64,000 nt of DNA, taken from NCBI GenBank assembly GCA_016432525.1, contig CP066693.1, positions 160,815-224,814 of the forward strand. The letters run 5' to 3'. This stretch comes from Candidatus Woesebacteria bacterium. Lineage in GTDB: Bacteria; Patescibacteriota; Microgenomatia; UBA8517. Made by a program: the position numbers and the translations under genes. The notes below the pieces were generated by a model, which saw only the letters and a list, made by a program, of their open reading frames with translations, was not told the origin of the DNA and made no database searches. Numbering within the stretch: the stretch's first letter is position 1; each line of letters starts with the position of its first letter. Positions 1 to 64,000 of the stretch are shown here, one piece after another.

Positions 1-1377
1 TAAATATCAATTGGGTTAAAATCTCCATCCACCTTCCCCAAAGAAAATGATGACTGTACTCCTCCCGAAAATTCTTCTAGATCCCCATTGTCTGAAAGAA
101 TCCATATATTTCCATCAATTACAAATCGCCTAGCGTTCGTCAAATCAGGCTTTACCCCTACCCCAAACCAATTATCACGTACAGAGAATTTCCCTCCACC
201 AACCCCTTGATATCTATAAATAACCCCATCGTTCTTTTTAAGGATATAAACATTTCCTGTATAAGCAGTAAAAAAATCAGAAGTTGAATAGCTCTCATCT
301 AAAATTTTTGAGGAATTTTCAGCTATATCCCAAATTCCATCATTTCCCATTACAAAATCATGGTCTGAATAAGAAGATAGAAAAATCGGGTTCACAACAA
401 GTGGAATTGCAAATGTCTGAGTTTTCTTGCTTTGTAAATCAATTGTTACAATTTTATGCTGTTTCGAATTCAGTACAGCCATGTGCCCTTCTGATTGCGA
501 AACATCAGAAGTCTCAAATCCATCAGAAATTAAAGTTAGATCAAGATAAAGACTTGGCTCACCCTCAAAAACATGTGAAATTGACCCTATGTTTTGGGAA
601 ATATCAGTAGACAGTTTCTCTAATTCAGGATCTTTAATTCCTTCTGTCTGAAGGCCCAAAACAGATCCCTTAGCCTTAAAGGCAAGCTCTCGTGCCTTTT
701 CAGGATCAACACTAGCTAGTGCCTTAGCATCAGAAAAATCACGTGCTGCCTGCTCAATTTTTGGTTTATAAATTGCTTTCCTTTTATCATCTTCAATTTT
801 CCTAAAACCTAAAAAAATACTTATCAAAAAAAGTGCTCCAATAAAAATACTTAAATATTTAACTATTTTTCTTTTTCTAGGATTAGTTCTCTCTACAAAA
901 GAAGCACCCGTACGCCCTTTAGGTAAAAATTTAGGTAAACGCAAAACAAATGGCCTCAAATCCAAGGTTGGAATCCTATTTATGGAAAAATTAATAAAAT
1001 CAAAACCAGGGTTTCCCAGGGTCAAGGTATCACTCTCTTTTATAATTCCCGACCCACTCTCATTAAAAATCCACAACTTTCCACCACGATTAAGAGAAAG
1101 TTTTGCCTTACCAAACAAATAAAAATACAAAACGTTGCCTCTGAAACATAAAATCCCCAAGCTCTCCATTCCGCGATTTGTCTTTTCTTCTTCAAAAACC
1201 CCTGAAATATAGGCAAACAAATCTGAGTAGTCTTTCTTTGATTTTACTTTTTCAATTACGCTCTCTTCAAAATCAGTCGGTCCCAAAATAAAAACGCAAA
1301 AATTGTCAAGCTCTTTTATGTAAAATTTACCATCAAAAGGATTGGTTAACCTCTGTGAAGTTGCTTTAAGCTTCATG
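1..1377 (-). CDS. Hypothetical membrane-anchored protein, partial (3' end runs off the window); N-terminal soluble region, one central hydrophobic segment, large C-terminal domain
   Basis: Long open frame on the minus strand starting with ATG (reverse complement of cat at 1375-1377: MKLKATSQRL...) and continuing to the window edge. One strongly hydrophobic stretch (IFIGALFLISIFLGF). The plus-strand ORF 284..610 is antisense inside it. Confidence 0.45.
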
Positions 1378-1406
1378 CTTTATTTTAAACCCCTTTGGAA
1401 AGGGTA

Positions 1407-1637
1407 TTAAAGTACTGTTAAAGCAAACAAAAAAAGAAAAAGCGCAAATAAAAAATGTAAGTAAGATAAAATCTTAATTGGAACTTCAAGTCCAATCTCC
1501 AAAGTATTAGTCATAATTCTTGTTTGTCTGACAACAACAAATGCAAAAACTACATACAAAGCCAAAAGTATAACAACTGGTATTTTAACAATTATCCACG
1601 GATCCACTCTTCCGAGGTTTAAAAAATCTAAGCTCAC
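1407..1637 (-). CDS. Small hydrophobic membrane protein (76 aa)
   Basis: Two predicted TM segments; ATGA-type 4-nt overlap with the downstream gene 1634..2284, suggesting co-translation. Confidence 0.3.
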   Translation of the reverse strand: MSLDFLNLGRVDPWIIVKIPVVILLALYVVFAFVVVRQTRIMTNTLEIGLEVPIKILSYLHFLFALFLFLFALTVL

Positions 1638-2284
1638 CTTACAACTCCCTCTCTTTCTTCTATTTCTTCCTCAACTCTCAACTCTCTCAAAATTTTTGCG
1701 ACTCGATCAGGTTGTGGAACAGCTTCAAAATCAAACTCCTGCTCCTCAGCTGCAGTTTGAATCAAGATATCTCCGTAATTTAAGACAGTTCGTATTACGC
1801 TTCCAACTCTAACAGTAACATCCTGAATTTGTGAAAGTTCACAATCGGATATTTGTCTAAAAACAAGATTGTAAAAATCAACATCAAAAATTCTCTCATC
1901 AGTCACAATATAAACATTAAAAAACCAAATTAAAAAATTCTCAAAAATATAAGCAGAAGTAATCAAATACCACGAAAGTATTGCTACCATAAAAAATCTA
2001 AAAGGAAGAAAAGAAAGAACCGGAAAACTAAGTGCCACCAAAGGAGCAGCTAACATCAAAATTCCAACCACAATCCATTTAATATTAGTAATAGGATGCT
2101 TTCTCATAAGCAAAACAACTGTTTCCTCACTATCTTTATTCTCAAAATTAGCATGTGCTGGATAATAACAAAAAGAAGAGAGTGGATTATGGCTCTTTTT
2201 CTGTTGGGCATGAAATTCAGAATGTGATCCGTCTTTTTGAAGAGCTTCCTTCTTTTTTTTCTCAGCAACAAAAATATCCGCCAT
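1634..2284 (-). CDS. Membrane protein with bacterial PH (YdbS/YdbT-like, bPH_2) domain
   Basis: Two N-terminal TM helices followed by YIVTDERIFDVDFYNLVFRQIS...VTVRVGSVIRTVLNYGDILIQT, typical of membrane-flanked bPH_2 domains. Confidence 0.5.
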   Translation of the reverse strand: MADIFVAEKKKKEALQKDGSHSEFHAQQKKSHNPLSSFCYYPAHANFENKDSEETVVLLMRKHPITNIKWIVVGILMLAAPLVALSFPVLSFLPFRFFMVAILSWYLITSAYIFENFLIWFFNVYIVTDERIFDVDFYNLVFRQISDCELSQIQDVTVRVGSVIRTVLNYGDILIQTAAEEQEFDFEAVPQPDRVAKILRELRVEEEIEEREGVVR

Positions 2285-2295
2285 ATTAGAGCCTA

Positions 2296-4026
2296 TTATA
2301 GCTTTTCTATATTAAAAAGACTACTTTTTATACCCACATAACCAGGAGCTCTCAAATTAAATGCGCGCGCAAGCTCTCCACCATCAATCGTGACAGATCC
2401 CTTGTTTGTAGAAAAAGTAACATTCAAAGTATTCCCGCTATTTGAATAAATTACAGATACTCCAGATACACTGCTATATCCACCAATCCCGGCCAAATCA
2501 GACAGTGAGTAAGGGTTTCCTCCCCAACAAGAAGTGTCAATTGGTGAAACACGAGACGCATCTCCAGTTTGCTTATATAAAACCGTCCACGCATTTACTA
2601 TATCTGCCATTTCAGAGGAAGTTAGCCAAGGGTTACCTCGGCCACAAGAAGCTCCACCTCTAGATTTATACCAACCTTTATAAAACCAAGGTGATCCAGC
2701 CAACCTTTCATAGGCAGTTGAAGGCCAATCCCCAGATGCATCTTTAATTCCACTCCACCCCCATTGAGAAATTGTATATCCTCCAGAAGTTGAAGCATAG
2801 TAGGCGGCAGCTGGCTTTCCATCTTTCAATAAAACCATACCCCTTGTTGATGAAACTGCATCCCTCCATTTACCGCTCTTAAGTTGTGACTTATACACCT
2901 GACAAGATTCATCTGGACAAATCGAAGAGGCTCCATTATTTGTAGCATACAAAGCATAGCTTCGAGCTGCAATTGCCTGAGCTTTCAAAGCTTCAAATCC
3001 ACCATTATCTCCCCAACTTTCTGGAATCTCATAAATTCCCAAAAGATAATTATCCTCAAACGAAATTGCTCCATAACCACTAACAGTTATGGATCCTGGT
3101 TCAGAATATCCAGAGGTAAGCTGTGCTCCTTGGTAATAAGCTGATAGAATTGTTTGAAATGATTGCCCTGATTTTGCTCTTCCATAAGCTCCATATTGGC
3201 TCATCCCAGTTCTGTGAGGAGCTCCAAACGAAAAAGCAGCAAACGCAGGGCGATATCCAGGGTCACAAAAATTAGATGTACCACTAGCTCCAGAGCAAGG
3301 CTCAAGTGTATCTGGCGTATCCCCAACTGAAGTAGCAAATCCTCCAGCTTTCAAAGCTTCAAGCTCTTGTTGTTTTGATGAAAGCTCGGATAAATAACTG
3401 TCAACTTTAGAAACCTCTCCCGCCAAAAAAGTCGCCCTGCTATCAACTTGCGCGCGAGCGGCAGAAAGACTTGCCTTATTCTTTTCTAAGTTTGTCTTGT
3501 CACCTTTAAGTTTGGTCAAATCCTGTGAGTAAGCGTCCATTGTTGCTCTATCTTGATCCGCAATTTTTGCTCTTATAAAAATTTCTTGAAAAGCCTCTGA
3601 AGCAGAGTTTGACTCCAAAAAAGAAATCAGAGGATCGTAAGTTCTCAAAAATTTGTAATGGTTAAAAGTTTTTTCATCAAAAACTTGTTTTGTATAAGAA
3701 AGGTCAATCTCTCTCTGTTGTATTTGCTTCTCCAAATCATCAAGGTTCACAGAAATTCCACTAATCCTATTTTTAAGATCAGTTAGTTGCTGATTTAAAG
3801 ACGAAAGCTCTTTTTTGTTTGCCTCCTGAGCAGGAGCTAGTTTATCAATCGCATCTTTAATTTGAGAAATACAGAAGTTTAAATCAGTTTCAGGCCCTGG
3901 ATTATCACAATTTGTATCAGCCATCACTTTCTCAATTCTTCCCAAAAATAAGCTGACCAAAACAAAAACCGTCACAATCCATACAAACAATTTAAAATTC
4001 AAAATTTTGAGACTAAACTTTTTCAT
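2296..4026 (-). CDS. SpoIID/LytB-domain protein with N-terminal signal anchor and long coiled-coil region
   Basis: C-terminal half has SpoIID-family motifs (AIAARSYALYATNN...CPDESCQVYKS...GMVLLKDGKPAAAYYASTSGGYT). N-terminal TM is followed by heptad-like Q/E/K/L-rich region. Confidence 0.7.
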   Translation of the reverse strand: MKKFSLKILNFKLFVWIVTVFVLVSLFLGRIEKVMADTNCDNPGPETDLNFCISQIKDAIDKLAPAQEANKKELSSLNQQLTDLKNRISGISVNLDDLEKQIQQREIDLSYTKQVFDEKTFNHYKFLRTYDPLISFLESNSASEAFQEIFIRAKIADQDRATMDAYSQDLTKLKGDKTNLEKNKASLSAARAQVDSRATFLAGEVSKVDSYLSELSSKQQELEALKAGGFATSVGDTPDTLEPCSGASGTSNFCDPGYRPAFAAFSFGAPHRTGMSQYGAYGRAKSGQSFQTILSAYYQGAQLTSGYSEPGSITVSGYGAISFEDNYLLGIYEIPESWGDNGGFEALKAQAIAARSYALYATNNGASSICPDESCQVYKSQLKSGKWRDAVSSTRGMVLLKDGKPAAAYYASTSGGYTISQWGWSGIKDASGDWPSTAYERLAGSPWFYKGWYKSRGGASCGRGNPWLTSSEMADIVNAWTVLYKQTGDASRVSPIDTSCWGGNPYSLSDLAGIGGYSSVSGVSVIYSNSGNTLNVTFSTNKGSVTIDGGELARAFNLRAPGYVGIKSSLFNIEKL

Positions 4027-4059
4027 TATCTCATTATACCAATCTGCTAAAATTAAATT

Positions 4060-4917
4060 ATGAAAAAGCTATTCTTTTTGTTTTCTCTCTTTGCAATATT
4101 CATTCTAATTGGATCAGTAAATAAAATATCCGCCGCCTCATGTTCAAATTTTAATGTCACTCCTAATTCAGGACAAAGTGACACTGCTTTTACTTTTACA
4201 GCAACCTGCACTCAAGATGGTACATATCATCTCTTTATCACAGATCCCAATGGAGACACCAGCTTAAGCCAAATTATCGAAGTTCAAAATGGTCAATTCA
4301 CTACCATAGTTTCATCTGCAGCAGTGGTAGGACAATACAAAACCCAACTTGTATTCATTACAGATGTTCTAGCTCAAACTAATTTTACAGTTAACCCAGG
4401 AGGAAAAAGCCCAACTTGCTGTTCCATTACTTATTCCGACAAAAATTTCTGTTCAAATGTTCAAGGTCAAATTACACAAGGAAGTTGTAATCCAGTCCCT
4501 TCAGGATCAGAAGCCTGTCCTGAAAATTGCCCTGCTATAGATTTGCGTACAACTTGTGGCGGAAATGATATTTGGGTATGTGCAGGTACTTCTTCCATTC
4601 CCCAATATCTTTGTGCCCCCAACGGAACACAAAAAGCAGAAGGAGTAAATACAGCAATAGGCTGTGTACCAATCACAAAAATCGAAGATACCACAAGTTT
4701 CCTTTTAGTAAGAGGTGCCCAGTTAGCAGGCGGAATTTCTTTTCTTTTTATGATTGCAGGAGCATTCCAGTTAATTACCTCCCGTGGCGATCCTGAAAAA
4801 TTAATTTCAGGTCGACAACTAATCACTTCAGCAATAGGAGGTCTTGTTCTTCTTATCTTTTGTGTATTTTTATTAAAACTAATTGGAATTGATATCCTAG
4901 GTGTAATTACAAAATGA
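4060..4917 (+). CDS. Fusion protein: signal peptide + ~200-aa Cys-rich secreted domain + C-terminal VirB2/TrbC-like T4SS pilin module
   Basis: N-terminal signal peptide, more than 14 Cys in ectodomain. The C-terminus GCVPIT...TM1...TSRGDPEKL...TM2...IGIDILGV has the hydrophobic-loop(GDP)-hydrophobic topology of TrbC/VirB2-type pilins. Paralog of the next nine genes. Confidence 0.55.
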   Translation: MKKLFFLFSLFAIFILIGSVNKISAASCSNFNVTPNSGQSDTAFTFTATCTQDGTYHLFITDPNGDTSLSQIIEVQNGQFTTIVSSAAVVGQYKTQLVFITDVLAQTNFTVNPGGKSPTCCSITYSDKNFCSNVQGQITQGSCNPVPSGSEACPENCPAIDLRTTCGGNDIWVCAGTSSIPQYLCAPNGTQKAEGVNTAIGCVPITKIEDTTSFLLVRGAQLAGGISFLFMIAGAFQLITSRGDPEKLISGRQLITSAIGGLVLLIFCVFLLKLIGIDILGVITK

Positions 4918-5864
4918 AAAAAATAATCCTTCTCTCGCTACTCTTCTCTTTTTTTCTTCTTTTTGCAAGGCAAGCGCAAGCCCAACAACCAGCCAACACT
5001 TTTCAATGTAGCTGTGTTAGTGACGGCTTAGGCGGAAAAACATGCGTAATAGTTAGAGAAAATTGCAACTCTGGCTCTGTCTCAAATCTAAACTTATGTT
5101 CAACCGATCCTGGCTGCAAAGACTTTCTCAATGGAGCAACATGTACTATCCAATGTGTCGCAAGTTCAAACATCCAAAATATCACCTGGGGAGGCGCATG
5201 CGACCCTAATAATTCAAATCAAAAATGCGCTGACAACACAAGCTGTAGAACGGATTTTTCAAATAATTTTAGATGCCTTCTACCTGTAAATTCAGTCAAC
5301 ACAAATAAACAATGCCAAGACACAAACGAATGCATCGGCTATACAGATCCTCTCATTGTATCAAGATGTGGAACTCCTCAAGGCTCAACCCAGTCTATTT
5401 GTCAACCACTACCAAAAGGCCAACTCTGTAAAGACACTCCAAATGCTTCATGTAAAGCAAGTTGTAACACTCAAACAGAAGATCGAATTTCTGCAAACGT
5501 AACAGATTGCTCAGGTGCTACTCCAGTTTGTTGCGCCCCCAAATCTTCCACAACTGATACAGTTGTTTGTAAAACCAACGGAAAAGACGGGATCGACACA
5601 GCCGTAGGCTGTGTTCCCATTACAGAAATAAATTCGTTCGCAGCCAAAGTCTTTGGCTTTGCAGCGGGGATCGCTGGAGGAATTGCAATTTTTCTCATCA
5701 TAGTAGGTGGTTTTCAAATAATCACATCCCAAGGCGATCCTTACAAACTAAAAGAAGGCCGTGAAGTGTTAAATTCAGCAATTCTAGGTCTTCTTTTTAT
5801 AATCTTTGCTGTCTTTTTACTTAGAGTAATTGGAGTTGATATACTGGGAGTAATACCAAAATGA
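4914..5864 (+). CDS. Fusion protein: signal peptide + ~230-aa Cys-rich secreted domain + C-terminal VirB2/TrbC-like pilin module
   Basis: ATGA overlap with the upstream gene. Cys-rich region (more than 25 Cys). C-terminus GCVPITEINSF...TSQGDPYKL...VIGVDILGVIPK is homologous to the 4060..4917 C-terminus. Confidence 0.55.
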   Translation: MKKIILLSLLFSFFLLFARQAQAQQPANTFQCSCVSDGLGGKTCVIVRENCNSGSVSNLNLCSTDPGCKDFLNGATCTIQCVASSNIQNITWGGACDPNNSNQKCADNTSCRTDFSNNFRCLLPVNSVNTNKQCQDTNECIGYTDPLIVSRCGTPQGSTQSICQPLPKGQLCKDTPNASCKASCNTQTEDRISANVTDCSGATPVCCAPKSSTTDTVVCKTNGKDGIDTAVGCVPITEINSFAAKVFGFAAGIAGGIAIFLIIVGGFQIITSQGDPYKLKEGREVLNSAILGLLFIIFAVFLLRVIGVDILGVIPK

Positions 5865-6232
5865 AAACAAAACTATTATTTCTACTTCCAACGTTTTCCC
5901 TTCTTTTTCCTCGAATCGCTTTAGCCGCAGTCGCAAATAGTCCAACTGACTGTCAGGATTTTGGCATCAATACAGCTTTGGGATGTATTCCCTTAACAAA
6001 TATTAATAGCTTTACTGGAACCTTTTTGCGAATCAGCTTAGGCCTAGGTGGTGGCATAGCAACTCTTTTAATAATTTATGCAGGTTTTATAATGACCACC
6101 TCAACCGGTGATCCTAAACGCCTCCAGGCAGGAAAAGAGCTTCTTGGAGCTGCAATTGGAGGTTTAATGCTTTTAATTTTCGCAGTTTTTGTACTAAGAT
6201 TATTAGGAGTAAATATTTTAGGAGTACTATAA
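5861..6232 (+). CDS. VirB2/TrbC-like T4SS pilin paralog (subfamily 1, short N-terminal Cys pair)
   Basis: Signal peptide, CQDFGINTALGCIPLT, then TM1-TSTGDPKRL-TM2-LGVNILGVL; ATGA overlap with upstream gene. Confidence 0.55.
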   Translation: MKTKLLFLLPTFSLLFPRIALAAVANSPTDCQDFGINTALGCIPLTNINSFTGTFLRISLGLGGGIATLLIIYAGFIMTTSTGDPKRLQAGKELLGAAIGGLMLLIFAVFVLRLLGVNILGVL

Positions 6233-6577
6233 ATGAACCAACTCGCACAAAACGTTGATTTCAATACAATTCAAAGTCAGGGCCTTCCTGGCTTTAAATT
6301 CTCAACTGGCACAGTAGGATCAGTAACTTCAGCCCTCCTCCCCTATATCTTCGCCATAGCAGGTATAATTCTGCTTCTATTTCTAATTTCCGCAGGAATC
6401 TCATATATGACAGCCAGAGGTGATCCCAAAGCAATCTCAGGCGCTCAAGCAAGAATCACCTATGCGTTAATCGGCTTCATTATAATTCTTTTAGCCTACT
6501 GGGGGGCCCAGGCCGCAGGTCTTATTTTAGGCCTAGGCCAAATTACAAACACTTTCAAATATACACCTCCTTTTTGA
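6233..6577 (+). CDS. VirB2/TrbC-like T4SS pilin paralog (subfamily 2)
   Basis: MNQLAQ leader, TM1 (LLPYIFAIAGIILLLFLISAGISYM), loop TARGDPKAISGAQ, TM2 (ALIGFIIILLAYWGAQAAGLILGL). Confidence 0.55.
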   Translation: MNQLAQNVDFNTIQSQGLPGFKFSTGTVGSVTSALLPYIFAIAGIILLLFLISAGISYMTARGDPKAISGAQARITYALIGFIIILLAYWGAQAAGLILGLGQITNTFKYTPPF

Positions 6578-6594
6578 TGGTTTATAATTAATCT

Positions 6595-6915
6595 ATGAAA
6601 AATTATTTAGCCCAAGTTAACATAGGAAAAACTTTTGGTTCCCCTTTTGGCCAAGGAAAAGGAGTAAATGATTTAGTCTCCCTAGCCGTAAAAGTAGGCT
6701 TTGTCTTAGCAGGCATAATTATAATTTTTTATTTTATTTTAGGCGGTTATCAAATAATGAGTGGAGGTTCATCTGATCCACGCGCCAAAGAACAAGGAAA
6801 ACAAACAATTACAAGTGCAGTAATTGGATTTGTCATAGTCTTTGTGGCATACTGGATAGTAAGATTAATTGAAGTAATAACTGGCTCAAATTTCATAACA
6901 AATCCAGGATTATAA
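6595..6915 (+). CDS. VirB2/TrbC-like T4SS pilin paralog (subfamily 2)
   Basis: MKNYLAQ leader; TM1-SGGSSDPRAKEQ-TM2 topology. Confidence 0.55.
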   Translation: MKNYLAQVNIGKTFGSPFGQGKGVNDLVSLAVKVGFVLAGIIIIFYFILGGYQIMSGGSSDPRAKEQGKQTITSAVIGFVIVFVAYWIVRLIEVITGSNFITNPGL

Positions 6916-6917
6916 AT

Positions 6918-7253
6918 ATGTTTCAGATATTTGGTACTATCACACAACCCTCTCCCCTGGCTAAATTTGGATCTCTTGAATCAGGTGGAGCCGGAAATTT
7001 TTTAAATTTAATTTTTAAAATTTTGGTAGTTGGAGCAGGAATTTATGCTGTTATAAATATAATCTTAGCAGGTTACTCTTTTCTCTCTGCTGGCGATGAT
7101 CCAAAAGCAATAGCAGGAGCCTGGAATAAAATTTTGCAAACACTTATTGGCTTGGCAGTAGTAGTTGGCTGTTTTGTTTTAGCAGCAATCTTTGGAATTC
7201 TAATTTACGGTGATGCAGGCGCAATTCTTGCGCCTAAAATTCCTACGTTATAA
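6918..7253 (+). CDS. VirB2/TrbC-like T4SS pilin paralog (subfamily 2)
   Basis: TM1-SAGDDPKAIAGA-TM2 topology; 2-nt spacer from upstream paralog. Confidence 0.5.
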   Translation: MFQIFGTITQPSPLAKFGSLESGGAGNFLNLIFKILVVGAGIYAVINIILAGYSFLSAGDDPKAIAGAWNKILQTLIGLAVVVGCFVLAAIFGILIYGDAGAILAPKIPTL

Positions 7254-7266
7254 CAAAGTCACAAAT

Positions 7267-7635
7267 ATGAAACTAACTGATATTCCACTATCTCCCCCAG
7301 GAGGATTTAGTCATCCTTTTGGTCCTTTAGGGCAAACAAATAACGCCGCCGCACCATCACAGTTTACAAATTTCCTCTCAAGCGTAATAGGCGTAATGAC
7401 AATAATTGCAGCGATCTGGTTCACCTTTATTTTTATTTCAGGCGGAATTGGAATAATTTCATCAGGTGAAGACAAAGGGGCACTGGAAAACGCCAGAAAA
7501 AGAATTACAACAGGCATAATCGGCCTTTTTGTAGTCGTTGCTGCTGTTTTTGTAATAAACTTAATTGGAAATCTGCTAGGATTTGGATCAATTCTAAATC
7601 CAATCGATCTTATAAACCAAGTAAAACCAAGATGA
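7267..7635 (+). CDS. VirB2/TrbC-like T4SS pilin paralog (subfamily 2)
   Basis: Track ORF 7210..7635 overlaps the previous gene. The internal ATG at 7267 (MKLTDIPLSPP...) avoids the overlap. TM1-SGEDKGALENA-TM2 topology. Confidence 0.5.
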   Translation: MKLTDIPLSPPGGFSHPFGPLGQTNNAAAPSQFTNFLSSVIGVMTIIAAIWFTFIFISGGIGIISSGEDKGALENARKRITTGIIGLFVVVAAVFVINLIGNLLGFGSILNPIDLINQVKPR

Positions 7636-7997
7636 AAAATTATTTAGCTGCAGCAGGAGGAGATGTTCCAACAGGCGGGATTACCAATCCTGTTCTTAAC
7701 AAATCAATCCAAAACCAAACCGGCCTTAGTTTTTTCCAAACCATTATCCCCAATTTCATAACTCTCGCGCTCGTTGTTGGTTCTTTAATCTTTGTTTTTA
7801 TTCTCATAACTGGCGCAATCTCTTGGATTTCCTCAGGTGGCGACAAAGCAAGTGTAGAATCAGCCAGAGCAAAAGTGACCCACGCTTTAATTGGTCTAGT
7901 AATTTTATTTTCCGTTTTTGCAGTAATTAAGCTTGTCGAAGCCATTTTTGGTTTGAAAATTTTGACTCTTGACATAGCTCCTCTTTTCATTAAATAA
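7632..7997 (+). CDS. VirB2/TrbC-like T4SS pilin paralog (subfamily 2)
   Basis: MKNYLAAAGG leader; TM1-SSGGDKASVESA-TM2; ATGA overlap with upstream gene. Confidence 0.55.
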   Translation: MKNYLAAAGGDVPTGGITNPVLNKSIQNQTGLSFFQTIIPNFITLALVVGSLIFVFILITGAISWISSGGDKASVESARAKVTHALIGLVILFSVFAVIKLVEAIFGLKILTLDIAPLFIK

Positions 7998-8004
7998 TAA
8001 ATAC

Positions 8005-8361
8005 ATGAGAACATTATTAGCACAAGGAACCGGAGGAAGAGGAGATACCATCAACCTATCACCAACAGGTCAATTCGCTAATTTAAATGGAATAACAATT
8101 CCAGGAATAATCACTTTTGCAGTTACAGCAGTTTTAGTAGTAGCAGGTTTAATCTTCTTCTTCATGCTAATTATAGGAGGTATTAAATGGATTGTCTCAG
8201 GTGGAGATAAAGCAAACACAGAAGCAGCTCGAAATCAAATTACAGCAGCCTTAATTGGCTTAGTAATAGTTTTCGCAGCCTGGGCAATAATTACCTTATT
8301 AAGCAATATATTTGGAATTTCAATTCTAAATCTAACTCTTCCAGGTATTCAACAAGGCTAA
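8005..8361 (+). CDS. VirB2/TrbC-like T4SS pilin paralog (subfamily 2)
   Basis: MRTLLAQGTG leader; TM1-SGGDKANTEAA-TM2. Confidence 0.55.
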   Translation: MRTLLAQGTGGRGDTINLSPTGQFANLNGITIPGIITFAVTAVLVVAGLIFFFMLIIGGIKWIVSGGDKANTEAARNQITAALIGLVIVFAAWAIITLLSNIFGISILNLTLPGIQQG

Positions 8362-8446
8362 AACCTATCTAATATATCTTTCAATATGCATATATTGTTC
8401 ATATTGATTTCTCTCTGCTTTTTACTTTAGACTTATATTTAAAGGT

Positions 8447-8794
8447 ATGAATAATTTACTAGCTCAAGCCACTAAGATTCCCGAAGTCCCTCTCCAGGTT
8501 GGTCAAAACACAACTGTCAGTATTCCCTCTTTAAAAGGCTTTGAGACTCTTTTTGCAAATGTCCTTCAAGTTGCAATAGCTCTAGCAGGTATTGGTTTTT
8601 TTGTAATGCTTCTCATAGGTGGCTTTAAATATCTAACATCTGGCGGCGATCCAAAAGCAGTTGAGTCAGCCAAAAACACTCTTACTTGGGCAATTTTCGG
8701 TCTAGTTGCTGTTGCTCTCGCCTTTCTGATTCTTCTTGCAATTGCAAACTTTACTGGAGTCACAAGTATTCTAAATTTCCAGGTAGCCCCATGA
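8447..8794 (+). CDS. VirB2/TrbC-like T4SS pilin paralog (subfamily 2)
   Basis: MNNLLAQATK leader; TM1-SGGDPKAVESA-TM2; stop overlaps start of the hydrolase gene (ATGA at 8791-8794). Confidence 0.55.
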   Translation: MNNLLAQATKIPEVPLQVGQNTTVSIPSLKGFETLFANVLQVAIALAGIGFFVMLLIGGFKYLTSGGDPKAVESAKNTLTWAIFGLVAVALAFLILLAIANFTGVTSILNFQVAP

Positions 8795-11700
8795 GATTAA
8801 AAAAAAAGTATTTTCTGGCAACTATTTTAGGTTTTTTAATATTTTTTTCATCACAAGTTGGTAATTTAAGTAATACCAAAGCAGCAGTTGCATCCCCTCA
8901 GCTTAAAACTGAAATAAATTTCTTTCTCAATCAATCAGATACCAGTGGCTATCTTCTTTGGCAATACTCTGGAACTACTGATCCAGCAGGAATAATCGGT
9001 GGCGACTCGGTCGACTCATACTCGTTCTACGGAAACGGTACCGTTTGTGCAACATTAAAGGAAATGTCCCAATCTCTTCCTTCTGGAAAATTCTTAGGTG
9101 TAAACGTCCACGCCTTAAGTAATCACTTAGATAAGCTAAATACTGTTCTAGATGATCTCGAAAACAATTGCGGTACATCAGTAATTAGAATTTTTGGAAC
9201 TTCGGGAAACGGTGGCCCGGGAGCTGTCAAATCTGTTTTGGATGCAGCAGCATCCAAAGGAATGAAAGTAATTGTTGCAGCAGATGATTATTCAAATATC
9301 ATAGGTCCTGCAAACCCAGACCCCACAAATTGGTATCGAAGTGGATATAGAACTACATATCTTCCTTATGTTTTATCTCTTGCCCGTACAATCGGAGGAA
9401 ATCCAGGTCTTTTTGCAATAGAACTTGCAAACGAACCTCACTGTAGTGGTGTTATAGGTTGTGTTCCTTATTACAACTCTTGGGTAGCAGACGTTTCAAG
9501 CCAAATAAAGGCAATTAATTCAAGTATCCAAGTAAGTATTGGACAAATGGGAAATAACACCAATAATCGAGGCGATTCTCCTCCTCCAGGAGATTACAAA
9601 CAAAGCAATAGTGTAAGCACAATTGACATTGGATCAGGACACTATTACACAACAGGCGAAAGAACAATAGTTCAACAAGCGCAGTCTCAAGCCCAATCTC
9701 TTGGAAAGTCTTTCTATATTGGTGAGGCAAGCTCAACCTTGGTTGTTAATGACAACACCTCAACTGGGGGCAACCAACCTCCTATTCAAACCCCCAAACC
9801 AGATCCTTTTGTTCCTTGTGATGAAGTAAGATTAAGCCAAGGAAATACAGAATTCCATTCTCTCAGGCCTTACCAATCAAGCCCCTGTAATACTCAAATG
9901 TCAGATGAAGCTTTATATTGTGGAAACGATCTAATCGTTAAAAAAACTTTTACTGTAACCCCAAGCCAGGGAACATGTACCTCTTTTTGGCCTGACGGCT
10001 CTCCCAAAACCTGTAATTTTACCTTTGACAATACTATCAATTCAACAAATATTTCAGTTGACCTTTCAAACGCCAAATTTCCAATTATGGGTAATACAGA
10101 AAATGTTCCAAACGAATACGGCCAAGGCGTTACACCTCAGGCAACAGACACACAAAAAGTAAATGAATATGTAAGTTGGTACTTGCAAGGATCAAAACAA
10201 AAAGCAGAAGAGCCTTTAACCAACGTTCAAGGAACTGATGACGCAGATACAAATTCAGATGCTTACAAACTGGTCAATCTCACAGGTCCACTGCGAAGGC
10301 TTTTACCAGAACGCCTTCAAAGAGTTCAAAGATATTCGACCATAGTCAAAGCAACCAAAGGAATGCCTCCACCAAAAGCCAACGGTGCAATATCAGATAT
10401 GAGAATCGGAGCCCTTAACCCAACTCTTCAAAAAGAATCTCATGACGAAACAGTTGGTTGCATGAATAATGGCAATGGAGAAGTTTTTCCATGTACTACT
10501 AATACAGATGAAAGTGAACGCATAAGGCTATCTTTCTTCCTAAATAAACTTGTAGGCCCGGGAGGCGGTTCTCCTCTTTTGGAAGAATTTCCAGCCTATC
10601 AAACTAACGGTCAATTCGATTTCTATAAATTCTGGCAAGCCTATCTTACATTTAACGGCAATCCTGTGTGTATTATTTATGGCTTTCTCTGCCCAACCGA
10701 CCCTGTAGGTAGAGCCCAAGCTAACATTTTCTTAAACATTCCCTTCTCTTCAACCGAAGATCGTTTAGGTCAAACATATACAAACAATGGGCTGGTTATA
10801 GATCCAAATTTAGTCTCCCAACCCCAATCAGACTCTCAAGTTTCAAATGTGGAGTTTGTTCCCACAAACACAAAACACAGACTCTATTTTGCCCATATGC
10901 AAGAAAGCTCAGAGCTTGCAACTTTAATCCAAAACACTTTCCTTCCAAAAGGAGTTACCGCTTTCGACCCCTCCCCTCCTAGTCAAACCTTTTATAACTC
11001 CCAAAGGTGTGAAATAAAAGATGCAAGGTCAAACCCAGGAGACAATCTCTTTGGTAATTTCACTCAGCCTGCCAATAGTCCAATTTCAGGAGACCAGACA
11101 ATCGCAGGGAAAATCTCATACACTGTAAAGTTTACATGCGAGTTTCCCCAACCCACTCCAAATCAATCATGTATAAACGATTGTATCTTTAACCTTTCTA
11201 AAGCTGGCCTACCAACAAATACTTGTTCGTCTCAATGCCCCCCAATTCAACCAACATGTACAAGAACTTCACTTACCGCTCTTTCAATCTACACCCAAAC
11301 TCCAAAAATCAATGATGTTTGGCAACAATTGGTTGAAGGTCCCTCCTCAGTCTTCAAAAGAATATTTCCACAAGTAAGCCCCAATGCACCAGTTACTGAG
11401 ATCAAAGATGTTCCAGGAGTAACCCAAGCCTCTTATTCAACCTCCTCAGATGAAGTCCTTGCAGGCGACCCAGGAGCTAATCGTGCTGGCTCTCAAGCTC
11501 AACTCTTCTTTCCTCATATTGGAGGAATCTATGATTATTTCCTAAAAGATATTCAAACAGCCTTAAGACCATACGGAGTTGCGCCAGATTCCCCAGGTAC
11601 TACCGCCCAAGTGTCCCCTGTATCTTCAAGCGTTGATCCTGGTCAATGCAGAAGTTCAATCTGGTCAGGAATACCAATAGACGGTTTTCCAGGCCCAATT

Positions 11701-12279
11701 GCTGATGCATTTCGAGCTGCATCCGCAAAATTCAATATCCCAACTTGTGTCCTAACGGCAATTGCAAGCATCGAAGGCTCAACAATGAGAAATCTATCAA
11801 ACACAGAAGCCCAAGCGATCGCAAGACCTTGGACAAGTGGGCCTCAAGCAGAAATTCCCGATTCTCTATATCCAGGCTTACTAAATAAAATAAATTGTTA
11901 CCTTAACTCAGCCGGAGCAATTGGCCCTATGCAAATTACAATTGATTCCTGGAATGGATATCAAGATGCATCTCAAGGTTATCTTGGAACAAGAGTTCCA
12001 GATAGATGTAATGCAGCTGATGCAATTTTCGCTACAGCTAAATTCCTTGTAAATGGAAGATTGCCAATATACGGCTTTCCAGCAGGATCTGGCTGGTCAG
12101 ATCCCAGAAAATTCTGCGCCGCAGGCCAAACTAACTATGGATCTTGTAGGCTTGATCGCCCAACTTGTAACAATTTAGGAACAAACTACTGTGACTTTCT
12201 CCTTAACTATTGTAAAGGTTCAGTAAATCTTCCATCTAGCGCCAAATGTTCTGATTACTTTCCAACAGACCCACGATAA
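8791..12279 (+). CDS. Giant secreted cell-wall hydrolase: N-terminal GH5-like glycoside hydrolase domain, Cys-rich middle, C-terminal lytic transglycosylase (SLT/VirB1-like) domain
   Basis: Likely start is the ATG at 8791 (MRLKKKYFLATILGFLIFF signal peptide); track ORF start 8686 overlaps the previous pilin gene. IELANEPHC resembles the GH5 NEP acid/base motif. The C-terminus TAIASIEGS...AIGPMQITIDSW...AADAIFATAKFL resembles SLT-domain motifs (ES...GxMQ). Confidence 0.5.
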   Translation: MRLKKKYFLATILGFLIFFSSQVGNLSNTKAAVASPQLKTEINFFLNQSDTSGYLLWQYSGTTDPAGIIGGDSVDSYSFYGNGTVCATLKEMSQSLPSGKFLGVNVHALSNHLDKLNTVLDDLENNCGTSVIRIFGTSGNGGPGAVKSVLDAAASKGMKVIVAADDYSNIIGPANPDPTNWYRSGYRTTYLPYVLSLARTIGGNPGLFAIELANEPHCSGVIGCVPYYNSWVADVSSQIKAINSSIQVSIGQMGNNTNNRGDSPPPGDYKQSNSVSTIDIGSGHYYTTGERTIVQQAQSQAQSLGKSFYIGEASSTLVVNDNTSTGGNQPPIQTPKPDPFVPCDEVRLSQGNTEFHSLRPYQSSPCNTQMSDEALYCGNDLIVKKTFTVTPSQGTCTSFWPDGSPKTCNFTFDNTINSTNISVDLSNAKFPIMGNTENVPNEYGQGVTPQATDTQKVNEYVSWYLQGSKQKAEEPLTNVQGTDDADTNSDAYKLVNLTGPLRRLLPERLQRVQRYSTIVKATKGMPPPKANGAISDMRIGALNPTLQKESHDETVGCMNNGNGEVFPCTTNTDESERIRLSFFLNKLVGPGGGSPLLEEFPAYQTNGQFDFYKFWQAYLTFNGNPVCIIYGFLCPTDPVGRAQANIFLNIPFSSTEDRLGQTYTNNGLVIDPNLVSQPQSDSQVSNVEFVPTNTKHRLYFAHMQESSELATLIQNTFLPKGVTAFDPSPPSQTFYNSQRCEIKDARSNPGDNLFGNFTQPANSPISGDQTIAGKISYTVKFTCEFPQPTPNQSCINDCIFNLSKAGLPTNTCSSQCPPIQPTCTRTSLTALSIYTQTPKINDVWQQLVEGPSSVFKRIFPQVSPNAPVTEIKDVPGVTQASYSTSSDEVLAGDPGANRAGSQAQLFFPHIGGIYDYFLKDIQTALRPYGVAPDSPGTTAQVSPVSSSVDPGQCRSSIWSGIPIDGFPGPIADAFRAASAKFNIPTCVLTAIASIEGSTMRNLSNTEAQAIARPWTSGPQAEIPDSLYPGLLNKINCYLNSAGAIGPMQITIDSWNGYQDASQGYLGTRVPDRCNAADAIFATAKFLVNGRLPIYGFPAGSGWSDPRKFCAAGQTNYGSCRLDRPTCNNLGTNYCDFLLNYCKGSVNLPSSAKCSDYFPTDPR

Positions 12280-12304
12280 TTGTTGCCATAGCCTTTGAAA
12301 AAAT

Positions 12305-13828
12305 ATGTTAAAATCTAAACACATGTATAAAAAAATTTTTCTCTCATTGATGCTTGCCTTCTCTACTCTTCTTTTTACAATTGCCCCAGCAGTTCATGCT
12401 CAAACCACCTGGTGGGACCCTACTCTTCAGGAATTTGGAACTAAAGTTTCCCAAGGAAATCCAAATGATATCTTTGGAGAAAGATACACCTACGCACAAG
12501 TCAACTGGATTATCCTCTCTTTAATTACAATTATCGAAGGAAAACAATTAGCAACATGCTCATCAAGCGCTGATTTTGGCGCAACCATTACTTGTTTATC
12601 TACAAAATTAAGTAGTCAAGCACCAGACGGCCCGATTCTGGCTTTAGCAAGTTGGTCAGACAGTTTTCTTAAAACAAAACCCGCCTCAGGGGTTGATTGG
12701 ACAACCAACTTAGCAAGCAATCTCCGCCTTATTCCAGAAGCCAAAGCTCAAGGTTATGGATTTAAAACTCTTTCAGTTGCAGCAACTCTTTGGAAAGGTA
12801 GCAGAAACTTTGCATATGCTTTAATGACAATTGCAATCGTTATTCTTGCTTTTATGATCATGTTTAGAGTGAAAATTTCCCCACAAGCCTCGGTTACAGT
12901 TCAATCAGCTATTCCCAAAGTTGCAATTGGTTTGGTACTTATAACATTTTCATACGCAATTGCAGGATTTTTGGTTGACTTGGCATTTGTAGCACAAGGA
13001 ATAATAGGTTTAATGTTTAATACAACAGGAATCTCAGGTGAATCTGCAATCAGCCTCTTCAACAACATGAACAATGGTTTGGGAGGAATTCTTACATTGT
13101 CATTAGGTCTGATGGTTCTTGCTCTTGTACCAGTTGCTGGAGGTTTAATTCTCACAGTCACAGGTGTGGGGGCAATAGCAGGAACACCTTTATTCCTTGG
13201 GGGTATACTATTGATAGTATTAATATTCATAGCATTGTTTATTTCAATAGTTAGGATATTTTGGCTACTTCTTAAAACTTACGTTGTTCTTCTTCTTTTG
13301 GTAATAGCCGCACCGTTCTTTATACTCTTCTCAATTGTTTCTCCCGGTTTTGGTTTCGGAGGCTGGTTTAGAACATTTATTGCAAATTTGATCGTTTTCC
13401 CAACTGTAAGTATATTAATACTTTTCGGTCATATGCTGCTTTGGAGCGGAATTAGCACAGGACTTACAACACAAGGGTCTAATCTTAATCCTGCAAATCC
13501 ATTTTGGATAATGCCTATTAACGCCGGTCAAACAATTGGAGGTACTACAGCAGCCCTACCTACCCTAGGAGGTGGAATACGCATTGAATTTATTAGTTAT
13601 TTCGCTGCATTCTTCTTGTTAATGTCTATCGTCTCGATTACAAATGTAATCAAAGCACTCTTTGAGTCAGGAAGACTAGGAAGATATGAATCCGCAGTTG
13701 GCCAAACAACAGGAGTTGTAACAAGGCCAGTGCAAAATTTTGTTGTTTCACCTGCAACCAGCGCTGTTCAAGGTAGTATCAAAAATGTAATATTTAATCG
13801 TTTAGGAGTGAAGCCTCCTGGACCATAA
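12305..13828 (+). CDS. Polytopic membrane protein, VirB6/TrbL-like candidate
   Basis: Signal peptide, ~150-aa extracytoplasmic domain, then at least 6 TM helices over ~300 aa; position between pilins/hydrolase and VirB4 as in T4SS loci. No motif-level confirmation possible by eye. Confidence 0.4.
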   Translation: MLKSKHMYKKIFLSLMLAFSTLLFTIAPAVHAQTTWWDPTLQEFGTKVSQGNPNDIFGERYTYAQVNWIILSLITIIEGKQLATCSSSADFGATITCLSTKLSSQAPDGPILALASWSDSFLKTKPASGVDWTTNLASNLRLIPEAKAQGYGFKTLSVAATLWKGSRNFAYALMTIAIVILAFMIMFRVKISPQASVTVQSAIPKVAIGLVLITFSYAIAGFLVDLAFVAQGIIGLMFNTTGISGESAISLFNNMNNGLGGILTLSLGLMVLALVPVAGGLILTVTGVGAIAGTPLFLGGILLIVLIFIALFISIVRIFWLLLKTYVVLLLLVIAAPFFILFSIVSPGFGFGGWFRTFIANLIVFPTVSILILFGHMLLWSGISTGLTTQGSNLNPANPFWIMPINAGQTIGGTTAALPTLGGGIRIEFISYFAAFFLLMSIVSITNVIKALFESGRLGRYESAVGQTTGVVTRPVQNFVVSPATSAVQGSIKNVIFNRLGVKPPGP

Positions 13829-13860
13829 ACCTTACACATAAACCTTACAAAAGAAGCAAA

Positions 13861-15618
13861 CTATTTTCTTTTCTTTCCTCCACCACCCCCACCTCTACCT
13901 GCACCTGTTAGCGCATCTACCCTATCTAAACGACCAAAAAGGGTTGTAATTCCTCTTTTTGCACCAATCTCTTTCATTTCTCCAGGAGTCAAAAAATAAA
14001 CAAGAAAAGAAACATTTTCCTTTTTCTTTTCCATCGGTTTAACAATATTAGAAACAACTTCATTGTTGTATTTCCAACGACTCCATCCCAAATCTGCTGC
14101 AATTGCAGCGCTCCTGAAAGTGGATACTAAAGCACCTTCTATAAAATAATACCTCAATTTAAGACTTCTATCTGGATCAACGGTATCAAAAATTCCAAAC
14201 CAACTTTCAACTCTGTCTCGCTTAAACATGTCAGGCTCCCAATCACTCTGCAAAAACATATCATGAGCTTCAAGTATTCTAGGAAGAGTGGTAGACAAAT
14301 AATTTCCATATTCTTCGCGACCTAGATTCATAAAATTCATAACACCTAAATCCAACTTTTGAGAATCATTTCCCAACCTTGCTCCTCTGTCAGTTAATGG
14401 ACCTCGAACAGTCCTTGCCATTCTAAAAAATGACGATCCAAATCCCACAACTTTATCAACAGTGACTTCAGGACCACGATCTCTACCTATACCTCTTCCT
14501 TCCCTATATTTTTGCAAATTAATCGACTCTGCAAGTGGATCTACCCCTGCCAACTCGCTATTCCACACAGACACCTCCAACGTTGCCCAAGCAAGTCTTC
14601 TCGCCAGTTGAACCGCTTTGTTTGCAGCCTCTCCCCCTCCCATATCTCTTACAATTCTTCTATAAACTCTCTCTTCTTGATCCTCAGAAATTGACTTTTG
14701 AAAGATTTCCTTCCTAAGAGCTGCATCTTGAATCCTTCCAAAAGCTTCCTTAATGTTTATACCAGGTATTTCGTCACGCAAGGTATCAAAATCACTACCT
14801 TCTAAAACTCTACCTTTGGAACTCAATTCCGTTTGAGCTCTCTTAAATAATCCACCTGGAATCTTTTTATCTCTATCGTTCCCTCCTTCTTTCAAAGCTG
14901 CCTTCACCAAAATATAACAATCCTGCAATCTCAATCTTGCTAAAATTTCAGCTTTCACTTTAGGTTCCAAATCACGATTTGTAAGCAAGTCTTTGAGTCT
15001 GTCATTATCAGATTGGTTCGTAACATCGTAAGTATTAATATCATTCGCTTCAATTCTGTCCAAAAGCCTACGAGCCATCTCTCTTTGTTTCTCAATTGAC
15101 AAAGGCAACTCCCCACTTAAACCAATTTCTGTTCTAATTCTTCCAAGATTTTTTGCATATCTATATTCTTTTACTCCATCCAAAACTGCCATATCGTCCT
15201 CAGAAACATCACTATAATCAAACTTAAAACCACCCAAATTAGCTTCAAGGATCTCATCTTCAACCCTTTCAAGAAACTTTGCTTTCTGAGAATCAAAATC
15301 TGAAGCACCTTCATTTTTCTTCAATCGATCCGCCCTTTGCTCAAAAGCCTTAGATCTTTCTTCTACTTCCTCCATTAATCCATGTCGTTCAGCAATGTTA
15401 AGAAGTTGATTCATTCGATCATCAACTTGATCAAATCTTTGTCTTTCTTGGTCAGTTAAATCTCCAAAACGCTCCTTAAGCCTCTCGTAATCACGTCTGG
15501 CCTCTTTAAAAGTCATTTCACTAGGAGGAATCACTCCCTCATGTCGTTCAGTATCACGGTGCATAGGATTAAAACCCCTTGGTCGCGTAGGTTCTGGAGG
15601 CTCGCCATTAGGATTCAT
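13861..15618 (-). CDS. Hypothetical highly charged soluble protein (585 aa) with C-terminal GRGGGGGGKKRK tail
   Basis: Long minus-strand ORF, about one third E/D/R/K, no TM segments, ends in a Gly6 run followed by KKRK; locally higher GC than neighbours. Confidence 0.45.
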   Translation of the reverse strand: MNPNGEPPEPTRPRGFNPMHRDTERHEGVIPPSEMTFKEARRDYERLKERFGDLTDQERQRFDQVDDRMNQLLNIAERHGLMEEVEERSKAFEQRADRLKKNEGASDFDSQKAKFLERVEDEILEANLGGFKFDYSDVSEDDMAVLDGVKEYRYAKNLGRIRTEIGLSGELPLSIEKQREMARRLLDRIEANDINTYDVTNQSDNDRLKDLLTNRDLEPKVKAEILARLRLQDCYILVKAALKEGGNDRDKKIPGGLFKRAQTELSSKGRVLEGSDFDTLRDEIPGINIKEAFGRIQDAALRKEIFQKSISEDQEERVYRRIVRDMGGGEAANKAVQLARRLAWATLEVSVWNSELAGVDPLAESINLQKYREGRGIGRDRGPEVTVDKVVGFGSSFFRMARTVRGPLTDRGARLGNDSQKLDLGVMNFMNLGREEYGNYLSTTLPRILEAHDMFLQSDWEPDMFKRDRVESWFGIFDTVDPDRSLKLRYYFIEGALVSTFRSAAIAADLGWSRWKYNNEVVSNIVKPMEKKKENVSFLVYFLTPGEMKEIGAKRGITTLFGRLDRVDALTGAGRGGGGGGKKRK

Positions 15619-15717
15619 TAGTCTCTATTTTACCTCAAATATCTTTTTTACACAAAAAAAAGGGCGCCTTTCATGAAATATTTCTATTTCCAGGCGTCCT
15701 CTATTAAAAACATCAAA

Positions 15718-16191
15718 TCACAATTTAACAATTCCTCCACCTACTAGTAACAAAATAACCAAAAAACAAAAAGAGATAAAAAACAAAAAGAATAAAGCCA
15801 GCAAAAGGACTAAAGGAAAACCCTGAGAGCCTTCATTCTCTTGTTTTCGCAGTTCACCCTCTAAAAGATCAGTTACAAGACTCTTATTCTGCGCACAACG
15901 TTCACATACACTATAGTTAGAAACCGAAGCTAGATGTTCAAAACAAGTCTGTTTTTTACATATACTACAAGTGCCCAAATCAGCAGCAACCACACCCCAT
16001 CCAGGCCAACTACCTAATAAATCATTGGGAAGTTCTTTTGTCTTTTCGCTTTGCCTACCACAAATATGGCAAAAAAATTTCCTTTTATGGTTGTTAATCC
16101 TCTCCTGCAACCGAAGTTGTTCCTCTGTTTCCAAACGTACATCTCTCTCTTCTGCAGTCTTCTTAAGATCAGATTTCCAATCGTTTGACAT
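15718..16191 (-). CDS. Cys-rich zinc-ribbon-like protein with C-terminal TM anchor
   Basis: CHICGR...CSICKK...CERCAQ Cys pairs; C-terminal hydrophobic LVLLLALFFLFFISFCFLVILLLV. Confidence 0.4.
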   Translation of the reverse strand: MSNDWKSDLKKTAEERDVRLETEEQLRLQERINNHKRKFFCHICGRQSEKTKELPNDLLGSWPGWGVVAADLGTCSICKKQTCFEHLASVSNYSVCERCAQNKSLVTDLLEGELRKQENEGSQGFPLVLLLALFFLFFISFCFLVILLLVGGGIVKL

Positions 16192-16303
16192 CTTAGTTTC
16201 CTTATTTTAAAGAACTTTCGATTCCTAATTATAACACTATAAGATGAAATATGCTATAATAATCCTGTCCATCTAGTATATTGTTCCTTGAAAGGGAAAT
16301 TTC

Positions 16304-16720
16304 ATGTTCTGTCCAAACTGTGGCAAAGAAACCCGAGAAGATTTTAACTTCTGTCCTCATTGCGGCCATAAGCAAAACGACGAACTAGAAGATACAAAGC
16401 CAATACAAAAAACGGAAATTGTAGAAAAATATATAGACCTCAAAAGCCTAAAGATCTACCTTGCAGTTGGTTCAAAAGTTGAAGAAGAACAGGCATGGAA
16501 AAAAGTTTCAAAAACAGTTCTCGATGAGATTTCTCATTTTGAAAAAGAAGGGCTAAAGCTTATCGATCAAGTCATCGGACCAAATTTACTTGTCTTTGAA
16601 AATGCAGGGAATACTCTAAAAGGAATGCAGATAAATTTCAAAATTGGAGCAGGAGGTGTTAATAACCTCAGCGCTGGAAGAGTAACGGGTGCACGTCTAC
16701 ATTTTAGAAAAAAAATTTAA
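16304..16720 (+). CDS. Zinc-ribbon domain protein
   Basis: N-terminal MFCPNCGKETREDFNFCPHCGHKQ double CxxC zinc ribbon. Confidence 0.45.
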   Translation: MFCPNCGKETREDFNFCPHCGHKQNDELEDTKPIQKTEIVEKYIDLKSLKIYLAVGSKVEEEQAWKKVSKTVLDEISHFEKEGLKLIDQVIGPNLLVFENAGNTLKGMQINFKIGAGGVNNLSAGRVTGARLHFRKKI

Positions 16721-16768
16721 AACCATGGTAAAACATATAGGCAAATAGCATTTTAAAAAGAGGTAAAA

Positions 16769-17038
16769 ATGTCAGACCTTTCCAATGACCAAATAGCACA
16801 AATGGTTGAACAAAATCTGGCTCGATCAGACCATCAACTACTGGCCATAATCGCAACTTATCAGCTAATTCAAGTAAGACAACTAAGCGAACTTCAAGAG
16901 TTACTTGGTAAGTTTATTCAAAAAACAGGACAAGACATTCAAGATATTTCAACAAACACCGCTCGATCAAGAGTCGATTTAGACAGTTTATATAAAAAGG
17001 AATTTAACACAACCAAAGTTCCTTGGTCAGAAGATTAA
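16769..17038 (+). CDS. Hypothetical small protein (89 aa)
   Basis: ORF with upstream GAGG-like RBS (aagaggtaaaaatg). Confidence 0.35.
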   Translation: MSDLSNDQIAQMVEQNLARSDHQLLAIIATYQLIQVRQLSELQELLGKFIQKTGQDIQDISTNTARSRVDLDSLYKKEFNTTKVPWSED

Positions 17039-17084
17039 TCCAACCACATTCACAGCCCTCAACCAAACAAAAACCAGTTGGGGG

Positions 17085-17915
17085 CTAATTTTCTTCTCTC
17101 CACACCTTTTCCTTCTTGCACTTTGGACAATGAATCATTCCTCCATAAATTTGAGCCGCAACTTCATTTCCACAAAAAGGACAAACACAACACAAAATTC
17201 TAACTTCTCCAGAAAAAACCTTAAACGCAGATCTAGTTGGACAACTGATATCCAACTTCTCAACATAATTTGAAAAGTTTGATCCCCTGCTTCCTCGAGA
17301 CAGCTCTCTAGCTAATGGTTCCATTTTTTTTAGAATTTCATCTCTTTTCTCAAAATCATAACCTGATGCAATTTGATCGACCACTTGCGCTCCTATGTTT
17401 TCAGACAAAAACAACATCAAATTCTGATAATCTGATGGCTTAATAAAAATTGGGTACCTTCTTAAATTTTCAATTGACTGAGTTTTAAATATTCTCAAGA
17501 CCTCGCTCTCGTCCCAATTGGTTTTAATTGCTCTATTCAAAAGCATTTTATATCCATCTTTTTCCAAAATTTCACTCAATATAATTTTGGAAACTGAGTA
17601 GACCCCTTTATAAGGTGGACTAACCCATACAGACAATCCTTCACTTTCCCGATTTGCCCAATCTTGTATATCTAAAAGCGCATCCATCTCAACTTTTCCC
17701 AAATAAGTCTCTGTCTCACAAAAATCCTCAACCGGTCTATTAGTTATACTGTCCCTTAGCTTTCCGTCAATCAAAGGATAATAATAAGGATCAGGAATCT
17801 GCTCTGTCTCCAAAACACACGAAGTAAGCTCGATTGCAATTCTTCTCAAATCTCCGAATCGCCACGAATCAATTAAATCATTAGCTAAACTCAAAGTATT
17901 TCTTTCAATAGTCAT
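17085..17915 (-). CDS. Hypothetical protein with C-terminal Cys4 zinc ribbon
   Basis: C-terminal CCVCPFCGN...HCPKCKKEK. Confidence 0.45.
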   Translation of the reverse strand: MTIERNTLSLANDLIDSWRFGDLRRIAIELTSCVLETEQIPDPYYYPLIDGKLRDSITNRPVEDFCETETYLGKVEMDALLDIQDWANRESEGLSVWVSPPYKGVYSVSKIILSEILEKDGYKMLLNRAIKTNWDESEVLRIFKTQSIENLRRYPIFIKPSDYQNLMLFLSENIGAQVVDQIASGYDFEKRDEILKKMEPLARELSRGSRGSNFSNYVEKLDISCPTRSAFKVFSGEVRILCCVCPFCGNEVAAQIYGGMIHCPKCKKEKVWREEN

Positions 17916-17977
17916 CTTGCTCGAGAATAAAAATCACCTGCCTGCCGGCAGGCTGGTCTGCTAGTTTTCCGACTTTA

Positions 17978-17994
17978 CCCCGATTTAATCGGGG
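17978..17994. repeat. Hairpin-forming 17-mer ccccgatttaatcgggg (copy 1, intergenic)
   Basis: 7-bp stem ccccgat/atcgggg with tta loop. An identical 17-mer recurs at 18707..18723. It sits 23 nt downstream of the perfect 12-bp palindrome cctgccggcagg (17941..17952) in the divergent promoter region. Confidence 0.5.
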
Positions 17995-18164
17995 TTTACG
18001 GTTGCGGCACAGCGAGGGATTTACACCCTACTTCCTTTAACACAGATTAGTATTAAACATATTCTCAAGTGGTAAACTTGTAAAGATAACAAACTATATA
18101 AAAAGATTCACCGTGAAAATGTGAAATACTTGATTAAATCTCTTCACGATATAAGCTTAAAGTA

Positions 18165-19217
18165 ATGCAAGAACATCCAGTACCCCAACAAATTTCATCA
18201 TATAGCTTCAAATTAGTCGGAGATATGACTCTTAAGCAATTTTTTGAAGTTGCAGGCGGAGTTGGTGTTGGAATTCTTTTTTACATCACAGGTCTTCCAG
18301 GAGTTATAAAGTGGCCCTTGATTCTTATCTCAGTTATCACAGGAGGAGCACTTGCTTTTATCCCTTTTGAAGAGCGTCCTCTAGAACAATGGATTTTTGC
18401 CTTCTTTAGATCAATTTACTCTCCAACTCTTTTCTATTGGAAAAAGTTAGAAGCTCGCCCACAATATTTCCAAAAGGAATTGCCAGTTATTCCAGAACAG
18501 TTTCAAAAACCAAAAGAACAAGTTCAAGAAATTGAAGCAATAAAACCAGAAATTCTAGCTCAAATTCAAAAGAAAGAAGTTCAAAAAGCAGACACACAAA
18601 CTCAAAACTTTCTTTCAAATCTTGAAAATACCGAAAAAGCTTTTCTTTCTCAAATCAACAATCTTTTTAGCCTCAATCTTGTTCCTCCAAAGCCTTCTAA
18701 AGTTCACCCCGATTTAATCGGGGAAAAACCAAGCCTTACAGTTCCACCAACCTTAAAAGTTGCCGTCTCCCCTTCTTCAAACATTCCCAAAGTTGAAAAA
18801 GTTATAATTCCAGCCCAAAACGTACAGGTCAGTAAAGTCTCAAAAACTTTAAAATCAAATCCTATTTTGGATGCCATGCAGGCTCAATTTACAACTAATG
18901 TTCCTTCAATGCCAACTCAGTCAAATACAATAACAGGACAAATTCTAGACACAACAGGAAAAATAGTAGAAGGCGCAATAATAGAAATTCGAGATGCTGC
19001 AGGCCGTCCAGCTCGTGCACTTAGAAGCAACAAGGCAGGACATTTTCTTATAAGTATTCCTTTTTCTAATGGAAAATATGAAATAATCGTAGAAAAAGAG
19101 GGTTTAGCATTTACCCCTGTCAGCTTTGAAGCAACAGGTGGCATCATTCCACCAATTCTCATAAAAGCAGATAAAGAGGTTGTAATAAAAGATATTTTCC
19201 AAAATGAAAAGCTTTAA
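18165..19217 (+). CDS. Membrane protein with two N-terminal TM helices (VirB3-like position), Q-rich linker and C-terminal carboxypeptidase-regulatory-like beta-sandwich domain
   Basis: Two TM segments near N-terminus directly upstream of the VirB4 region. C-terminal GQILDTTGKIVEGAIIEIRDAAGRPARALRSNKAGHFLISIPFSNGKYEIIVEKEGLAF resembles CarbopepD_reg-like folds. Confidence 0.4.
   Translation: MQEHPVPQQISSYSFKLVGDMTLKQFFEVAGGVGVGILFYITGLPGVIKWPLILISVITGGALAFIPFEERPLEQWIFAFFRSIYSPTLFYWKKLEARPQYFQKELPVIPEQFQKPKEQVQEIEAIKPEILAQIQKKEVQKADTQTQNFLSNLENTEKAFLSQINNLFSLNLVPPKPSKVHPDLIGEKPSLTVPPTLKVAVSPSSNIPKVEKVIIPAQNVQVSKVSKTLKSNPILDAMQAQFTTNVPSMPTQSNTITGQILDTTGKIVEGAIIEIRDAAGRPARALRSNKAGHFLISIPFSNGKYEIIVEKEGLAFTPVSFEATGGIIPPILIKADKEVVIKDIFQNEKL
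18707..18723. repeat. Hairpin-forming 17-mer ccccgatttaatcgggg (copy 2, inside CDS 18165..19217, encodes HPDLIGE)
   Basis: Exact second copy of the 17978..17994 sequence; flanks also similar (tt[c/a]ccccgatttaatcgggg). Confidence 0.5.
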
Positions 19218-19911
19218 AAATTTTACAAACAAAATACCAATATTAAATATTCCAGATGTTCCAATTGTTGCAACAACCCAAGATCATCTTCCAATTGAAG
19301 ATATTGTAGATAACATGCTTATCTACAAAGATGGTGGAGCAGCAATTGTATTAGAATCAACATCTTTAAACTTTGGTCTTCTCTCTGATAACGAGCAAGA
19401 AGCAGTAATCGCAGCTTACGCAGCACTCCTAAATAGCCTTTCCTTTTCAATTCAAATTCTAGTCCGATCTCAAAGAAAAGATATTTCAAATTACTTACAG
19501 TATTTAGAAAAAGAAGGAGCAAAAATCCAAAATCCCAAACTCCAGGTCTTAATGACTGGTTACAGAAACTTCATATCAGAAACTATTAAAAAGAAAAATG
19601 TACTAGGAAAACGCTTTTTTATAATTCTCATGTTTTCTTCTCTAGAGCTGGGAGTTACAAAATCCTTTATGGCTTTCACTAAAAGATCAAAGATCCTTCC
19701 TTTTTCAAAAGAATATGTCATAAAAAAAGCAAAAATCACTCTCTATCCCAGAAAAGACCACATTACCCGCCAGGCATCTCGCTTGGGTTTAAAACTCAAA
19801 GAGTTAGATTCAAACGAGTTGGTAGAATTATTCTATGATATCTATAATCCAAAGCCACCGGCTACATCAATAAGAGAGGAGAAAGATGAATCCACAACAA
19901 TCACAAGCTAA
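19204..19911 (+). CDS. Hypothetical protein in T4SS-like cluster (immediately upstream of and overlapping VirB4 start)
   Basis: 235-aa ORF, translationally coupled (overlaps) on both sides; no recognizable motif. Confidence 0.4.
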   Translation: MKSFKNFTNKIPILNIPDVPIVATTQDHLPIEDIVDNMLIYKDGGAAIVLESTSLNFGLLSDNEQEAVIAAYAALLNSLSFSIQILVRSQRKDISNYLQYLEKEGAKIQNPKLQVLMTGYRNFISETIKKKNVLGKRFFIILMFSSLELGVTKSFMAFTKRSKILPFSKEYVIKKAKITLYPRKDHITRQASRLGLKLKELDSNELVELFYDIYNPKPPATSIREEKDESTTITS

Positions 19912-22900
19912 TCCACCAGTCAAAGTTAAATGGGTTCCTCCAAAATCAGAAAAGCCACCCATTTCAGATCTTCAAAAAGAAATTGAAGAGAAGAAACTAG
20001 TTCCAGAGGATCTAATTTCTCCACCAAATCTAGAGGTTGATTTTGATTTCATAAAAATTGGGGACGTTTATCTTCGAACCCTTTTTATAGGAGGCTATCC
20101 CCGCTTTGTAACAGCAGGCTGGCTAGAACCAGTCATTAATTTCAATCACTCAATGGACATTTCTTTTTACATTTATCCAGTCGAGGGAAAATCCGTTCTT
20201 GATGACCTTCGTCGAAAAATTGCAGAAATGGAAGCAGAAATCTCCACTGACTTGGAAAGAGGAAAAATTGTGAATCCATCAACTACAGCCAAACTGGAAG
20301 ACGCCAAAGTTTTACAAGATCAACTTGTTAAAGGCATTGAGCGCTTCTTTGAATTTTCTTTCTATATCACAATTCCAGCCCCGTCTTTAGAAGAGCTCAA
20401 CCACTTAACTCGTCAAGTTGAATCCACCCTAGGAGCTTTATTAATTGTGGCAAAAAGAGCAGCACTTGATATGGAAAATGGCTTTGCATCAACTGCTCCC
20501 TTTGGAATTGACAGATTAGCTATAACAAGAAATATGGATACAACCTCTCTTGCAACGACTTTTCCCTTCACCTCAGCTGAACTTTCATCAGATGAAGGAA
20601 TTCTCTATGGAATAAACCCTCAAAACGATTCATTCATAATTTTTGACCGTTTCTCTTTGGAAAATTCAAATATGACAATTTTTGCAACCTCTGGAGCTGG
20701 AAAATCAACGAGCTACAACGATCCTGTTCTTTTTGACAATGGATCCGGTCCAAAGTTAGAAAAAATTGGAAAACTCATAGAAAATTTAATGCAAAAAAAT
20801 AAAATCACACAATTAGATCAAGAGTCTGAGGGTGTAATTAATCCTAATCTAAAAATATTTAGTTTTGATAAAAATCTTAAAACAAAATGGTCAGACGTAA
20901 AAATCGCTGCCAGAAAATTGTCGCCAAACGATATGTACCAAATCATAACTCAAAGTGGCCGCGAAATTACAATAACAGGTGATCATTGTCTGGTAGCACT
21001 AAAAAACGGTAAGGTAGTAACAATCAAAGGGAAAGCCGCAAAGATTGGCAATTACCTACCAGTACCAAGGCTAATTGAAAATTTAGAAGTTAAAAACAAT
21101 TTTTCTCAAGAATTATTGACTCTATTGGGACTAATAACTAGTGAGGGGCATACAAGAAAGGAGTTTGTTTCAATATATAATACAGACAAATTCGTACTAA
21201 AAAAGATCGAGAAATGCGCTCTTAAACTAGGTTTCTATGTCTCCCCAATATCTAAAGACAAAAAAATTAGAGGGTATTACTTAAGACCAGCAGACAAAGC
21301 AAGAATTTTAATTAAAAAATTTGGTGGTTTTGGAAGTTCAAAAGAAAAAAGAGTGCCTTCAATAATATTTTCTCTTCCAAATAGCGAAATTGCCCAATAC
21401 TTAAAAGCCTACTTTGAAGGAGATGGTGGTTGTGAAGACCACGAAATAACTGCAACAACAAAGTCAAAAAACCTTGCTTCAGATCTCTCTTATCTTCTCT
21501 TGCGCTTTGGAATAATTGCAAGAATAAAAACTAGAAAGAAAGCGGCAACAAATACTGTTGCCAAAACAAAAAGAAAATATTATCGAGTATCAATTTCTGG
21601 ACAAGACAACATCAAAAAATTTATTGACAACATAGGATTTTTGACTGAAGAAAAAAATACCAAGGCACAAAAACTACTGAAAGCTGGCAACACTAATGTT
21701 GATATAATTCCAGAGATTGAGTCCATTTTCAAAGAAATATACCCCATACTCTACAATTCAGAAATTCCTGCACCCCAAAAGTTTTCAGAAATCAAACTAG
21801 GAATTTTTAAACCCTCGCGCCAAAACCTGTTAACCGTCATCGCTGAAATCGAAAAAAGAATCCAAGAAATCAAATCTTTAGAAACAGATGGACTGTCTAC
21901 TCTTAATACCTTAAAAATCTTAGAAGCAAAACGTCCACCCAAATTAAAGCCTGCACTTAAAATTATAAATACTGAGTATGGTTATAACTACACCCAGAAA
22001 GACATTACAGGAGCAGTCTATAGAAGCTTTCAAAAAACAGGTGAATCACTTATTAGATTCGATAAGTCACTTTGGTCAGCTATAACACAAGTAAATCAAA
22101 ATCCTCTATATCAAAAAGTACTTAATGCCCGAGAGTTTATAAATCAAAAATACGAAGAGAAGAAATTTAAATTAAAAGAGATAAAAGAAAAACTATCTTG
22201 GCTCAAAACTTTAGCGAACTCAGACCTTTTCTGGGATCCAATTGTAAAAATCAAGAAAATAAAATCAAAACATAAATATGTATATGACCTGGAAGTAGAC
22301 AATGCAGTTTTTATGGCTGGTCATGGTGGTCTTTTTATTCACAACTCTTTCTTTGTCAAACTTGAAGCTCTCCGCTCTTTAATGCTTGGAACTCAGATAA
22401 TAATTCTTGATCCAGAAAACGAATACAAAACTCTCTGTGAAGCCGTAGGTGGCGAATTTATTACTTTTTCTTTTTCCTCTCCTTCAAAAATTAACCCTTT
22501 TGACCTTTCAACAGTTTACGAAAAAGGTGAAAGTGCATTAGGTCTTAAAATTCTCTCTCTTCACTCGCTTTTTAAAATCATAATGGGTGCTCTTACTGCT
22601 ACCCAAGAAGCTATGCTTGATCGTGCAATAATTATGACTTACAAAGCAAAAGGAATAACTCAAGACCCTGAAACCCAAACAAAAGAGCCTCCTTTAATGG
22701 AAGATCTTTATAAGACTCTTATCGGAATGGAAGTTGCAGATGCGCTTGACATGGCAGCTCGTATTGAAAAATTTGTTAAAGGCTCATTTGTTGGAATTTT
22801 TGATCAGCAAACAAATGTTGATATCAAAAACCCATTCACAGTCTTTTCAGTCCGCGATCTTCAGGATGCACTTCGCCCTATCGCCATGTTTATAATTCTT

Positions 22901-23401
22901 GATTTTATCTGGACCAAAGTCAAAAAAGATTTAGCTCGAAGATTAATGATCGTCGATGAGGCATGGCACATGATGCGCTATGAAGACTCCGCCCAATTTT
23001 TATGGTCCATCGTCAAACGCGCCAGAAAATACTATCTAGGAATCACTACAATCACTCAAGACGTCGAAGATTTCTTAAGTCAGGACATTGGAAAAGCCGT
23101 TGTCACAAACTCAGCGCTTCGCGTTCTTCTTAAACAATCCCCTGCAGCAATTGATCGAGTCGGAGAAATTTTCTATTTATCCCAAGGTGAACGCCAACTT
23201 CTGCTAGCAGCAAATGTTGGAGAAGGGATTTTCTTTGCAGGACCCCATCATGCACCAATCAGAGTTGTCGCATCCCCTGAAGAATACAAACTTATTACAA
23301 CCAAGCCTCAAGAGCTTGTTACACAAAGCCAAAAACCAAAAGGGAGTGAATTTTCTCCATCAGAAGTAGTCACTGTAGTTAAAGAGTTCAATAAAACATA
23401 A
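19886..23401 (+). CDS. virB4: VirB4/TrbE-like T4SS ATPase interrupted by an intein
   Basis: Walker A FATSGAGKS(T) at 20693-20710. Extein resumes SFFVKLEALRS... at 22346, and Walker B-like MIVDEAWHMM follows downstream. Minus the intein the protein is ~625 aa, with the typical VirB4 C-terminal NTPase layout. Confidence 0.7.
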   Translation: MNPQQSQANPPVKVKWVPPKSEKPPISDLQKEIEEKKLVPEDLISPPNLEVDFDFIKIGDVYLRTLFIGGYPRFVTAGWLEPVINFNHSMDISFYIYPVEGKSVLDDLRRKIAEMEAEISTDLERGKIVNPSTTAKLEDAKVLQDQLVKGIERFFEFSFYITIPAPSLEELNHLTRQVESTLGALLIVAKRAALDMENGFASTAPFGIDRLAITRNMDTTSLATTFPFTSAELSSDEGILYGINPQNDSFIIFDRFSLENSNMTIFATSGAGKSTSYNDPVLFDNGSGPKLEKIGKLIENLMQKNKITQLDQESEGVINPNLKIFSFDKNLKTKWSDVKIAARKLSPNDMYQIITQSGREITITGDHCLVALKNGKVVTIKGKAAKIGNYLPVPRLIENLEVKNNFSQELLTLLGLITSEGHTRKEFVSIYNTDKFVLKKIEKCALKLGFYVSPISKDKKIRGYYLRPADKARILIKKFGGFGSSKEKRVPSIIFSLPNSEIAQYLKAYFEGDGGCEDHEITATTKSKNLASDLSYLLLRFGIIARIKTRKKAATNTVAKTKRKYYRVSISGQDNIKKFIDNIGFLTEEKNTKAQKLLKAGNTNVDIIPEIESIFKEIYPILYNSEIPAPQKFSEIKLGIFKPSRQNLLTVIAEIEKRIQEIKSLETDGLSTLNTLKILEAKRPPKLKPALKIINTEYGYNYTQKDITGAVYRSFQKTGESLIRFDKSLWSAITQVNQNPLYQKVLNAREFINQKYEEKKFKLKEIKEKLSWLKTLANSDLFWDPIVKIKKIKSKHKYVYDLEVDNAVFMAGHGGLFIHNSFFVKLEALRSLMLGTQIIILDPENEYKTLCEAVGGEFITFSFSSPSKINPFDLSTVYEKGESALGLKILSLHSLFKIIMGALTATQEAMLDRAIIMTYKAKGITQDPETQTKEPPLMEDLYKTLIGMEVADALDMAARIEKFVKGSFVGIFDQQTNVDIKNPFTVFSVRDLQDALRPIAMFIILDFIWTKVKKDLARRLMIVDEAWHMMRYEDSAQFLWSIVKRARKYYLGITTITQDVEDFLSQDIGKAVVTNSALRVLLKQSPAAIDRVGEIFYLSQGERQLLLAANVGEGIFFAGPHHAPIRVVASPEEYKLITTKPQELVTQSQKPKGSEFSPSEVVTVVKEFNKT
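20708..22345 (+). mobile_element. Intein (~545 aa) with LAGLIDADG homing endonuclease domain inserted in the VirB4 P-loop
   Basis: Begins with Ser right after GAGKS(T) (N-terminal boundary uncertain by one or two residues). Two LAGLIDADG-like motifs (LLTLLGLITSEGHT and IAQYLKAYFEGDGG). Ends ...LFIHN (His-Asn at 22340-22345), followed by +1 Ser of the extein. Confidence 0.7.
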
Positions 23402-24796
23402 ATGGCAGAGGAAAAAAAACAACAAAACACCCGAAACGCAACTAAAACAGCTTCTGCAGCAACCGGCATAGCAGCAACTTGGGTCACTCGAGCAGCACTT
23501 CTAGCTACAGGAGTCGGAGAAGCAATAGGTCCCCTACTTGAACCCCTAGCAAGAGCAATAGGAGCTTTAGTATCCAAAATAACAAGAGAGGTATCGAAAT
23601 ACATTAAAAAACATCCCATTGCTGCTGGAATTGCAGCTGGAGGATTTGTTCTCCCTGCCCTTTTGGCTGGCACAACCGGAGCAGTCGCATTAACCACTCC
23701 ATTGTTAGTCGCCGGAGGTGTTTTTTTTATATCTGCAATTTTTGGAGGAGTAATTCTTGGAGCAGTCTTTGCTGGATTTATGGCTGCTTTTTTAGGATTC
23801 ATAATATTTCTTGCGATTACAATTTTTATAATTAATTCAGGAGCGTATCTTGTTCCTCCAGCCCCACAATTAGGAAGCTCTATAGGAAACCTTCCACCAG
23901 GTTCCACAGCTATCTCAAATCCTTACATAGAAGTAACTAAAATAGCAGATCCTCCAGGTCCTTTCCAAAACGGAGCTGTCCCAAACCCTATAACTTACAC
24001 AATTACAATAAAAGCTAAACAAGGAGCTTTAATAAACCCCCGCTTTGACAATAAATGTAACGTTCTCACAGCCAGATCTAACAGCACTTCTGATGTAATT
24101 AGAGAAACTAACCCAATCTGTCCAGCTCCAATTCCAATAGGCAACACTCCACAAACAATAGATCCTGGATCCAGTGGTTATACATTTAAATATACAGCCG
24201 ACTACACTTCCAGTGCTTTTACTGATGCTCTAGTTACAGATACCTTTACAGTTACTGCAACTGTAGAAGGGGTCAGTGACCAAACAGCAGCAGCAACCGC
24301 AGGAATTGTAATAGGTAATCCACCAGCTCAATGTCCAAATGGCTGGCCAATTCTTCCGCAGGGAAGCGAAAGATTTTTATCTATAATACAAGGGCCTTAT
24401 GGTCTTTATTCCCACTCAAGAATTGAGGCAATTGACGTTGTAGCTTCAATAGGCCATTCAATAACCGCACGAAATTCTGGAACTGTAACGGCTTACAACA
24501 CACCAGCGGATGCTTATGGAAAACATGTTGTAATATCGTCTGTTTGTAACGGTAAAAAATACAATACTATATTTGGACATCTAGACATTATATCCGTAAG
24601 AACTGGAACAACAGTATCTCTAGGCACTATAATAGGATATAGTGGAAACAATGGACATAGCGATATTCCCCACCTTCACTACGAGTTTAGCCCCCCATTG
24701 CCAAATGTTGCCGTACCAATGTCCCAACCATTTATTCCTAAAAATGTCAAAAAATATTGCTATTATCTAAACCCTTGTGACGCAACTGTGCCGTAA
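23402..24796 (+). CDS. Membrane-anchored M23 (LytM-type) peptidoglycan endopeptidase
   Basis: Ala/Gly-rich N-terminus with 3-4 TM helices. C-terminus has M23 motifs (HSRIEAIDVV...GKHVVI...NTIFGHLD...GHSDIPHLHYE with HxH). Confidence 0.65.
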   Translation: MAEEKKQQNTRNATKTASAATGIAATWVTRAALLATGVGEAIGPLLEPLARAIGALVSKITREVSKYIKKHPIAAGIAAGGFVLPALLAGTTGAVALTTPLLVAGGVFFISAIFGGVILGAVFAGFMAAFLGFIIFLAITIFIINSGAYLVPPAPQLGSSIGNLPPGSTAISNPYIEVTKIADPPGPFQNGAVPNPITYTITIKAKQGALINPRFDNKCNVLTARSNSTSDVIRETNPICPAPIPIGNTPQTIDPGSSGYTFKYTADYTSSAFTDALVTDTFTVTATVEGVSDQTAAATAGIVIGNPPAQCPNGWPILPQGSERFLSIIQGPYGLYSHSRIEAIDVVASIGHSITARNSGTVTAYNTPADAYGKHVVISSVCNGKKYNTIFGHLDIISVRTGTTVSLGTIIGYSGNNGHSDIPHLHYEFSPPLPNVAVPMSQPFIPKNVKKYCYYLNPCDATVP

Positions 24797-24811
24797 TTAA
24801 TGTCTTAAAAT

Positions 24812-25801
24812 ATGAAAAAGAAATTCTTTATCTTTATCTTTATAATTTCTGTAATCTTCTTGATTTTTATTTATTTTAAATATATAAAAAACAGAGGAGT
24901 TGCTCCCTATATACCTACCCCAAAAATCACAAACTATTTAAAAAACCAAATCCCTATAGAATTATCTCTAAAAGAAAGCGATTTCAAAATGCCACAAAGC
25001 GCCCGCCCTTTAGATAACCAAAATACAAATCCGATAACAGACGAGCAAGCAATGCTATATGGCAAAAATGCTGGTTTCCAAAATGAACCAATCATTGCAG
25101 ATGACGTATTTGATGGAAAAACATTCATTTGGAGTAACGAAAAAGAAGCCCTAACAGTTTACTCTCAATCATCTACGATAAAATATTCTTTAAACACACA
25201 AGACAGAAATGGAGCTAGCAAAAAACCCAAAGACGAACTAATAAAAATATCTAAAGAATTTCTAATATCCAAAGGCCTCTTAAACTCTAAAGAATCTTCA
25301 GAATTCTCTTATATTACTTTTCTGAAAAATAGACAGCCTGATGGATTTTATCCCACAACTGAAAATGACGCGGATTTCTATCAAGTCAACTTCGCACCTA
25401 TATCTGGTGGTAAAAAAATTCTCACCCTAGATCCCGATGCCTCTCCGATAAATGTCTGGATTCTTCCAGATGGCACAATAACCAAAGCTATAGTAATTCG
25501 TTTGGGACATGTAAAAGAAGCTACTACCTCTTATAAACTAAAAAATTATCAAGAGCTAGTAGGTTCCTTAAATAACGCTACAATAGTCAGCCTAGATAAT
25601 GGAAATGCTGGTCTTGTAGAGACAGGAAATGAAGTCAAAAAAATAACAGTTAACCAAATAGAGCTCGTATATCTTATCGACACCCCCAAAAGTAAAATCT
25701 TCCAACCTGTTTACCTTCTAAAAGGAGACGCAACGCTCAAAGATGGTATAACTACAATAAACACAATGCTTTATCTCCCTGCAATTTCATATCTCCCTTA
25801 A
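24812..25801 (+). CDS. Hypothetical N-terminally anchored extracytoplasmic protein (329 aa)
   Basis: Single N-terminal TM (FFIFIFIISVIFLIFIYF); last gene of the cluster, converging on dnaN with overlapping stops. Confidence 0.4.
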   Translation: MKKKFFIFIFIISVIFLIFIYFKYIKNRGVAPYIPTPKITNYLKNQIPIELSLKESDFKMPQSARPLDNQNTNPITDEQAMLYGKNAGFQNEPIIADDVFDGKTFIWSNEKEALTVYSQSSTIKYSLNTQDRNGASKKPKDELIKISKEFLISKGLLNSKESSEFSYITFLKNRQPDGFYPTTENDADFYQVNFAPISGGKKILTLDPDASPINVWILPDGTITKAIVIRLGHVKEATTSYKLKNYQELVGSLNNATIVSLDNGNAGLVETGNEVKKITVNQIELVYLIDTPKSKIFQPVYLLKGDATLKDGITTINTMLYLPAISYLP

Positions 25802-26898
25802 ATCTTCACAGGCATAATTAAATGAAGAAAATCTGGGTTTTTAGAATCTCTAAATACTCCAGGAGAAGCCGAATCGTTAAGTCCAATTTCAACTTCCTCT
25901 GACTCGCATATTCCCAAAAACTCTTCCAAGAATCGGTAATTATAGGAAATAGTTAGACCAACCCCTTCAACTCGCGCATCCATTTTCGTTTTCTGCTCAC
26001 CACTCTTTGCACTTTGCGAAGAAATTTCAACGTTATTCTCGTTAACAGTTATTTTAATTATATTAGCCGAGTCGCGAGCAAACGCCGATGCAAGCTTTAT
26101 TGCTCGAACAAAAGTCTCACGATCAACATATACTTTTGTAGCAATACTCTTGGGGATTATTTTTTCGAAATTGGGAAAATCTCCTTCTATCACACGACTT
26201 GCAATTACACTATCAGAAAAAGAAAAAAGAGCTTGATTTTCCTCCTCTTTAAAATCAAGATAAATTTTATGACCAGTTTCGTCTTTAATTCTTATTATCT
26301 CAGAAAGAACGCTTCGAGGAATTGTAATTCTTTTTGTTAAGTTTAATTTACTATCCTTAAACGAAATCCTTGAGAGCCTAAACCCATCCGACGAGACTAA
26401 AGACAAAACTCCCTTTTCAAAAATAAACAAAACTCCAGTCAAAATCGGTCTTGTTTCATCTTTTGAAGTAGCAAAAATAATTTTCGAAAGAGAATTTAAA
26501 AGGGTCTCTATATCAAGTTCAAATGCGTTTTTAGAGAGCTCTCTGGGTACAACCGGGAATTCAGACGAAGAAAGACCACTTACTCTTCCAGAAAACCCCT
26601 CAGAAAAAATTTTAACTCCCTCCTTTTCAGATTCAATCAAAACACTTCCATGAGACAAGTTTGCAATTATTTCAAAAATAACTTTTGCATTAACACTGAT
26701 CTCCCCTTCCTGAAGAATTTTTGCCCCAATATTTTTACAAATAGATGCCTCCAAATTTGTTGCCAATATTGAAAGCTTACCTTTTTTAGCTTCTAAAAGT
26801 ATGTTTGATAAAACTGGCAGAGCTGCTCTTGTTGAAACAAAGCGAGAAGTAAGATTTAATGCACCAGAAAAATCCTCCTGAAGAATTTCAACCTTCAT
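25798..26898 (-). CDS. dnaN: DNA polymerase III beta subunit (sliding clamp)
   Basis: 366 aa; N-terminus MKVEILQEDFSGALNLTSRFVSTRAALPVLSNILLEAKKGKLSILATNLEAS matches beta-clamp; directly downstream of dnaA. Confidence 0.85.
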   Translation of the reverse strand: MKVEILQEDFSGALNLTSRFVSTRAALPVLSNILLEAKKGKLSILATNLEASICKNIGAKILQEGEISVNAKVIFEIIANLSHGSVLIESEKEGVKIFSEGFSGRVSGLSSSEFPVVPRELSKNAFELDIETLLNSLSKIIFATSKDETRPILTGVLFIFEKGVLSLVSSDGFRLSRISFKDSKLNLTKRITIPRSVLSEIIRIKDETGHKIYLDFKEEENQALFSFSDSVIASRVIEGDFPNFEKIIPKSIATKVYVDRETFVRAIKLASAFARDSANIIKITVNENNVEISSQSAKSGEQKTKMDARVEGVGLTISYNYRFLEEFLGICESEEVEIGLNDSASPGVFRDSKNPDFLHLIMPVKI

Positions 26899-27063
26899 AT
26901 TGTATTTATTATCATAAAACTAGTAGTTGTAGTAGTAGGAACTGTGGATATGTGGATATTTACGCCCGTCCAATCTCAAAAATTTTGTTGATAACCCTCT
27001 TAGTTTTTATGAATAATTTTGTTGAAAGTGATTTTTAAATCTGTGAATAAGTTGATAACCTTA
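26899..27063. promoter_or_regulatory. Candidate oriC / DnaA-box cluster in dnaA-dnaN spacer
   Basis: AT-rich 165-bp spacer. Two adjacent tgtggatat 9-mers (26943-26959) are the reverse complement aTATCCACA, 8/9 to TTATCCACA. tgtgaataa (27042-27050) is the reverse complement TTATTCACA, a full match to TTATNCACA. tgttgataa (26986-26994) is the reverse complement TTATCAACA, 8/9; a second gttgataacc lies at 27051-27060. Confidence 0.45.
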
Positions 27064-28467
27064 CTATAACGCACTTTTTATCCCCAAGATATCCTCTCTT
27101 AACTTAGAATCGAGTGAGGATAATTTGGTGATAGTTGTTACAGCATGCATAACAGTTGAGTGGTCCCTTCCTCCAATAAGTCCTCCAACATCAGCGTAAG
27201 GCATGTGCAGTTCAGATCGAAGTAAATACATTAGAATTTGCCTAGGCCTTGCAACCATTCGCGCACGAGCTGGTCCCATCAATGCTTTTTTGTTTACTGA
27301 AAAATGAGAAGAAACAGCGTCGATTATTGCCTCAGGTGTGGGAATTCTTCTTTTTCCGTTTACATCAAGTTTTTCTTTTCCTAACAAATTTGAAACAAAC
27401 TCCTCAGATATCTCAACCTGCCTGAATTTAAGTTCAGATGAAAGTTTTATCAAAAACCCTTCAATTTTTCTCGGGGAATCAAGATTTCCAGAAATCAAAG
27501 AAACATAATTCATTTCAAGATCTAATCCTTTCTCTTGTGCCTTAATTGAAGTAATTGCACATCTAAGTTCAAAGTCAGGATTTCCCACATCAACAATAAG
27601 TCCAGCCTCAAATCTACTTCTTAATCTTTCCTCAATTCCCATAAGCTGATGAGGTGGTTTATCAGAAGTTAAAATGACCTGCCCCCCTGCCCCTGTCACA
27701 GCATTAAATGTATGGAAGAACTCCTCCTGTGCAGCATCTTTTCCAGCAATAAATTGAATGTCATCAACAAACAAACATTTAAGTTTTCTGTATTTCTCTC
27801 TAACGTTTTGTGTGGTTTTATTTCTTATTCCCATAACAATATCATTGGTAAAATCCTCACCAGTACATAGTAAAACTTTGAAATCCATGTTTTTTTTCAA
27901 AACACTATACCCAACTGCATTCATAAGATGAGTCTTCCCCACTCCAACTCCTCCCCAGATAAAAAGTGGATTATAAGAAGAGCCAGGATTTTTTGAAACA
28001 GCATCGCAAGCTGCCCAAGCCATTTGGTTTGAAGAAGAAACTGCATAGTTCTCAAAAACCTGACTTGGTCTAATTCTTGATTGGTTAAGTCTCTCAACAA
28101 AATAAGTGTTATCCATTTCAACTTCAAAAAGTGGAGTCTGTGCTTGAGTGTTCGTGTTCAAACTCGACTCAGGCTGTTTTATGACAAATACCAAATCGCA
28201 CGGGAATCCCAAAGCTGAAGTTAAGCTGTCTTGAATTAGTCCAAAATATCTGCTTTCTATTGTTGCCTTGACAAAAGAAGATAAACATCCAATTTCAGCA
28301 ATATATCTATCCCCTCCTTTCTTCTTCAAGCTAACAAGGTGTGTTTTGCAAATCCATGTAGAAAAAACTGCAGACGAAACAGAAACCTTGACACTTCCAA
28401 GCACTTGATTCCATATTTGATTTTTGTCAGGTTTCATAACTTGTTTTCTTTGTAATAAGTTATCCAC
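27064..28467 (-). CDS. dnaA: Chromosomal replication initiator DnaA
   Basis: Walker A GGVGVGKTHLMNAVG, AAA+ sensor motifs, C-terminal DNA-binding signature LIGGRDHSTVMHA. The start appears to be GTG (gtggataac... VDNLLQRKQ), with an alternative internal ATG 10 codons in. Confidence 0.9.
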   Translation of the reverse strand: MDNLLQRKQVMKPDKNQIWNQVLGSVKVSVSSAVFSTWICKTHLVSLKKKGGDRYIAEIGCLSSFVKATIESRYFGLIQDSLTSALGFPCDLVFVIKQPESSLNTNTQAQTPLFEVEMDNTYFVERLNQSRIRPSQVFENYAVSSSNQMAWAACDAVSKNPGSSYNPLFIWGGVGVGKTHLMNAVGYSVLKKNMDFKVLLCTGEDFTNDIVMGIRNKTTQNVREKYRKLKCLFVDDIQFIAGKDAAQEEFFHTFNAVTGAGGQVILTSDKPPHQLMGIEERLRSRFEAGLIVDVGNPDFELRCAITSIKAQEKGLDLEMNYVSLISGNLDSPRKIEGFLIKLSSELKFRQVEISEEFVSNLLGKEKLDVNGKRRIPTPEAIIDAVSSHFSVNKKALMGPARARMVARPRQILMYLLRSELHMPYADVGGLIGGRDHSTVMHAVTTITKLSSLDSKLREDILGIKSAL

Positions 28468-28468
28468 A
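28460..28468 (+). promoter_or_regulatory. Perfect DnaA box TTATCCACA overlapping the dnaA start codon
   Basis: ttatccaca at 28460-28468; classic autoregulatory arrangement. Confidence 0.4.
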
Positions 28469-28514
28469 TTGAGTCAACTATCAAAAACAAAATCTCTATG
28501 ATATAATCTCACAA

Positions 28515-28655
28515 ATGTCGACCAAAAGAACTTATCACCCTAGTAAAATCAAAAGGCAAAGAAAGTTTGGATTTAAAGCTAGAAATAACAGTAAAAGTGG
28601 TAAATTAGTTTTAAAACGAAGACGCCTGCACGGCAGGAAAAAACTTAGTGAGTAA
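28515..28655 (+). CDS. rpmH: 50S ribosomal protein L34
   Basis: 46 aa [46 protein letters not shown]; not in ORF track (under 60 aa); canonical position upstream of rnpA. Confidence 0.85.
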
Positions 28656-28657
28656 AA

Positions 28658-29002
28658 ATGCTCCCCCGCCAAAATAGACTTAAAGGTGTAAAAAATTTTA
28701 AAGAAGTTCAAAAAAAAGGAAAAGTAATAAATTCAAATTCCTTCGGTCTAGCTTATCTCAAAAGAGAAGACGAAAAACCATCTAGATTTGGTTTTGTAAT
28801 ATCCACAAAAATCAGCAAACTTGCAACTCTGAGAAATCGAGCCCGCCGCGCTCTTGGTGAAAAAATTCGCCAATCAAGTAAAAATATTAAAGATGGTTAT
28901 GATTGTATTTTTCTTGCAAAACCTCCAATTATAAAAACTTACACTCAGGACTTAATGAAAGAAGTGGAAGAAATTCTCACCAAAGCTAAAATCTACAAAT
29001 GA
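28658..29002 (+). CDS. rnpA: Ribonuclease P protein component
   Basis: 114 aa, basic, RFGFVISTKISKLATLRNRARRALGE motif; follows rpmH by 2 nt. Confidence 0.8.
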   Translation: MLPRQNRLKGVKNFKEVQKKGKVINSNSFGLAYLKREDEKPSRFGFVISTKISKLATLRNRARRALGEKIRQSSKNIKDGYDCIFLAKPPIIKTYTQDLMKEVEEILTKAKIYK

Positions 29003-29208
29003 AAAAGATAGTTGTAACTTACCAAATTTTTTTTTCCAAAAGCGTAAGGATTCTTTTTGGCCCTGGTTGTAGGTTCACTCCAAGCTGTTCAGAATACGCA
29101 CGACTTGCAATTGGCAAACACGGTATCTTTCATGGTACAATTATAGCTTGTAAACGCCTCATGCGCTGCCATCCATTTAGTGGTCGCTCAGGCTTCGATC
29201 CAATATGA
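28999..29208 (+). CDS. yidD: Membrane protein insertion efficiency factor YidD
   Basis: 69 aa with CRFTPSCSEYARLAI...RLMRCHPF signature; ATGA overlap with rnpA. Confidence 0.8.
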   Translation: MKKIVVTYQIFFSKSVRILFGPGCRFTPSCSEYARLAIGKHGIFHGTIIACKRLMRCHPFSGRSGFDPI

Positions 29209-30053
29209 ATATTTTCACTTTACTTTTAACCCAACCTCTGGCGAATGGCCTAGTTCTTTTCTATAAAGTTTTAGGTGAAAACATGGGTTTAGCAATTATC
29301 GGCTTCTCTCTGTTGCTTAGGGTTATCTTAACTCCTCTTACAAAACCTTATCTTGAGTCTATGAAAAAAATGCGCGAAGTAGCTCCCCAACTCGAAAAAT
29401 TAAAACAAAAACACAAAGGCGATAAAACCAAACTAATGAAGGCACAAGCCGATTTCTATAAAGAAAAAGGAATCAATCCTTCAGCAGGATGTCTTCCTCA
29501 AATTCTTCAAATAATCGTTTTAATTGCTCTTTATAATGTATTCACAAAAGCTTTGGTAGATGGAGGTATTGTCACAAACAATTTTAACTCTCTTCTTTAT
29601 GCCCCTCTGAAATTCATTGAAGGGGCAAAAATTAATACTCAATTCTTATATCTAAACATCTCAAAGCCAGATGTCATAAATGTTGGACTTCCTTTTTCTC
29701 TCCCTGGTCCAATTTTAATTCTCGCTGCTCTCTCGCAAATGATATCTGCTAAAATTGCCGCCCCCTATCTTGAACTAGAAGAAAAAATGGCTGCAAAAAC
29801 ACCCAAAAAAGAAGATGACTTTCAAGTAGCCATGCAAAACTCTGCAATTTACACTTTTCCCTTAATGACAATTCTAATTGGAGTTCGCTTTCCGTCAGGA
29901 CTCGCCCTTTATTGGCTCTTGTTTTCACTCTTCCAAACTCTCCAGCAATATAGAAGTACAGGCCTTGGAGGCCTCACCCCTTGGCTAAAACGCCTAAATC
30001 TGCTAAAATTGCCCCACAATGACAAAAAAAGTCGAAAATCAAAAAATAATTAA
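29205..30053 (+). CDS. yidC: Membrane protein insertase YidC (short form)
   Basis: 282 aa polytopic; conserved YidC core (LLRVILTPLT...NPSAGCLPQILQIIVLIALY); operon context. Confidence 0.8.
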   Translation: MNIFTLLLTQPLANGLVLFYKVLGENMGLAIIGFSLLLRVILTPLTKPYLESMKKMREVAPQLEKLKQKHKGDKTKLMKAQADFYKEKGINPSAGCLPQILQIIVLIALYNVFTKALVDGGIVTNNFNSLLYAPLKFIEGAKINTQFLYLNISKPDVINVGLPFSLPGPILILAALSQMISAKIAAPYLELEEKMAAKTPKKEDDFQVAMQNSAIYTFPLMTILIGVRFPSGLALYWLLFSLFQTLQQYRSTGLGGLTPWLKRLNLLKLPHNDKKSRKSKNN

Positions 30054-30498
30054 AGATCTCCTCGAAAATCTTTTGGATCTTCTTTCAATTCAATGCGAGT
30101 TTAAAATAGAAAAAATTGACCCTGGTTCAGAGGAAGAATCCTACAATGTAAAAATCGAAACCAAGAACCAGGATGAAGGCTTGCTTATTGGCACTCATGG
30201 TGCAAATCTTCAAGCCATCGAGTCTTTTATGAATTTAGCAGTCCGTCAACAAAAAGGTGAATGGCTTCGTGTAAACCTCGAAATAGGGGATTGGCGTAAA
30301 AAACAAAAAGATAGTCTTGTCTCACTTGGTGAACAAGCTGCAAAAAGAGCAAAAGAGACAGGGGAGCCACAGTTTCTTTACAATTTAACTCCACAACAAA
30401 GAAGAGAAATTCATGTAAGCTTAAAGGAAAATGATGAAATTGAGACCTATTCAGAAGGTGAAGGCGAAAATCGCTATCTGGTTATCAAATCCCGATAA
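30019..30498 (+). CDS. jag: Jag/SpoIIIJ-associated KH-R3H RNA-binding protein
   Basis: 159 aa; KH-like GTHGANLQAIESF and R3H-like C-terminus; downstream of yidC. Confidence 0.7.
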   Translation: MTKKVENQKIIKDLLENLLDLLSIQCEFKIEKIDPGSEEESYNVKIETKNQDEGLLIGTHGANLQAIESFMNLAVRQQKGEWLRVNLEIGDWRKKQKDSLVSLGEQAAKRAKETGEPQFLYNLTPQQRREIHVSLKENDEIETYSEGEGENRYLVIKSR

Positions 30499-31693
30499 AT
30501 TAGTTTTCAGTCTACTTCTTCTTTTTCTTCCAACTCAGTTAGCTTTTCACTTTTGGCCTGATTGGGCTCTTGTTTATGGAATCCGAGTCGATTATCTTGC
30601 TCCCACCCTTTATTTTACAGATATTTTAACTTTTGTATTATTAGTTCTCGTTGCTAAAAAAATCCATCTTTCTAAAAAGTTTTTGCTTTTAATTTTCATT
30701 CTCTTTAACATTGTTTTTGCACACATCGCGCAAATCGCTGTTCTTTATTGGCTCAGATTTTTGGAGGGCTATTTTTTAGTTTTCTATGTTTCGAAAAACA
30801 GAAAAGAAATCTTAAAGAATTTAGAGACCCCACTTTCTCTTGCAATAATTTATGTGTCACTGATTGCTTTTGGACAATTCTTTTTACAAAAAACAATAGG
30901 AGGTCCTCTTTACTGGCTAGGGGAGAGAAGTTTCAATTCATCTACTCCTGGTATTGCTCTAGCAAATTACTTTGGTGAAATTCTCATGCGACCTTATTCA
31001 ATTTTTCCACACCCAAATGCTCTTGCTGGTTTTCTAGCAGTTTCAATTTTTCTGCTTATTTCACAAAAAACAAAAAAAATCACTACAAAAACTTCTATAA
31101 TTTTCGCAGTTTTAGTAATTTTTCTCACTTTCTCAAAAACAGTCTGGTTCGCAAGTTTATTTTGCTTGATTATTCTCTTACTTAGAAAACACCTTAATTT
31201 AAAATTCCTAAAAATTATTCTTTTCTCAATTATTACTTTTACCTCCTTATTTTTTGCTTTTGGTAAATCTCCTTCAAAATCAGAAGGAATTTATAAACGA
31301 TTTGAACTTTCTCGTGTATCACTAAAAATTTGGGAATCACAGCCAGTTTTTGGAGTAGGTCTAGGTAATTCAATAACCCTTCTCCCAACTATTGCGCAAA
31401 AATATCCAAAAATTATTTCACCTTCAGTCTCATGGTGGTTACAACCAGTTCATAATATCTATTTGTTAATTCTTTCAGAAACAGGTCTTGTAGGTTTTTT
31501 GCTTTTTCTTTATTTAGTAATTAGAATATTTAGAAATTCATTAAAAATTAAACCTGCCTTGCCGGCAGGTAGGAATTGGAAATTAGTAATTTCAATCATG
31601 CTAATTTTATTAACAGGATTGTTTGACCACTATTGGCTTACAATTCATCAGAATTTTTTGTTAGCATCAATTCTGTTAGGTCTACTAACATGA
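30431..31693 (+). CDS. Polytopic membrane protein, O-antigen ligase/polymerase (Wzy_C)-like
   Basis: More than 10 TM helices with a larger extracytoplasmic loop (PLYWLGERSFNSSTPGIALANYFGEILMRPYSIFPHPNALAG). Start uncertain: the listed ATG overlaps jag by 68 nt. Confidence 0.4.
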   Translation: MMKLRPIQKVKAKIAIWLSNPDKLVFSLLLLFLPTQLAFHFWPDWALVYGIRVDYLAPTLYFTDILTFVLLVLVAKKIHLSKKFLLLIFILFNIVFAHIAQIAVLYWLRFLEGYFLVFYVSKNRKEILKNLETPLSLAIIYVSLIAFGQFFLQKTIGGPLYWLGERSFNSSTPGIALANYFGEILMRPYSIFPHPNALAGFLAVSIFLLISQKTKKITTKTSIIFAVLVIFLTFSKTVWFASLFCLIILLLRKHLNLKFLKIILFSIITFTSLFFAFGKSPSKSEGIYKRFELSRVSLKIWESQPVFGVGLGNSITLLPTIAQKYPKIISPSVSWWLQPVHNIYLLILSETGLVGFLLFLYLVIRIFRNSLKIKPALPAGRNWKLVISIMLILLTGLFDHYWLTIHQNFLLASILLGLLT

Positions 31694-32121
31694 CAAACAT
31701 AAAAATATTTACAGATGGGGGAGCGCGAGGAAACCCTGGTCCCGCTGCTTCTGCTTTTGTGGTGTTTGACAGTACCGATAAAGAAATTTACAAAAGTTCA
31801 AAATTTATTGGACTTACTACCAACAATGTTGCGGAATATAAAGCTTTATTAATGGCACTTGATTGGCTTAAATTCTTCCAAAATTTAAAGGATTTAAATT
31901 TAATAAATTTTTATCTTGATTCCGAATTGGTTGTCAAACAACTAACAGGTATATATAAAATCAAAAGTCCTGATCTAATTCCATTAACATTAAATATTAA
32001 AGAGCAAGAGAAGTTGATTAATAAAAAAATTATTTATCAACACATACCAAGAGGTCAAAATAAATTAGCTGACAAACTTGTAAACCTTGCATTAGATAAA
32101 GAGCTTTCTTCACATAAATAA
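31690..32121 (+). CDS. rnhA: Ribonuclease HI
   Basis: Start at ATG 31690 (ATGA overlap with upstream gene): MTNIKIFTDGGARGNPGPAASAFVV..., RNase H type 1 fold motifs. Confidence 0.75.
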   Translation: MTNIKIFTDGGARGNPGPAASAFVVFDSTDKEIYKSSKFIGLTTNNVAEYKALLMALDWLKFFQNLKDLNLINFYLDSELVVKQLTGIYKIKSPDLIPLTLNIKEQEKLINKKIIYQHIPRGQNKLADKLVNLALDKELSSHK

Positions 32122-32210
32122 GTTCACGTCGCCGAAGTTTTTAAATGTTTTATCGTGCCGAGAAAAGCCTCATTTAATAGTGAGGTAAAAAAAGATATGA
32201 TTAACAAAGT

Positions 32211-34352
32211 ATGCTAGCAACGATCTTTTCCGATGAAAGTATATTCTCTTTACATCTTCAAAAACTGCTTAAAAAAACTAATTGCAATATTCACGTCTCC
32301 GGTCAGGAGAATGATATTCCTCAAGAAACCAACTACTTATTCGTAATCCTATCTACTCCTACAAAGATATCAACTAAACTATCTGGACCGTTAAATAACA
32401 ATCACATAAAGTCATGTATTATTGTTTTAAATTCTTCAAATAAAATTGACACAATCGACTTTCCAAAAACTCCAATTATTTATATAGGAAATGATGCGGA
32501 TAAAGAATTAGTTAGCGGCGAAATAGTTAAAAAAATCTTTTCTTTTGGTTTTGAAAATAAAGAAAATTTTTTCGGAAATCAACTTCCTTATAAAAACCTA
32601 ACAAAGACAAAGAAAGAAAAGATAACTAAAAACAATAAAATTTATTTAAGATCTATTCTCTTTCTAACAACAATTTTGTTTTGGTTTTTGACTCTTCCTT
32701 TTCTTTTAATCCCCATATCTTCATCAACACTTTTACTTTCTTATTTTTTAATAACTCAAAAAAATTTTCCTCTAGCCAATCTAAGTTTACATACAACAAA
32801 ACTTCTCTCAGAAGTTTCATATAATGAGTTAGTTTCTTTAAGTAATTTACCTCTTATATCTGAAGGTTTTAATCTCCCCAAAAGAGTCTCTGCTGCGGAA
32901 AAAGAAATTTCAGAAATTGGAATTAACTCTATTGACTCCTATGAAATTCTTAAAAATTCCTTTGCAAATTCTCTCAACAAAAAAGACTACGATTTAATAA
33001 AAACTAAAAACAACCTTCTCAAAAACGTACAAAAGATAAATGATAATATTTCGTCTTTGGAAAATGAACTTTCCTTAATTCCATATACCAAAAACTTTAT
33101 TTCAAAAAATGAAAAATCAATTGGCTATATAAAATCCTTTCTAAACCTTAGCGAAAATTTTTTAATTTCAGCGCCCTCTATCTTAGGAACCGAAAAACCA
33201 AAAACTTACTTAATTCTTTTTCAAAATTCTTCTGAACTTCGCCCCACAGGAGGTTTTGTTGGTTCTTTTGCATTAATTACCTTTGAAAAAGGAAAACTTT
33301 TCAATTTGGAGGTTTATGATATCTACGATGCTGACGGTCAACTAAAAGGTCACGTAGACCCTCCAAATCCACTCAGAACTTATTTAAAAGAGGGTGGCTG
33401 GTACTTTAGAGATTCTAACTGGAATCCTGATTTTCCTTCTTCTGCTAAGGTAGCCGCTTGGTTTCTTGATAAGGAAATGGAAATCAAAGTCGATGGCGTA
33501 GTTGCAGTTGATTCAGAATTTATAATTTCCTTACTTCAAAAAATAGGCCCAATAAATTTACCTAACTCAAATCTTCAAATTACTTCTCAAAACTTTTACG
33601 AAAAAATAAATTCCCAAATAGAAAACAATTTCTTTCCAGGCTCAAGAAATAAATCCAATCTTCTAAGTGATCTTTACAAAACCCTTATCCAAAAAGTATC
33701 AACCCAAGGCCTAAGCTTCGAATCTTTAGCTCGTTTGTCTCTAAACGCCCTAAGTCAAAGGCACATTCAAATTTACTTTAATGATGTCCCTCTGCAAAAA
33801 ACACTATCCGACTTAAATTGGGCAGGGGAGATTAAAAAAACTTCCTGTTTCGACTGTGACAACATTACTATTTCTTTGGTTGAAGCTAATCTAGGAGTGA
33901 ACAAAGTCAACCCCTTTATTGAACGGGAAGCTTTTCTTTCACAAAAAATACTAGACAATTTTATAGAAAACTCCCTAATCGTTAATTTCACAAACAAAAA
34001 TAGCACACTTGCTTACAAAAACTATCTAAGATTAATTACTAATAAAGACACTACATTTGATGGAGTTTTAGTTCAAAATCAAAAAATCACGCAAACTTTA
34101 ATTCCCGAGCTCGAAGAGCATGATTCAAATTTTACGTCAGCAGGTGTATTTGTTGAAATAAATCCCAAATCACAAACCTCAATTAAATTTTCCTGGAAAA
34201 CAAAATCATTGAAGGACAAAAAATCATTTTTGATAAGAAAACAAGCGGGGCTAGTAGATGAGCCTATGACAATAAAAATTGAAAACAATAAGAATTTAAG
34301 CTATACTAGTTCCTTACTAGAAGATTTTATATATGAGTACTCAAAAAATTAA
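32211..34352 (+). CDS. Large membrane-anchored protein with ~550-aa extracytoplasmic domain (possibly DUF4012-like)
   Basis: Cytoplasmic N-terminus, TM helix at ~150-185, conserved-looking block GGFVGSFALITFEKGK...YDADGQLKGHVDPPNP...GGWYFRDSNWNPDFP. Confidence 0.4.
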   Translation: MLATIFSDESIFSLHLQKLLKKTNCNIHVSGQENDIPQETNYLFVILSTPTKISTKLSGPLNNNHIKSCIIVLNSSNKIDTIDFPKTPIIYIGNDADKELVSGEIVKKIFSFGFENKENFFGNQLPYKNLTKTKKEKITKNNKIYLRSILFLTTILFWFLTLPFLLIPISSSTLLLSYFLITQKNFPLANLSLHTTKLLSEVSYNELVSLSNLPLISEGFNLPKRVSAAEKEISEIGINSIDSYEILKNSFANSLNKKDYDLIKTKNNLLKNVQKINDNISSLENELSLIPYTKNFISKNEKSIGYIKSFLNLSENFLISAPSILGTEKPKTYLILFQNSSELRPTGGFVGSFALITFEKGKLFNLEVYDIYDADGQLKGHVDPPNPLRTYLKEGGWYFRDSNWNPDFPSSAKVAAWFLDKEMEIKVDGVVAVDSEFIISLLQKIGPINLPNSNLQITSQNFYEKINSQIENNFFPGSRNKSNLLSDLYKTLIQKVSTQGLSFESLARLSLNALSQRHIQIYFNDVPLQKTLSDLNWAGEIKKTSCFDCDNITISLVEANLGVNKVNPFIEREAFLSQKILDNFIENSLIVNFTNKNSTLAYKNYLRLITNKDTTFDGVLVQNQKITQTLIPELEEHDSNFTSAGVFVEINPKSQTSIKFSWKTKSLKDKKSFLIRKQAGLVDEPMTIKIENNKNLSYTSSLLEDFIYEYSKN

Positions 34353-35001
34353 AGCAGAGAATAGAAAAATAACCGGCCGAAAAGTAAAAGCCTTAAGAAG
34401 TCAGGGAATTCTTCCAGCCAATATTTTTGGTAAGAAAATCAAGTCAGTTGCTATTCAAGTTGATTATAAGGATTTTGAAAAGGTTTACCATGAGGTAGGG
34501 GAAACAGGAATCATAGAAATAATACTTGCTAAGAAAACTCTCCCAACCTTAATTAGCAATCTCCAAAAAGATACTGTAACCGGGAAAATTATTCACGCAG
34601 ATTTCCACTCTATCGATCTTAAAGAAAAAGTTACTGCAAAAGTTCCAGTTGAGATAAAAGGCGAGTCACCAGCTGTAAAGAATGGTTTAGGCACAGCCGT
34701 TCAACAACTTGACGAAATAGAGATTGAAGCTCTTCCGACAGATATTCCTGAAAAATTTGTTGTTGATATTACATCTCTTGAAAATGTTGATGATGGAATT
34801 TATGTAAAAGATATTAAGTTTAGTAAAAAGATCGAAGTCAAAGAAGATCTTGAAAAGATTGTTATAAGTGTTCAACCTCTTCAAAAAGAAGAAGTAGTAG
34901 TTGTTGCTCCTAAACCAGAGCAAGAAGCACAAGTAGAAGGAGAAACTCCCAAAGAAGAAATTCCTGCCGAAGAAAACAAAGAGGAAACTCCAAAAGAATA
35001 A
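34333..35001 (+). CDS. rplY: 50S ribosomal protein L25 / general stress protein Ctc
   Basis: N-terminal L25 domain (KAENRKITGRKVKALRSQGILPANIFGK) plus acidic E/K-rich C-terminal tail. Confidence 0.75.
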   Translation: MSTQKIKAENRKITGRKVKALRSQGILPANIFGKKIKSVAIQVDYKDFEKVYHEVGETGIIEIILAKKTLPTLISNLQKDTVTGKIIHADFHSIDLKEKVTAKVPVEIKGESPAVKNGLGTAVQQLDEIEIEALPTDIPEKFVVDITSLENVDDGIYVKDIKFSKKIEVKEDLEKIVISVQPLQKEEVVVVAPKPEQEAQVEGETPKEEIPAEENKEETPKE

Positions 35002-35331
35002 CTATTTTAGCTTGCCAGAAATTTCCCTAATTTTCAAAGAATTTGGATCAATTTTGAAAGCTTGGTTTATATAGTTATTACTCTCTCCTGTATTTCCAAT
35101 TTGTTTTTCAAGTATCGCAAGTTTCAAATATCCATCAATGTAGGTTGGGTTCTCAGAAACAATTTTTTTCCAAAAATTTAACTCTTCCGTTAGTCGCGGC
35201 TCAGGAATTGGCTGCTCAATTGAAGCTCCTAATACTTTCTGTGTATTAAATGCTCCACTCAAAGAAAGATATGAAGCTATATTAAGAAAAGTTAAGCTTA
35301 AAAGTATCGCTGAGACTAGTGGCAGTTTCAT
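35002..35331 (-). CDS. Small secreted/anchored TPR-like protein
   Basis: N-terminal hydrophobic signal; helical repeat-like remainder. Confidence 0.35.
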   Translation of the reverse strand: MKLPLVSAILLSLTFLNIASYLSLSGAFNTQKVLGASIEQPIPEPRLTEELNFWKKIVSENPTYIDGYLKLAILEKQIGNTGESNNYINQAFKIDPNSLKIREISGKLK

Positions 35332-35348
35332 TAAAGATCATCTTAAAA

Positions 35349-37445
35349 TTATAAGGGCCATTTTGCCAGAGCCAAAATAGGGGAGTCAAAATGTCTCGGA
35401 TCCTGAGCATATCCAAAAGACCAAATAGCCTCAGTCACAAACGGAGCAAAAGGATGGAGAAGTTTCAAAAATACAACAAGCCCTTCTCTTAACGCTTTTT
35501 CTGAAAGCTCTCCTTTCTTGCATTTCTCTATACACTCATCGCAAAACCAATGCCAAAATTCAGTATACACGCTCTCAGTAGCTTGAGAGATTTTAAAACT
35601 GTCTAAATTTTTAGTTACCAGTTTTTTTACCTCTTCTAAATGCTTATAAAACTCCTTATCTTCTCTCTTTTCACCATTCCCTTTTTTGTCCTGTATAAAC
35701 CTAGAAGCATTCCAAATTTTGTTTGCAAAATTTCTCTGTCCTCGAATATTATCCTCAGAAAGTGAAACATCATTCTCTGTTAAAGCTCCCCACACAAGTC
35801 CCATACGAAGGCTGTCAGATCCGTATTTCTCAACCATACCAATAGGATCAATTACATTCCCTTTAGACTTGCTTATTTTCTGTCCCTGTTTATCGCGTAT
35901 CAATCCATGGATTAAAACTTCCTCAAATGGAACTTTGCCTGTCACATACAAAGAAAGCATAATCATTCGAATTACCCAAAAAGGCAAAATATCATAAGCA
36001 GTATTCATGACCGTTGTCGGATAAAAATATTCAAAATCACCTTTTTTAGTGGTTTTAAGAGTTGCAAATGGCCACTGACCAGAACTAAACCACGTGTCAA
36101 AAGTATCTATATCTTGAACAAGTTTTCTATAAGAGCATTCACTACATTTTTTAGGAGTTTCGCCATCTGTTATTGTCCATTGACTGCATTTTTGACATTT
36201 CCATGCCGGAATTCTAATTCCCCACACAATTTGACGGCTAATATTCCAATCTCTCAAATTTGTAAGCCAATGCATTGCAACTTTCTCATATTTTTTAGTA
36301 ACAAATTTAACTTTTTTATCCTTAATTGCCTTGAGTCCTAATGCTGCTAAACTTTCCATCTTTATAAACCATTGCATCATAGGCATTGGTTCAATCACGT
36401 TTTTGCATCTATAACAAACTCCAATTACATGTTTATAACTCTGGTCTATTTTTTCAATTAAGCCTTCTTTTTCAAGTTCAGCTACAACTTTCCTTCTCGC
36501 CTCTTTTATATATTCCCCTCCACCGTACTTTTCTGGAACAACATTCATTATTTTCCCGTCAGTCCCGACAACTTGAATAGAGGGAATTCCATGTTTTAGG
36601 CAAATCTCCTCATCGTTAAAATCATGTGCAGGAGTTATTTTTACAATCCCAGTTCCAAACTCAGGATCAACAAAACTATCTTCTATTATTTTCATCTCGT
36701 TGTTTGAAAGTGGATTTAGTATTTTTTCGCTCTTGAGATTCTTGTATCTTTTGTCTTTTGGATTTACTGCCAAATAAGTATCAACATAAATAGTTTCCGG
36801 TCTTGTTGTAGCAATTGTAATATGTCCTCTGTTTGCCTTGGGAAACTTTACATAATAAAGTGGATCCATTCTCTCAATATGGTTTACTTCAAGCTCGGAA
36901 TATGCAGTTCCACAAAAAGTACAATAATTTACCACTTTTTCACCTCGATAAACTTTCTTTTCTTCCCAAAGTCTTTTGAAAGTTTGATAAACAATCTTTA
37001 TTATCTCCGGATCAAGTGTGAATTTATGCCTGCTCCAGTCACAAGAAGCTCCAAGCTGCTTAAGCTGTTGCTTCATTGCTCCCGTGTTTTTAGATACATA
37101 ATCCCAGATCATTTTGTACAAAGTTTCCCGATCATAATCAAAACGACTCTCTCCTTTTTCTTTAAGTTTTTTCTCAAATACAAACTGGGTTTCAATCCCA
37201 GCATGGTCAGATCCAGGAAGCCAAAGTGTTACATCACCTTTCATTCTGTGATATCTAATTAAAATATCCTCAATTGCAACAAATCGTGCATGTCCAATGT
37301 GGAGTGGATCATTGGCATTTGGTGGAGGCATGATAATGCTAAAAGTATTTTTGCCCTTGGTTAGGTTAGGTTCAAATACTTTATTCTTCTCCCAAAGTTC
37401 ATAAATTCTGGCCTCATTCTCTTTGTGATTATAAGTCTTATCCAT
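35349..37445 (-). CDS. valS: Valyl-tRNA synthetase (compact, 698 aa)
   Basis: N-terminus MDKTYNHKENEARIYELWEKNKVFEPN...IMPPPNANDPLHIGHA closely parallels bacterial ValRS (HIGH motif). Also DWNISRQIVWGIRIP and KMSKS variant KISKSKGN. The C-terminal region after KMSKS is only ~170 aa, so the coiled-coil is absent. Confidence 0.8.
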   Translation of the reverse strand: MDKTYNHKENEARIYELWEKNKVFEPNLTKGKNTFSIIMPPPNANDPLHIGHARFVAIEDILIRYHRMKGDVTLWLPGSDHAGIETQFVFEKKLKEKGESRFDYDRETLYKMIWDYVSKNTGAMKQQLKQLGASCDWSRHKFTLDPEIIKIVYQTFKRLWEEKKVYRGEKVVNYCTFCGTAYSELEVNHIERMDPLYYVKFPKANRGHITIATTRPETIYVDTYLAVNPKDKRYKNLKSEKILNPLSNNEMKIIEDSFVDPEFGTGIVKITPAHDFNDEEICLKHGIPSIQVVGTDGKIMNVVPEKYGGGEYIKEARRKVVAELEKEGLIEKIDQSYKHVIGVCYRCKNVIEPMPMMQWFIKMESLAALGLKAIKDKKVKFVTKKYEKVAMHWLTNLRDWNISRQIVWGIRIPAWKCQKCSQWTITDGETPKKCSECSYRKLVQDIDTFDTWFSSGQWPFATLKTTKKGDFEYFYPTTVMNTAYDILPFWVIRMIMLSLYVTGKVPFEEVLIHGLIRDKQGQKISKSKGNVIDPIGMVEKYGSDSLRMGLVWGALTENDVSLSEDNIRGQRNFANKIWNASRFIQDKKGNGEKREDKEFYKHLEEVKKLVTKNLDSFKISQATESVYTEFWHWFCDECIEKCKKGELSEKALREGLVVFLKLLHPFAPFVTEAIWSFGYAQDPRHFDSPILALAKWPL

Positions 37446-37525
37446 TTTACAATGTGCCTAATTATACTACAAACCACATGTAATTTCGCCCTTATTATTT
37501 ATGGGCCGATTTCGGCCGTAATTAT

Positions 37526-38545
37526 TTAAATTTCAGAAGTAATAGTTAGTTCAGGAATAGCGTTAATTTTTCTCCAATCAACTTTCTTGTTGTTAAAATA
37601 AGCAGCTGATGCTATGTAAGCTGCATTGTCAGTACAAAGTGAAGGCTCTGGTACAAAAAACTCTACGTTTTCAAGCTTTGAAATTTTTTCGCTAAACTTC
37701 TCCTTTAATCTTTGGTTTGCAGCAACCCCTCCAGCTAGTAGAAAACTTTTTGGTTTCAGATCTTCAATCGCTCTCACGGTTTTAATGACCAAACTATCTA
37801 CAATTGCTTCTTGAATTTGCGCAGCAAACTCAACTCTCCGAAGCTTTAACTCAGAAGGACTACACTTTTGAATTTCTCTTGCAACTGCTGTCTTAAGTCC
37901 TGAAAAACTCCAATCATAATTCTGTTCATTAATCATTGGCCTAGGAAAAAGATCAAGTTTAGATTTACTTTTATTCTTCAAAGCTTCTTTTGAAATTGAA
38001 GGTCCACCTGGGTAGCTAAGCCCCAAAAGCCTTGCACACTTATCAAATGCCTCACCTGCTGCATCATCACGAGTGCCACCAATCCACTTTATTTTTCCAT
38101 GGTTCCCCATCCAAACCAAATCGGTGTGTCCACCAGAAACTACCAACACCAAGATAGGAAACTCTGGATTTTTATAAGTTTCTAAAAAGTTTGCATAAAT
38201 ATGACCAACCAAATGATTAACTGGAATAACAGGTTTTTCCCAAAGATAAGATAAGACTCTTGCAGTTTCTATTCCCACCAAAAGCGAACCAATAAGTCCT
38301 GGTCCAATTGTCACAGCAATCGCCTCTATCTCATCGTGGTCTTGTCGTAGTGGCGTCATTGCCTCTTCTAAAACAGGGATCATACTTTTAATTTGCTCTC
38401 GTGCAGCTCTCTCCGGAATCACACCTCCAAATTTTGCTTGTATTAAAGCCGATGAAGCAACAACGTTAGAAATAATCTTTGTTCCATCTTCAATTATTGC
38501 ACAAGCAGTTTCATCACAACTCGTCTCAATTCCAAGTATCTTCAT
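37526..38545 (-). CDS. tsaD: tRNA N6-adenosine threonylcarbamoyltransferase TsaD
   Basis: MKILGIETSCDETACAII N-terminus, conserved His pair (HLVGH), Kae1/TsaD family. Confidence 0.85.
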   Translation of the reverse strand: MKILGIETSCDETACAIIEDGTKIISNVVASSALIQAKFGGVIPERAAREQIKSMIPVLEEAMTPLRQDHDEIEAIAVTIGPGLIGSLLVGIETARVLSYLWEKPVIPVNHLVGHIYANFLETYKNPEFPILVLVVSGGHTDLVWMGNHGKIKWIGGTRDDAAGEAFDKCARLLGLSYPGGPSISKEALKNKSKSKLDLFPRPMINEQNYDWSFSGLKTAVAREIQKCSPSELKLRRVEFAAQIQEAIVDSLVIKTVRAIEDLKPKSFLLAGGVAANQRLKEKFSEKISKLENVEFFVPEPSLCTDNAAYIASAAYFNNKKVDWRKINAIPELTITSEI

Positions 38546-40239
38546 GTCTTGACTCCTCTCAAAAATTTATTGCTCCAACTCTCATATTCTGAATTAAAAG
38601 TTTTCGCAAATATAGTTTGTCCATCCCGAATAACTGTGTAATCAAATTTTACTTTAGCCCCAGGAGCTTGAAAATCAACTTGTTTAACCTGTCCCGTGGG
38701 TAGTGTAGGATCATCAGTATATTCATCAGGCAAAGGAGGCTTTTGCTCAGTTATAACTGGTTTTGAAATTATCGCCTTTCTCCCGTCGCTTGTCCCATAA
38801 AGATCAAAATACAATGTGTATGTATAAAGATCAGCTCTTGCCTGAATTAGAATATAATTTCGGGTATCATTTTTTATTTTTAAATCAGGTGAAGGTGAAT
38901 AAACTGTTGCATCAAGCCCAGGAGCTGAATCTTGTTCGTAATAGCCAACGCGATACGCATGAGCGGTTCTAGAAATAATAGGAAGACCAGTATTTAGTGC
39001 TGCTCTAAAAAGTGTCGTTGAAACTTGGCACACTCCACCTCCATCTCCCAAAATAGTTTTTCCATTCTCTATAATATAAGCCTCCTGATATCCAGTAAAT
39101 TTAGAAACATTCCCCAATTCCTCATTAAAAGAAAAAATCTCTCCCGGTTTTATTAAAAGTCCATTAATTCTGCTTGTAGCCAAAACTATATTATGAACAC
39201 GAGATGCAATAGAATGTAAAAACCTGCTTTTCCCTGATCCAATTAGCTCAGTAATTCCAAGATCGTTAGTATCAGAAATTTTACTTTTAGGCTCAATTGT
39301 TGAGATAGGAACCAGAACTTCAATATTATCTTTATCGCTTGTTTCTAAAATTTTCAAAGAATCTTTCAATTTTTTAATTAACTCGTTTCTATTAACGTAA
39401 ATTCCATTTATGGGAGGCGAAAACTCAGTTACCTTTCCATTTGCAAAAATAAAAGTTGCCTCATGTGCTTCTTGATCAATCGAAGACTCTATGCTTGACA
39501 CAAAATCCGAAAGATTTTTGTCTGAATAAGAACCAAATGTGAGTAAGCTTACAAGTTTTTTTCCAGGAAAATCGAACTCTTGGTCTCCACTGACAAGTTT
39601 TAAGCTTTTCTTTAAAATTCCCAAAGCCCTCGACTTCAAAACTTGAGCTTCATCTTCAGTAATGCTCGGGTCATCTACTCTTATGGAAATCTCGATCTTG
39701 TTTGAGGAAATAGGGTTTGCAAGGTATTTGTCTGTGAGGTCAATAAGGCTATTTATATCCACTTCAGCTCCTGCTGTTCCTTTGTCAATAATAATATCGC
39801 CGTTAGAAAAAGAAACAGAAGGAGAAGTGGAAGGCTTATTAAATTGAGGTGAAATGTTCTTGCTAATAAAACTCTTCAAACTATCAGAATTGTAATTATA
39901 CTCAAATTTAAAATGTTTTTCCGAAAAAAGTGCTCCCCTCCCATTATAAAAAGCATTCCAAAGCGTTTTATCAAGATCATAATTTAAAGAGATATCTGAA
40001 GTGTTTAATTTAAAACTTTGACTGTCTTTATTAAAAACTATTTCACTTGGAAAGTTTATTTTTTCACTTATTAAAGATTTTGCCTCACCAAAACTTCTTC
40101 CTCCAATATAAATATCGTTAATGTAAACCAGGGGATAAGCTCTCTTGGAAAAAAAAAGAAAAAAGCCTAAAATCAAAAAAAGTAAAATCCCAAAAACAAA
40201 AACTAAAACTCTCTTGTAAATCAATTTATCTTTTGCCAT
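38542..40239 (-). CDS. VanW-family protein with N-terminal TM anchor
   Basis: C-terminal VanW-like block (LIKPGEIFSFNEELG...ILGDGGGVCQVSTTLFRAALNTGLPI). Start taken at the ATG at 40239 (MAKDKLIYKR); the track ORF extends to 40311. Confidence 0.6.
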   Translation of the reverse strand: MAKDKLIYKRVLVFVFGILLFLILGFFLFFSKRAYPLVYINDIYIGGRSFGEAKSLISEKINFPSEIVFNKDSQSFKLNTSDISLNYDLDKTLWNAFYNGRGALFSEKHFKFEYNYNSDSLKSFISKNISPQFNKPSTSPSVSFSNGDIIIDKGTAGAEVDINSLIDLTDKYLANPISSNKIEISIRVDDPSITEDEAQVLKSRALGILKKSLKLVSGDQEFDFPGKKLVSLLTFGSYSDKNLSDFVSSIESSIDQEAHEATFIFANGKVTEFSPPINGIYVNRNELIKKLKDSLKILETSDKDNIEVLVPISTIEPKSKISDTNDLGITELIGSGKSRFLHSIASRVHNIVLATSRINGLLIKPGEIFSFNEELGNVSKFTGYQEAYIIENGKTILGDGGGVCQVSTTLFRAALNTGLPIISRTAHAYRVGYYEQDSAPGLDATVYSPSPDLKIKNDTRNYILIQARADLYTYTLYFDLYGTSDGRKAIISKPVITEQKPPLPDEYTDDPTLPTGQVKQVDFQAPGAKVKFDYTVIRDGQTIFAKTFNSEYESWSNKFLRGVKT

Positions 40240-40268
40240 ACTTTGTATGATAACATCAAAATACTGCC

Positions 40269-41744
40269 ATGAAGCAAGATAATTCCAACTCACCACAAAC
40301 CAATATACCACCTACCCAGCCTGCAGCTCCGCCACCTTCACCCCAAACGCCTTTTGTTGCAGCGACTCCTCCTGTAGTAACTCCACCAACTGGGAGCAGA
40401 TCATCAATTTCCAAAATCCTTCCCATTATAGGAGGTTTAATAGTTTTAGTTATTTTAGTCTTTCTGGCAATTAAGTTTGTGCCTTCAATTCTTAAAAAAT
40501 CCAATCTTAGTGGGCAAACAACAATTACTTGGTGGGGCCTTTGGGAAAACGATAGCGTTGTAAAATCGTTAATTGACGAATATCAATCTCAAAATCCCAA
40601 AATTAAAATTGATTATGTCCATCAGTCAAAAGAAGATTATCGTGAACGTTTAACTAATGCCTTAGCTCAAGGAAAAGGCCCCGATATTTTCAGATTTCAC
40701 AATTCCTGGGTTCCAATGTTTAAAAACACTCTTGATTCAGTTCCTCCCAAAGTCATGACTCAAGCAGATTTTTCTCAAAGTTACTATCCAGTAATAATTT
40801 CAGATTTAACAACAGCTAATGGAATAATGGGTCTACCTATCGATTTTGATAACATTGCTCTTTTCATAAATCAAGACATTTTTGACACATATGGAAAATC
40901 AGCGCCTCTAACATGGGATGATTTAAGACAAACCGCCCAAGCTCTAACGGTTAAAGATGAAAATGGAAGTATAAAACAAGCAGGAGTAGCTCTTGGCCGA
41001 ACAGAAAACGTTGATCACTGGCCAGAAATTTTAGCACTTATGATGATGCAAAATGGTGTAAAGCTAAATACTCTAACTCCTTCCGATAGGTTAACAAACA
41101 CCCTTTCTTTCTTCACTCTTTTTTCAAAAACAGATGATGTTTGGGATGAAACTTTGCCTCCTTCAACCGTAGCTTTCGCTAATGGAAAAGTTGCAATGTA
41201 TTTTGGTCCTAGCTGGAGGGCTCATGATATTCTTACAATAAATCCAAACCTGAAGTTTAAAACATATCCGGTCCCTCAACTTCCAAAAGAGCATCCAGAC
41301 GATCCAAGTATTACCTACGCAAGTTATTGGGTAGAAGGCGTTTCTAAAACAAGCCCCAACAAAGAAGCAGCTTGGGATTTTATGAAATTTATAACTAGTA
41401 AAGATTCCCTTCAAAAACTTTATACAAACGAAACAAAACAGAGAATGTTTGGAGAAATTTACCCAAGAGTCGATATGGCAAATCTAATTGCAAACGATCC
41501 CTTGGCTGGAGCGTTTGTTCGACAAGGACATGACGCTCAATCCTGGTTTCTCCAGTCTCTAACTTGGGATGGCCAAACTGGTATAAATTCAGAAATTAAC
41601 AAATATTTTGAAGACGCAATTGGCTCAACCCTTAAAGGTAGCAGTCCTGATCAGGCTGTTTCAACTTTAACAAATGCCACTCTTCAAGTATTATCACAGT
41701 ATGGCCTCGCAAAAGCTCCATCTCCATCACCTAAGTCGCAGTGA
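40269..41744 (+). CDS. ABC transporter extracellular solute-binding protein (family 1, sugar-type), Pro-rich N-terminal anchor
   Basis: TITWWGLWEND...QNPKIKIDYVHQSKEDYRERL...GKGPDIF pattern typical of SBP_bac_1; no permease/ATPase adjacent in window. Confidence 0.6.
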   Translation: MKQDNSNSPQTNIPPTQPAAPPPSPQTPFVAATPPVVTPPTGSRSSISKILPIIGGLIVLVILVFLAIKFVPSILKKSNLSGQTTITWWGLWENDSVVKSLIDEYQSQNPKIKIDYVHQSKEDYRERLTNALAQGKGPDIFRFHNSWVPMFKNTLDSVPPKVMTQADFSQSYYPVIISDLTTANGIMGLPIDFDNIALFINQDIFDTYGKSAPLTWDDLRQTAQALTVKDENGSIKQAGVALGRTENVDHWPEILALMMMQNGVKLNTLTPSDRLTNTLSFFTLFSKTDDVWDETLPPSTVAFANGKVAMYFGPSWRAHDILTINPNLKFKTYPVPQLPKEHPDDPSITYASYWVEGVSKTSPNKEAAWDFMKFITSKDSLQKLYTNETKQRMFGEIYPRVDMANLIANDPLAGAFVRQGHDAQSWFLQSLTWDGQTGINSEINKYFEDAIGSTLKGSSPDQAVSTLTNATLQVLSQYGLAKAPSPSPKSQ

Positions 41745-42543
41745 CAAAAGTTCTATTTACTATCACAATCTCTTTGAATATCCACTTACAGCCTCTGAGC
41801 TCATCAAATGGAAAGTCACCTCAGGAATAAAACTAAAAAGAGATTTATTTTTCTCAAATAGCTCCGGCTTTTATTTTCTAAAAAATAAAGAAAATCTAAT
41901 AAAAAAACGTTTTCAAAAAGAGAAAATAAGCGAAAAAAAAATCAGAATTGCCATAAAGGCAAGCAAAATCATCAAAAAAATACCTACGATTTTGTTTGTT
42001 GGTTTAACTGGTTCGTGTGCAATGAAAAATGCAACCTCAAAATCAGATATAGACTTAATTATAATAGTTAAAAAAGACACCTTATGGATAACCAGGCCTT
42101 TTGTGTATTTATTATTGGAAATATTTGGCTTTCCTTTCAGAAGATCTTTTTCTAAAAACTTAAAAGACAGACTGTGTTTAAATATTTGGCTAGACACAAA
42201 AAATTTAAGATGGAAAACAAAAAATATTTTTACAGCTCACGAAATTGCCCAAATTAAGCCACTTGTAAATCATCAAAAAACACATCAAAAATTCCTCAAC
42301 AAAAACAAATGGATATTAGATTTCTGGCCAAACGCAGTCAAAATTCCTAGAAAACTAAAATTTACAAAAAATTCTTCCAAAATTGAAAATTTATTAATTC
42401 ATAAATTCATTGAAAACTTAGCTTTTAAAGCTCAATATCTTTACATGAAACCAAAAATTACTAGAGAAGTGATAACAAAAAACAGGGCAATTTTCCACCC
42501 AATTAATTGGAGTAAAAAAGTAGAAAATTATCTAAATCAATGA
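41701..42543 (+). CDS. Nucleotidyltransferase-domain protein (Pol-beta superfamily)
   Basis: GLTGSCAMKNATSKSDIDLIIIV motif (GS...DxD); start uncertain (in-frame ATGs at 41674 and 41701 overlap upstream gene end). Confidence 0.45.
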   Translation: MASQKLHLHHLSRSDKSSIYYHNLFEYPLTASELIKWKVTSGIKLKRDLFFSNSSGFYFLKNKENLIKKRFQKEKISEKKIRIAIKASKIIKKIPTILFVGLTGSCAMKNATSKSDIDLIIIVKKDTLWITRPFVYLLLEIFGFPFRRSFSKNLKDRLCLNIWLDTKNLRWKTKNIFTAHEIAQIKPLVNHQKTHQKFLNKNKWILDFWPNAVKIPRKLKFTKNSSKIENLLIHKFIENLAFKAQYLYMKPKITREVITKNRAIFHPINWSKKVENYLNQ

Positions 42544-42597
42544 TTCCTCTTGACAGCCTCGGAGTTTCTTGTATAAAATAGCACTCGCAAGTTACAA

Positions 42598-42912
42598 ATG
42601 CCAAAAAATAAATCAAAAAAAATCAACTTAATTCCAACTGCCGGCTATCTTCTTATTAAACAGGATGAAGATAGCAAAAAAACTTCAGGAGGAATTTATC
42701 TTCCAGATACAGCAACCACTGAAAAACCTCAAAAAGGAAAAGTAATAGCAATTGGAACTGAAGAAATTTTAGAAAACGGCACCAAAAGAAAATCTCCAGC
42801 TAAAATTGGAGATACAGTTATTTATAAAAAATGGGGCGGAAACGAAGTAAAACTTGACGATTTGGAATATCTATTTGTAAAATTCGACGATGTCTTGGCT
42901 GTTGTAGTTTAA
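42598..42912 (+). CDS. groES: Co-chaperonin GroES
   Basis: 104 aa; LIPTAGYLLIK...SGGIYLPDTA...GKVIAIG; directly upstream of groEL. Confidence 0.85.
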   Translation: MPKNKSKKINLIPTAGYLLIKQDEDSKKTSGGIYLPDTATTEKPQKGKVIAIGTEEILENGTKRKSPAKIGDTVIYKKWGGNEVKLDDLEYLFVKFDDVLAVVV

Positions 42913-42922
42913 ATTCTTTTGA

Positions 42923-44587
<1,665 letters not shown>

Positions 44588-44647
44588 ACTTTACCCCACA
44601 AACTATACTTGTAAATTACAATTCAATAATTGTAGAATTAGCTTAGA

Positions 44648-45394
44648 ATGCCTGCTAAAACAAAAAAACCAATCAAGGTAGTAGCTCCAAAAAGAAGAGT
44701 TCGTCCAGTTGTTGAAGAAATTGAAGTTCCACAAGCAAGTTCTCCAACTCCAAGCCCAATTTCAGAAACACCACCTCCCGCTGTTCCAGAACCAGTTGCT
44801 CCTACTGTATCTCAAACTGCTCCTGAGCCAGAGCCCATAGCTCCTCAAATAAAAACAGATTCTGATCAAGCAATTGATTTTTCAGCTGAAACCGAAAAAC
44901 CAAATTTTTTCAAACTGCTTTTGATTACAATTGGAGTTGCTTTAATTGTAGCTGCAATTGCAGGAAGCCTCTATGTCTATTTTTCTGGAATAAGTAAAGC
45001 CAAAAAGCAAAGCCCAACTGAAACTCCATCTTCAACCCTTCCTCCAACTCCAGCCGGAACATCTTCTCCATCAATTACTCCTTCTCCAAGTCCAATCCCA
45101 GCTGAAAAACTAAGCTCCCTTAAAATAAGCATTCTGAATGGAAGTGGCAAAATTGGAGTAGCATCAAATGCAAAATCTCTGTTAGAAAAGGCTGGCTTTA
45201 CAGTTACTTCAACTGCTAACGCTCAAACTTTTGATTATACAGACACAATAATTCAGGTAAAGGGGACTATCGATGCATCAATTGTTAACCTCGTAAAGCA
45301 AACTCTTTCAAGCGATTATCAGGTTAAAGTAGGTGATCCACTCAATTCAGGAAATTTTGATATTGTAATTACTGTCGGCTCGGCAGGAAGTTAA
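44648..45394 (+). CDS. LytR_C (cell envelope-related C-terminal) domain protein with Pro-rich N-terminus and TM anchor
   Basis: TM helix, then LKISILNGSGKIGVASNAKSLLEKAGFTV...TIIQVKG resembles LytR C-terminal domain. Confidence 0.5.
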   Translation: MPAKTKKPIKVVAPKRRVRPVVEEIEVPQASSPTPSPISETPPPAVPEPVAPTVSQTAPEPEPIAPQIKTDSDQAIDFSAETEKPNFFKLLLITIGVALIVAAIAGSLYVYFSGISKAKKQSPTETPSSTLPPTPAGTSSPSITPSPSPIPAEKLSSLKISILNGSGKIGVASNAKSLLEKAGFTVTSTANAQTFDYTDTIIQVKGTIDASIVNLVKQTLSSDYQVKVGDPLNSGNFDIVITVGSAGS

Positions 45395-45986
45395 AAGGAT
45401 TCTGTGGAATATTATCTTGCCTGATCTCCAAGTGAAGATGTGTTCCAGTTGAATGTCCAGTTGATCCCATCAGTCCTAATACTGTTTTTGTCTCAACTTG
45501 TTCCCCAAGGTTTACAAAAATTTTAGACATATGCGCATAAAGTGAAGTCAAACCTCCCCCATGAGAAACAATCACAGCATTTCCGTAACCAAAAGGAGAG
45601 TATTGTATATCACTCACAAGTCCAGTCATTATAGGATGAATTTCTTCTCCAAGGTAACCTCCTAAATCAACTCCTGGATGAAATATGTAAAATCCTTGGT
45701 TAACTTTGATTGGTTCAACCGGGTTTTCAATTCCATGATTGGTTACGAGTGTAGTTTTGTCATTATTAATTACTTCTGAAAAATTTGAATTGGAAAATAC
45801 TGTGTTTGAAGCTGGAATTAGTGTTGAGGCAATAACTGCGGCTGCGATATTCGGAGCAAGAATTTTATTAATTTTTTTGTGCTCAACTGCTCTCAAAAAA
45901 TACACTTTCCCCTTCCCCATGAATTTGTTAAATTTATTAACAAAATGTGTAGGCTTCAGGGGCAAGATGTGTTTTTTGTTTCTCAT
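45369..45986 (-). CDS. M23-family peptidase
   Basis: FHPGVDLG...YGNAVIVSHGGGLTSLYAHMS...GSTGHSTGTHLHLEI (HxxxD and HxH M23 motifs). Confidence 0.7.
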   Translation of the reverse strand: MRNKKHILPLKPTHFVNKFNKFMGKGKVYFLRAVEHKKINKILAPNIAAAVIASTLIPASNTVFSNSNFSEVINNDKTTLVTNHGIENPVEPIKVNQGFYIFHPGVDLGGYLGEEIHPIMTGLVSDIQYSPFGYGNAVIVSHGGGLTSLYAHMSKIFVNLGEQVETKTVLGLMGSTGHSTGTHLHLEIRQDNIPQNPFNFLPSRQ

Positions 45987-46455
45987 AATAGCCTCGTGGG
46001 CATTAGAGGCTAAATGTAGGGCAGAGAGCTCAAATTATACTAAAATCTTGACCAAATTACAAGTTCAGCCATACTTCATCAATAAGTTCTTTACCAGTCA
46101 AAAGGGGCATGAGATGATCTCTTGGAAGAAATTATTCCACCAACTTCAACTCCAGAACCAACTGTCACTCTCACGCCGACTGCACTTTTTTACATCCGGA
46201 GTACAATAAAACCAAATAATTAACCTCAAAATTAAACCTATAATAGTTGACAAAAACTCATTTTTATGTTATTATTCTTATACTTGAATTGAGTTTGTTC
46301 TTGAAGAGGGCAAACTCTTTTTTTGTACATTAACAAAGAGATAGGAGCCTGAAGGCAGGAGTTTGGGTGTGAGCTTAAGCTGCTCGTGCTCAAAACCATG
46401 CCTTTAGGCAGAAGTTTGTTCTGGCACATCTGTGCCTACGCCATAGGAGGAAACC

Positions 46456-46752
46456 ATGAGCCAGAAATTGCTGGAAGTCGTCAAGTTGCTAGTCGAAGAA
46501 ACCGAAAGCTTAGTCGGCTATTTAAAACCCGACCAAGGACAAAGGTATTCCGTAGATGGTCTTGATGGACTTGATCTGGTTTCGGCCCTAAAGATTTGCG
46601 GCATATGGATGGCTGCGAATCTTGACAGGATTTCTGGCGGAGAAATTTCTTACCACATCATGATCAAACCCGAAGGGAAAACCCCAGATGGTTTGAAATG
46701 GGCAGCTTTTTCTGCCTATAACGTAGTCTCAAACTACGTAGAAGGTAAGTAA
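46456..46752 (+). CDS. Hypothetical protein (98 aa) in locally GC-rich segment
   Basis: Good RBS (aggagg 6 nt upstream of ATG); composition differs from flanks; followed by nested hairpin structure. Confidence 0.4.
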   Translation: MSQKLLEVVKLLVEETESLVGYLKPDQGQRYSVDGLDGLDLVSALKICGIWMAANLDRISGGEISYHIMIKPEGKTPDGLKWAAFSAYNVVSNYVEGK

Positions 46753-46768
46753 TTTCTTGTTTGTCTCT

Positions 46769-46825
46769 GGCGGAAGCTTGGATTGATGAAATTTATTTCA
46801 TCTTGTCTTTATCCTCGCTTCCGCC
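46769..46825. terminator. Nested stem-loop (outer 9-bp ggcggaagc/gcttccgcc enclosing inner 8-bp gatgaaat/atttcatc) downstream of ORF 46456..46752
   Basis: Perfect inverted repeats seen in sequence; no clear U-tract, so terminator function uncertain. Confidence 0.3.
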
Positions 46826-46879
46826 TCTGAACTTTGACTATTTAATAAAGTATTCAAAGCATAGAATTTTCTTCAAATC

Positions 46880-46908
46880 TTGACAACTATAGGAATAAAA
46901 ATTATAAT
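46880..46908 (+). promoter_or_regulatory. Consensus sigma70-like promoter (TTGACA - 17 nt - TATAAT)
   Basis: ttgaca at 46880-46885, 17-nt spacer, tataat at 46903-46908; ~138 nt upstream of CDS 47046..47630. Confidence 0.4.
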
Positions 46909-47045
46909 TCTTGTTAACTATCGGGAGAATTAAAGGGCTTTTTGCAACAGTATTGGAGTTCATTTTCCAACTCTTTACTGTAATTTTCAGTTTGCAAGCC
47001 CCTCTTAACTCTCCCGTTTTCATCTAAGTTGATATACTAAATTAT

Positions 47046-47630
47046 ATGGACCTTCAACCCGCACGAGTTTATTTATTTCAAAACCTAGAATGGATGCTCT
47101 GGAATCTATTTCTGGCTGCAATTCCTTATTTTCTTTCTCTTTATCTTTTTCGCCCTAAAACCAAAGTAACTAAAATTTGGAGTGCTGCCTTCGCAATTTT
47201 TATTCTATTTCTTCCCAATGCTCCATATATCTTAACCGACATAATCCATCTTTATACTTTAAGTTTTAAACTAGCTTCAGTTAGAGGACTTATGGCTGCA
47301 ATTCTGCAATATTCAATTTTTGTAATATTAGGCGTAGCTCTTTTTCTTAAAAGCTATCAAAGATTTGAAATTTTCCTAGTTAAAAAACTCAAAATCTACG
47401 TGCTTCCATTTAGAATTACTATCTTTGCCATTTTAAGTATTGGAGTTTACCTAGGAAGATTTTACCGTTTTAATAGCTGGGATCTTTTTATAAATCCAAT
47501 TTCTCTATTGCAGAATTTAAAATATCTACTCTCAGTGAGCGGAGTGTCTTATATCGCTCTTTTTACAATAATGATCGCTCTTTTATACTACCTCTACGAA
47601 AATTTCTCCTCTTTAGCTAAACTAAAATAA
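47046..47630 (+). CDS. Integral membrane protein (5-6 TM), unknown function
   Basis: 194 aa, multiple hydrophobic helices. Confidence 0.45.
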   Translation: MDLQPARVYLFQNLEWMLWNLFLAAIPYFLSLYLFRPKTKVTKIWSAAFAIFILFLPNAPYILTDIIHLYTLSFKLASVRGLMAAILQYSIFVILGVALFLKSYQRFEIFLVKKLKIYVLPFRITIFAILSIGVYLGRFYRFNSWDLFINPISLLQNLKYLLSVSGVSYIALFTIMIALLYYLYENFSSLAKLK

Positions 47631-47631
47631 G

Positions 47632-49173
47632 TTGCTTACTAAAATTGCATCAGCCGCCCATTTTGGTCTGGAGTCAGTCCCCATTACAGTAGAGGTTAAT
47701 GTTTTCAAAAAAGGTTTTCCCGGTTTTAATATAATCGGTCTTCCAAATAAGGCAGTTGACGAAGCAAAGGAAAGAGTAAAAACTGCACTAATTAACTCAG
47801 GCATTGATTTCCCAACCCTTAAAATAATTGTAAATCTAGCGCCAGCCGATATTCCCAAAGAGGGGAGCGCCTACGATTTACCAATTGCAATTGGAATTTT
47901 AAACTCTCTAGAAATAATTAAATTACCAAATGAAAAATCATACTTTTATGGAGAGCTCTCTCTAGATGGAACTCTTCGTCATACAAAAGGAGTTTTACTT
48001 TTAGCAATAGAAGCCCGCAAAAATAAAGTAAAAAATCTCTTTGTCCCAGAAGACTCTTCTCACGAAGGAGCAGTTGTGAAAGAAGTAAATATTTATCCAG
48101 TTAAATCAATAACTGCACTAATTTCGCACTTAAATGATGGCGCTAAGATTCCTAAATTAAAACCTAAAATCGGCAAAACAAACTCAAAAAGAAAATTTTT
48201 TGTTGAGTTCGATTTCTCAGAAATTATAGGCCAAGAGCAAGCAAAAAGAGCTCTAACTATTGCAGCCTCGGGTGGACACAACATTTTTATGCAGGGCCCT
48301 CCAGGCTCTGGAAAAACAATGCTAGCTCGAGCTGTCCCAGGAATTTTACCCGATTTATTGGATGAAGAAAGTCTAGAAGTAACCAAAATTTACTCAATTG
48401 CAGCTCTAATTTCTCCCGGCCAATCTTTAATAAGAACACGCCCTTTTAGAGTTGTTCATCATACAACTTCCAGAATAGGACTAATTGGAGGAGGAAGTAA
48501 TCCTCATCCTGGTGAAATTTCTCTTGCCCATCGTGGAGTATTGTTTCTGGATGAGTTTCCAGAATTTAGTCGCAGTTGCCTCGAAAGCCTTCGTCAACCC
48601 TTGGAGGACGGGGTGGTTTCAATCTCTCGCGCAGCAGGTTCAATAAAATTTCCAGCCGAATTTATGTTGATTGCAGCAGCCAATCCCTGTCCTTGTGGCT
48701 ATCTTGGTGATCCCAAACGAAATTGTAAATGTTCACCACGCTCAATTATGCGCTATCAATCAAAGCTTTCAGGTCCTTTAATGGACCGCATAGATCTTCA
48801 TATAAACGTCCCAACAGTTGATGTAGATAAGCTCATAAATACAGAAAAAATCAAAACTAATATTCAAAATAGTCAGTCAATTCGAAAAGAAGTAATAAGA
48901 GCAAGAAAAATTCAATCAGATCGTTTTAAAAAAGACAAAATATTTACAAATTCGGATATGAAAAATAAACACATCAAAAAATATTGCAAACTAAATCCTT
49001 CAGGAAGTTTAATTCTAAAACAAGCAGTTGCATCCTTTAATTTATCAGCCAGAACTTATTTTAGAATTATAAAAATCGCAAGAAGCATTGCTGATTTGGA
49101 TAATTCAAACTTCATTGAAGATAAGCACATAGCTGAAGCTCTTCAATACAGAGTCCGTACAAATATTAATTAA
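47632..49173 (+). CDS. comM: YifB/ComM family Mg-chelatase-like AAA+ ATPase
   Basis: N-terminal ChlI-like lon-protease-like domain (GLESVPITVEVNV...GFPGFNIIGLP), Walker A GPPGSGKTML, C-terminal Mg-chelatase domain; TTG start. Confidence 0.8.
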   Translation: MLTKIASAAHFGLESVPITVEVNVFKKGFPGFNIIGLPNKAVDEAKERVKTALINSGIDFPTLKIIVNLAPADIPKEGSAYDLPIAIGILNSLEIIKLPNEKSYFYGELSLDGTLRHTKGVLLLAIEARKNKVKNLFVPEDSSHEGAVVKEVNIYPVKSITALISHLNDGAKIPKLKPKIGKTNSKRKFFVEFDFSEIIGQEQAKRALTIAASGGHNIFMQGPPGSGKTMLARAVPGILPDLLDEESLEVTKIYSIAALISPGQSLIRTRPFRVVHHTTSRIGLIGGGSNPHPGEISLAHRGVLFLDEFPEFSRSCLESLRQPLEDGVVSISRAAGSIKFPAEFMLIAAANPCPCGYLGDPKRNCKCSPRSIMRYQSKLSGPLMDRIDLHINVPTVDVDKLINTEKIKTNIQNSQSIRKEVIRARKIQSDRFKKDKIFTNSDMKNKHIKKYCKLNPSGSLILKQAVASFNLSARTYFRIIKIARSIADLDNSNFIEDKHIAEALQYRVRTNIN

Positions 49174-49904
49174 TGGAAAATCCGATTAAGTATTAAAGTA
49201 AGTTCAAACAAAATTACTAAAGGCAAGGTGAGTAAGATGTCTGCAAGTACCGAATCTGGTGGCAATAGGACAGCAAAGATAAAAGAGCCGAGATAAATCC
49301 ATGGACGTTGCTTGCTTAGATGTTGATGCTTAACAATTCCGATACGCATCAAAAGTAAAAGAACTATTGGAAATTGAAAACCAATTCCCATCAAAGCAGA
49401 AGTCAAAACTACTGTTGTAAGTAAATTGCTAATGTCTAGTATATTGCCAATGCCCAATGAAATTGATCTACTAAGAAATATTTGAATTTGCCATTTCATG
49501 ATAAGAGCTCCAAACAAAAATCCGCCTAAAAAAAGAATCAGTGAAAAAGGCAAAAACCTGACAACCATTTTATACTCCTTTATCCTAAGAGCTGGCTTCA
49601 AAAAAGATAAAATTTGAATTACAAGGACTGGAAAGGACAGAATAAGTCCAGAAGCCACCCCACAAGAAATCGCTAGATTAATAAATTGAAAAGGTGAAGT
49701 AAAAACTATATTAATACCTTTTAGACTAAGAATGTCAATCAAAAATTTTATTATCTCTTCATAAAAGAAAAATCCACCCATGGTTGCTAACCCAAAAACC
49801 AAAAGTGTAAAAACGATTCTTTTTCTAACTTCGTTTAAAAAAGGGGAGTACTTATCAACTAAAGCTTTTAGCTCAGGAGAAGTAAGGGGTTTAATATTTT
49901 CCAC
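49170..49904 (-). CDS. tatC: Twin-arginine translocase subunit TatC
   Basis: 244 aa, 6 TM; N-terminus LTSPELKALVDKYSPFLNEVRKRIVFTLLVF typical TatC. Confidence 0.7.
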   Translation of the reverse strand: MENIKPLTSPELKALVDKYSPFLNEVRKRIVFTLLVFGLATMGGFFFYEEIIKFLIDILSLKGINIVFTSPFQFINLAISCGVASGLILSFPVLVIQILSFLKPALRIKEYKMVVRFLPFSLILFLGGFLFGALIMKWQIQIFLSRSISLGIGNILDISNLLTTVVLTSALMGIGFQFPIVLLLLMRIGIVKHQHLSKQRPWIYLGSFIFAVLLPPDSVLADILLTLPLVILFELTLILNRIFH

Positions 49905-49926
49905 AATAACAACATTTTAACAAACT

Positions 49927-50091
49927 TTACTCTTTTTTTTCTTTTTCATCGCTATCTTTTGAAGCTTTCTTAAACTCTCTGACAGCATCCCCAAGACCCT
50001 TGAAAAATTCTGGGATTCTCTTACCTCCAAACAAAAGAAGTACTATAACTGCAACAATTATTAATTCAGTCGGTCCTATAGATTGAAACAT
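49927..50091 (-). CDS. tatA: Twin-arginine translocase TatA/E-family protein (second copy, 54 aa)
   Basis: Not in ORF track (under 60 aa). Reverse-complement translation MFQSIGPTELIIVAVIVLLLFGGKRIPEFFKGLGDAVREFKKASKD... has the TatA TM-hinge (FGxK.P)-amphipathic helix pattern. Confidence 0.6.
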   Translation of the reverse strand: MFQSIGPTELIIVAVIVLLLFGGKRIPEFFKGLGDAVREFKKASKDSDEKEKKE

Positions 50092-50094
50092 AAC

Positions 50095-50307
50095 CTACTT
50101 TGAAGCCTCCTTTTCTTTTTTAGAAGATTTGTCACCATCATCTTCTATCGCTTCAGTAAAATTCTTTTTAATTTTTTTAATCTCTCTAAAAGTCTCGCCC
50201 GCTCCTTTACTCAAATTGATAACTACTTTACTGCCAAAAAATACTATCAAAATTAAAGCAATAATTACAAGCTCTGTCGGGCTTATATTTTTTATAAAAT
50301 CAAGCAT
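50095..50307 (-). CDS. tatA: Twin-arginine translocase TatA/E-family protein
   Basis: MLDFIKNISPTELVIIALILIVFFGSKVV...LSKGAGETFREIKK. Confidence 0.65.
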   Translation of the reverse strand: MLDFIKNISPTELVIIALILIVFFGSKVVINLSKGAGETFREIKKIKKNFTEAIEDDGDKSSKKEKEASK

Positions 50308-50362
50308 TTTAGTTTATTCTGACTATATATCTCTAAATTTTAAAAGGCAATAGCTAAAGTGC

Positions 50363-50563
50363 CTACACTTTACTCATGGCCGTTGTAAACCAATAAGACC
50401 CGTTAAAATATTCAAGACTATTGGTTTGGGAGTTAAAGCCAAACGTTCCTCGTCTTGCTTTTTTTGGCCTGCTGCGATTAGTCCATGAAACAAGTGTCGG
50501 AAGACTGATTATCACGGATAAACCTTGACCAAGATCCATCAAGAGGGGTAATTTTTCTGCCAT
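50363..50563 (-). CDS. Stand-alone copy of the conserved C-terminal module of the S-P-S-[I/V] repeat protein (66 aa); possibly a gene fragment/cassette
   Basis: SWTNRSRPKKARRGTFGFNSQTNSLEYFNGSYW aligns residue by residue with SWNIAGRPKNVKKGTFGFNFQTNHLEYWNGSAW at the C-terminus of CDS 50580..52169. Confidence 0.45.
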   Translation of the reverse strand: MAEKLPLLMDLGQGLSVIISLPTLVSWTNRSRPKKARRGTFGFNSQTNSLEYFNGSYWFTTAMSKV

Positions 50564-50579
50564 CTGAAAGTATTATATA

Positions 50580-52169
50580 TTAAATTTTCTTCATTGGAAG
50601 TTTTAGCCAGGCTGATCCATTCCAATATTCCAAATGGTTTGTTTGGAAATTAAATCCAAACGTTCCCTTCTTTACATTTTTCGGTCTGCCGGCAATATTC
50701 CACGATGGGATTACCTTCTGTTCAATAGGACCAAATAATTGTTGAGTAGCTGTAATTTTGCGGCTAATGATCTGAGGATTTCTCATAAATATTGGTTTTT
50801 CTTCAACCAATGGCAATGGTAATTCGGCTACAGAAGGACTAGCTGATGGGGATGGACTTATGCCGGCGGAAGGGGATGCGGAAGGGGATGCGGAAGGGGA
50901 AGGACTACTTACACCAACTGATGGTGACACAGATGGTGAAGCGCTTGCTCCGGCCATAGAAGGGCTGGCTGAAGGACTAATACTGGGTGATATAGAATTC
51001 GGAGGTGAAATACTTGGAGAGATTGAAGCCGATGGAGATACACTCGGGCTGGCTGAAGGACTAATACTGGCGCTGGGAGAAATAGAAGGCGATCTTGACG
51101 GCGAGATTGATGCTGACGGTGACACAGATGGTGAAACACTTGCAGAGATGCTAGAAGAAAGAGATGGGCTAACAGATGGAGATATAGATGCTGATGGAGA
51201 GATTGAAGCCGATGGAGATACACTCGGGCTAACAGATCGAGAAACACTTGGTGAAGCAGACGGTGAAATACTTGGAGAGATTGACGGGGATGTGCTCGAA
51301 ACGGCTGATGGTGAAACAGAAGGGCTAATTGAGGGACTTATTGACAGACTAATAGATGGAGAGATTGATGCTGACGGTGACACAGATGGTGAAATACTTG
51401 GAGATCTTGAAGGTGAAACGCTTGGACTTGGAGACATTGAGGGGGAAATCGATGGTGATACTGATGGAGAGGTGCTTGGACTAGGCGAAACAGAAGGCGA
51501 GATACTCGGGCTAGATGAAGGAGAAATTGATGGCGAAGGAGATACAGACGGAGACACACTTGAGCTTGGTGAAACTGAAGGTGATACTGAAGAGCTGATA
51601 GACGGTGAGACAGAGGGCGAGATAGATGAGCTAATGGAAGGAGATACAGATGGGGAAGGTGAGATCGATGGACTAACCGAAGAACTGATGGATGGTGAAA
51701 TACTTGGACTTGGTGAAACTGACGGACTAATTGACGGACTTATAGATGGAGATATTGAAGGAGATGGTGAAACAGACGGCGATGCACTTACCCCAACTGA
51801 AGGTGAAACTGATGGTGAAATCGAAGGAGAAATTGATGGCGAAACAGATGGAGAGACAGATGGGGACGCACTTACACCAACTGATGGCGAAACCGAAGGA
51901 CTTATAGATGGTGAGACACTCGGACTTGGTGAAACAGAAGGGGAGATCGATGGTGATCTTGAAGGAGATACGCTTGGGCTAATGGAAGGAGATATAGATG
52001 AGGAAGGTGAAATAGATGGACTTACTGATGGTGAAATAGAGGGTGAAACACTTGGACTAGGTGAAACAGATGGACTAATTGACGGACTTACAGATGGTGA
52101 AATACTTGGGCTTGGTGAAACAGACGGACTTATTGATGGTGAAACAGAAGGAGAGATCGAAGGTGACAC
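50580..52169 (-). CDS. S-P-S-[I/V] tetrapeptide-repeat protein, segment C (repeat tract + conserved C-terminal domain)
   Basis: About 110 tandem SPS[IV] units then ...ELPLPLVEEKPIFMRNPQIISRK...KGTFGFNFQTNHLEYWNGSAWLKLPMKKI. GTG start lies 17 nt after the stop of segment B in the +2 frame. Confidence 0.55.
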   Translation of the reverse strand: MSPSISPSVSPSISPSVSPSPSISPSVSPSISPSVSPSPSVSPSISPSVSPSISPSSSISPSISPSVSPSRSPSISPSVSPSPSVSPSISPSVSPSVGVSASPSVSPSVSPSISPSISPSVSPSVGVSASPSVSPSPSISPSISPSISPSVSPSPSISPSISSSVSPSISPSPSVSPSISSSISPSVSPSISSSVSPSVSPSSSVSPSVSPSPSISPSSSPSISPSVSPSPSTSPSVSPSISPSMSPSPSVSPSRSPSISPSVSPSASISPSISLSISPSISPSVSPSAVSSTSPSISPSISPSASPSVSRSVSPSVSPSASISPSASISPSVSPSLSSSISASVSPSVSPSASISPSRSPSISPSASISPSASPSVSPSASISPSISPPNSISPSISPSASPSMAGASASPSVSPSVGVSSPSPSASPSASPSAGISPSPSASPSVAELPLPLVEEKPIFMRNPQIISRKITATQQLFGPIEQKVIPSWNIAGRPKNVKKGTFGFNFQTNHLEYWNGSAWLKLPMKKI

Positions 52170-53700
52170 TGACGGTGATGCACTTACTCCAATTGAGGGG
52201 AAACCGAAGGACTGATTGATGGACTAATAGAGGGTGAGATAGATGGTGATGGTGAAACAGATGGCGAAATACTTGGTGATCTCGAAGGTGAGACACTCGG
52301 ACTTGGTGAAACCGAGGGTGAAACAGATGGGCTGACAGAAGGAGATATGGAAGGTGATGGTGATGCGGATGGCGATATCGATGGTGATCTTGAAGGAGAT
52401 ACGCTTGGGCTAATGGAAGGTGATATTGATGGACTTGGAGAAACAGATGGAGAAATAGAGGGGCTAATTGATGGTGAAATACTTGGGCTTGGAGAAACCG
52501 AAGGACTGATTGATGGACTAATAGAGGGTGAAGCGCTTGGTGAAATACTTGGACTTAGAGAAGGTGAAACAGATGGACTAATTGACGGACTTACAGATGG
52601 TGAAATACTTGGGCTTGGTGAAACAGACGGACTTATTGATGGTGAAACAGAAGGAGAGATCGAAGGTGACACTGACGGTGATGCACTTACTCCAATTGAG
52701 GGGATATAGATGCCGAGGGTGATACAGAAGGCGAGACGCTCGGACTGATGGATGGAGAAACAGAGGGTGAAGGAGATACAGAAGGAGATACGCTTGGCGA
52801 GATAGATGGAGACACACTTGGACTAACTGATGGTGAAACACTTGGACTAGGAGAAACAGATGGTGATATTGATGGACTAATGGAAGGAGATATAGATGAG
52901 GAAGGTGAAATAGATGGACTTACTGATGGTGAAATAGAGGGTGAAACACTTGGACTTGGAGAAACCGAAGGACTGATTGACGGACTTACAGATGGCGAAA
53001 TACTCGGACTAACTGAAGGAGAGACACTTGGTGAAACCGAAGGACTTATAGATGGTGAAATACTAGGACTTGGTGAAACAGATGGCGAAATACTTGGCGA
53101 GATAGATGGAGACACACTTGGACTAGGTGAAACAGATGGACTAATGCTGGGTGATATTGATGGAGATATAGATGCCGAGGGTGATACAGAAGGCGAGATA
53201 CTCGGACTGATTGATGGAGAAATACTAGATGATGGTGAAACAGATGGACTAATTGACGGACTTACAGATGGAGATACACTCGGACTTGGTGAAACAGATG
53301 AACTAATAGATGGTGAAATAGAAGGTGAAACTGACGGACTAATACTTGGACTGACAGATGGTGATACTGATGGTGAGGGGGAAACAGATGGACTAATAGA
53401 TGGACTTATTGACGGTGAAAGAGATGGTGAGGGGGAAACAGATGGGGAGATTGAAGGGCTAACTGAAGGAGAAATGGATGGTGAAGGAGATACAGAAGGA
53501 GATACGCTTGGCGAGATAGATGGAGACACACTTGAACTTGGTGAAACAGAAGGGGAGATCGACGGTGACACTGATGGTGAAACAGATGAACTAATAGATG
53601 GTGAAATAGAAGGTGAAACTGACGGACTAATACTTGGACTGACAGATGGTGATACTGATGGTGAGGGGGAAACAGATGGACTAATAGATGGTGAAAATGA
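50830..53700. repeat. ~2.9-kb degenerate 12-nt (4-codon) tandem repeat tract encoding (S-P-S-[I/V])n on the minus strand
   Basis: Plus-strand units of the form ga[tc]gg[tcag]ga[ag]a[ct][at]ga[at]gg...; every frame on both strands is open, giving the mirrored D/E/G-rich and H/L-rich ORFs in the track. Exact 142-nt repeats at 52060-52201 and 52563-52704. Confidence 0.9.
52184..52672 (-). CDS. S-P-S-[I/V] repeat protein, segment B (pure repeat, 162 aa)
   Basis: Begins GTG and ends SPQLE-stop inside an exact 142-nt repeat. Reading frame of A continues into B and C if one nucleotide is restored at each junction. Confidence 0.45.
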
Positions 53701-54375
53701 AGACCCTGCCTCATTCCAAGTAAGTGTTATTGCGCCAACAGCACCTGTTCCGCCTCTTTTGACGGTTGTTCCTGAATTACTTCCCGCGCCGCCTCCACCA
53801 CCGCCAGGATATACACCGTTAGAACCGTTAGCATTAGCTGCTCCACCACTTCCACCGCTTCCGCCGCCTCCTGCGCCGCTTCCGCCGTTGGGCGGTGCAC
53901 CATTGGTACCGCTGGCTCCATTCTGGGCATTTCCAGCTGCAGCTCCTCCACCTCCGCCTACGGTGGTTGCATTCGCAGCGCCATTTCCACCATTATTTCC
54001 AGCAGGAATTGAATTAACTCCGTTTCCTGCAGCACCTCCAGCACCACTTCTGTTTCCGGCGCCACCACCTGAAGCTTCAACCTCATTATTGTTATAACCA
54101 GACTGCCCACCTGGAGTTCCGTTAGTATTGTTGGTACTTGCCCCTGCACCTCCAACGCCGATTAGAATAGTCAAGACATCGTTTGGATTTGCAACGACAC
54201 TATTGATAGTATAAGCTCCACCTCCGCCTCCTCCAGCACCATGAGCGCCTGTAGTTCTACCGTAAGAACCACCTCCACCTCCGCCTCCCCAAACTTCAAC
54301 AGTAACATTACCACTTATATTGCTTGGAACTGTCCAGTTATTATTATTGTTGAAGGTGATTGTATTTTGGGCCAT
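52687..54375 (-). CDS. S-P-S-[I/V] repeat protein, segment A (Gly/Asn-rich N-terminal domain + repeat tract)
   Basis: Firm start (in-frame TAG two codons upstream): [39 protein letters not shown]...[12 protein letters not shown]. ~210-aa Gly/Asn/Ala-rich domain then ~85 SPS[IV] units. No signal peptide. Confidence 0.6.
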
Positions 54376-54450
54376 ATTCTAGAATTCAATCTTCCGCAAA
54401 ACGGTGTGGAATGTTCCTGTTACAGGTGCGGCACTATTTGATGTTCTCGA

Positions 54451-55704
54451 TTATCCTTTAATGACGTACCATATCCGCCCCGGCCCAATTGCCGGCTTTA
54501 GCAGACAATCAAAAAGGGCTTTCTTAACCGTCTCATGATCATAATCATGTCCGCAAAATAACTTCTTACACTTCGGAAGCCAGGCCTTTACATCCTTCAC
54601 GACCGAATCATAATCATGAGAAGCATCAATCCAGACCATATCAATAGAATTGTCCTCAAACTTTTCAGATGCGGTTATACTATCCAATCGAATAAGATCA
54701 ACATTGGAAAAATCTTTTGTATTTTTTATAAATTCTTTCTCAACATCCACGGCCGGTGAATCTCCAACTTTAGGTATAAGAAACCTCTCCGGAACAGTGG
54801 CGTATCCGTCGGATGGATTTGCTTGAAAATTATCGATTGCATATACCTTGCCCTTGCAAGCACTAGCCAGAGCGTGTGCGTCTCTCCCTTTCCAAGCGCC
54901 AATTTCAGCAACACAGTTCATATCTTTGGCCATGAGGTAGAGCCACGACAGTTCAGGTAAATCTGTCCATCCCTCAATCTTCGGGTCTTTATAATCCGTT
55001 ATTTCCCATGTGGCGAGAATATTTTTCATCAATTCCACTTTTTCCTTTATATTGATGGTATATTGGTGCCAGAAATAGTTTCCGCCGCCGCGTTCTTCTA
55101 TAATCTTATCCACTCTCTTAAACTTTAAACCAAAACGGGCGATATTTCGAGAAAGCATATAATCATCTATCAAATGCTCGCGAGTAATTACCGTATTCAA
55201 TTCATTCTGGATTGGAAATATATTCTTTAATGCCTCTTCGTAAGGTATATCTAAAGGATGCCAGAGATCCAGACACCAATCAGAAGCAATTGTCAGCCAA
55301 TTACAAGAACCAATATGCCGTCCATCCCGACGGAAATAATCATCATATCGCCAACGAATATTTGCCATGTCATTACCATTATGGCAAACCGTGTCTTTAG
55401 AAATAAACTCTGTTACATCAAACATATCCGGGTGAACTAAAGCATCGGAGTCAATATAAATATTCCAATCATTTTTCATTTGCCGGCCGAGGTCATAAAT
55501 TTGCATCTTCTCATATACCGGTGGAAATTTGGGAAACTTGCGCTCTTTGATAATATAAAAATCAGCCCCTATTTTATCTGCGTAGCGCTTGATCAAGGGA
55601 TAAGTAAATTCTGTTATTTCCGGAGCATACCCGTCAACATTGAGAGTAAAAATAGTTTTTTTTAATTTTCTTTGACCCATACTATCTGTATTATACAATT
55701 CCAT
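54451..55704 (-). CDS. Bifunctional-looking protein: N-terminal GT-A-like nucleotide-sugar transferase domain (DxD) + C-terminal class I SAM-dependent methyltransferase (Methyltransf_24/TylF-like)
   Basis: N-terminus ...NIYIDSDALVHPDMF (DxD). C-terminus CVAEIGAWKGRDAHALA...IDMVWIDASHDYDSVVKDV...LFCGHDYD, characteristic of macrocin-O-methyltransferase-like MTases. Confidence 0.5.
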   Translation of the reverse strand: MELYNTDSMGQRKLKKTIFTLNVDGYAPEITEFTYPLIKRYADKIGADFYIIKERKFPKFPPVYEKMQIYDLGRQMKNDWNIYIDSDALVHPDMFDVTEFISKDTVCHNGNDMANIRWRYDDYFRRDGRHIGSCNWLTIASDWCLDLWHPLDIPYEEALKNIFPIQNELNTVITREHLIDDYMLSRNIARFGLKFKRVDKIIEERGGGNYFWHQYTINIKEKVELMKNILATWEITDYKDPKIEGWTDLPELSWLYLMAKDMNCVAEIGAWKGRDAHALASACKGKVYAIDNFQANPSDGYATVPERFLIPKVGDSPAVDVEKEFIKNTKDFSNVDLIRLDSITASEKFEDNSIDMVWIDASHDYDSVVKDVKAWLPKCKKLFCGHDYDHETVKKALFDCLLKPAIGPGRIWYVIKG

Positions 55705-55709
55705 TTATA

Positions 55710-56816
55710 TTAAAGTAGACGACCTGCATTAATTCGAGAATCGTAAATGGTTTTTGTAATAAATCTGTCAGGCTGAGGCTCACTTTCTTCAGATTTGATA
55801 TCATTACTTGCCCCATTAAATTTAAAAGTATTTGCTTTCAACTTTGCCAGCTCCGCTTCCGTCCAACCCTTAACCGGCCAAAATTTTTCCAGAAGCCAGC
55901 TTAGAGGATGAACCTGTTTGGGCCAATTATTATTAAAAAAAAGTTCCCGGGCATAGGTCCTGGCTTTTTCTTGGTCCTTATTAGACATCGGGTAGGGGAA
56001 ACCAAAATCTCCCCCTTGGGTTCTAAACATATGAGCATACCACGTCTTATGATTGACGAAAACTTGTCCTCCAGAAAGCCAAGTTTTGACTGCCACTTCA
56101 ATTCCTTGGGAACCCCAACCTCCGAAATTCTCATCGCAGACATCTAATTGCCAGTATTTCTCTCGAGTCAGCATCCAAGCTGATCCCTGAAGAGACATTG
56201 TCTCGGTTAGTCCTTTTCCTTTTTTATCTTTTTCGTATTGTGGTCTATGCTTCCAGTCTTCAAAATATTGAAAGTGGGGAGTTGAATCAAAACAATAGGA
56301 AGTGCTCTGGGGATTGTGCTTTCCGGCCCAAATCAATTTTCTAATAAACTTTTTACTGTCACAAGGTTTACCAGTTTTTCTAAAATTAGTCTCACGACAT
56401 TTAGTTGGAGTTGGCCCTTGGTACCATTTCTTTCCACATTTTAGGCATTTCCAATCAAACGCCCAGAGATTTCTCATTATAGGGACCATTGTTACATTGT
56501 CTCCTGTAATTTTAAATGCCTCGAGCATTTTGCGGTCAAATCCTTTGTCAAAAGAACAATGAGCATCACACTTCATAACGTATTTTGCCCGGGAGAGCTT
56601 GCAAGCAAGATTAGTAGCTGCTCTTTGTCCAATTGACTCCGGAAGATAAACAACATTAACCCGGTCATTCTGCGTGATTGGCGGCTCTGCAAGCTTACCA
56701 TCCAAGACGACAATAATTTCTGTATCAGCTTCAATGTTTACCAAAGCATCGTCTACAGTGTTTTTGAGAAACATCTCATTGCGAGCAGGAATTAAGATAC
56801 TCAAATCATGGTCCAT
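55710..56816 (-). CDS. GT-A fold glycosyltransferase with DxH and WG..E motifs reminiscent of polypeptide GalNAc-transferase (GT27/GT7/GT2 clade)
   Basis: LSILIPARNE (GT2-type N-terminus), VVLDG, YVMKCDAHCSF (compare ppGalNAc-T LDAHCE) and FGGWGSQGIEVAVKTWLSGGQVFVNHKTWYAHMFR (compare WGGENLEISFRVWQCGG...GHVFR). Soluble, no TM. Confidence 0.5.
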   Translation of the reverse strand: MDHDLSILIPARNEMFLKNTVDDALVNIEADTEIIVVLDGKLAEPPITQNDRVNVVYLPESIGQRAATNLACKLSRAKYVMKCDAHCSFDKGFDRKMLEAFKITGDNVTMVPIMRNLWAFDWKCLKCGKKWYQGPTPTKCRETNFRKTGKPCDSKKFIRKLIWAGKHNPQSTSYCFDSTPHFQYFEDWKHRPQYEKDKKGKGLTETMSLQGSAWMLTREKYWQLDVCDENFGGWGSQGIEVAVKTWLSGGQVFVNHKTWYAHMFRTQGGDFGFPYPMSNKDQEKARTYARELFFNNNWPKQVHPLSWLLEKFWPVKGWTEAELAKLKANTFKFNGASNDIKSEESEPQPDRFITKTIYDSRINAGRLL

Positions 56817-56867
56817 GTTTTGTTATGCAAAATTCTAAGCTTAACTGTTGCGCAAAGCAAGTGAAGA

Positions 56868-57401
56868 CTATGCTTTTTGGAACTTGAAGTAATAGTGTTG
56901 ACGATCATATTTATATATCGGACCGTCTACTAACCTAAAACCTGCATTATCAACAGTGATTACAAGGTCATTTGGCGTCCATGTGTGGTAACGCTGACCA
57001 GGCTGTGTAAACCTTCCACCTGATGAAATGCTTACGTAAAAGTATTTTTTAATGACACGCCTTGCTTCTGACAATGCCTTTTTGAAGTTGCTAATATATT
57101 CCAAAGTGTCTGACATTAGAGCTGAATCAAATTGCCCTATTTTATAAGGAAGACGGGTGGCGTTTCCTAAATCGACCTTGACGCCCTTTTCAGCTGCAAG
57201 TTTGATAGCGTAAGGATCATTGTCAACTCCTTTTATGGTAAGAACATGGCTAATTAAGCCATCGCCAGCACCGATATCAATGGTATTTTCCTCGCGAACG
57301 TATCTACTTAAGAATTGGACATGCCTCACATATCGTTGCTTTGCTCCAGCATACCAATCCCAATGATACGCTCCAAGCTTTTTATAGGGAGTTGTTACCA
57401 T
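56868..57401 (-). CDS. Class I SAM-dependent methyltransferase
   Basis: Motif I IDIGAGDGLISHVL; post-I acidic residue; 177 aa. Confidence 0.6.
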   Translation of the reverse strand: MVTTPYKKLGAYHWDWYAGAKQRYVRHVQFLSRYVREENTIDIGAGDGLISHVLTIKGVDNDPYAIKLAAEKGVKVDLGNATRLPYKIGQFDSALMSDTLEYISNFKKALSEARRVIKKYFYVSISSGGRFTQPGQRYHTWTPNDLVITVDNAGFRLVDGPIYKYDRQHYYFKFQKA

Positions 57402-57447
57402 CTGTATAATTTATAATACATCAATCATGGTTTGACAATGGTGACTA

Positions 57448-58026
57448 TTAATATTTTTTTCTAACAATAATTAATATGTCACGTTTTCTGTTGTCAGGAA
57501 ATTTAAAAACTTCACAGTTATACTCTGTTAATTCGTTCTTGATGCAATCCGGACGGTTGGAGTCTTCAATTACATAGATAACGTCTTTTTTAAGAAGGGG
57601 CATAAGAGTGCAAACTGCTTGTAATTGAAATCGTTCATTGTGAGGTCCATCGTCAATTACAAGATCTATATCTGAGCCTATTTCTTTTATCAGATTTTGC
57701 AAGTTGGGGATTCGTGACGTACTTGATAAGATTGTTTTTATTCTGTCAGTTTGGAAAATAGTGCTTGGGTGTCGGTCTACGCCATAAATTTGGGCATTTG
57801 GGAAAAAATCTCGCCACATCAAAAGACTTGCGCCTGTTTGATAGTGTTTTGGAACATATTGCATTGTATATTTGCTACCAATGCCTAATTCTAAGATTTT
57901 TTTAAATTTTTCTTTTTTGTCTTTTAGGAGTTGGTAGTATACAGGAGTGTAGTTATGTCCAAGTTGAGGGCACTTATCGGTTCCGTATTTATAAGCTAAT
58001 TCGCAAAGCGGTGTTTGATTTTTCAT
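57448..58026 (-). CDS. Class I SAM-dependent methyltransferase
   Basis: ILELGIGSKYT motif I, ...IYGVDRHP..., DLVIDDGPH. Confidence 0.55.
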   Translation of the reverse strand: MKNQTPLCELAYKYGTDKCPQLGHNYTPVYYQLLKDKKEKFKKILELGIGSKYTMQYVPKHYQTGASLLMWRDFFPNAQIYGVDRHPSTIFQTDRIKTILSSTSRIPNLQNLIKEIGSDIDLVIDDGPHNERFQLQAVCTLMPLLKKDVIYVIEDSNRPDCIKNELTEYNCEVFKFPDNRKRDILIIVRKKY

Positions 58027-58865
58027 ATGATTTTATATTTATAAAATAAGTCTCTTAATCTCTCATTAACTAAGACTTTGTTTAACTTATTTTTGCCAAA
58101 GACGCAAACACCAATATTATCATTGCCCAATTCCACCTCTCTTTTGTCAAAAGGATGGAAATGGATAACCTTAAGAGGCTTTTTAGCCTCTTCGTAACAA
58201 ACAGAAATATTTCTTTTCCTGGTCGCAAAATTGTAAGTAATATTTAATTTTTTAATAAACTCATTCATATTACTTCTATTTCTTCTAGTTAATGCTAAGA
58301 GAGCTACTTCTTCGTTAGATTGATATTGATAAACCTTGTCTTTTATCAATCTGAAAATAAATTCAGAATCTTTGGTAAAAAAGATACTTCCAGTACTCCA
58401 CCATCTGTCATGAGATTCGTTGATGGTAGTTTTTCCATAACCTGTTAAAGCAAACGGAAAATTCCCCAAATTAAGCTCTTCCTCGGTAATTTTCTCTAAT
58501 TGGAAGGCATCTAGATCATGAAACCACCAAAGATCATCTCCAATTAAGCCTTTGTCAAAAAGATAAAGTATTGCAAGGATTTTGGTTGCCCTCTTTTTTA
58601 TTTCGCAGAAAAGTTCATCGGGCACAACCATGGATTTGATTCCCATGTATTCATAATCAAAATTAGTTATAAATATAATATCTTTGGGTTTCCAACCCAA
58701 CTCTAAGCTATTTTCAATCTGAATTTTTGCCAAAATTTCACTTTCTTTATTCCACTCATCTTCAGCAAAACATTTTTGGGGATTAAGATAAATAAGTAAA
58801 TTTTTCATGACAACACCTCCTTCAAGTTCCAACCAGGTATTTTGTCTATTGTTGTTTCGATCCAA
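58023..58865 (-). CDS. Hypothetical protein, possible GT-like enzyme (HDLDAF DxD-like motif)
   Basis: Soluble 260-280 aa. Start likely MKNLLIYLNPQK (about 58806) to avoid overlap with upstream gene. Assignment weak. Confidence 0.35.
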   Translation of the reverse strand: MDRNNNRQNTWLELEGGVVMKNLLIYLNPQKCFAEDEWNKESEILAKIQIENSLELGWKPKDIIFITNFDYEYMGIKSMVVPDELFCEIKKRATKILAILYLFDKGLIGDDLWWFHDLDAFQLEKITEEELNLGNFPFALTGYGKTTINESHDRWWSTGSIFFTKDSEFIFRLIKDKVYQYQSNEEVALLALTRRNRSNMNEFIKKLNITYNFATRKRNISVCYEEAKKPLKVIHFHPFDKREVELGNDNIGVCVFGKNKLNKVLVNERLRDLFYKYKII

Positions 58866-59509
58866 CCAGTAGGTTTGTGAATAAACTGATTTAATCTTAC
58901 TTTTGATGAGGAGAATGTTCCAACATGACGTATGTCAATATTTGGATATTTAGAACTCCATTCTTCATTTTTCTCTTCAAGAAATGCTCCATTACGTCTT
59001 TTCTTGCGTCCCGGTTCATATCCCCATACTCGGGCTAAATATGGATCTTTCTCACGGAATTTCTCAAAGCCAAGTTCCTTCATTCTTTTCTGCCGTGCTT
59101 TGAAATGATTGAATAATAGAACTCTATTTGCGCAAAGCTGGGAAAGAGAAGTTAATCCGTCGTATTTAATTATTTTTTTGCTTGGATAACCCCATCTCCA
59201 GTTGCTCATATTATAGTAGTAAACATCTTCTTTTGAAGGTGTAAAGTCAAAATGTGATTTATGGTACAAAACATCATGCTCACAAAAAAATACACAATCT
59301 ACACTACTTGCTTCAAGAGCCGCAATAATTTGATTAACCATGGTAGGATATCCTGGTTTGCCTTCAATAACTATATTCTTACCAAAATTTATCGGCTTTA
59401 AAGAGACACTTGTTATTGGCAATCCTGATGCAAGTATGTATTTTTGGCAGATAGAAAAAAGAGGTTCTATTAATCTGTTATCAGTATAATAAATAATACC
59501 TTTGGTCAT
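58805..59509 (-). CDS. Hypothetical protein in glycan-modification cluster
   Basis: 234-aa soluble ORF, co-directional and overlapping with neighbours; no recognizable motif. Confidence 0.4.
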   Translation of the reverse strand: MTKGIIYYTDNRLIEPLFSICQKYILASGLPITSVSLKPINFGKNIVIEGKPGYPTMVNQIIAALEASSVDCVFFCEHDVLYHKSHFDFTPSKEDVYYYNMSNWRWGYPSKKIIKYDGLTSLSQLCANRVLLFNHFKARQKRMKELGFEKFREKDPYLARVWGYEPGRKKRRNGAFLEEKNEEWSSKYPNIDIRHVGTFSSSKVRLNQFIHKPTGWIETTIDKIPGWNLKEVLS

Positions 59510-60120
59510 GGTTTGAAGAACATGTAGCTTAAGATATCATCAACTCTCCTCCCAGTGATTGATTTTTCCCTACCTAAAATATACCAGTTGGTTATGTTTT
59601 TAGCTTTGACAAATGCTTCTATTATAAAAGTAACATCATTGGTGTGAGAGCCATTGGTTTTAGAACCAATCACTTTATGATAGTCGTGTCCGGCTATAAT
59701 TCCACCAGATTTAACCTTGTCATACCATTTCATTAGGTCCATCGCTACATAACCGAAAGTATGATTGGCATCTATATAAACAAAATCAAGACTGTTGTTT
59801 TGTATATCTAATAAAGCATCCATTGAAGTTTTGCGGATAATACTACAGTTGGAGTATTGTGCTATCCTTTTTATGGTAGTAAGATACATATCTTCCAATC
59901 TTCTTGGAGCTCGATAACCCTGATAACTTGCCCATGGATCAATTCCGTACATTGTGAGGCCGGCGTGACAATATAATACTAGATTTCTTCCTGTAAAAAC
60001 ACCAATTTCAGCACCAGTTTTAAATCCTAACTGCTTAAAAAATTCAGGTAATTCATTTCTGGAGGAATCTGGTATTTCAAAAGGTTTACCTTTATGTTTC
60101 AACGCATCAATTAGTTTCAT
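59506..60120 (-). CDS. Class I SAM-dependent methyltransferase (Methyltransf_24-like)
   Basis: GAEIGVFTGRNLV motif I; FVYIDANHTFGYVAMDLMKWYDKVKSGGIIAGHDY. Confidence 0.55.
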   Translation of the reverse strand: MKLIDALKHKGKPFEIPDSSRNELPEFFKQLGFKTGAEIGVFTGRNLVLYCHAGLTMYGIDPWASYQGYRAPRRLEDMYLTTIKRIAQYSNCSIIRKTSMDALLDIQNNSLDFVYIDANHTFGYVAMDLMKWYDKVKSGGIIAGHDYHKVIGSKTNGSHTNDVTFIIEAFVKAKNITNWYILGREKSITGRRVDDILSYMFFKP

Positions 60121-60151
60121 TCATTAACAATTTTGACTATGATAACATATC

Positions 60152-61717
60152 ATGATAATGAAAATAGTTGGGTTTCAATCAGGCCATGACGTAGCTTATT
60201 GCATTTTAGAAAATGGTATTCCAATTCTTCATGAAGAATTGGAAAGATTTAGTAGAAGGAAAATGGAAGTGGGGGATGGATTAAAATTTTTCTTTTCAAG
60301 ATTTAGTGAGAATACCAACGATATAAAATATTTCACCTTTGGAAATCTAAACGGCAGGACTGGTAAATGGCAGAGTCGTTGTGGTGAAAAAGAAAGCGAT
60401 GACAAAATGAAAAAAATTTTAAGAGAAAATCACGGCTCTTTTTATGAATTTCCACATCATTTATGCCACGCTGCTAACGCCTTTTTTACCAGCAGTTTTG
60501 ATAGATCTTTAATTATTACTCTAGACGGCGGAGGATTTGAAGCAGACGATTCAGTGACGTCGTTTACCATAAGTGAAGGGATTGGCAATAAAATCAAAAG
60601 AATAAAGGTATTTCCCATCTCAGAAATTGATTTTGGTGGCCTTTGGAATGATGCAACTAAAAATATATTTAGTTTATCAGTCGGCCCTCCGAAAGGCAGT
60701 CAAGAAGGTACTGTTATGGCAATGGTAGCTCTCGGCGAACCAAAATATCTTAATCTTTTTAATCCGTATAGGCGAAGTAAATTACACTCAATTGCTAATT
60801 TGTCGGAGCAGGAAAAATTTAATGTTGCTACATCTTTGCAAAAGTTTACAGAAGATACATTTTTAAATTATGTATCAAAATACATTAAAAAATCAGGTCA
60901 CGAAAATATTTGTTTTTCAGGAGGCGTGTCATTAAATAGTGTCATGTTAGGCAAACTTAAAAGTTGGTTCCCTCAAATCAAAAACGTTTTTTGTGACCCT
61001 GTTCCATATGACGCAGGTCTAGCTTTGGGTTCTGCTCGTTATCTCTGGCATCATGTCTTAGAATATCCACGAATTAAAGATATTAAAAACATGCCCCCAT
61101 ATTTAGGAAAAATATATTTAAAAAAAGATATAAAAAGTGCTTGTAAATCTTATATAAATAAAATTAAAGTGAAGAAAGTTGATGATGATAAGGTTGTAAA
61201 ATTAATTGACGATCAAAAAATAGTATCTGTTTTTGGTGGGGGATCAGAAAGTGGGAGGAGGGCGCTTGGAAATAGAAGCATTTTAGCTGATCCAAGAAAT
61301 CCTGAAATGAAGAAAATTATAAATGAAAAAGTAAAACACCGAGAGTGGTTTAGACCTTTTGCTCCATCGATTTTAGAAGAAAAAGTAACTGACTGGTTTG
61401 AGGATAATTACAAAAGTCCTTATATGTCTTTTGCAGTAAAGTTTAAAAAAGAAAAAAGAAATCAAGTACCTGCTGTCGTTCATTATGATGGTACTGGAAG
61501 ACTCCAGACTGTTAATGAAGTCTTAAGTCCTTGGTATTACAACTTTATAAAAAAATGGGAGTTGATATCAGGTGTGCCGATTTTATTAAATACTAGCTTC
61601 AACGATAGTGAACCAATTGTAGAGACCCCAGAAGATGCAATAAGGTGTTTTTTGGGAACTCAAATAGATTATTTATATTTTTTTGATTATGGCTTATTAG
61701 TTGAGAAATTAATTTAG
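60152..61717 (+). CDS. Carbamoyltransferase (NodU/CmcH family)
   Basis: N-terminus MKIVGFQSGHDVAYCILENG (Kae1-like carbamoyltransferase N-domain), conserved GGVSLNSV and C-terminal carbamoyltransferase domain (FRPFAPSILEE). Confidence 0.7.
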   Translation: MIMKIVGFQSGHDVAYCILENGIPILHEELERFSRRKMEVGDGLKFFFSRFSENTNDIKYFTFGNLNGRTGKWQSRCGEKESDDKMKKILRENHGSFYEFPHHLCHAANAFFTSSFDRSLIITLDGGGFEADDSVTSFTISEGIGNKIKRIKVFPISEIDFGGLWNDATKNIFSLSVGPPKGSQEGTVMAMVALGEPKYLNLFNPYRRSKLHSIANLSEQEKFNVATSLQKFTEDTFLNYVSKYIKKSGHENICFSGGVSLNSVMLGKLKSWFPQIKNVFCDPVPYDAGLALGSARYLWHHVLEYPRIKDIKNMPPYLGKIYLKKDIKSACKSYINKIKVKKVDDDKVVKLIDDQKIVSVFGGGSESGRRALGNRSILADPRNPEMKKIINEKVKHREWFRPFAPSILEEKVTDWFEDNYKSPYMSFAVKFKKEKRNQVPAVVHYDGTGRLQTVNEVLSPWYYNFIKKWELISGVPILLNTSFNDSEPIVETPEDAIRCFLGTQIDYLYFFDYGLLVEKLI

Positions 61718-62823
61718 AACTTAACTAGTTCTGGAAAAGTATCTGGATCTTTTGGATCATATATTTCATTAATCCAAAATATTGTTAATAGATCTTTCTT
61801 TCCAATATTTTTGATTGAATGGGTATGAAATGTTGGCATATCGATATACACAGGTCGTTTCCCAGAAACTTTGTATGTATAAACCTTTTTGGAAAATAAT
61901 CTTCTTATTTTTATTTCTGCCTTACCTTTAATTACACAAAAACGTTCAATTTTTCGGGTATGATAATGATTTCCTCTCACTATGTTTGGGTGAGTTGTAG
62001 AAAAAGAAATTTGACCGCGTGTTTTGGTTTTGACAACTTCAACAAAAGCTCCACGCTCATCTTTTTTCAGATCTAAATTTACTGGAAAATGATTAGGATA
62101 AAGATAAGAACGAAAAGTGTTAAATAACTGAAGTTCGAAATTATTTTTAAATTTGGGAAAAATATCAAAAAAATACACGTCCCTAAAATTTTTCAATAAA
62201 GAGTAAATATCAGTTAGTTGCATTTTTTTGCCATTTGGAATAATTGTTTTAGAAGATTTTTTCTTAAATAAGCTAGTAATTAAGCAACATATATCTTGAA
62301 TATAAATTAGTTCAACTTTTGCATCAGGATTTACAACTGACTTTTTATTTTTTGAAAGTTCGTAAGCTAAGCTAGCAATAGCGGAATTATAGTAGGGTTG
62401 TGCAAATTCACCAAAAATATGTGGCGCAACTATTGAGAAAGTGGCAACTCTATTTTTTGTACCCCAATCTAGGATCATTTTTTCAGAGTCTCTCTTTGAA
62501 CGTCCATAAGCTGTGTTTCTTGTATTGTGGGTCGAAGACAAAAAAATAATTTTCGGTCTTTTATTTATCTTATCAAGAGTAGTTAGTATTGTTTTTGTTA
62601 ACTTGGTATTAATTTCGTATATTTCTTTTTCTTCTCCACGGTTTAATCCAGCTAAATGGACTACGATATCACATCTTTTAAGTTTTTTTGCAAGTTTTTC
62701 AGAAGTAGAGAAATCAGATTTTTGTACGGAAATTGGTTTATATTTATCTCTTTGTCCATATAAAAAGAAACGCAAATGAGTCCCAACAAATCCTGAAGCG
62801 CCTGTTATTCCTACTCGTACCAT
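61714..62823 (-). CDS. Bifunctional NAD-dependent sugar epimerase/dehydratase (N-terminal Rossmann) + cupin sugar 3,4-ketoisomerase/3,5-epimerase-like (C-terminal)
   Basis: MVRVGITGASGFVGTHL Rossmann GxxGxxG; C-terminal GAFVEVVKT...RGNHYHTRKIERFCVIKGKAEI cupin motif. Confidence 0.6.
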   Translation of the reverse strand: MVRVGITGASGFVGTHLRFFLYGQRDKYKPISVQKSDFSTSEKLAKKLKRCDIVVHLAGLNRGEEKEIYEINTKLTKTILTTLDKINKRPKIIFLSSTHNTRNTAYGRSKRDSEKMILDWGTKNRVATFSIVAPHIFGEFAQPYYNSAIASLAYELSKNKKSVVNPDAKVELIYIQDICCLITSLFKKKSSKTIIPNGKKMQLTDIYSLLKNFRDVYFFDIFPKFKNNFELQLFNTFRSYLYPNHFPVNLDLKKDERGAFVEVVKTKTRGQISFSTTHPNIVRGNHYHTRKIERFCVIKGKAEIKIRRLFSKKVYTYKVSGKRPVYIDMPTFHTHSIKNIGKKDLLTIFWINEIYDPKDPDTFPELVKF

Positions 62824-63938
62824 ACAACTCTTTTGATGTAGTTTATATAACTAAGTATGATCCGCAAGACCTTCTGGGAAACATGAGGATGTGAGTATTC
62901 TTGAGATACTGTTGGTTTATATCCATCACTTTGTTGTTTTTTAGTTAAGTTTATTGATTGCAAAACTCTCTCTGGGTCAAGTCCTGACATAATAACGGCC
63001 GCCTCATCCATAGCTTCAGGTCTTTCGTGGGCTTCACGAAGGTTAATTGCTGGAAAACCAATAATAGAGGATTCTTCGCTAATTGTTCCAGAGTCTGAAA
63101 GCGTACAAAAAGCATTTATCTGAAGATTTAAGTAGTCAAAAAAGCCTAATGGTTTTAAAACTCGAACAAGTCTAGGTAGTTTTTTATTGATTGATTTGAT
63201 GCGTGCGAGCGTTCTTGGATGACAAGAAAAAATAATCGGCATTTTATATTCTTTTGTAAGTTTATCTAATGTGTCATATAGTTTACTAAAATTTATCGGT
63301 GAATCGACATTTTCTTCTCTGTGAACTGATAATACAAAATATTTTTCTTTTAGAATTTTTAATTTTTTAAGAATGTTTGATTTATCGATTTCTTTTTTAT
63401 GTTTGTTTAAAACCTCATACATAGGAGAACCCGTTTTTATAATTCGATCGGAACTTAACCCTTCACGTAATAAATTTTGGCGCGCAAGCTCAGAGTAAGG
63501 CATATTAATATCGCTTAAGTGATCTATAAGTCGGCGATTTATCTCCTCAGGCACTCTAAAATCAAAACATCTATTGCCGGCCTCCATATGGAAAATTGGA
63601 ATTTTTCTACGTTTTGCAGCATATGAAGACATGGAGCTGTTGGTGTCTCCCAAAACAAGAAATGCATCTGGCTTTTCTTTTTCTAATATTTTATCCATCC
63701 CAGTGATAATGTTACCTACTGTGATTGTTGCTGTTTTTCCTATAGAGTTTAAAAAATAGTCCGGCTTTCTTAAATCTAAATTGTCAAAAAAAATTTGGGA
63801 AAGTTCATAATCATAATTTTGACCTGTATGAACAAAAATGTGATCAACATGTTTATCTAATTCTTTTATTATTTCTGATAATCTAATAATCTCAGGTCGG
63901 GTTCCTACAACTGTTAATACTTTTAATTTCTTATTCAT
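62811..63938 (-). CDS. wecB: UDP-N-acetylglucosamine 2-epimerase (non-hydrolysing)
   Basis: MNKKLKVLTVVGTRPEIIRLSEII...HTGQNYDYELSQIFF...LVLGDTNS family signature. Confidence 0.8.
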   Translation of the reverse strand: MNKKLKVLTVVGTRPEIIRLSEIIKELDKHVDHIFVHTGQNYDYELSQIFFDNLDLRKPDYFLNSIGKTATITVGNIITGMDKILEKEKPDAFLVLGDTNSSMSSYAAKRRKIPIFHMEAGNRCFDFRVPEEINRRLIDHLSDINMPYSELARQNLLREGLSSDRIIKTGSPMYEVLNKHKKEIDKSNILKKLKILKEKYFVLSVHREENVDSPINFSKLYDTLDKLTKEYKMPIIFSCHPRTLARIKSINKKLPRLVRVLKPLGFFDYLNLQINAFCTLSDSGTISEESSIIGFPAINLREAHERPEAMDEAAVIMSGLDPERVLQSINLTKKQQSDGYKPTVSQEYSHPHVSQKVLRIILSYINYIKRVVWYE

Positions 63939-64000
63939 TTAACTCTTTTTTAATGTAGTCGAGTGAAAGAAGTAGTTTTTCAATTTCGGGAACAATAAGG

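Follow-up and report, generated by a model that had tools for sequence, protein, structure and literature searches.

What does a run of ten genes for soluble enzymes do beside a gene for a giant Ser/Pro-repeat protein in an ultra-small (CPR) bacterium? The window analyzed here, a stretch of 64,000 nucleotides, is chromosomal, encoding DnaA, GroEL, and LeuRS, and the ten ORFs of the cluster (54451-63938) lie where an initial annotation had placed them, nine on the minus strand and g8 alone on the plus strand. Solubility was defined as the lack of any 19-residue stretch with a Kyte-Doolittle mean of at least 1.6; no such transmembrane-like stretch occurs in the ten cluster ORFs or the three Ser/Pro ORFs, which are consequently predicted to be soluble, as had been claimed for the cluster. 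Domains were assigned by Pfam, NCBIfam, and PHROG searches. We consider it probable, with real room for doubt, that the genes form a cassette for protein O-glycosylation independent of a lipid carrier, with the neighbouring Ser/Pro-repeat fibre as its substrate.

This reading starts from g2 (55710..56816, minus strand), a soluble, GT27/GT60-like GT-A glycosyltransferase and thereby a relative of the animal enzyme that initiates mucin glycosylation. Glycos_transf_2 spans aa 6-118 in Pfam, and the AF2 model has a GT-A fold, its C-terminal 35 residues being of low confidence. Both motifs cited by the initial annotation as characteristic of polypeptide GalNAc-transferases and their GT2/GT7 relatives are present, namely CDAHC (aa 83-87, with the DxH at aa 84-86) and the second GalNAc-transferase motif, WGSQGIEVAVKTWLSGGQVFVNHKTWYAHMFR at aa 234-265, which holds WGSQGIE (aa 234-240) and H262. 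The spacing as originally typed did not hold, since the exact regular expression finds nothing and a relaxed one matches: the Gal/GalNAc-T motif reads WGSQGIE...WLSGG...HMFR in g2, slightly off in spacing from WGGENxE...CGG...H.FR. D84-A-H86 and H262, the metal-binding residues of a DxH Mn2+ site with a third His ligand, are invariant among 38 homologues, as is the WG...E motif, and D84-A-H86/H262 align with the DxH and GHVFR motifs of the ppGalNAc-Ts in a phmmer comparison with the PDB. That search, run against all PDB sequences, returned GT27 polypeptide GalNAc-transferases only (best E 1e-4, in the WG...H.FR region), and GT27 enzymes make up all of the best 50 Foldseek matches of the model (E 1e-13 to 1e-10); the enzyme thus does not group with cell-wall GT2 transferases. 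No GT60 member is among its solved-structure matches. Counting against a GT27-type reading is the WGSQG sequence, with Gln where the ppGalNAc-Ts carry a conserved Glu (WGGEN). Pfam gives no Ricin_B_lectin match, a Kyte-Doolittle scan finds zero hydrophobic segments and hence no membrane anchor, a Cys-rich, zinc-ribbon-like insertion occupies aa 124-152, and family members frequently carry a truncated UDP-glucose/GDP-mannose-dehydrogenase-like module as a fusion partner. We propose g2 as the initiating polypeptide O-glycosyltransferase; the "mucin-type" (GalNAc-alpha-Ser/Thr) label for the cassette is only an analogy.

The proposed acceptor is encoded at 50580..54375 on the minus strand. The (SPS[IV])n gene reported next to the cluster is real, though assembled as three ORFs (52687-54375, 52184-52672, and 50580-52169), and these are one gene, broken twice by the same 1-nt frameshift, which lies in a 152-nt segment present in two copies that are 98% identical. 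The encoded fibre has a Gly-rich N-terminal domain of ~230 aa, followed by (SPS[IVASL])n repeats over ~1000 aa and by a conserved C-terminal domain (...IPSWNIAGRPKNVKKGTFGFNFQTNHLEYWNGSAWLKLPMKKI); neither a signal peptide nor a twin-arginine motif is recognizable in the protein. Its C-terminal domain shares 43-51% identity with the ends of orthologues in six loci (L004, L012, L021, L037, L039, and L053), all intact at 1108-2372 aa, and Ser/Pro orthologues in related genomes are single unbroken ORFs of 900-2465 aa. In the window, the gene may have decayed into a pseudogene, or the frameshifts may have arisen in assembly.

If it is a pseudogene, the whole locus could be a decayed, non-working, phage-derived remnant with the enzymes as relics, a reading that we regard as quite unlikely. 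It draws on the repeated frameshift and on the phage relatives of the fibre's head domain and of its tail domain: the N-domain matches phage family phrog_863 (E 3.5e-10), and a Gly-rich head together with a "YWNGSxW" tail occurs in two phage proteins (L158:13870-15282 and L159:11677-17013). However, all ten enzyme ORFs are intact, the frameshifts fall in a near-identical duplicate within the repeat array, and an artefact of assembly is no less likely, because two independent short-read assemblies, L001 and L002, end inside this array and could not cross it. Orthologous chromosomal loci, moreover, retain the intact fibre genes noted above in the same synteny with Tat, and capsid or terminase homologues are found neither in the window nor in the 74 genome loci compared below.

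Beyond the fibre, all on the minus strand, lie a 66-aa paralogue of its C-terminal domain (50363..50563, …RPKKARRGTFGFNSQTNSLEYFNGSYW…), TatA (50095-50307), a second TatA copy (49927-50091), and TatC (49170-49904). The paralogue keeps its place in L004, L021, L039, and L053, and at that spot L077 and L079 have a predicted gene of 66-68 aa. Of the 74 loci, 15 have TatC no more than 10 kb from the GT; among the 24 in which 8 kb or more is covered to either side, 10 do. TatC and the GT share an orientation in 14 of the 15, TatC stands on a side of the cassette that differs between Microgenomates and Parcubacteria, and it occurs in none of 80 phage loci. Tat is possibly the export route of the fibre.

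The association was followed through 74 genome loci of other species carrying the same GT at 53-78% identity. A Ser/Pro-rich coding sequence lies downstream on the GT strand in 29 of the 38 loci whose downstream flank reaches 5 kb or more, and 18 further contigs break off inside a Ser/Pro-rich region; about a quarter of the loci with enough flank (9/38) are Ser/Pro-free within 10 kb. Such sequence makes up 85,341 of 422,286 bases downstream of the GT (20%) and 1,140 of 576,625 bases upstream (0.2%), on the GT strand without exception. Gene adjacency alone does not identify an acceptor, but because the GT-fibre pairing recurs in related genomes and phage contigs, the fibre, as candidate acceptor, is probably the target.

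The cassette might instead make a free or wall-bound glycan, such as a cell-wall polysaccharide, a teichoic-acid-like polymer, or a glycolipid, or serve a phage in "auxiliary metabolic" remodelling of the host surface, the Ser/Pro adjacency reflecting only a shared surface role. Published surveys of CPR/DPANN viruses take the glycosyltransferase genes they carry to modify the cell surface (PMC11310336, PMC12911398), but we consider this unlikely here. Loose association is hard to fit with the strict strand and side relation to the Ser/Pro genes, and the enzymes of the window all lack a transmembrane segment. As the window stops at 64000, the absence of a flippase and the like, also noted in the initial annotation, was judged on the 74 related loci, in which no polyprenyl-phosphate transferase, flippase, polymerase, or ABC exporter (Wzx/Wzy/ABC/WecA-like membrane families) recurs within 10 kb. 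Only 21 of 1195 ORFs there have at least four predicted transmembrane segments, and 14 of these are TatC, the only recurrent polytopic membrane protein. Co-occurrence with Wzx/Wzy-type export genes and not with Ser/Pro proteins would have spoken against a protein acceptor; the reverse was found.

The other enzymes divide into a conserved core and variable additions. The core is g2 together with g6 and g7. The protein g6 (58805..59509, minus strand) belongs to an unannotated family with zero matches in Pfam, NCBIfam, and PHROG, a GT-A/nucleotide-diphospho-sugar-transferase fold, and an invariant E77-x-D79; it lies beside the GT in 65/74 genome loci, and we propose it as a second glycosyltransferase, or possibly a nucleotidyltransferase. 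The third core member, g7 (59506..60120, minus strand), is a Methyltransf_24 class I SAM methyltransferase (Pfam E 5e-13) present in 60/74 genome and 65/80 phage loci. With the accessory g3 (56868..57401, minus strand; Methyltransf_11, Pfam E 4e-12; 6/74 genome and 7/80 phage loci) and g4 (57448..58026, minus strand; weak Methyltransf_24, E 3e-4, and phrog_21658 methyltransferase, E 3e-8; 17/74 and 19/80), it accounts for the three further SAM methyltransferases of the initial annotation. Also accessory is g5 (58023..58865, minus strand), of an unannotated family present in 22/74 genome and 24/80 phage loci, with H-D-x-D invariant at aa 97-100 (numbered on a 261-aa form starting at 58808) and zero matches in Pfam, NCBIfam, PHROG, PDB, or hhalign; a transferase role for it is only a guess.

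Between the GT and the Ser/Pro gene sits g1 (54451..55704, minus strand), previously described as a GT-like/TylF-like methyltransferase fusion. The methyltransferase half stands (Pfam Methyltransf_24, aa 267-380), and the GT-like half, an N-domain of unknown family (aa 1-245, with an "IYIDSD" motif), shows only a faint Glyco_transf_21 signal (E 0.02, in 3/8 homologues). This N-domain family has no Pfam match and is highly conserved, with 1711 homologues at 65-83% identity, stand-alone or fused; full-length relatives of g1 occur in L028, L033, and L065.

The carbamoyltransferase, epimerase/cupin, and UDP-GlcNAc 2-epimerase assignments of the initial annotation fit the domain searches; all three genes fall outside the conserved cassette. 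The accessory g8 (60152..61717, plus strand) is a NodU/CmcH-type O-carbamoyltransferase in Pfam and NCBIfam (Carbam_trans_C E 6e-63, Carbam_trans_N E 1.5e-22, NodU model E 4.5e-38) found in 6/74 genome loci. A WbjC/CapF/FnlB-type SDR plus cupin enzyme (Epimerase and Polysacc_synt_C) of 6-deoxy-L-HexNAc nucleotide-sugar synthesis is encoded by g9 (61714..62823, minus strand); it matches NF047837, the WbcJ/CapF-type UDP-2-acetamido-2,6-beta-L-arabino-hexul-4-ose reductase, at E 3e-71, below the equivalog cut-off. Next to it, g10 (62811..63938, minus strand) is a WecB-family UDP-HexNAc 2-epimerase (Epimerase_2 E 8e-93; TIGR00236 above cut-off), possibly FnlC/CapG-like. Together they recall the UDP-L-FucNAc/L-QuiNAc pathway (FnlA-FnlB-FnlC; CapE-F-G), with g9 as the FnlB/CapF-like and g10 as the WecB/FnlC-like member; the window, which stops 62 nt beyond g10, shows no FnlA/CapE dehydratase. 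Their families are best known from capsule and O-antigen pathways, which would suit a free glycan, but both genes are missing from all 74 genome loci (g10 occurs in 2/80 phage loci) and are local add-ons outside the conserved core.

Real phages of these bacteria carry the same cassette. It occurs on 80 phage contigs, the GT is paired with a Ser/Pro gene in 33 of 42 phage loci, and the cassette follows directly after the major head protein, bracketed by two Ser/Pro-repeat structural proteins, a setting inside the structural module that argues against host-surface remodelling. These close relatives of the whole cassette in phage structural modules, and a Phage_cement_2-like gene in Parcubacterial chromosomal versions, would also suit a remnant. 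The initial annotation covered neither g5 and g6 nor the links to phages and to Tat.

Phages glycosylate DNA bases, and the glycosyltransferases and methyltransferases could conceivably act on nucleic acid as in phage-style DNA hypermodification, the more so as the Methyltransf_24 domains match phrog_2675, labelled "DNA methyltransferase." We consider this highly improbable, given that the closest relatives of the GT are polypeptide-specific, that the cassette also resides in cellular chromosomes beside Tat, that sugar-tailoring enzymes (carbamoyltransferase, CapF-like, SDR, DegT aminotransferase) are present, and that no enzyme of the base-hydroxymethylase kind turned up.

Returning to O-glycosylation of the fibre, we can outline a mechanism based on family similarity for its first three steps, on gene linkage for the acceptor and the fourth step, and on absence of evidence for the cytoplasmic site. 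First, g2 would, in the cytoplasm, attach the first sugar of the glycan to serine hydroxyls in the SPSx repeats, drawing on a nucleotide-sugar donor. Second, the glycan would be lengthened by soluble g6 with its GT-A fold, perhaps with g5 and the N-half of g1. Third, four or five SAM methyltransferase domains (g1C, g3, g4, g7) would O-methylate it, and in this genome g8 would carbamoylate it as well, while g9 and g10 could supply a 6-deoxy-L-HexNAc-type donor; that the glycan bears methyl and carbamoyl groups is suggested by these enzyme families. Fourth, this would yield an extended stalk coated with glycans and bearing a variable N-terminal binding head, in cells probably placed at the surface, possibly via the adjacent Tat, and held by the conserved C-terminal domain. 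The GT is the most conserved part of the cassette (53-85% identity among homologues from CPR phyla, DPANN, and phages), and the accessory transferases and methyltransferases differ in number and kind between loci, as would be expected if the GT recognizes the invariant SPSx repeat.

It could be speculated, though we find it doubtful, that a prokaryotic version of eukaryotic mucin-type O-glycosylation is common to CPR bacteria, DPANN archaea, and their phages, yielding Tat-exported host-attachment fibres in cells and decorated fibres on virions. A soluble GT27/GT60-like enzyme would then coat SPSx stalks with methylated glycans in the cytoplasm, and the linked Tat system would carry the signal-peptide-free glycoprotein out of the cell, where its C-terminal domain would hold it on display for host attachment; the g2 family could, on the same speculation, be near the prokaryotic ancestors of GT27/GT60.

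Among known systems, GT27 is the best sequence and fold match of g2 among solved structures, and GT27 and the related protist pp-alpha-GlcNAc-transferases of GT60, including the cytoplasmic Skp1 enzyme Gnt1, share with it the GT-A domain, the DxH, a third His in H-x-F-R, and WG...E...W..GG, as well as, on our proposal, a dense Ser-rich repeat as acceptor. Identity is only 13-20%, and g2 differs in being prokaryotic or phage-borne without a signal anchor and in its family features, namely the Cys-rich insertion, the WGGEN Glu-to-Gln change, and the dehydrogenase-like fusions. GT27 enzymes carry a C-terminal ricin-type lectin domain and a type II membrane anchor, both absent in g2; GT60 likewise lacks the lectin domain (PMC8724618), and Gnt1, like g2, is soluble.

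The SRRP systems of Gram-positives similarly place a giant repeat adhesin beside several soluble GTs, glycosylate it in the cytoplasm without a lipid carrier, and encode a dedicated export system (SecA2/SecY2) adjacent (PMC7948813, PMC6973325). The likeness is the giant Ser-rich repeat protein gene beside soluble GT genes. In contrast, SRRP glycosylation is initiated by the GT-B (GT4) pair GtfA/GtfB and here by a GT27-like GT-A enzyme, and the ten genes encode no GT-B glycosyltransferase domain, the fold of g10 being that of an epimerase. SRRP repeats are Ser-Ala/Val/Thr-rich and proline-free, not SPSx, SRRPs have an N-terminal signal and LPXTG anchor unlike the fibre, they are linked to SecA2/SecY2/Asp1-3 where the fibre is linked to TatA/TatC (TatC being the one polytopic membrane protein that recurs in the 74 loci), and the cassette here is rich in methyltransferases. 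A Wzx/Wzy- or ABC-dependent polysaccharide cluster would bring an initiating polyprenyl-phosphate transferase, a flippase or ABC transporter, and a polymerase; the ten genes encode no transmembrane protein, and no polytopic protein but TatC recurs in the 74 loci.

Virion glycosylation offers a further parallel, in mycobacteriophage capsid and tail-tube proteins and in the chlorovirus capsid glycans made via the GT-GT-methyltransferase A064R. Virus-encoded soluble GTs and methyltransferases, in or beside the structural genes, modify structural proteins in the cytoplasm, and GT-methyltransferase fusions occur there, which likens these systems to the cassette. Mycobacteriophage glycosylation is mentioned in PMC11256854. 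Those systems use GT families other than that of g2 and act on short C-terminal extensions or N-linked sites, whereas here long SPSx stalks are the proposed acceptor and the cassette is also fixed in cellular chromosomes.

We consider it somewhat probable that the gene cluster at 54451-63938 (the cassette) directs an O-glycosylation of the adjacent Ser/Pro-repeat protein (the fibre) that is independent of any lipid carrier, with the glycan started by the glycosyltransferase g2, extended by g6, methylated and, here, carbamoylated. The window is chromosomal DNA from a Candidatus Woesebacteria (CPR/Patescibacteria) genome; g2 has 100% identity to an NCBI protein encoded on a 916-kb contig of a Candidatus Woesebacteria MAG, and DnaA, GroEL, leucyl-tRNA synthetase and a ComM-like protein are encoded in it alongside the cassette. 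All ten ORFs proposed in the initial annotation are present, and domain searches against Pfam, NCBIfam and PHROGs bear out most of its enzyme list, which had left g5 (58023-58865, minus strand) and g6 (58805-59509, minus) undescribed. By these searches, g2 (55710-56816, minus) is a GT-A glycosyltransferase, and four class I SAM methyltransferase domains, stand-alone or fused, are found in the C-terminal half of g1 (54451-55704, minus), g3 (56868-57401, minus), g4 (57448-58026, minus) and g7 (59506-60120, minus). The sole plus-strand gene of the ten, g8 (60152-61717), encodes a NodU/CmcH-type carbamoyltransferase, g9 (61714-62823, minus) a WbjC/CapF/FnlB-type SDR and cupin enzyme, and g10 (62811-63938, minus) a WecB-family 2-epimerase. 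The enzymes are predicted to be soluble, as had been claimed, because none of the ten proteins has a hydrophobic segment. The cluster reaches the window edge (63938-64000). To make a 6-deoxy-L-HexNAc donor, g9 and g10 would also need an FnlA/CapE-type dehydratase, whose gene may be situated just past that edge; a look-up of g10 aimed at the sequence after 64000 returned no record. Elsewhere in the window, at 19886-23401 (plus), a VirB4/TraG-type P-loop ATPase is interrupted by an intein that itself bears a LAGLIDADG endonuclease domain.

The assignment of g2 combines sequence and predicted structure. Of the two polypeptide GalNAc-transferase motifs ascribed to it, CDAHC is present at amino acids 83-87 and the second occurs as WGSQGIEVAVKTWLSGGQVFVNHKTWYAHMFR, with a spacing slightly different from that first given. 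A phmmer search against every PDB sequence returned only polypeptide GalNAc-transferases, over the WGSQGIEVAVKTWLSGGQVFVNHKTWYAHMFR motif region (best E 1e-4). The AlphaFold2 model, built with 38 homologues as input, has a pLDDT of 74 (above 85 in the core, with three loops and the tail disordered), and its best 50 Foldseek matches are all GT27 enzymes. D84, H86, H262, W234, G235 and E240 are invariant across the family, and by sequence and modeled fold GT27 appears to be the nearest relative of g2. In contrast to GT27 enzymes, g2 has neither a ricin lectin domain nor a membrane anchor, carries Gln where the WGGEN motif has Glu, and contains a Cys-rich insertion within its GT-A domain (amino acids 124-152) that ppGalNAc-transferases do not have; the consensus of this insertion, WKCxxCG...CxxCG, is zinc-ribbon-like. 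As the lack of a lectin domain is also what tells the protist GT60 pp-GlcNAc-transferases apart from GT27 (PMC8724618), we term g2 GT27/GT60-like and place it in neither family. Many homologues are fused at their C terminus to a truncated UDP-glucose/GDP-mannose-dehydrogenase-like module that comprises part of the N domain and the central domain and has no C-terminal domain (for example, the homologue P0023 and that at L011:9989-11995, in a related locus); in phages the module can stand as a separate 257-aa gene (L159:3692-4462).

The initial annotation had also described the N-terminal half of g1 as glycosyltransferase-like, which was not confirmed, the sole signal being a faint Glyco_transf_21 match in three of eight members at E up to 1. 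This half, g5 and g6 have no match in Pfam, NCBIfam or PHROGs, and none emerged for g5 and g6 when every alignment member was scanned at E up to 1. Profiles of all three likewise matched no PDB sequence, and hhalign detected no relation among these profiles and that of g2. Only g6 could be resolved, solely through structure prediction, which suggests a GT-A fold. For g5, an invariant H-D-x-D was identified, with no relatives detectable by profile, domain, PDB or hhalign searches, and homologue searches place the N-terminal half of g1 in a large, highly conserved family that carries no annotation.

When one genome per species (GTDB) was scanned, 74 loci encoded the glycosyltransferase at 53-78% identity, in Microgenomates, Parcubacteria, WWE3, Saccharibacteria and a few DPANN archaea. 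Within 10 kb of it, g6 occurs at 65 loci, a g7-type methyltransferase at 60, a g1-like gene at 47, g5 at 22, g4 at 17, the carbamoyltransferase g8 and g3 at 6 each, and g9 and g10 at none. These counts define a conserved core of the glycosyltransferase, g6 and Methyltransf_24, surrounded by a varying complement of other transferase-like and methyltransferase genes, frequently in more than one paralogous copy; the two nucleotide-sugar genes, g9 and g10, are peculiar to the genome of the window. Cassette content is highly modular. Cassettes elsewhere include a radical SAM/SPASM enzyme (L111:5719-6498), an SDR epimerase/dehydratase (L118:6297-7154), an HNH/NUMOD3 homing endonuclease (L099:3522-4106) and a DegT-type aminotransferase (L068:4860-5936), and some contain AbiEi/AbiEii toxin-antitoxin pairs (L034:11056-12346; L077:7904-9158).

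Across these loci, Ser/Pro-rich coding sequence makes up 20% of bases downstream of the glycosyltransferase, always on its strand, against 0.2% upstream. Of the 38 loci whose downstream flank reaches 5 kb or more, 29 have a Ser/Pro-rich region, and 18 more contigs end within one. The complete genes are single ORFs of 900-2465 aa, encoding a variable beta-rich N-terminal head and SxSPSx repeats, together with a conserved C-terminal domain of either of two kinds. Only 21 of the 1195 ORFs at the 74 loci have at least four predicted transmembrane segments; TatC accounts for 14 of them, and no other polytopic membrane family recurs. Three observations had been named that would speak against protein glycosylation, namely a glycosyltransferase grouping with cell-wall polysaccharide GT2 enzymes, co-occurring Wzx/Wzy-type export genes and a complete absence of Ser/Pro-repeat partners, and none of the three was made.

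The window's fibre is encoded by a single gene divided into three ORFs (52687-54375, 52184-52672 and 50580-52169). Both breaks stem from an identical 1-nt loss (CCTTCA to CCTCA), giving "...SPQLE*", and each falls inside a 152-nt segment present in two copies at 98% identity (52050-52201 and 52553-52704). Stop-codon reassignment was rejected as the cause, the break being a frame change and not an in-frame stop. For this organism, the short contigs that carry g2 exactly, from two short-read assemblies made independently, end inside the fibre repeats, so that an artefact of assembly and a true pseudogene are equally likely. The joined protein consists of a Gly-rich N-terminal domain of ~230 aa, ~1000 aa of SPS[IVASL] repeats and a C-terminal domain that ends in IPSWNIAGRPKNVKKGTFGFNFQTNHLEYWNGSAWLKLPMKKI and is common to six complete Ser/Pro proteins at 43-51% identity; it has no signal peptide. 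A paralogue of this C-terminal domain (RPKKARRGTFGFNSQTNSLEYFNGSYW) is encoded by a 66-aa ORF at 50363-50563 (minus), a position conserved in other Microgenomates. The plus-strand repeat ORFs at 50860-52215 and 52748-54097 were rejected as genes, being mirror images of the Ser/Pro frame. Such long opposite-strand ORFs, rich in Asp, Gly and Glu, are seen in the window and in L077-L080, and in public annotation of related contigs the genes called (561, 354 and 714 aa) are on the wrong strand and have no Pfam match, indicating that giant Ser/Pro proteins are often misannotated.

A glycosyltransferase at 56-69% identity is also encoded on 154 IMG/VR contigs. These are real phages: the neighboring genes include one for a major head protein (matching phrog_14242 at E 8e-72), together with those for a head maturation protease and a large terminase. 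Among the 80 of their loci used for gene counts, g6 occurs in 74, a Methyltransf_24 gene in 65, Ser/Pro-rich regions in 55 and TatC in none. Typically, the major head protein gene is followed by those for a 300-430-aa Ser/Pro-tailed protein and a short GT2 paralogue, then by g6, methyltransferase and other genes, and after these by the gene of the GT27-like enzyme, that of a Ser/Pro-repeat protein of 900-1200 aa and further structural genes. Some phage Ser/Pro proteins share the Gly-rich head and "YWNGSxW" tail of the window's fibre. That the window locus is itself a prophage was considered and rejected, as DnaA, GroEL and leucyl-tRNA synthetase are encoded nearby and neither the window nor the 74 genome loci have homologues of the capsid, protease or terminase; as capsid and terminase homologues are lacking, there is no obvious sign that the chromosomal loci are prophages, despite phage-type domains. 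At one chromosomal locus in Parcubacteria (L034), a gene whose product resembles Phage_cement_2 and has an N-terminal Cys motif (5553-6140) precedes the cassette, and the fibre gene is directly followed by a bAvd/23S-IVP (DGR-accessory-like) gene (15468-15872) and then by genes for membrane-anchored proteins that give Ig, cohesin and dockerin-like matches (15947-20712). Groundwater virome studies report glycosyltransferase genes to be common in CPR/DPANN viruses and assign them a role in modifying the host surface (PMC11310336, PMC12911398); our literature searches turned up only such general statements on CPR-phage glycosyltransferases, and no account of the cassette or of its link to Ser/Pro-repeat proteins.

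The fibre gene of the window is followed, in order, by the 66-aa paralogue, two TatA genes and TatC (49170-50563, minus). The same order of fibre, paralogue and Tat genes is found in other Microgenomates, and in Parcubacteria TatC and TatA instead head the same co-directional, operon-like block. The glycosyltransferase has TatC within 10 kb at 15 of 74 loci, and at 10 of the 24 that are covered for 8 kb or more on each side, which is far above chance for one 20-kb span of a ~1-Mb genome; TatA-TatA-TatC is linked to the cassette at L004, L021, L034, L037, L039, L053, L056, L059, L074, L077 and L079. As the fibre has no signal peptide and its glycans would be bulky, it could plausibly be exported by Tat, although this is conjecture, and neither the fibre nor the 66-aa paralogue has a conserved RR with a following hydrophobic region. 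Such an export route for a bulky, pre-glycosylated protein, as the linkage suggests, would find a parallel in the accessory Sec system of serine-rich-repeat adhesins.

It can be hypothesized that the GT27/GT60-like enzyme would initiate O-glycosylation of the fibre, that g6 and perhaps others would extend the glycan, and that O-methylation and, in this genome, carbamoylation would decorate it. The glycosyltransferase family is huge and effectively unannotated (clustering at 90% identity gives more than 7000 clusters, which carry no label beyond "family 2 glycosyltransferase"), and is apparently kin to the initiators of eukaryotic mucin-type glycosylation. If the hypothesis is true, this family would be the initiating enzyme of protein O-glycosylation in CPR bacteria, DPANN archaea and phages, and would provide a prokaryotic, soluble, easily expressed relative of the mucin-initiating enzymes that bears on the origin of GT27/GT60. 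The most conspicuous CPR repeat proteins (1000-2500 aa, often called on the wrong strand) would then be glycosylated surface or virion fibres, candidates for episymbiont-host attachment and phage-host recognition, and the glycosyltransferases listed as "auxiliary metabolic genes" in CPR phage surveys could be reread as virion-modification genes. The proposed cassette would work much as do the serine-rich-repeat glycoprotein systems of Gram-positive bacteria and the virion glycosylation of phages and giant viruses, and would differ from these known systems in its initiating enzyme family, its proline-containing repeat, its linked translocase and its occurrence in both cells and phages.
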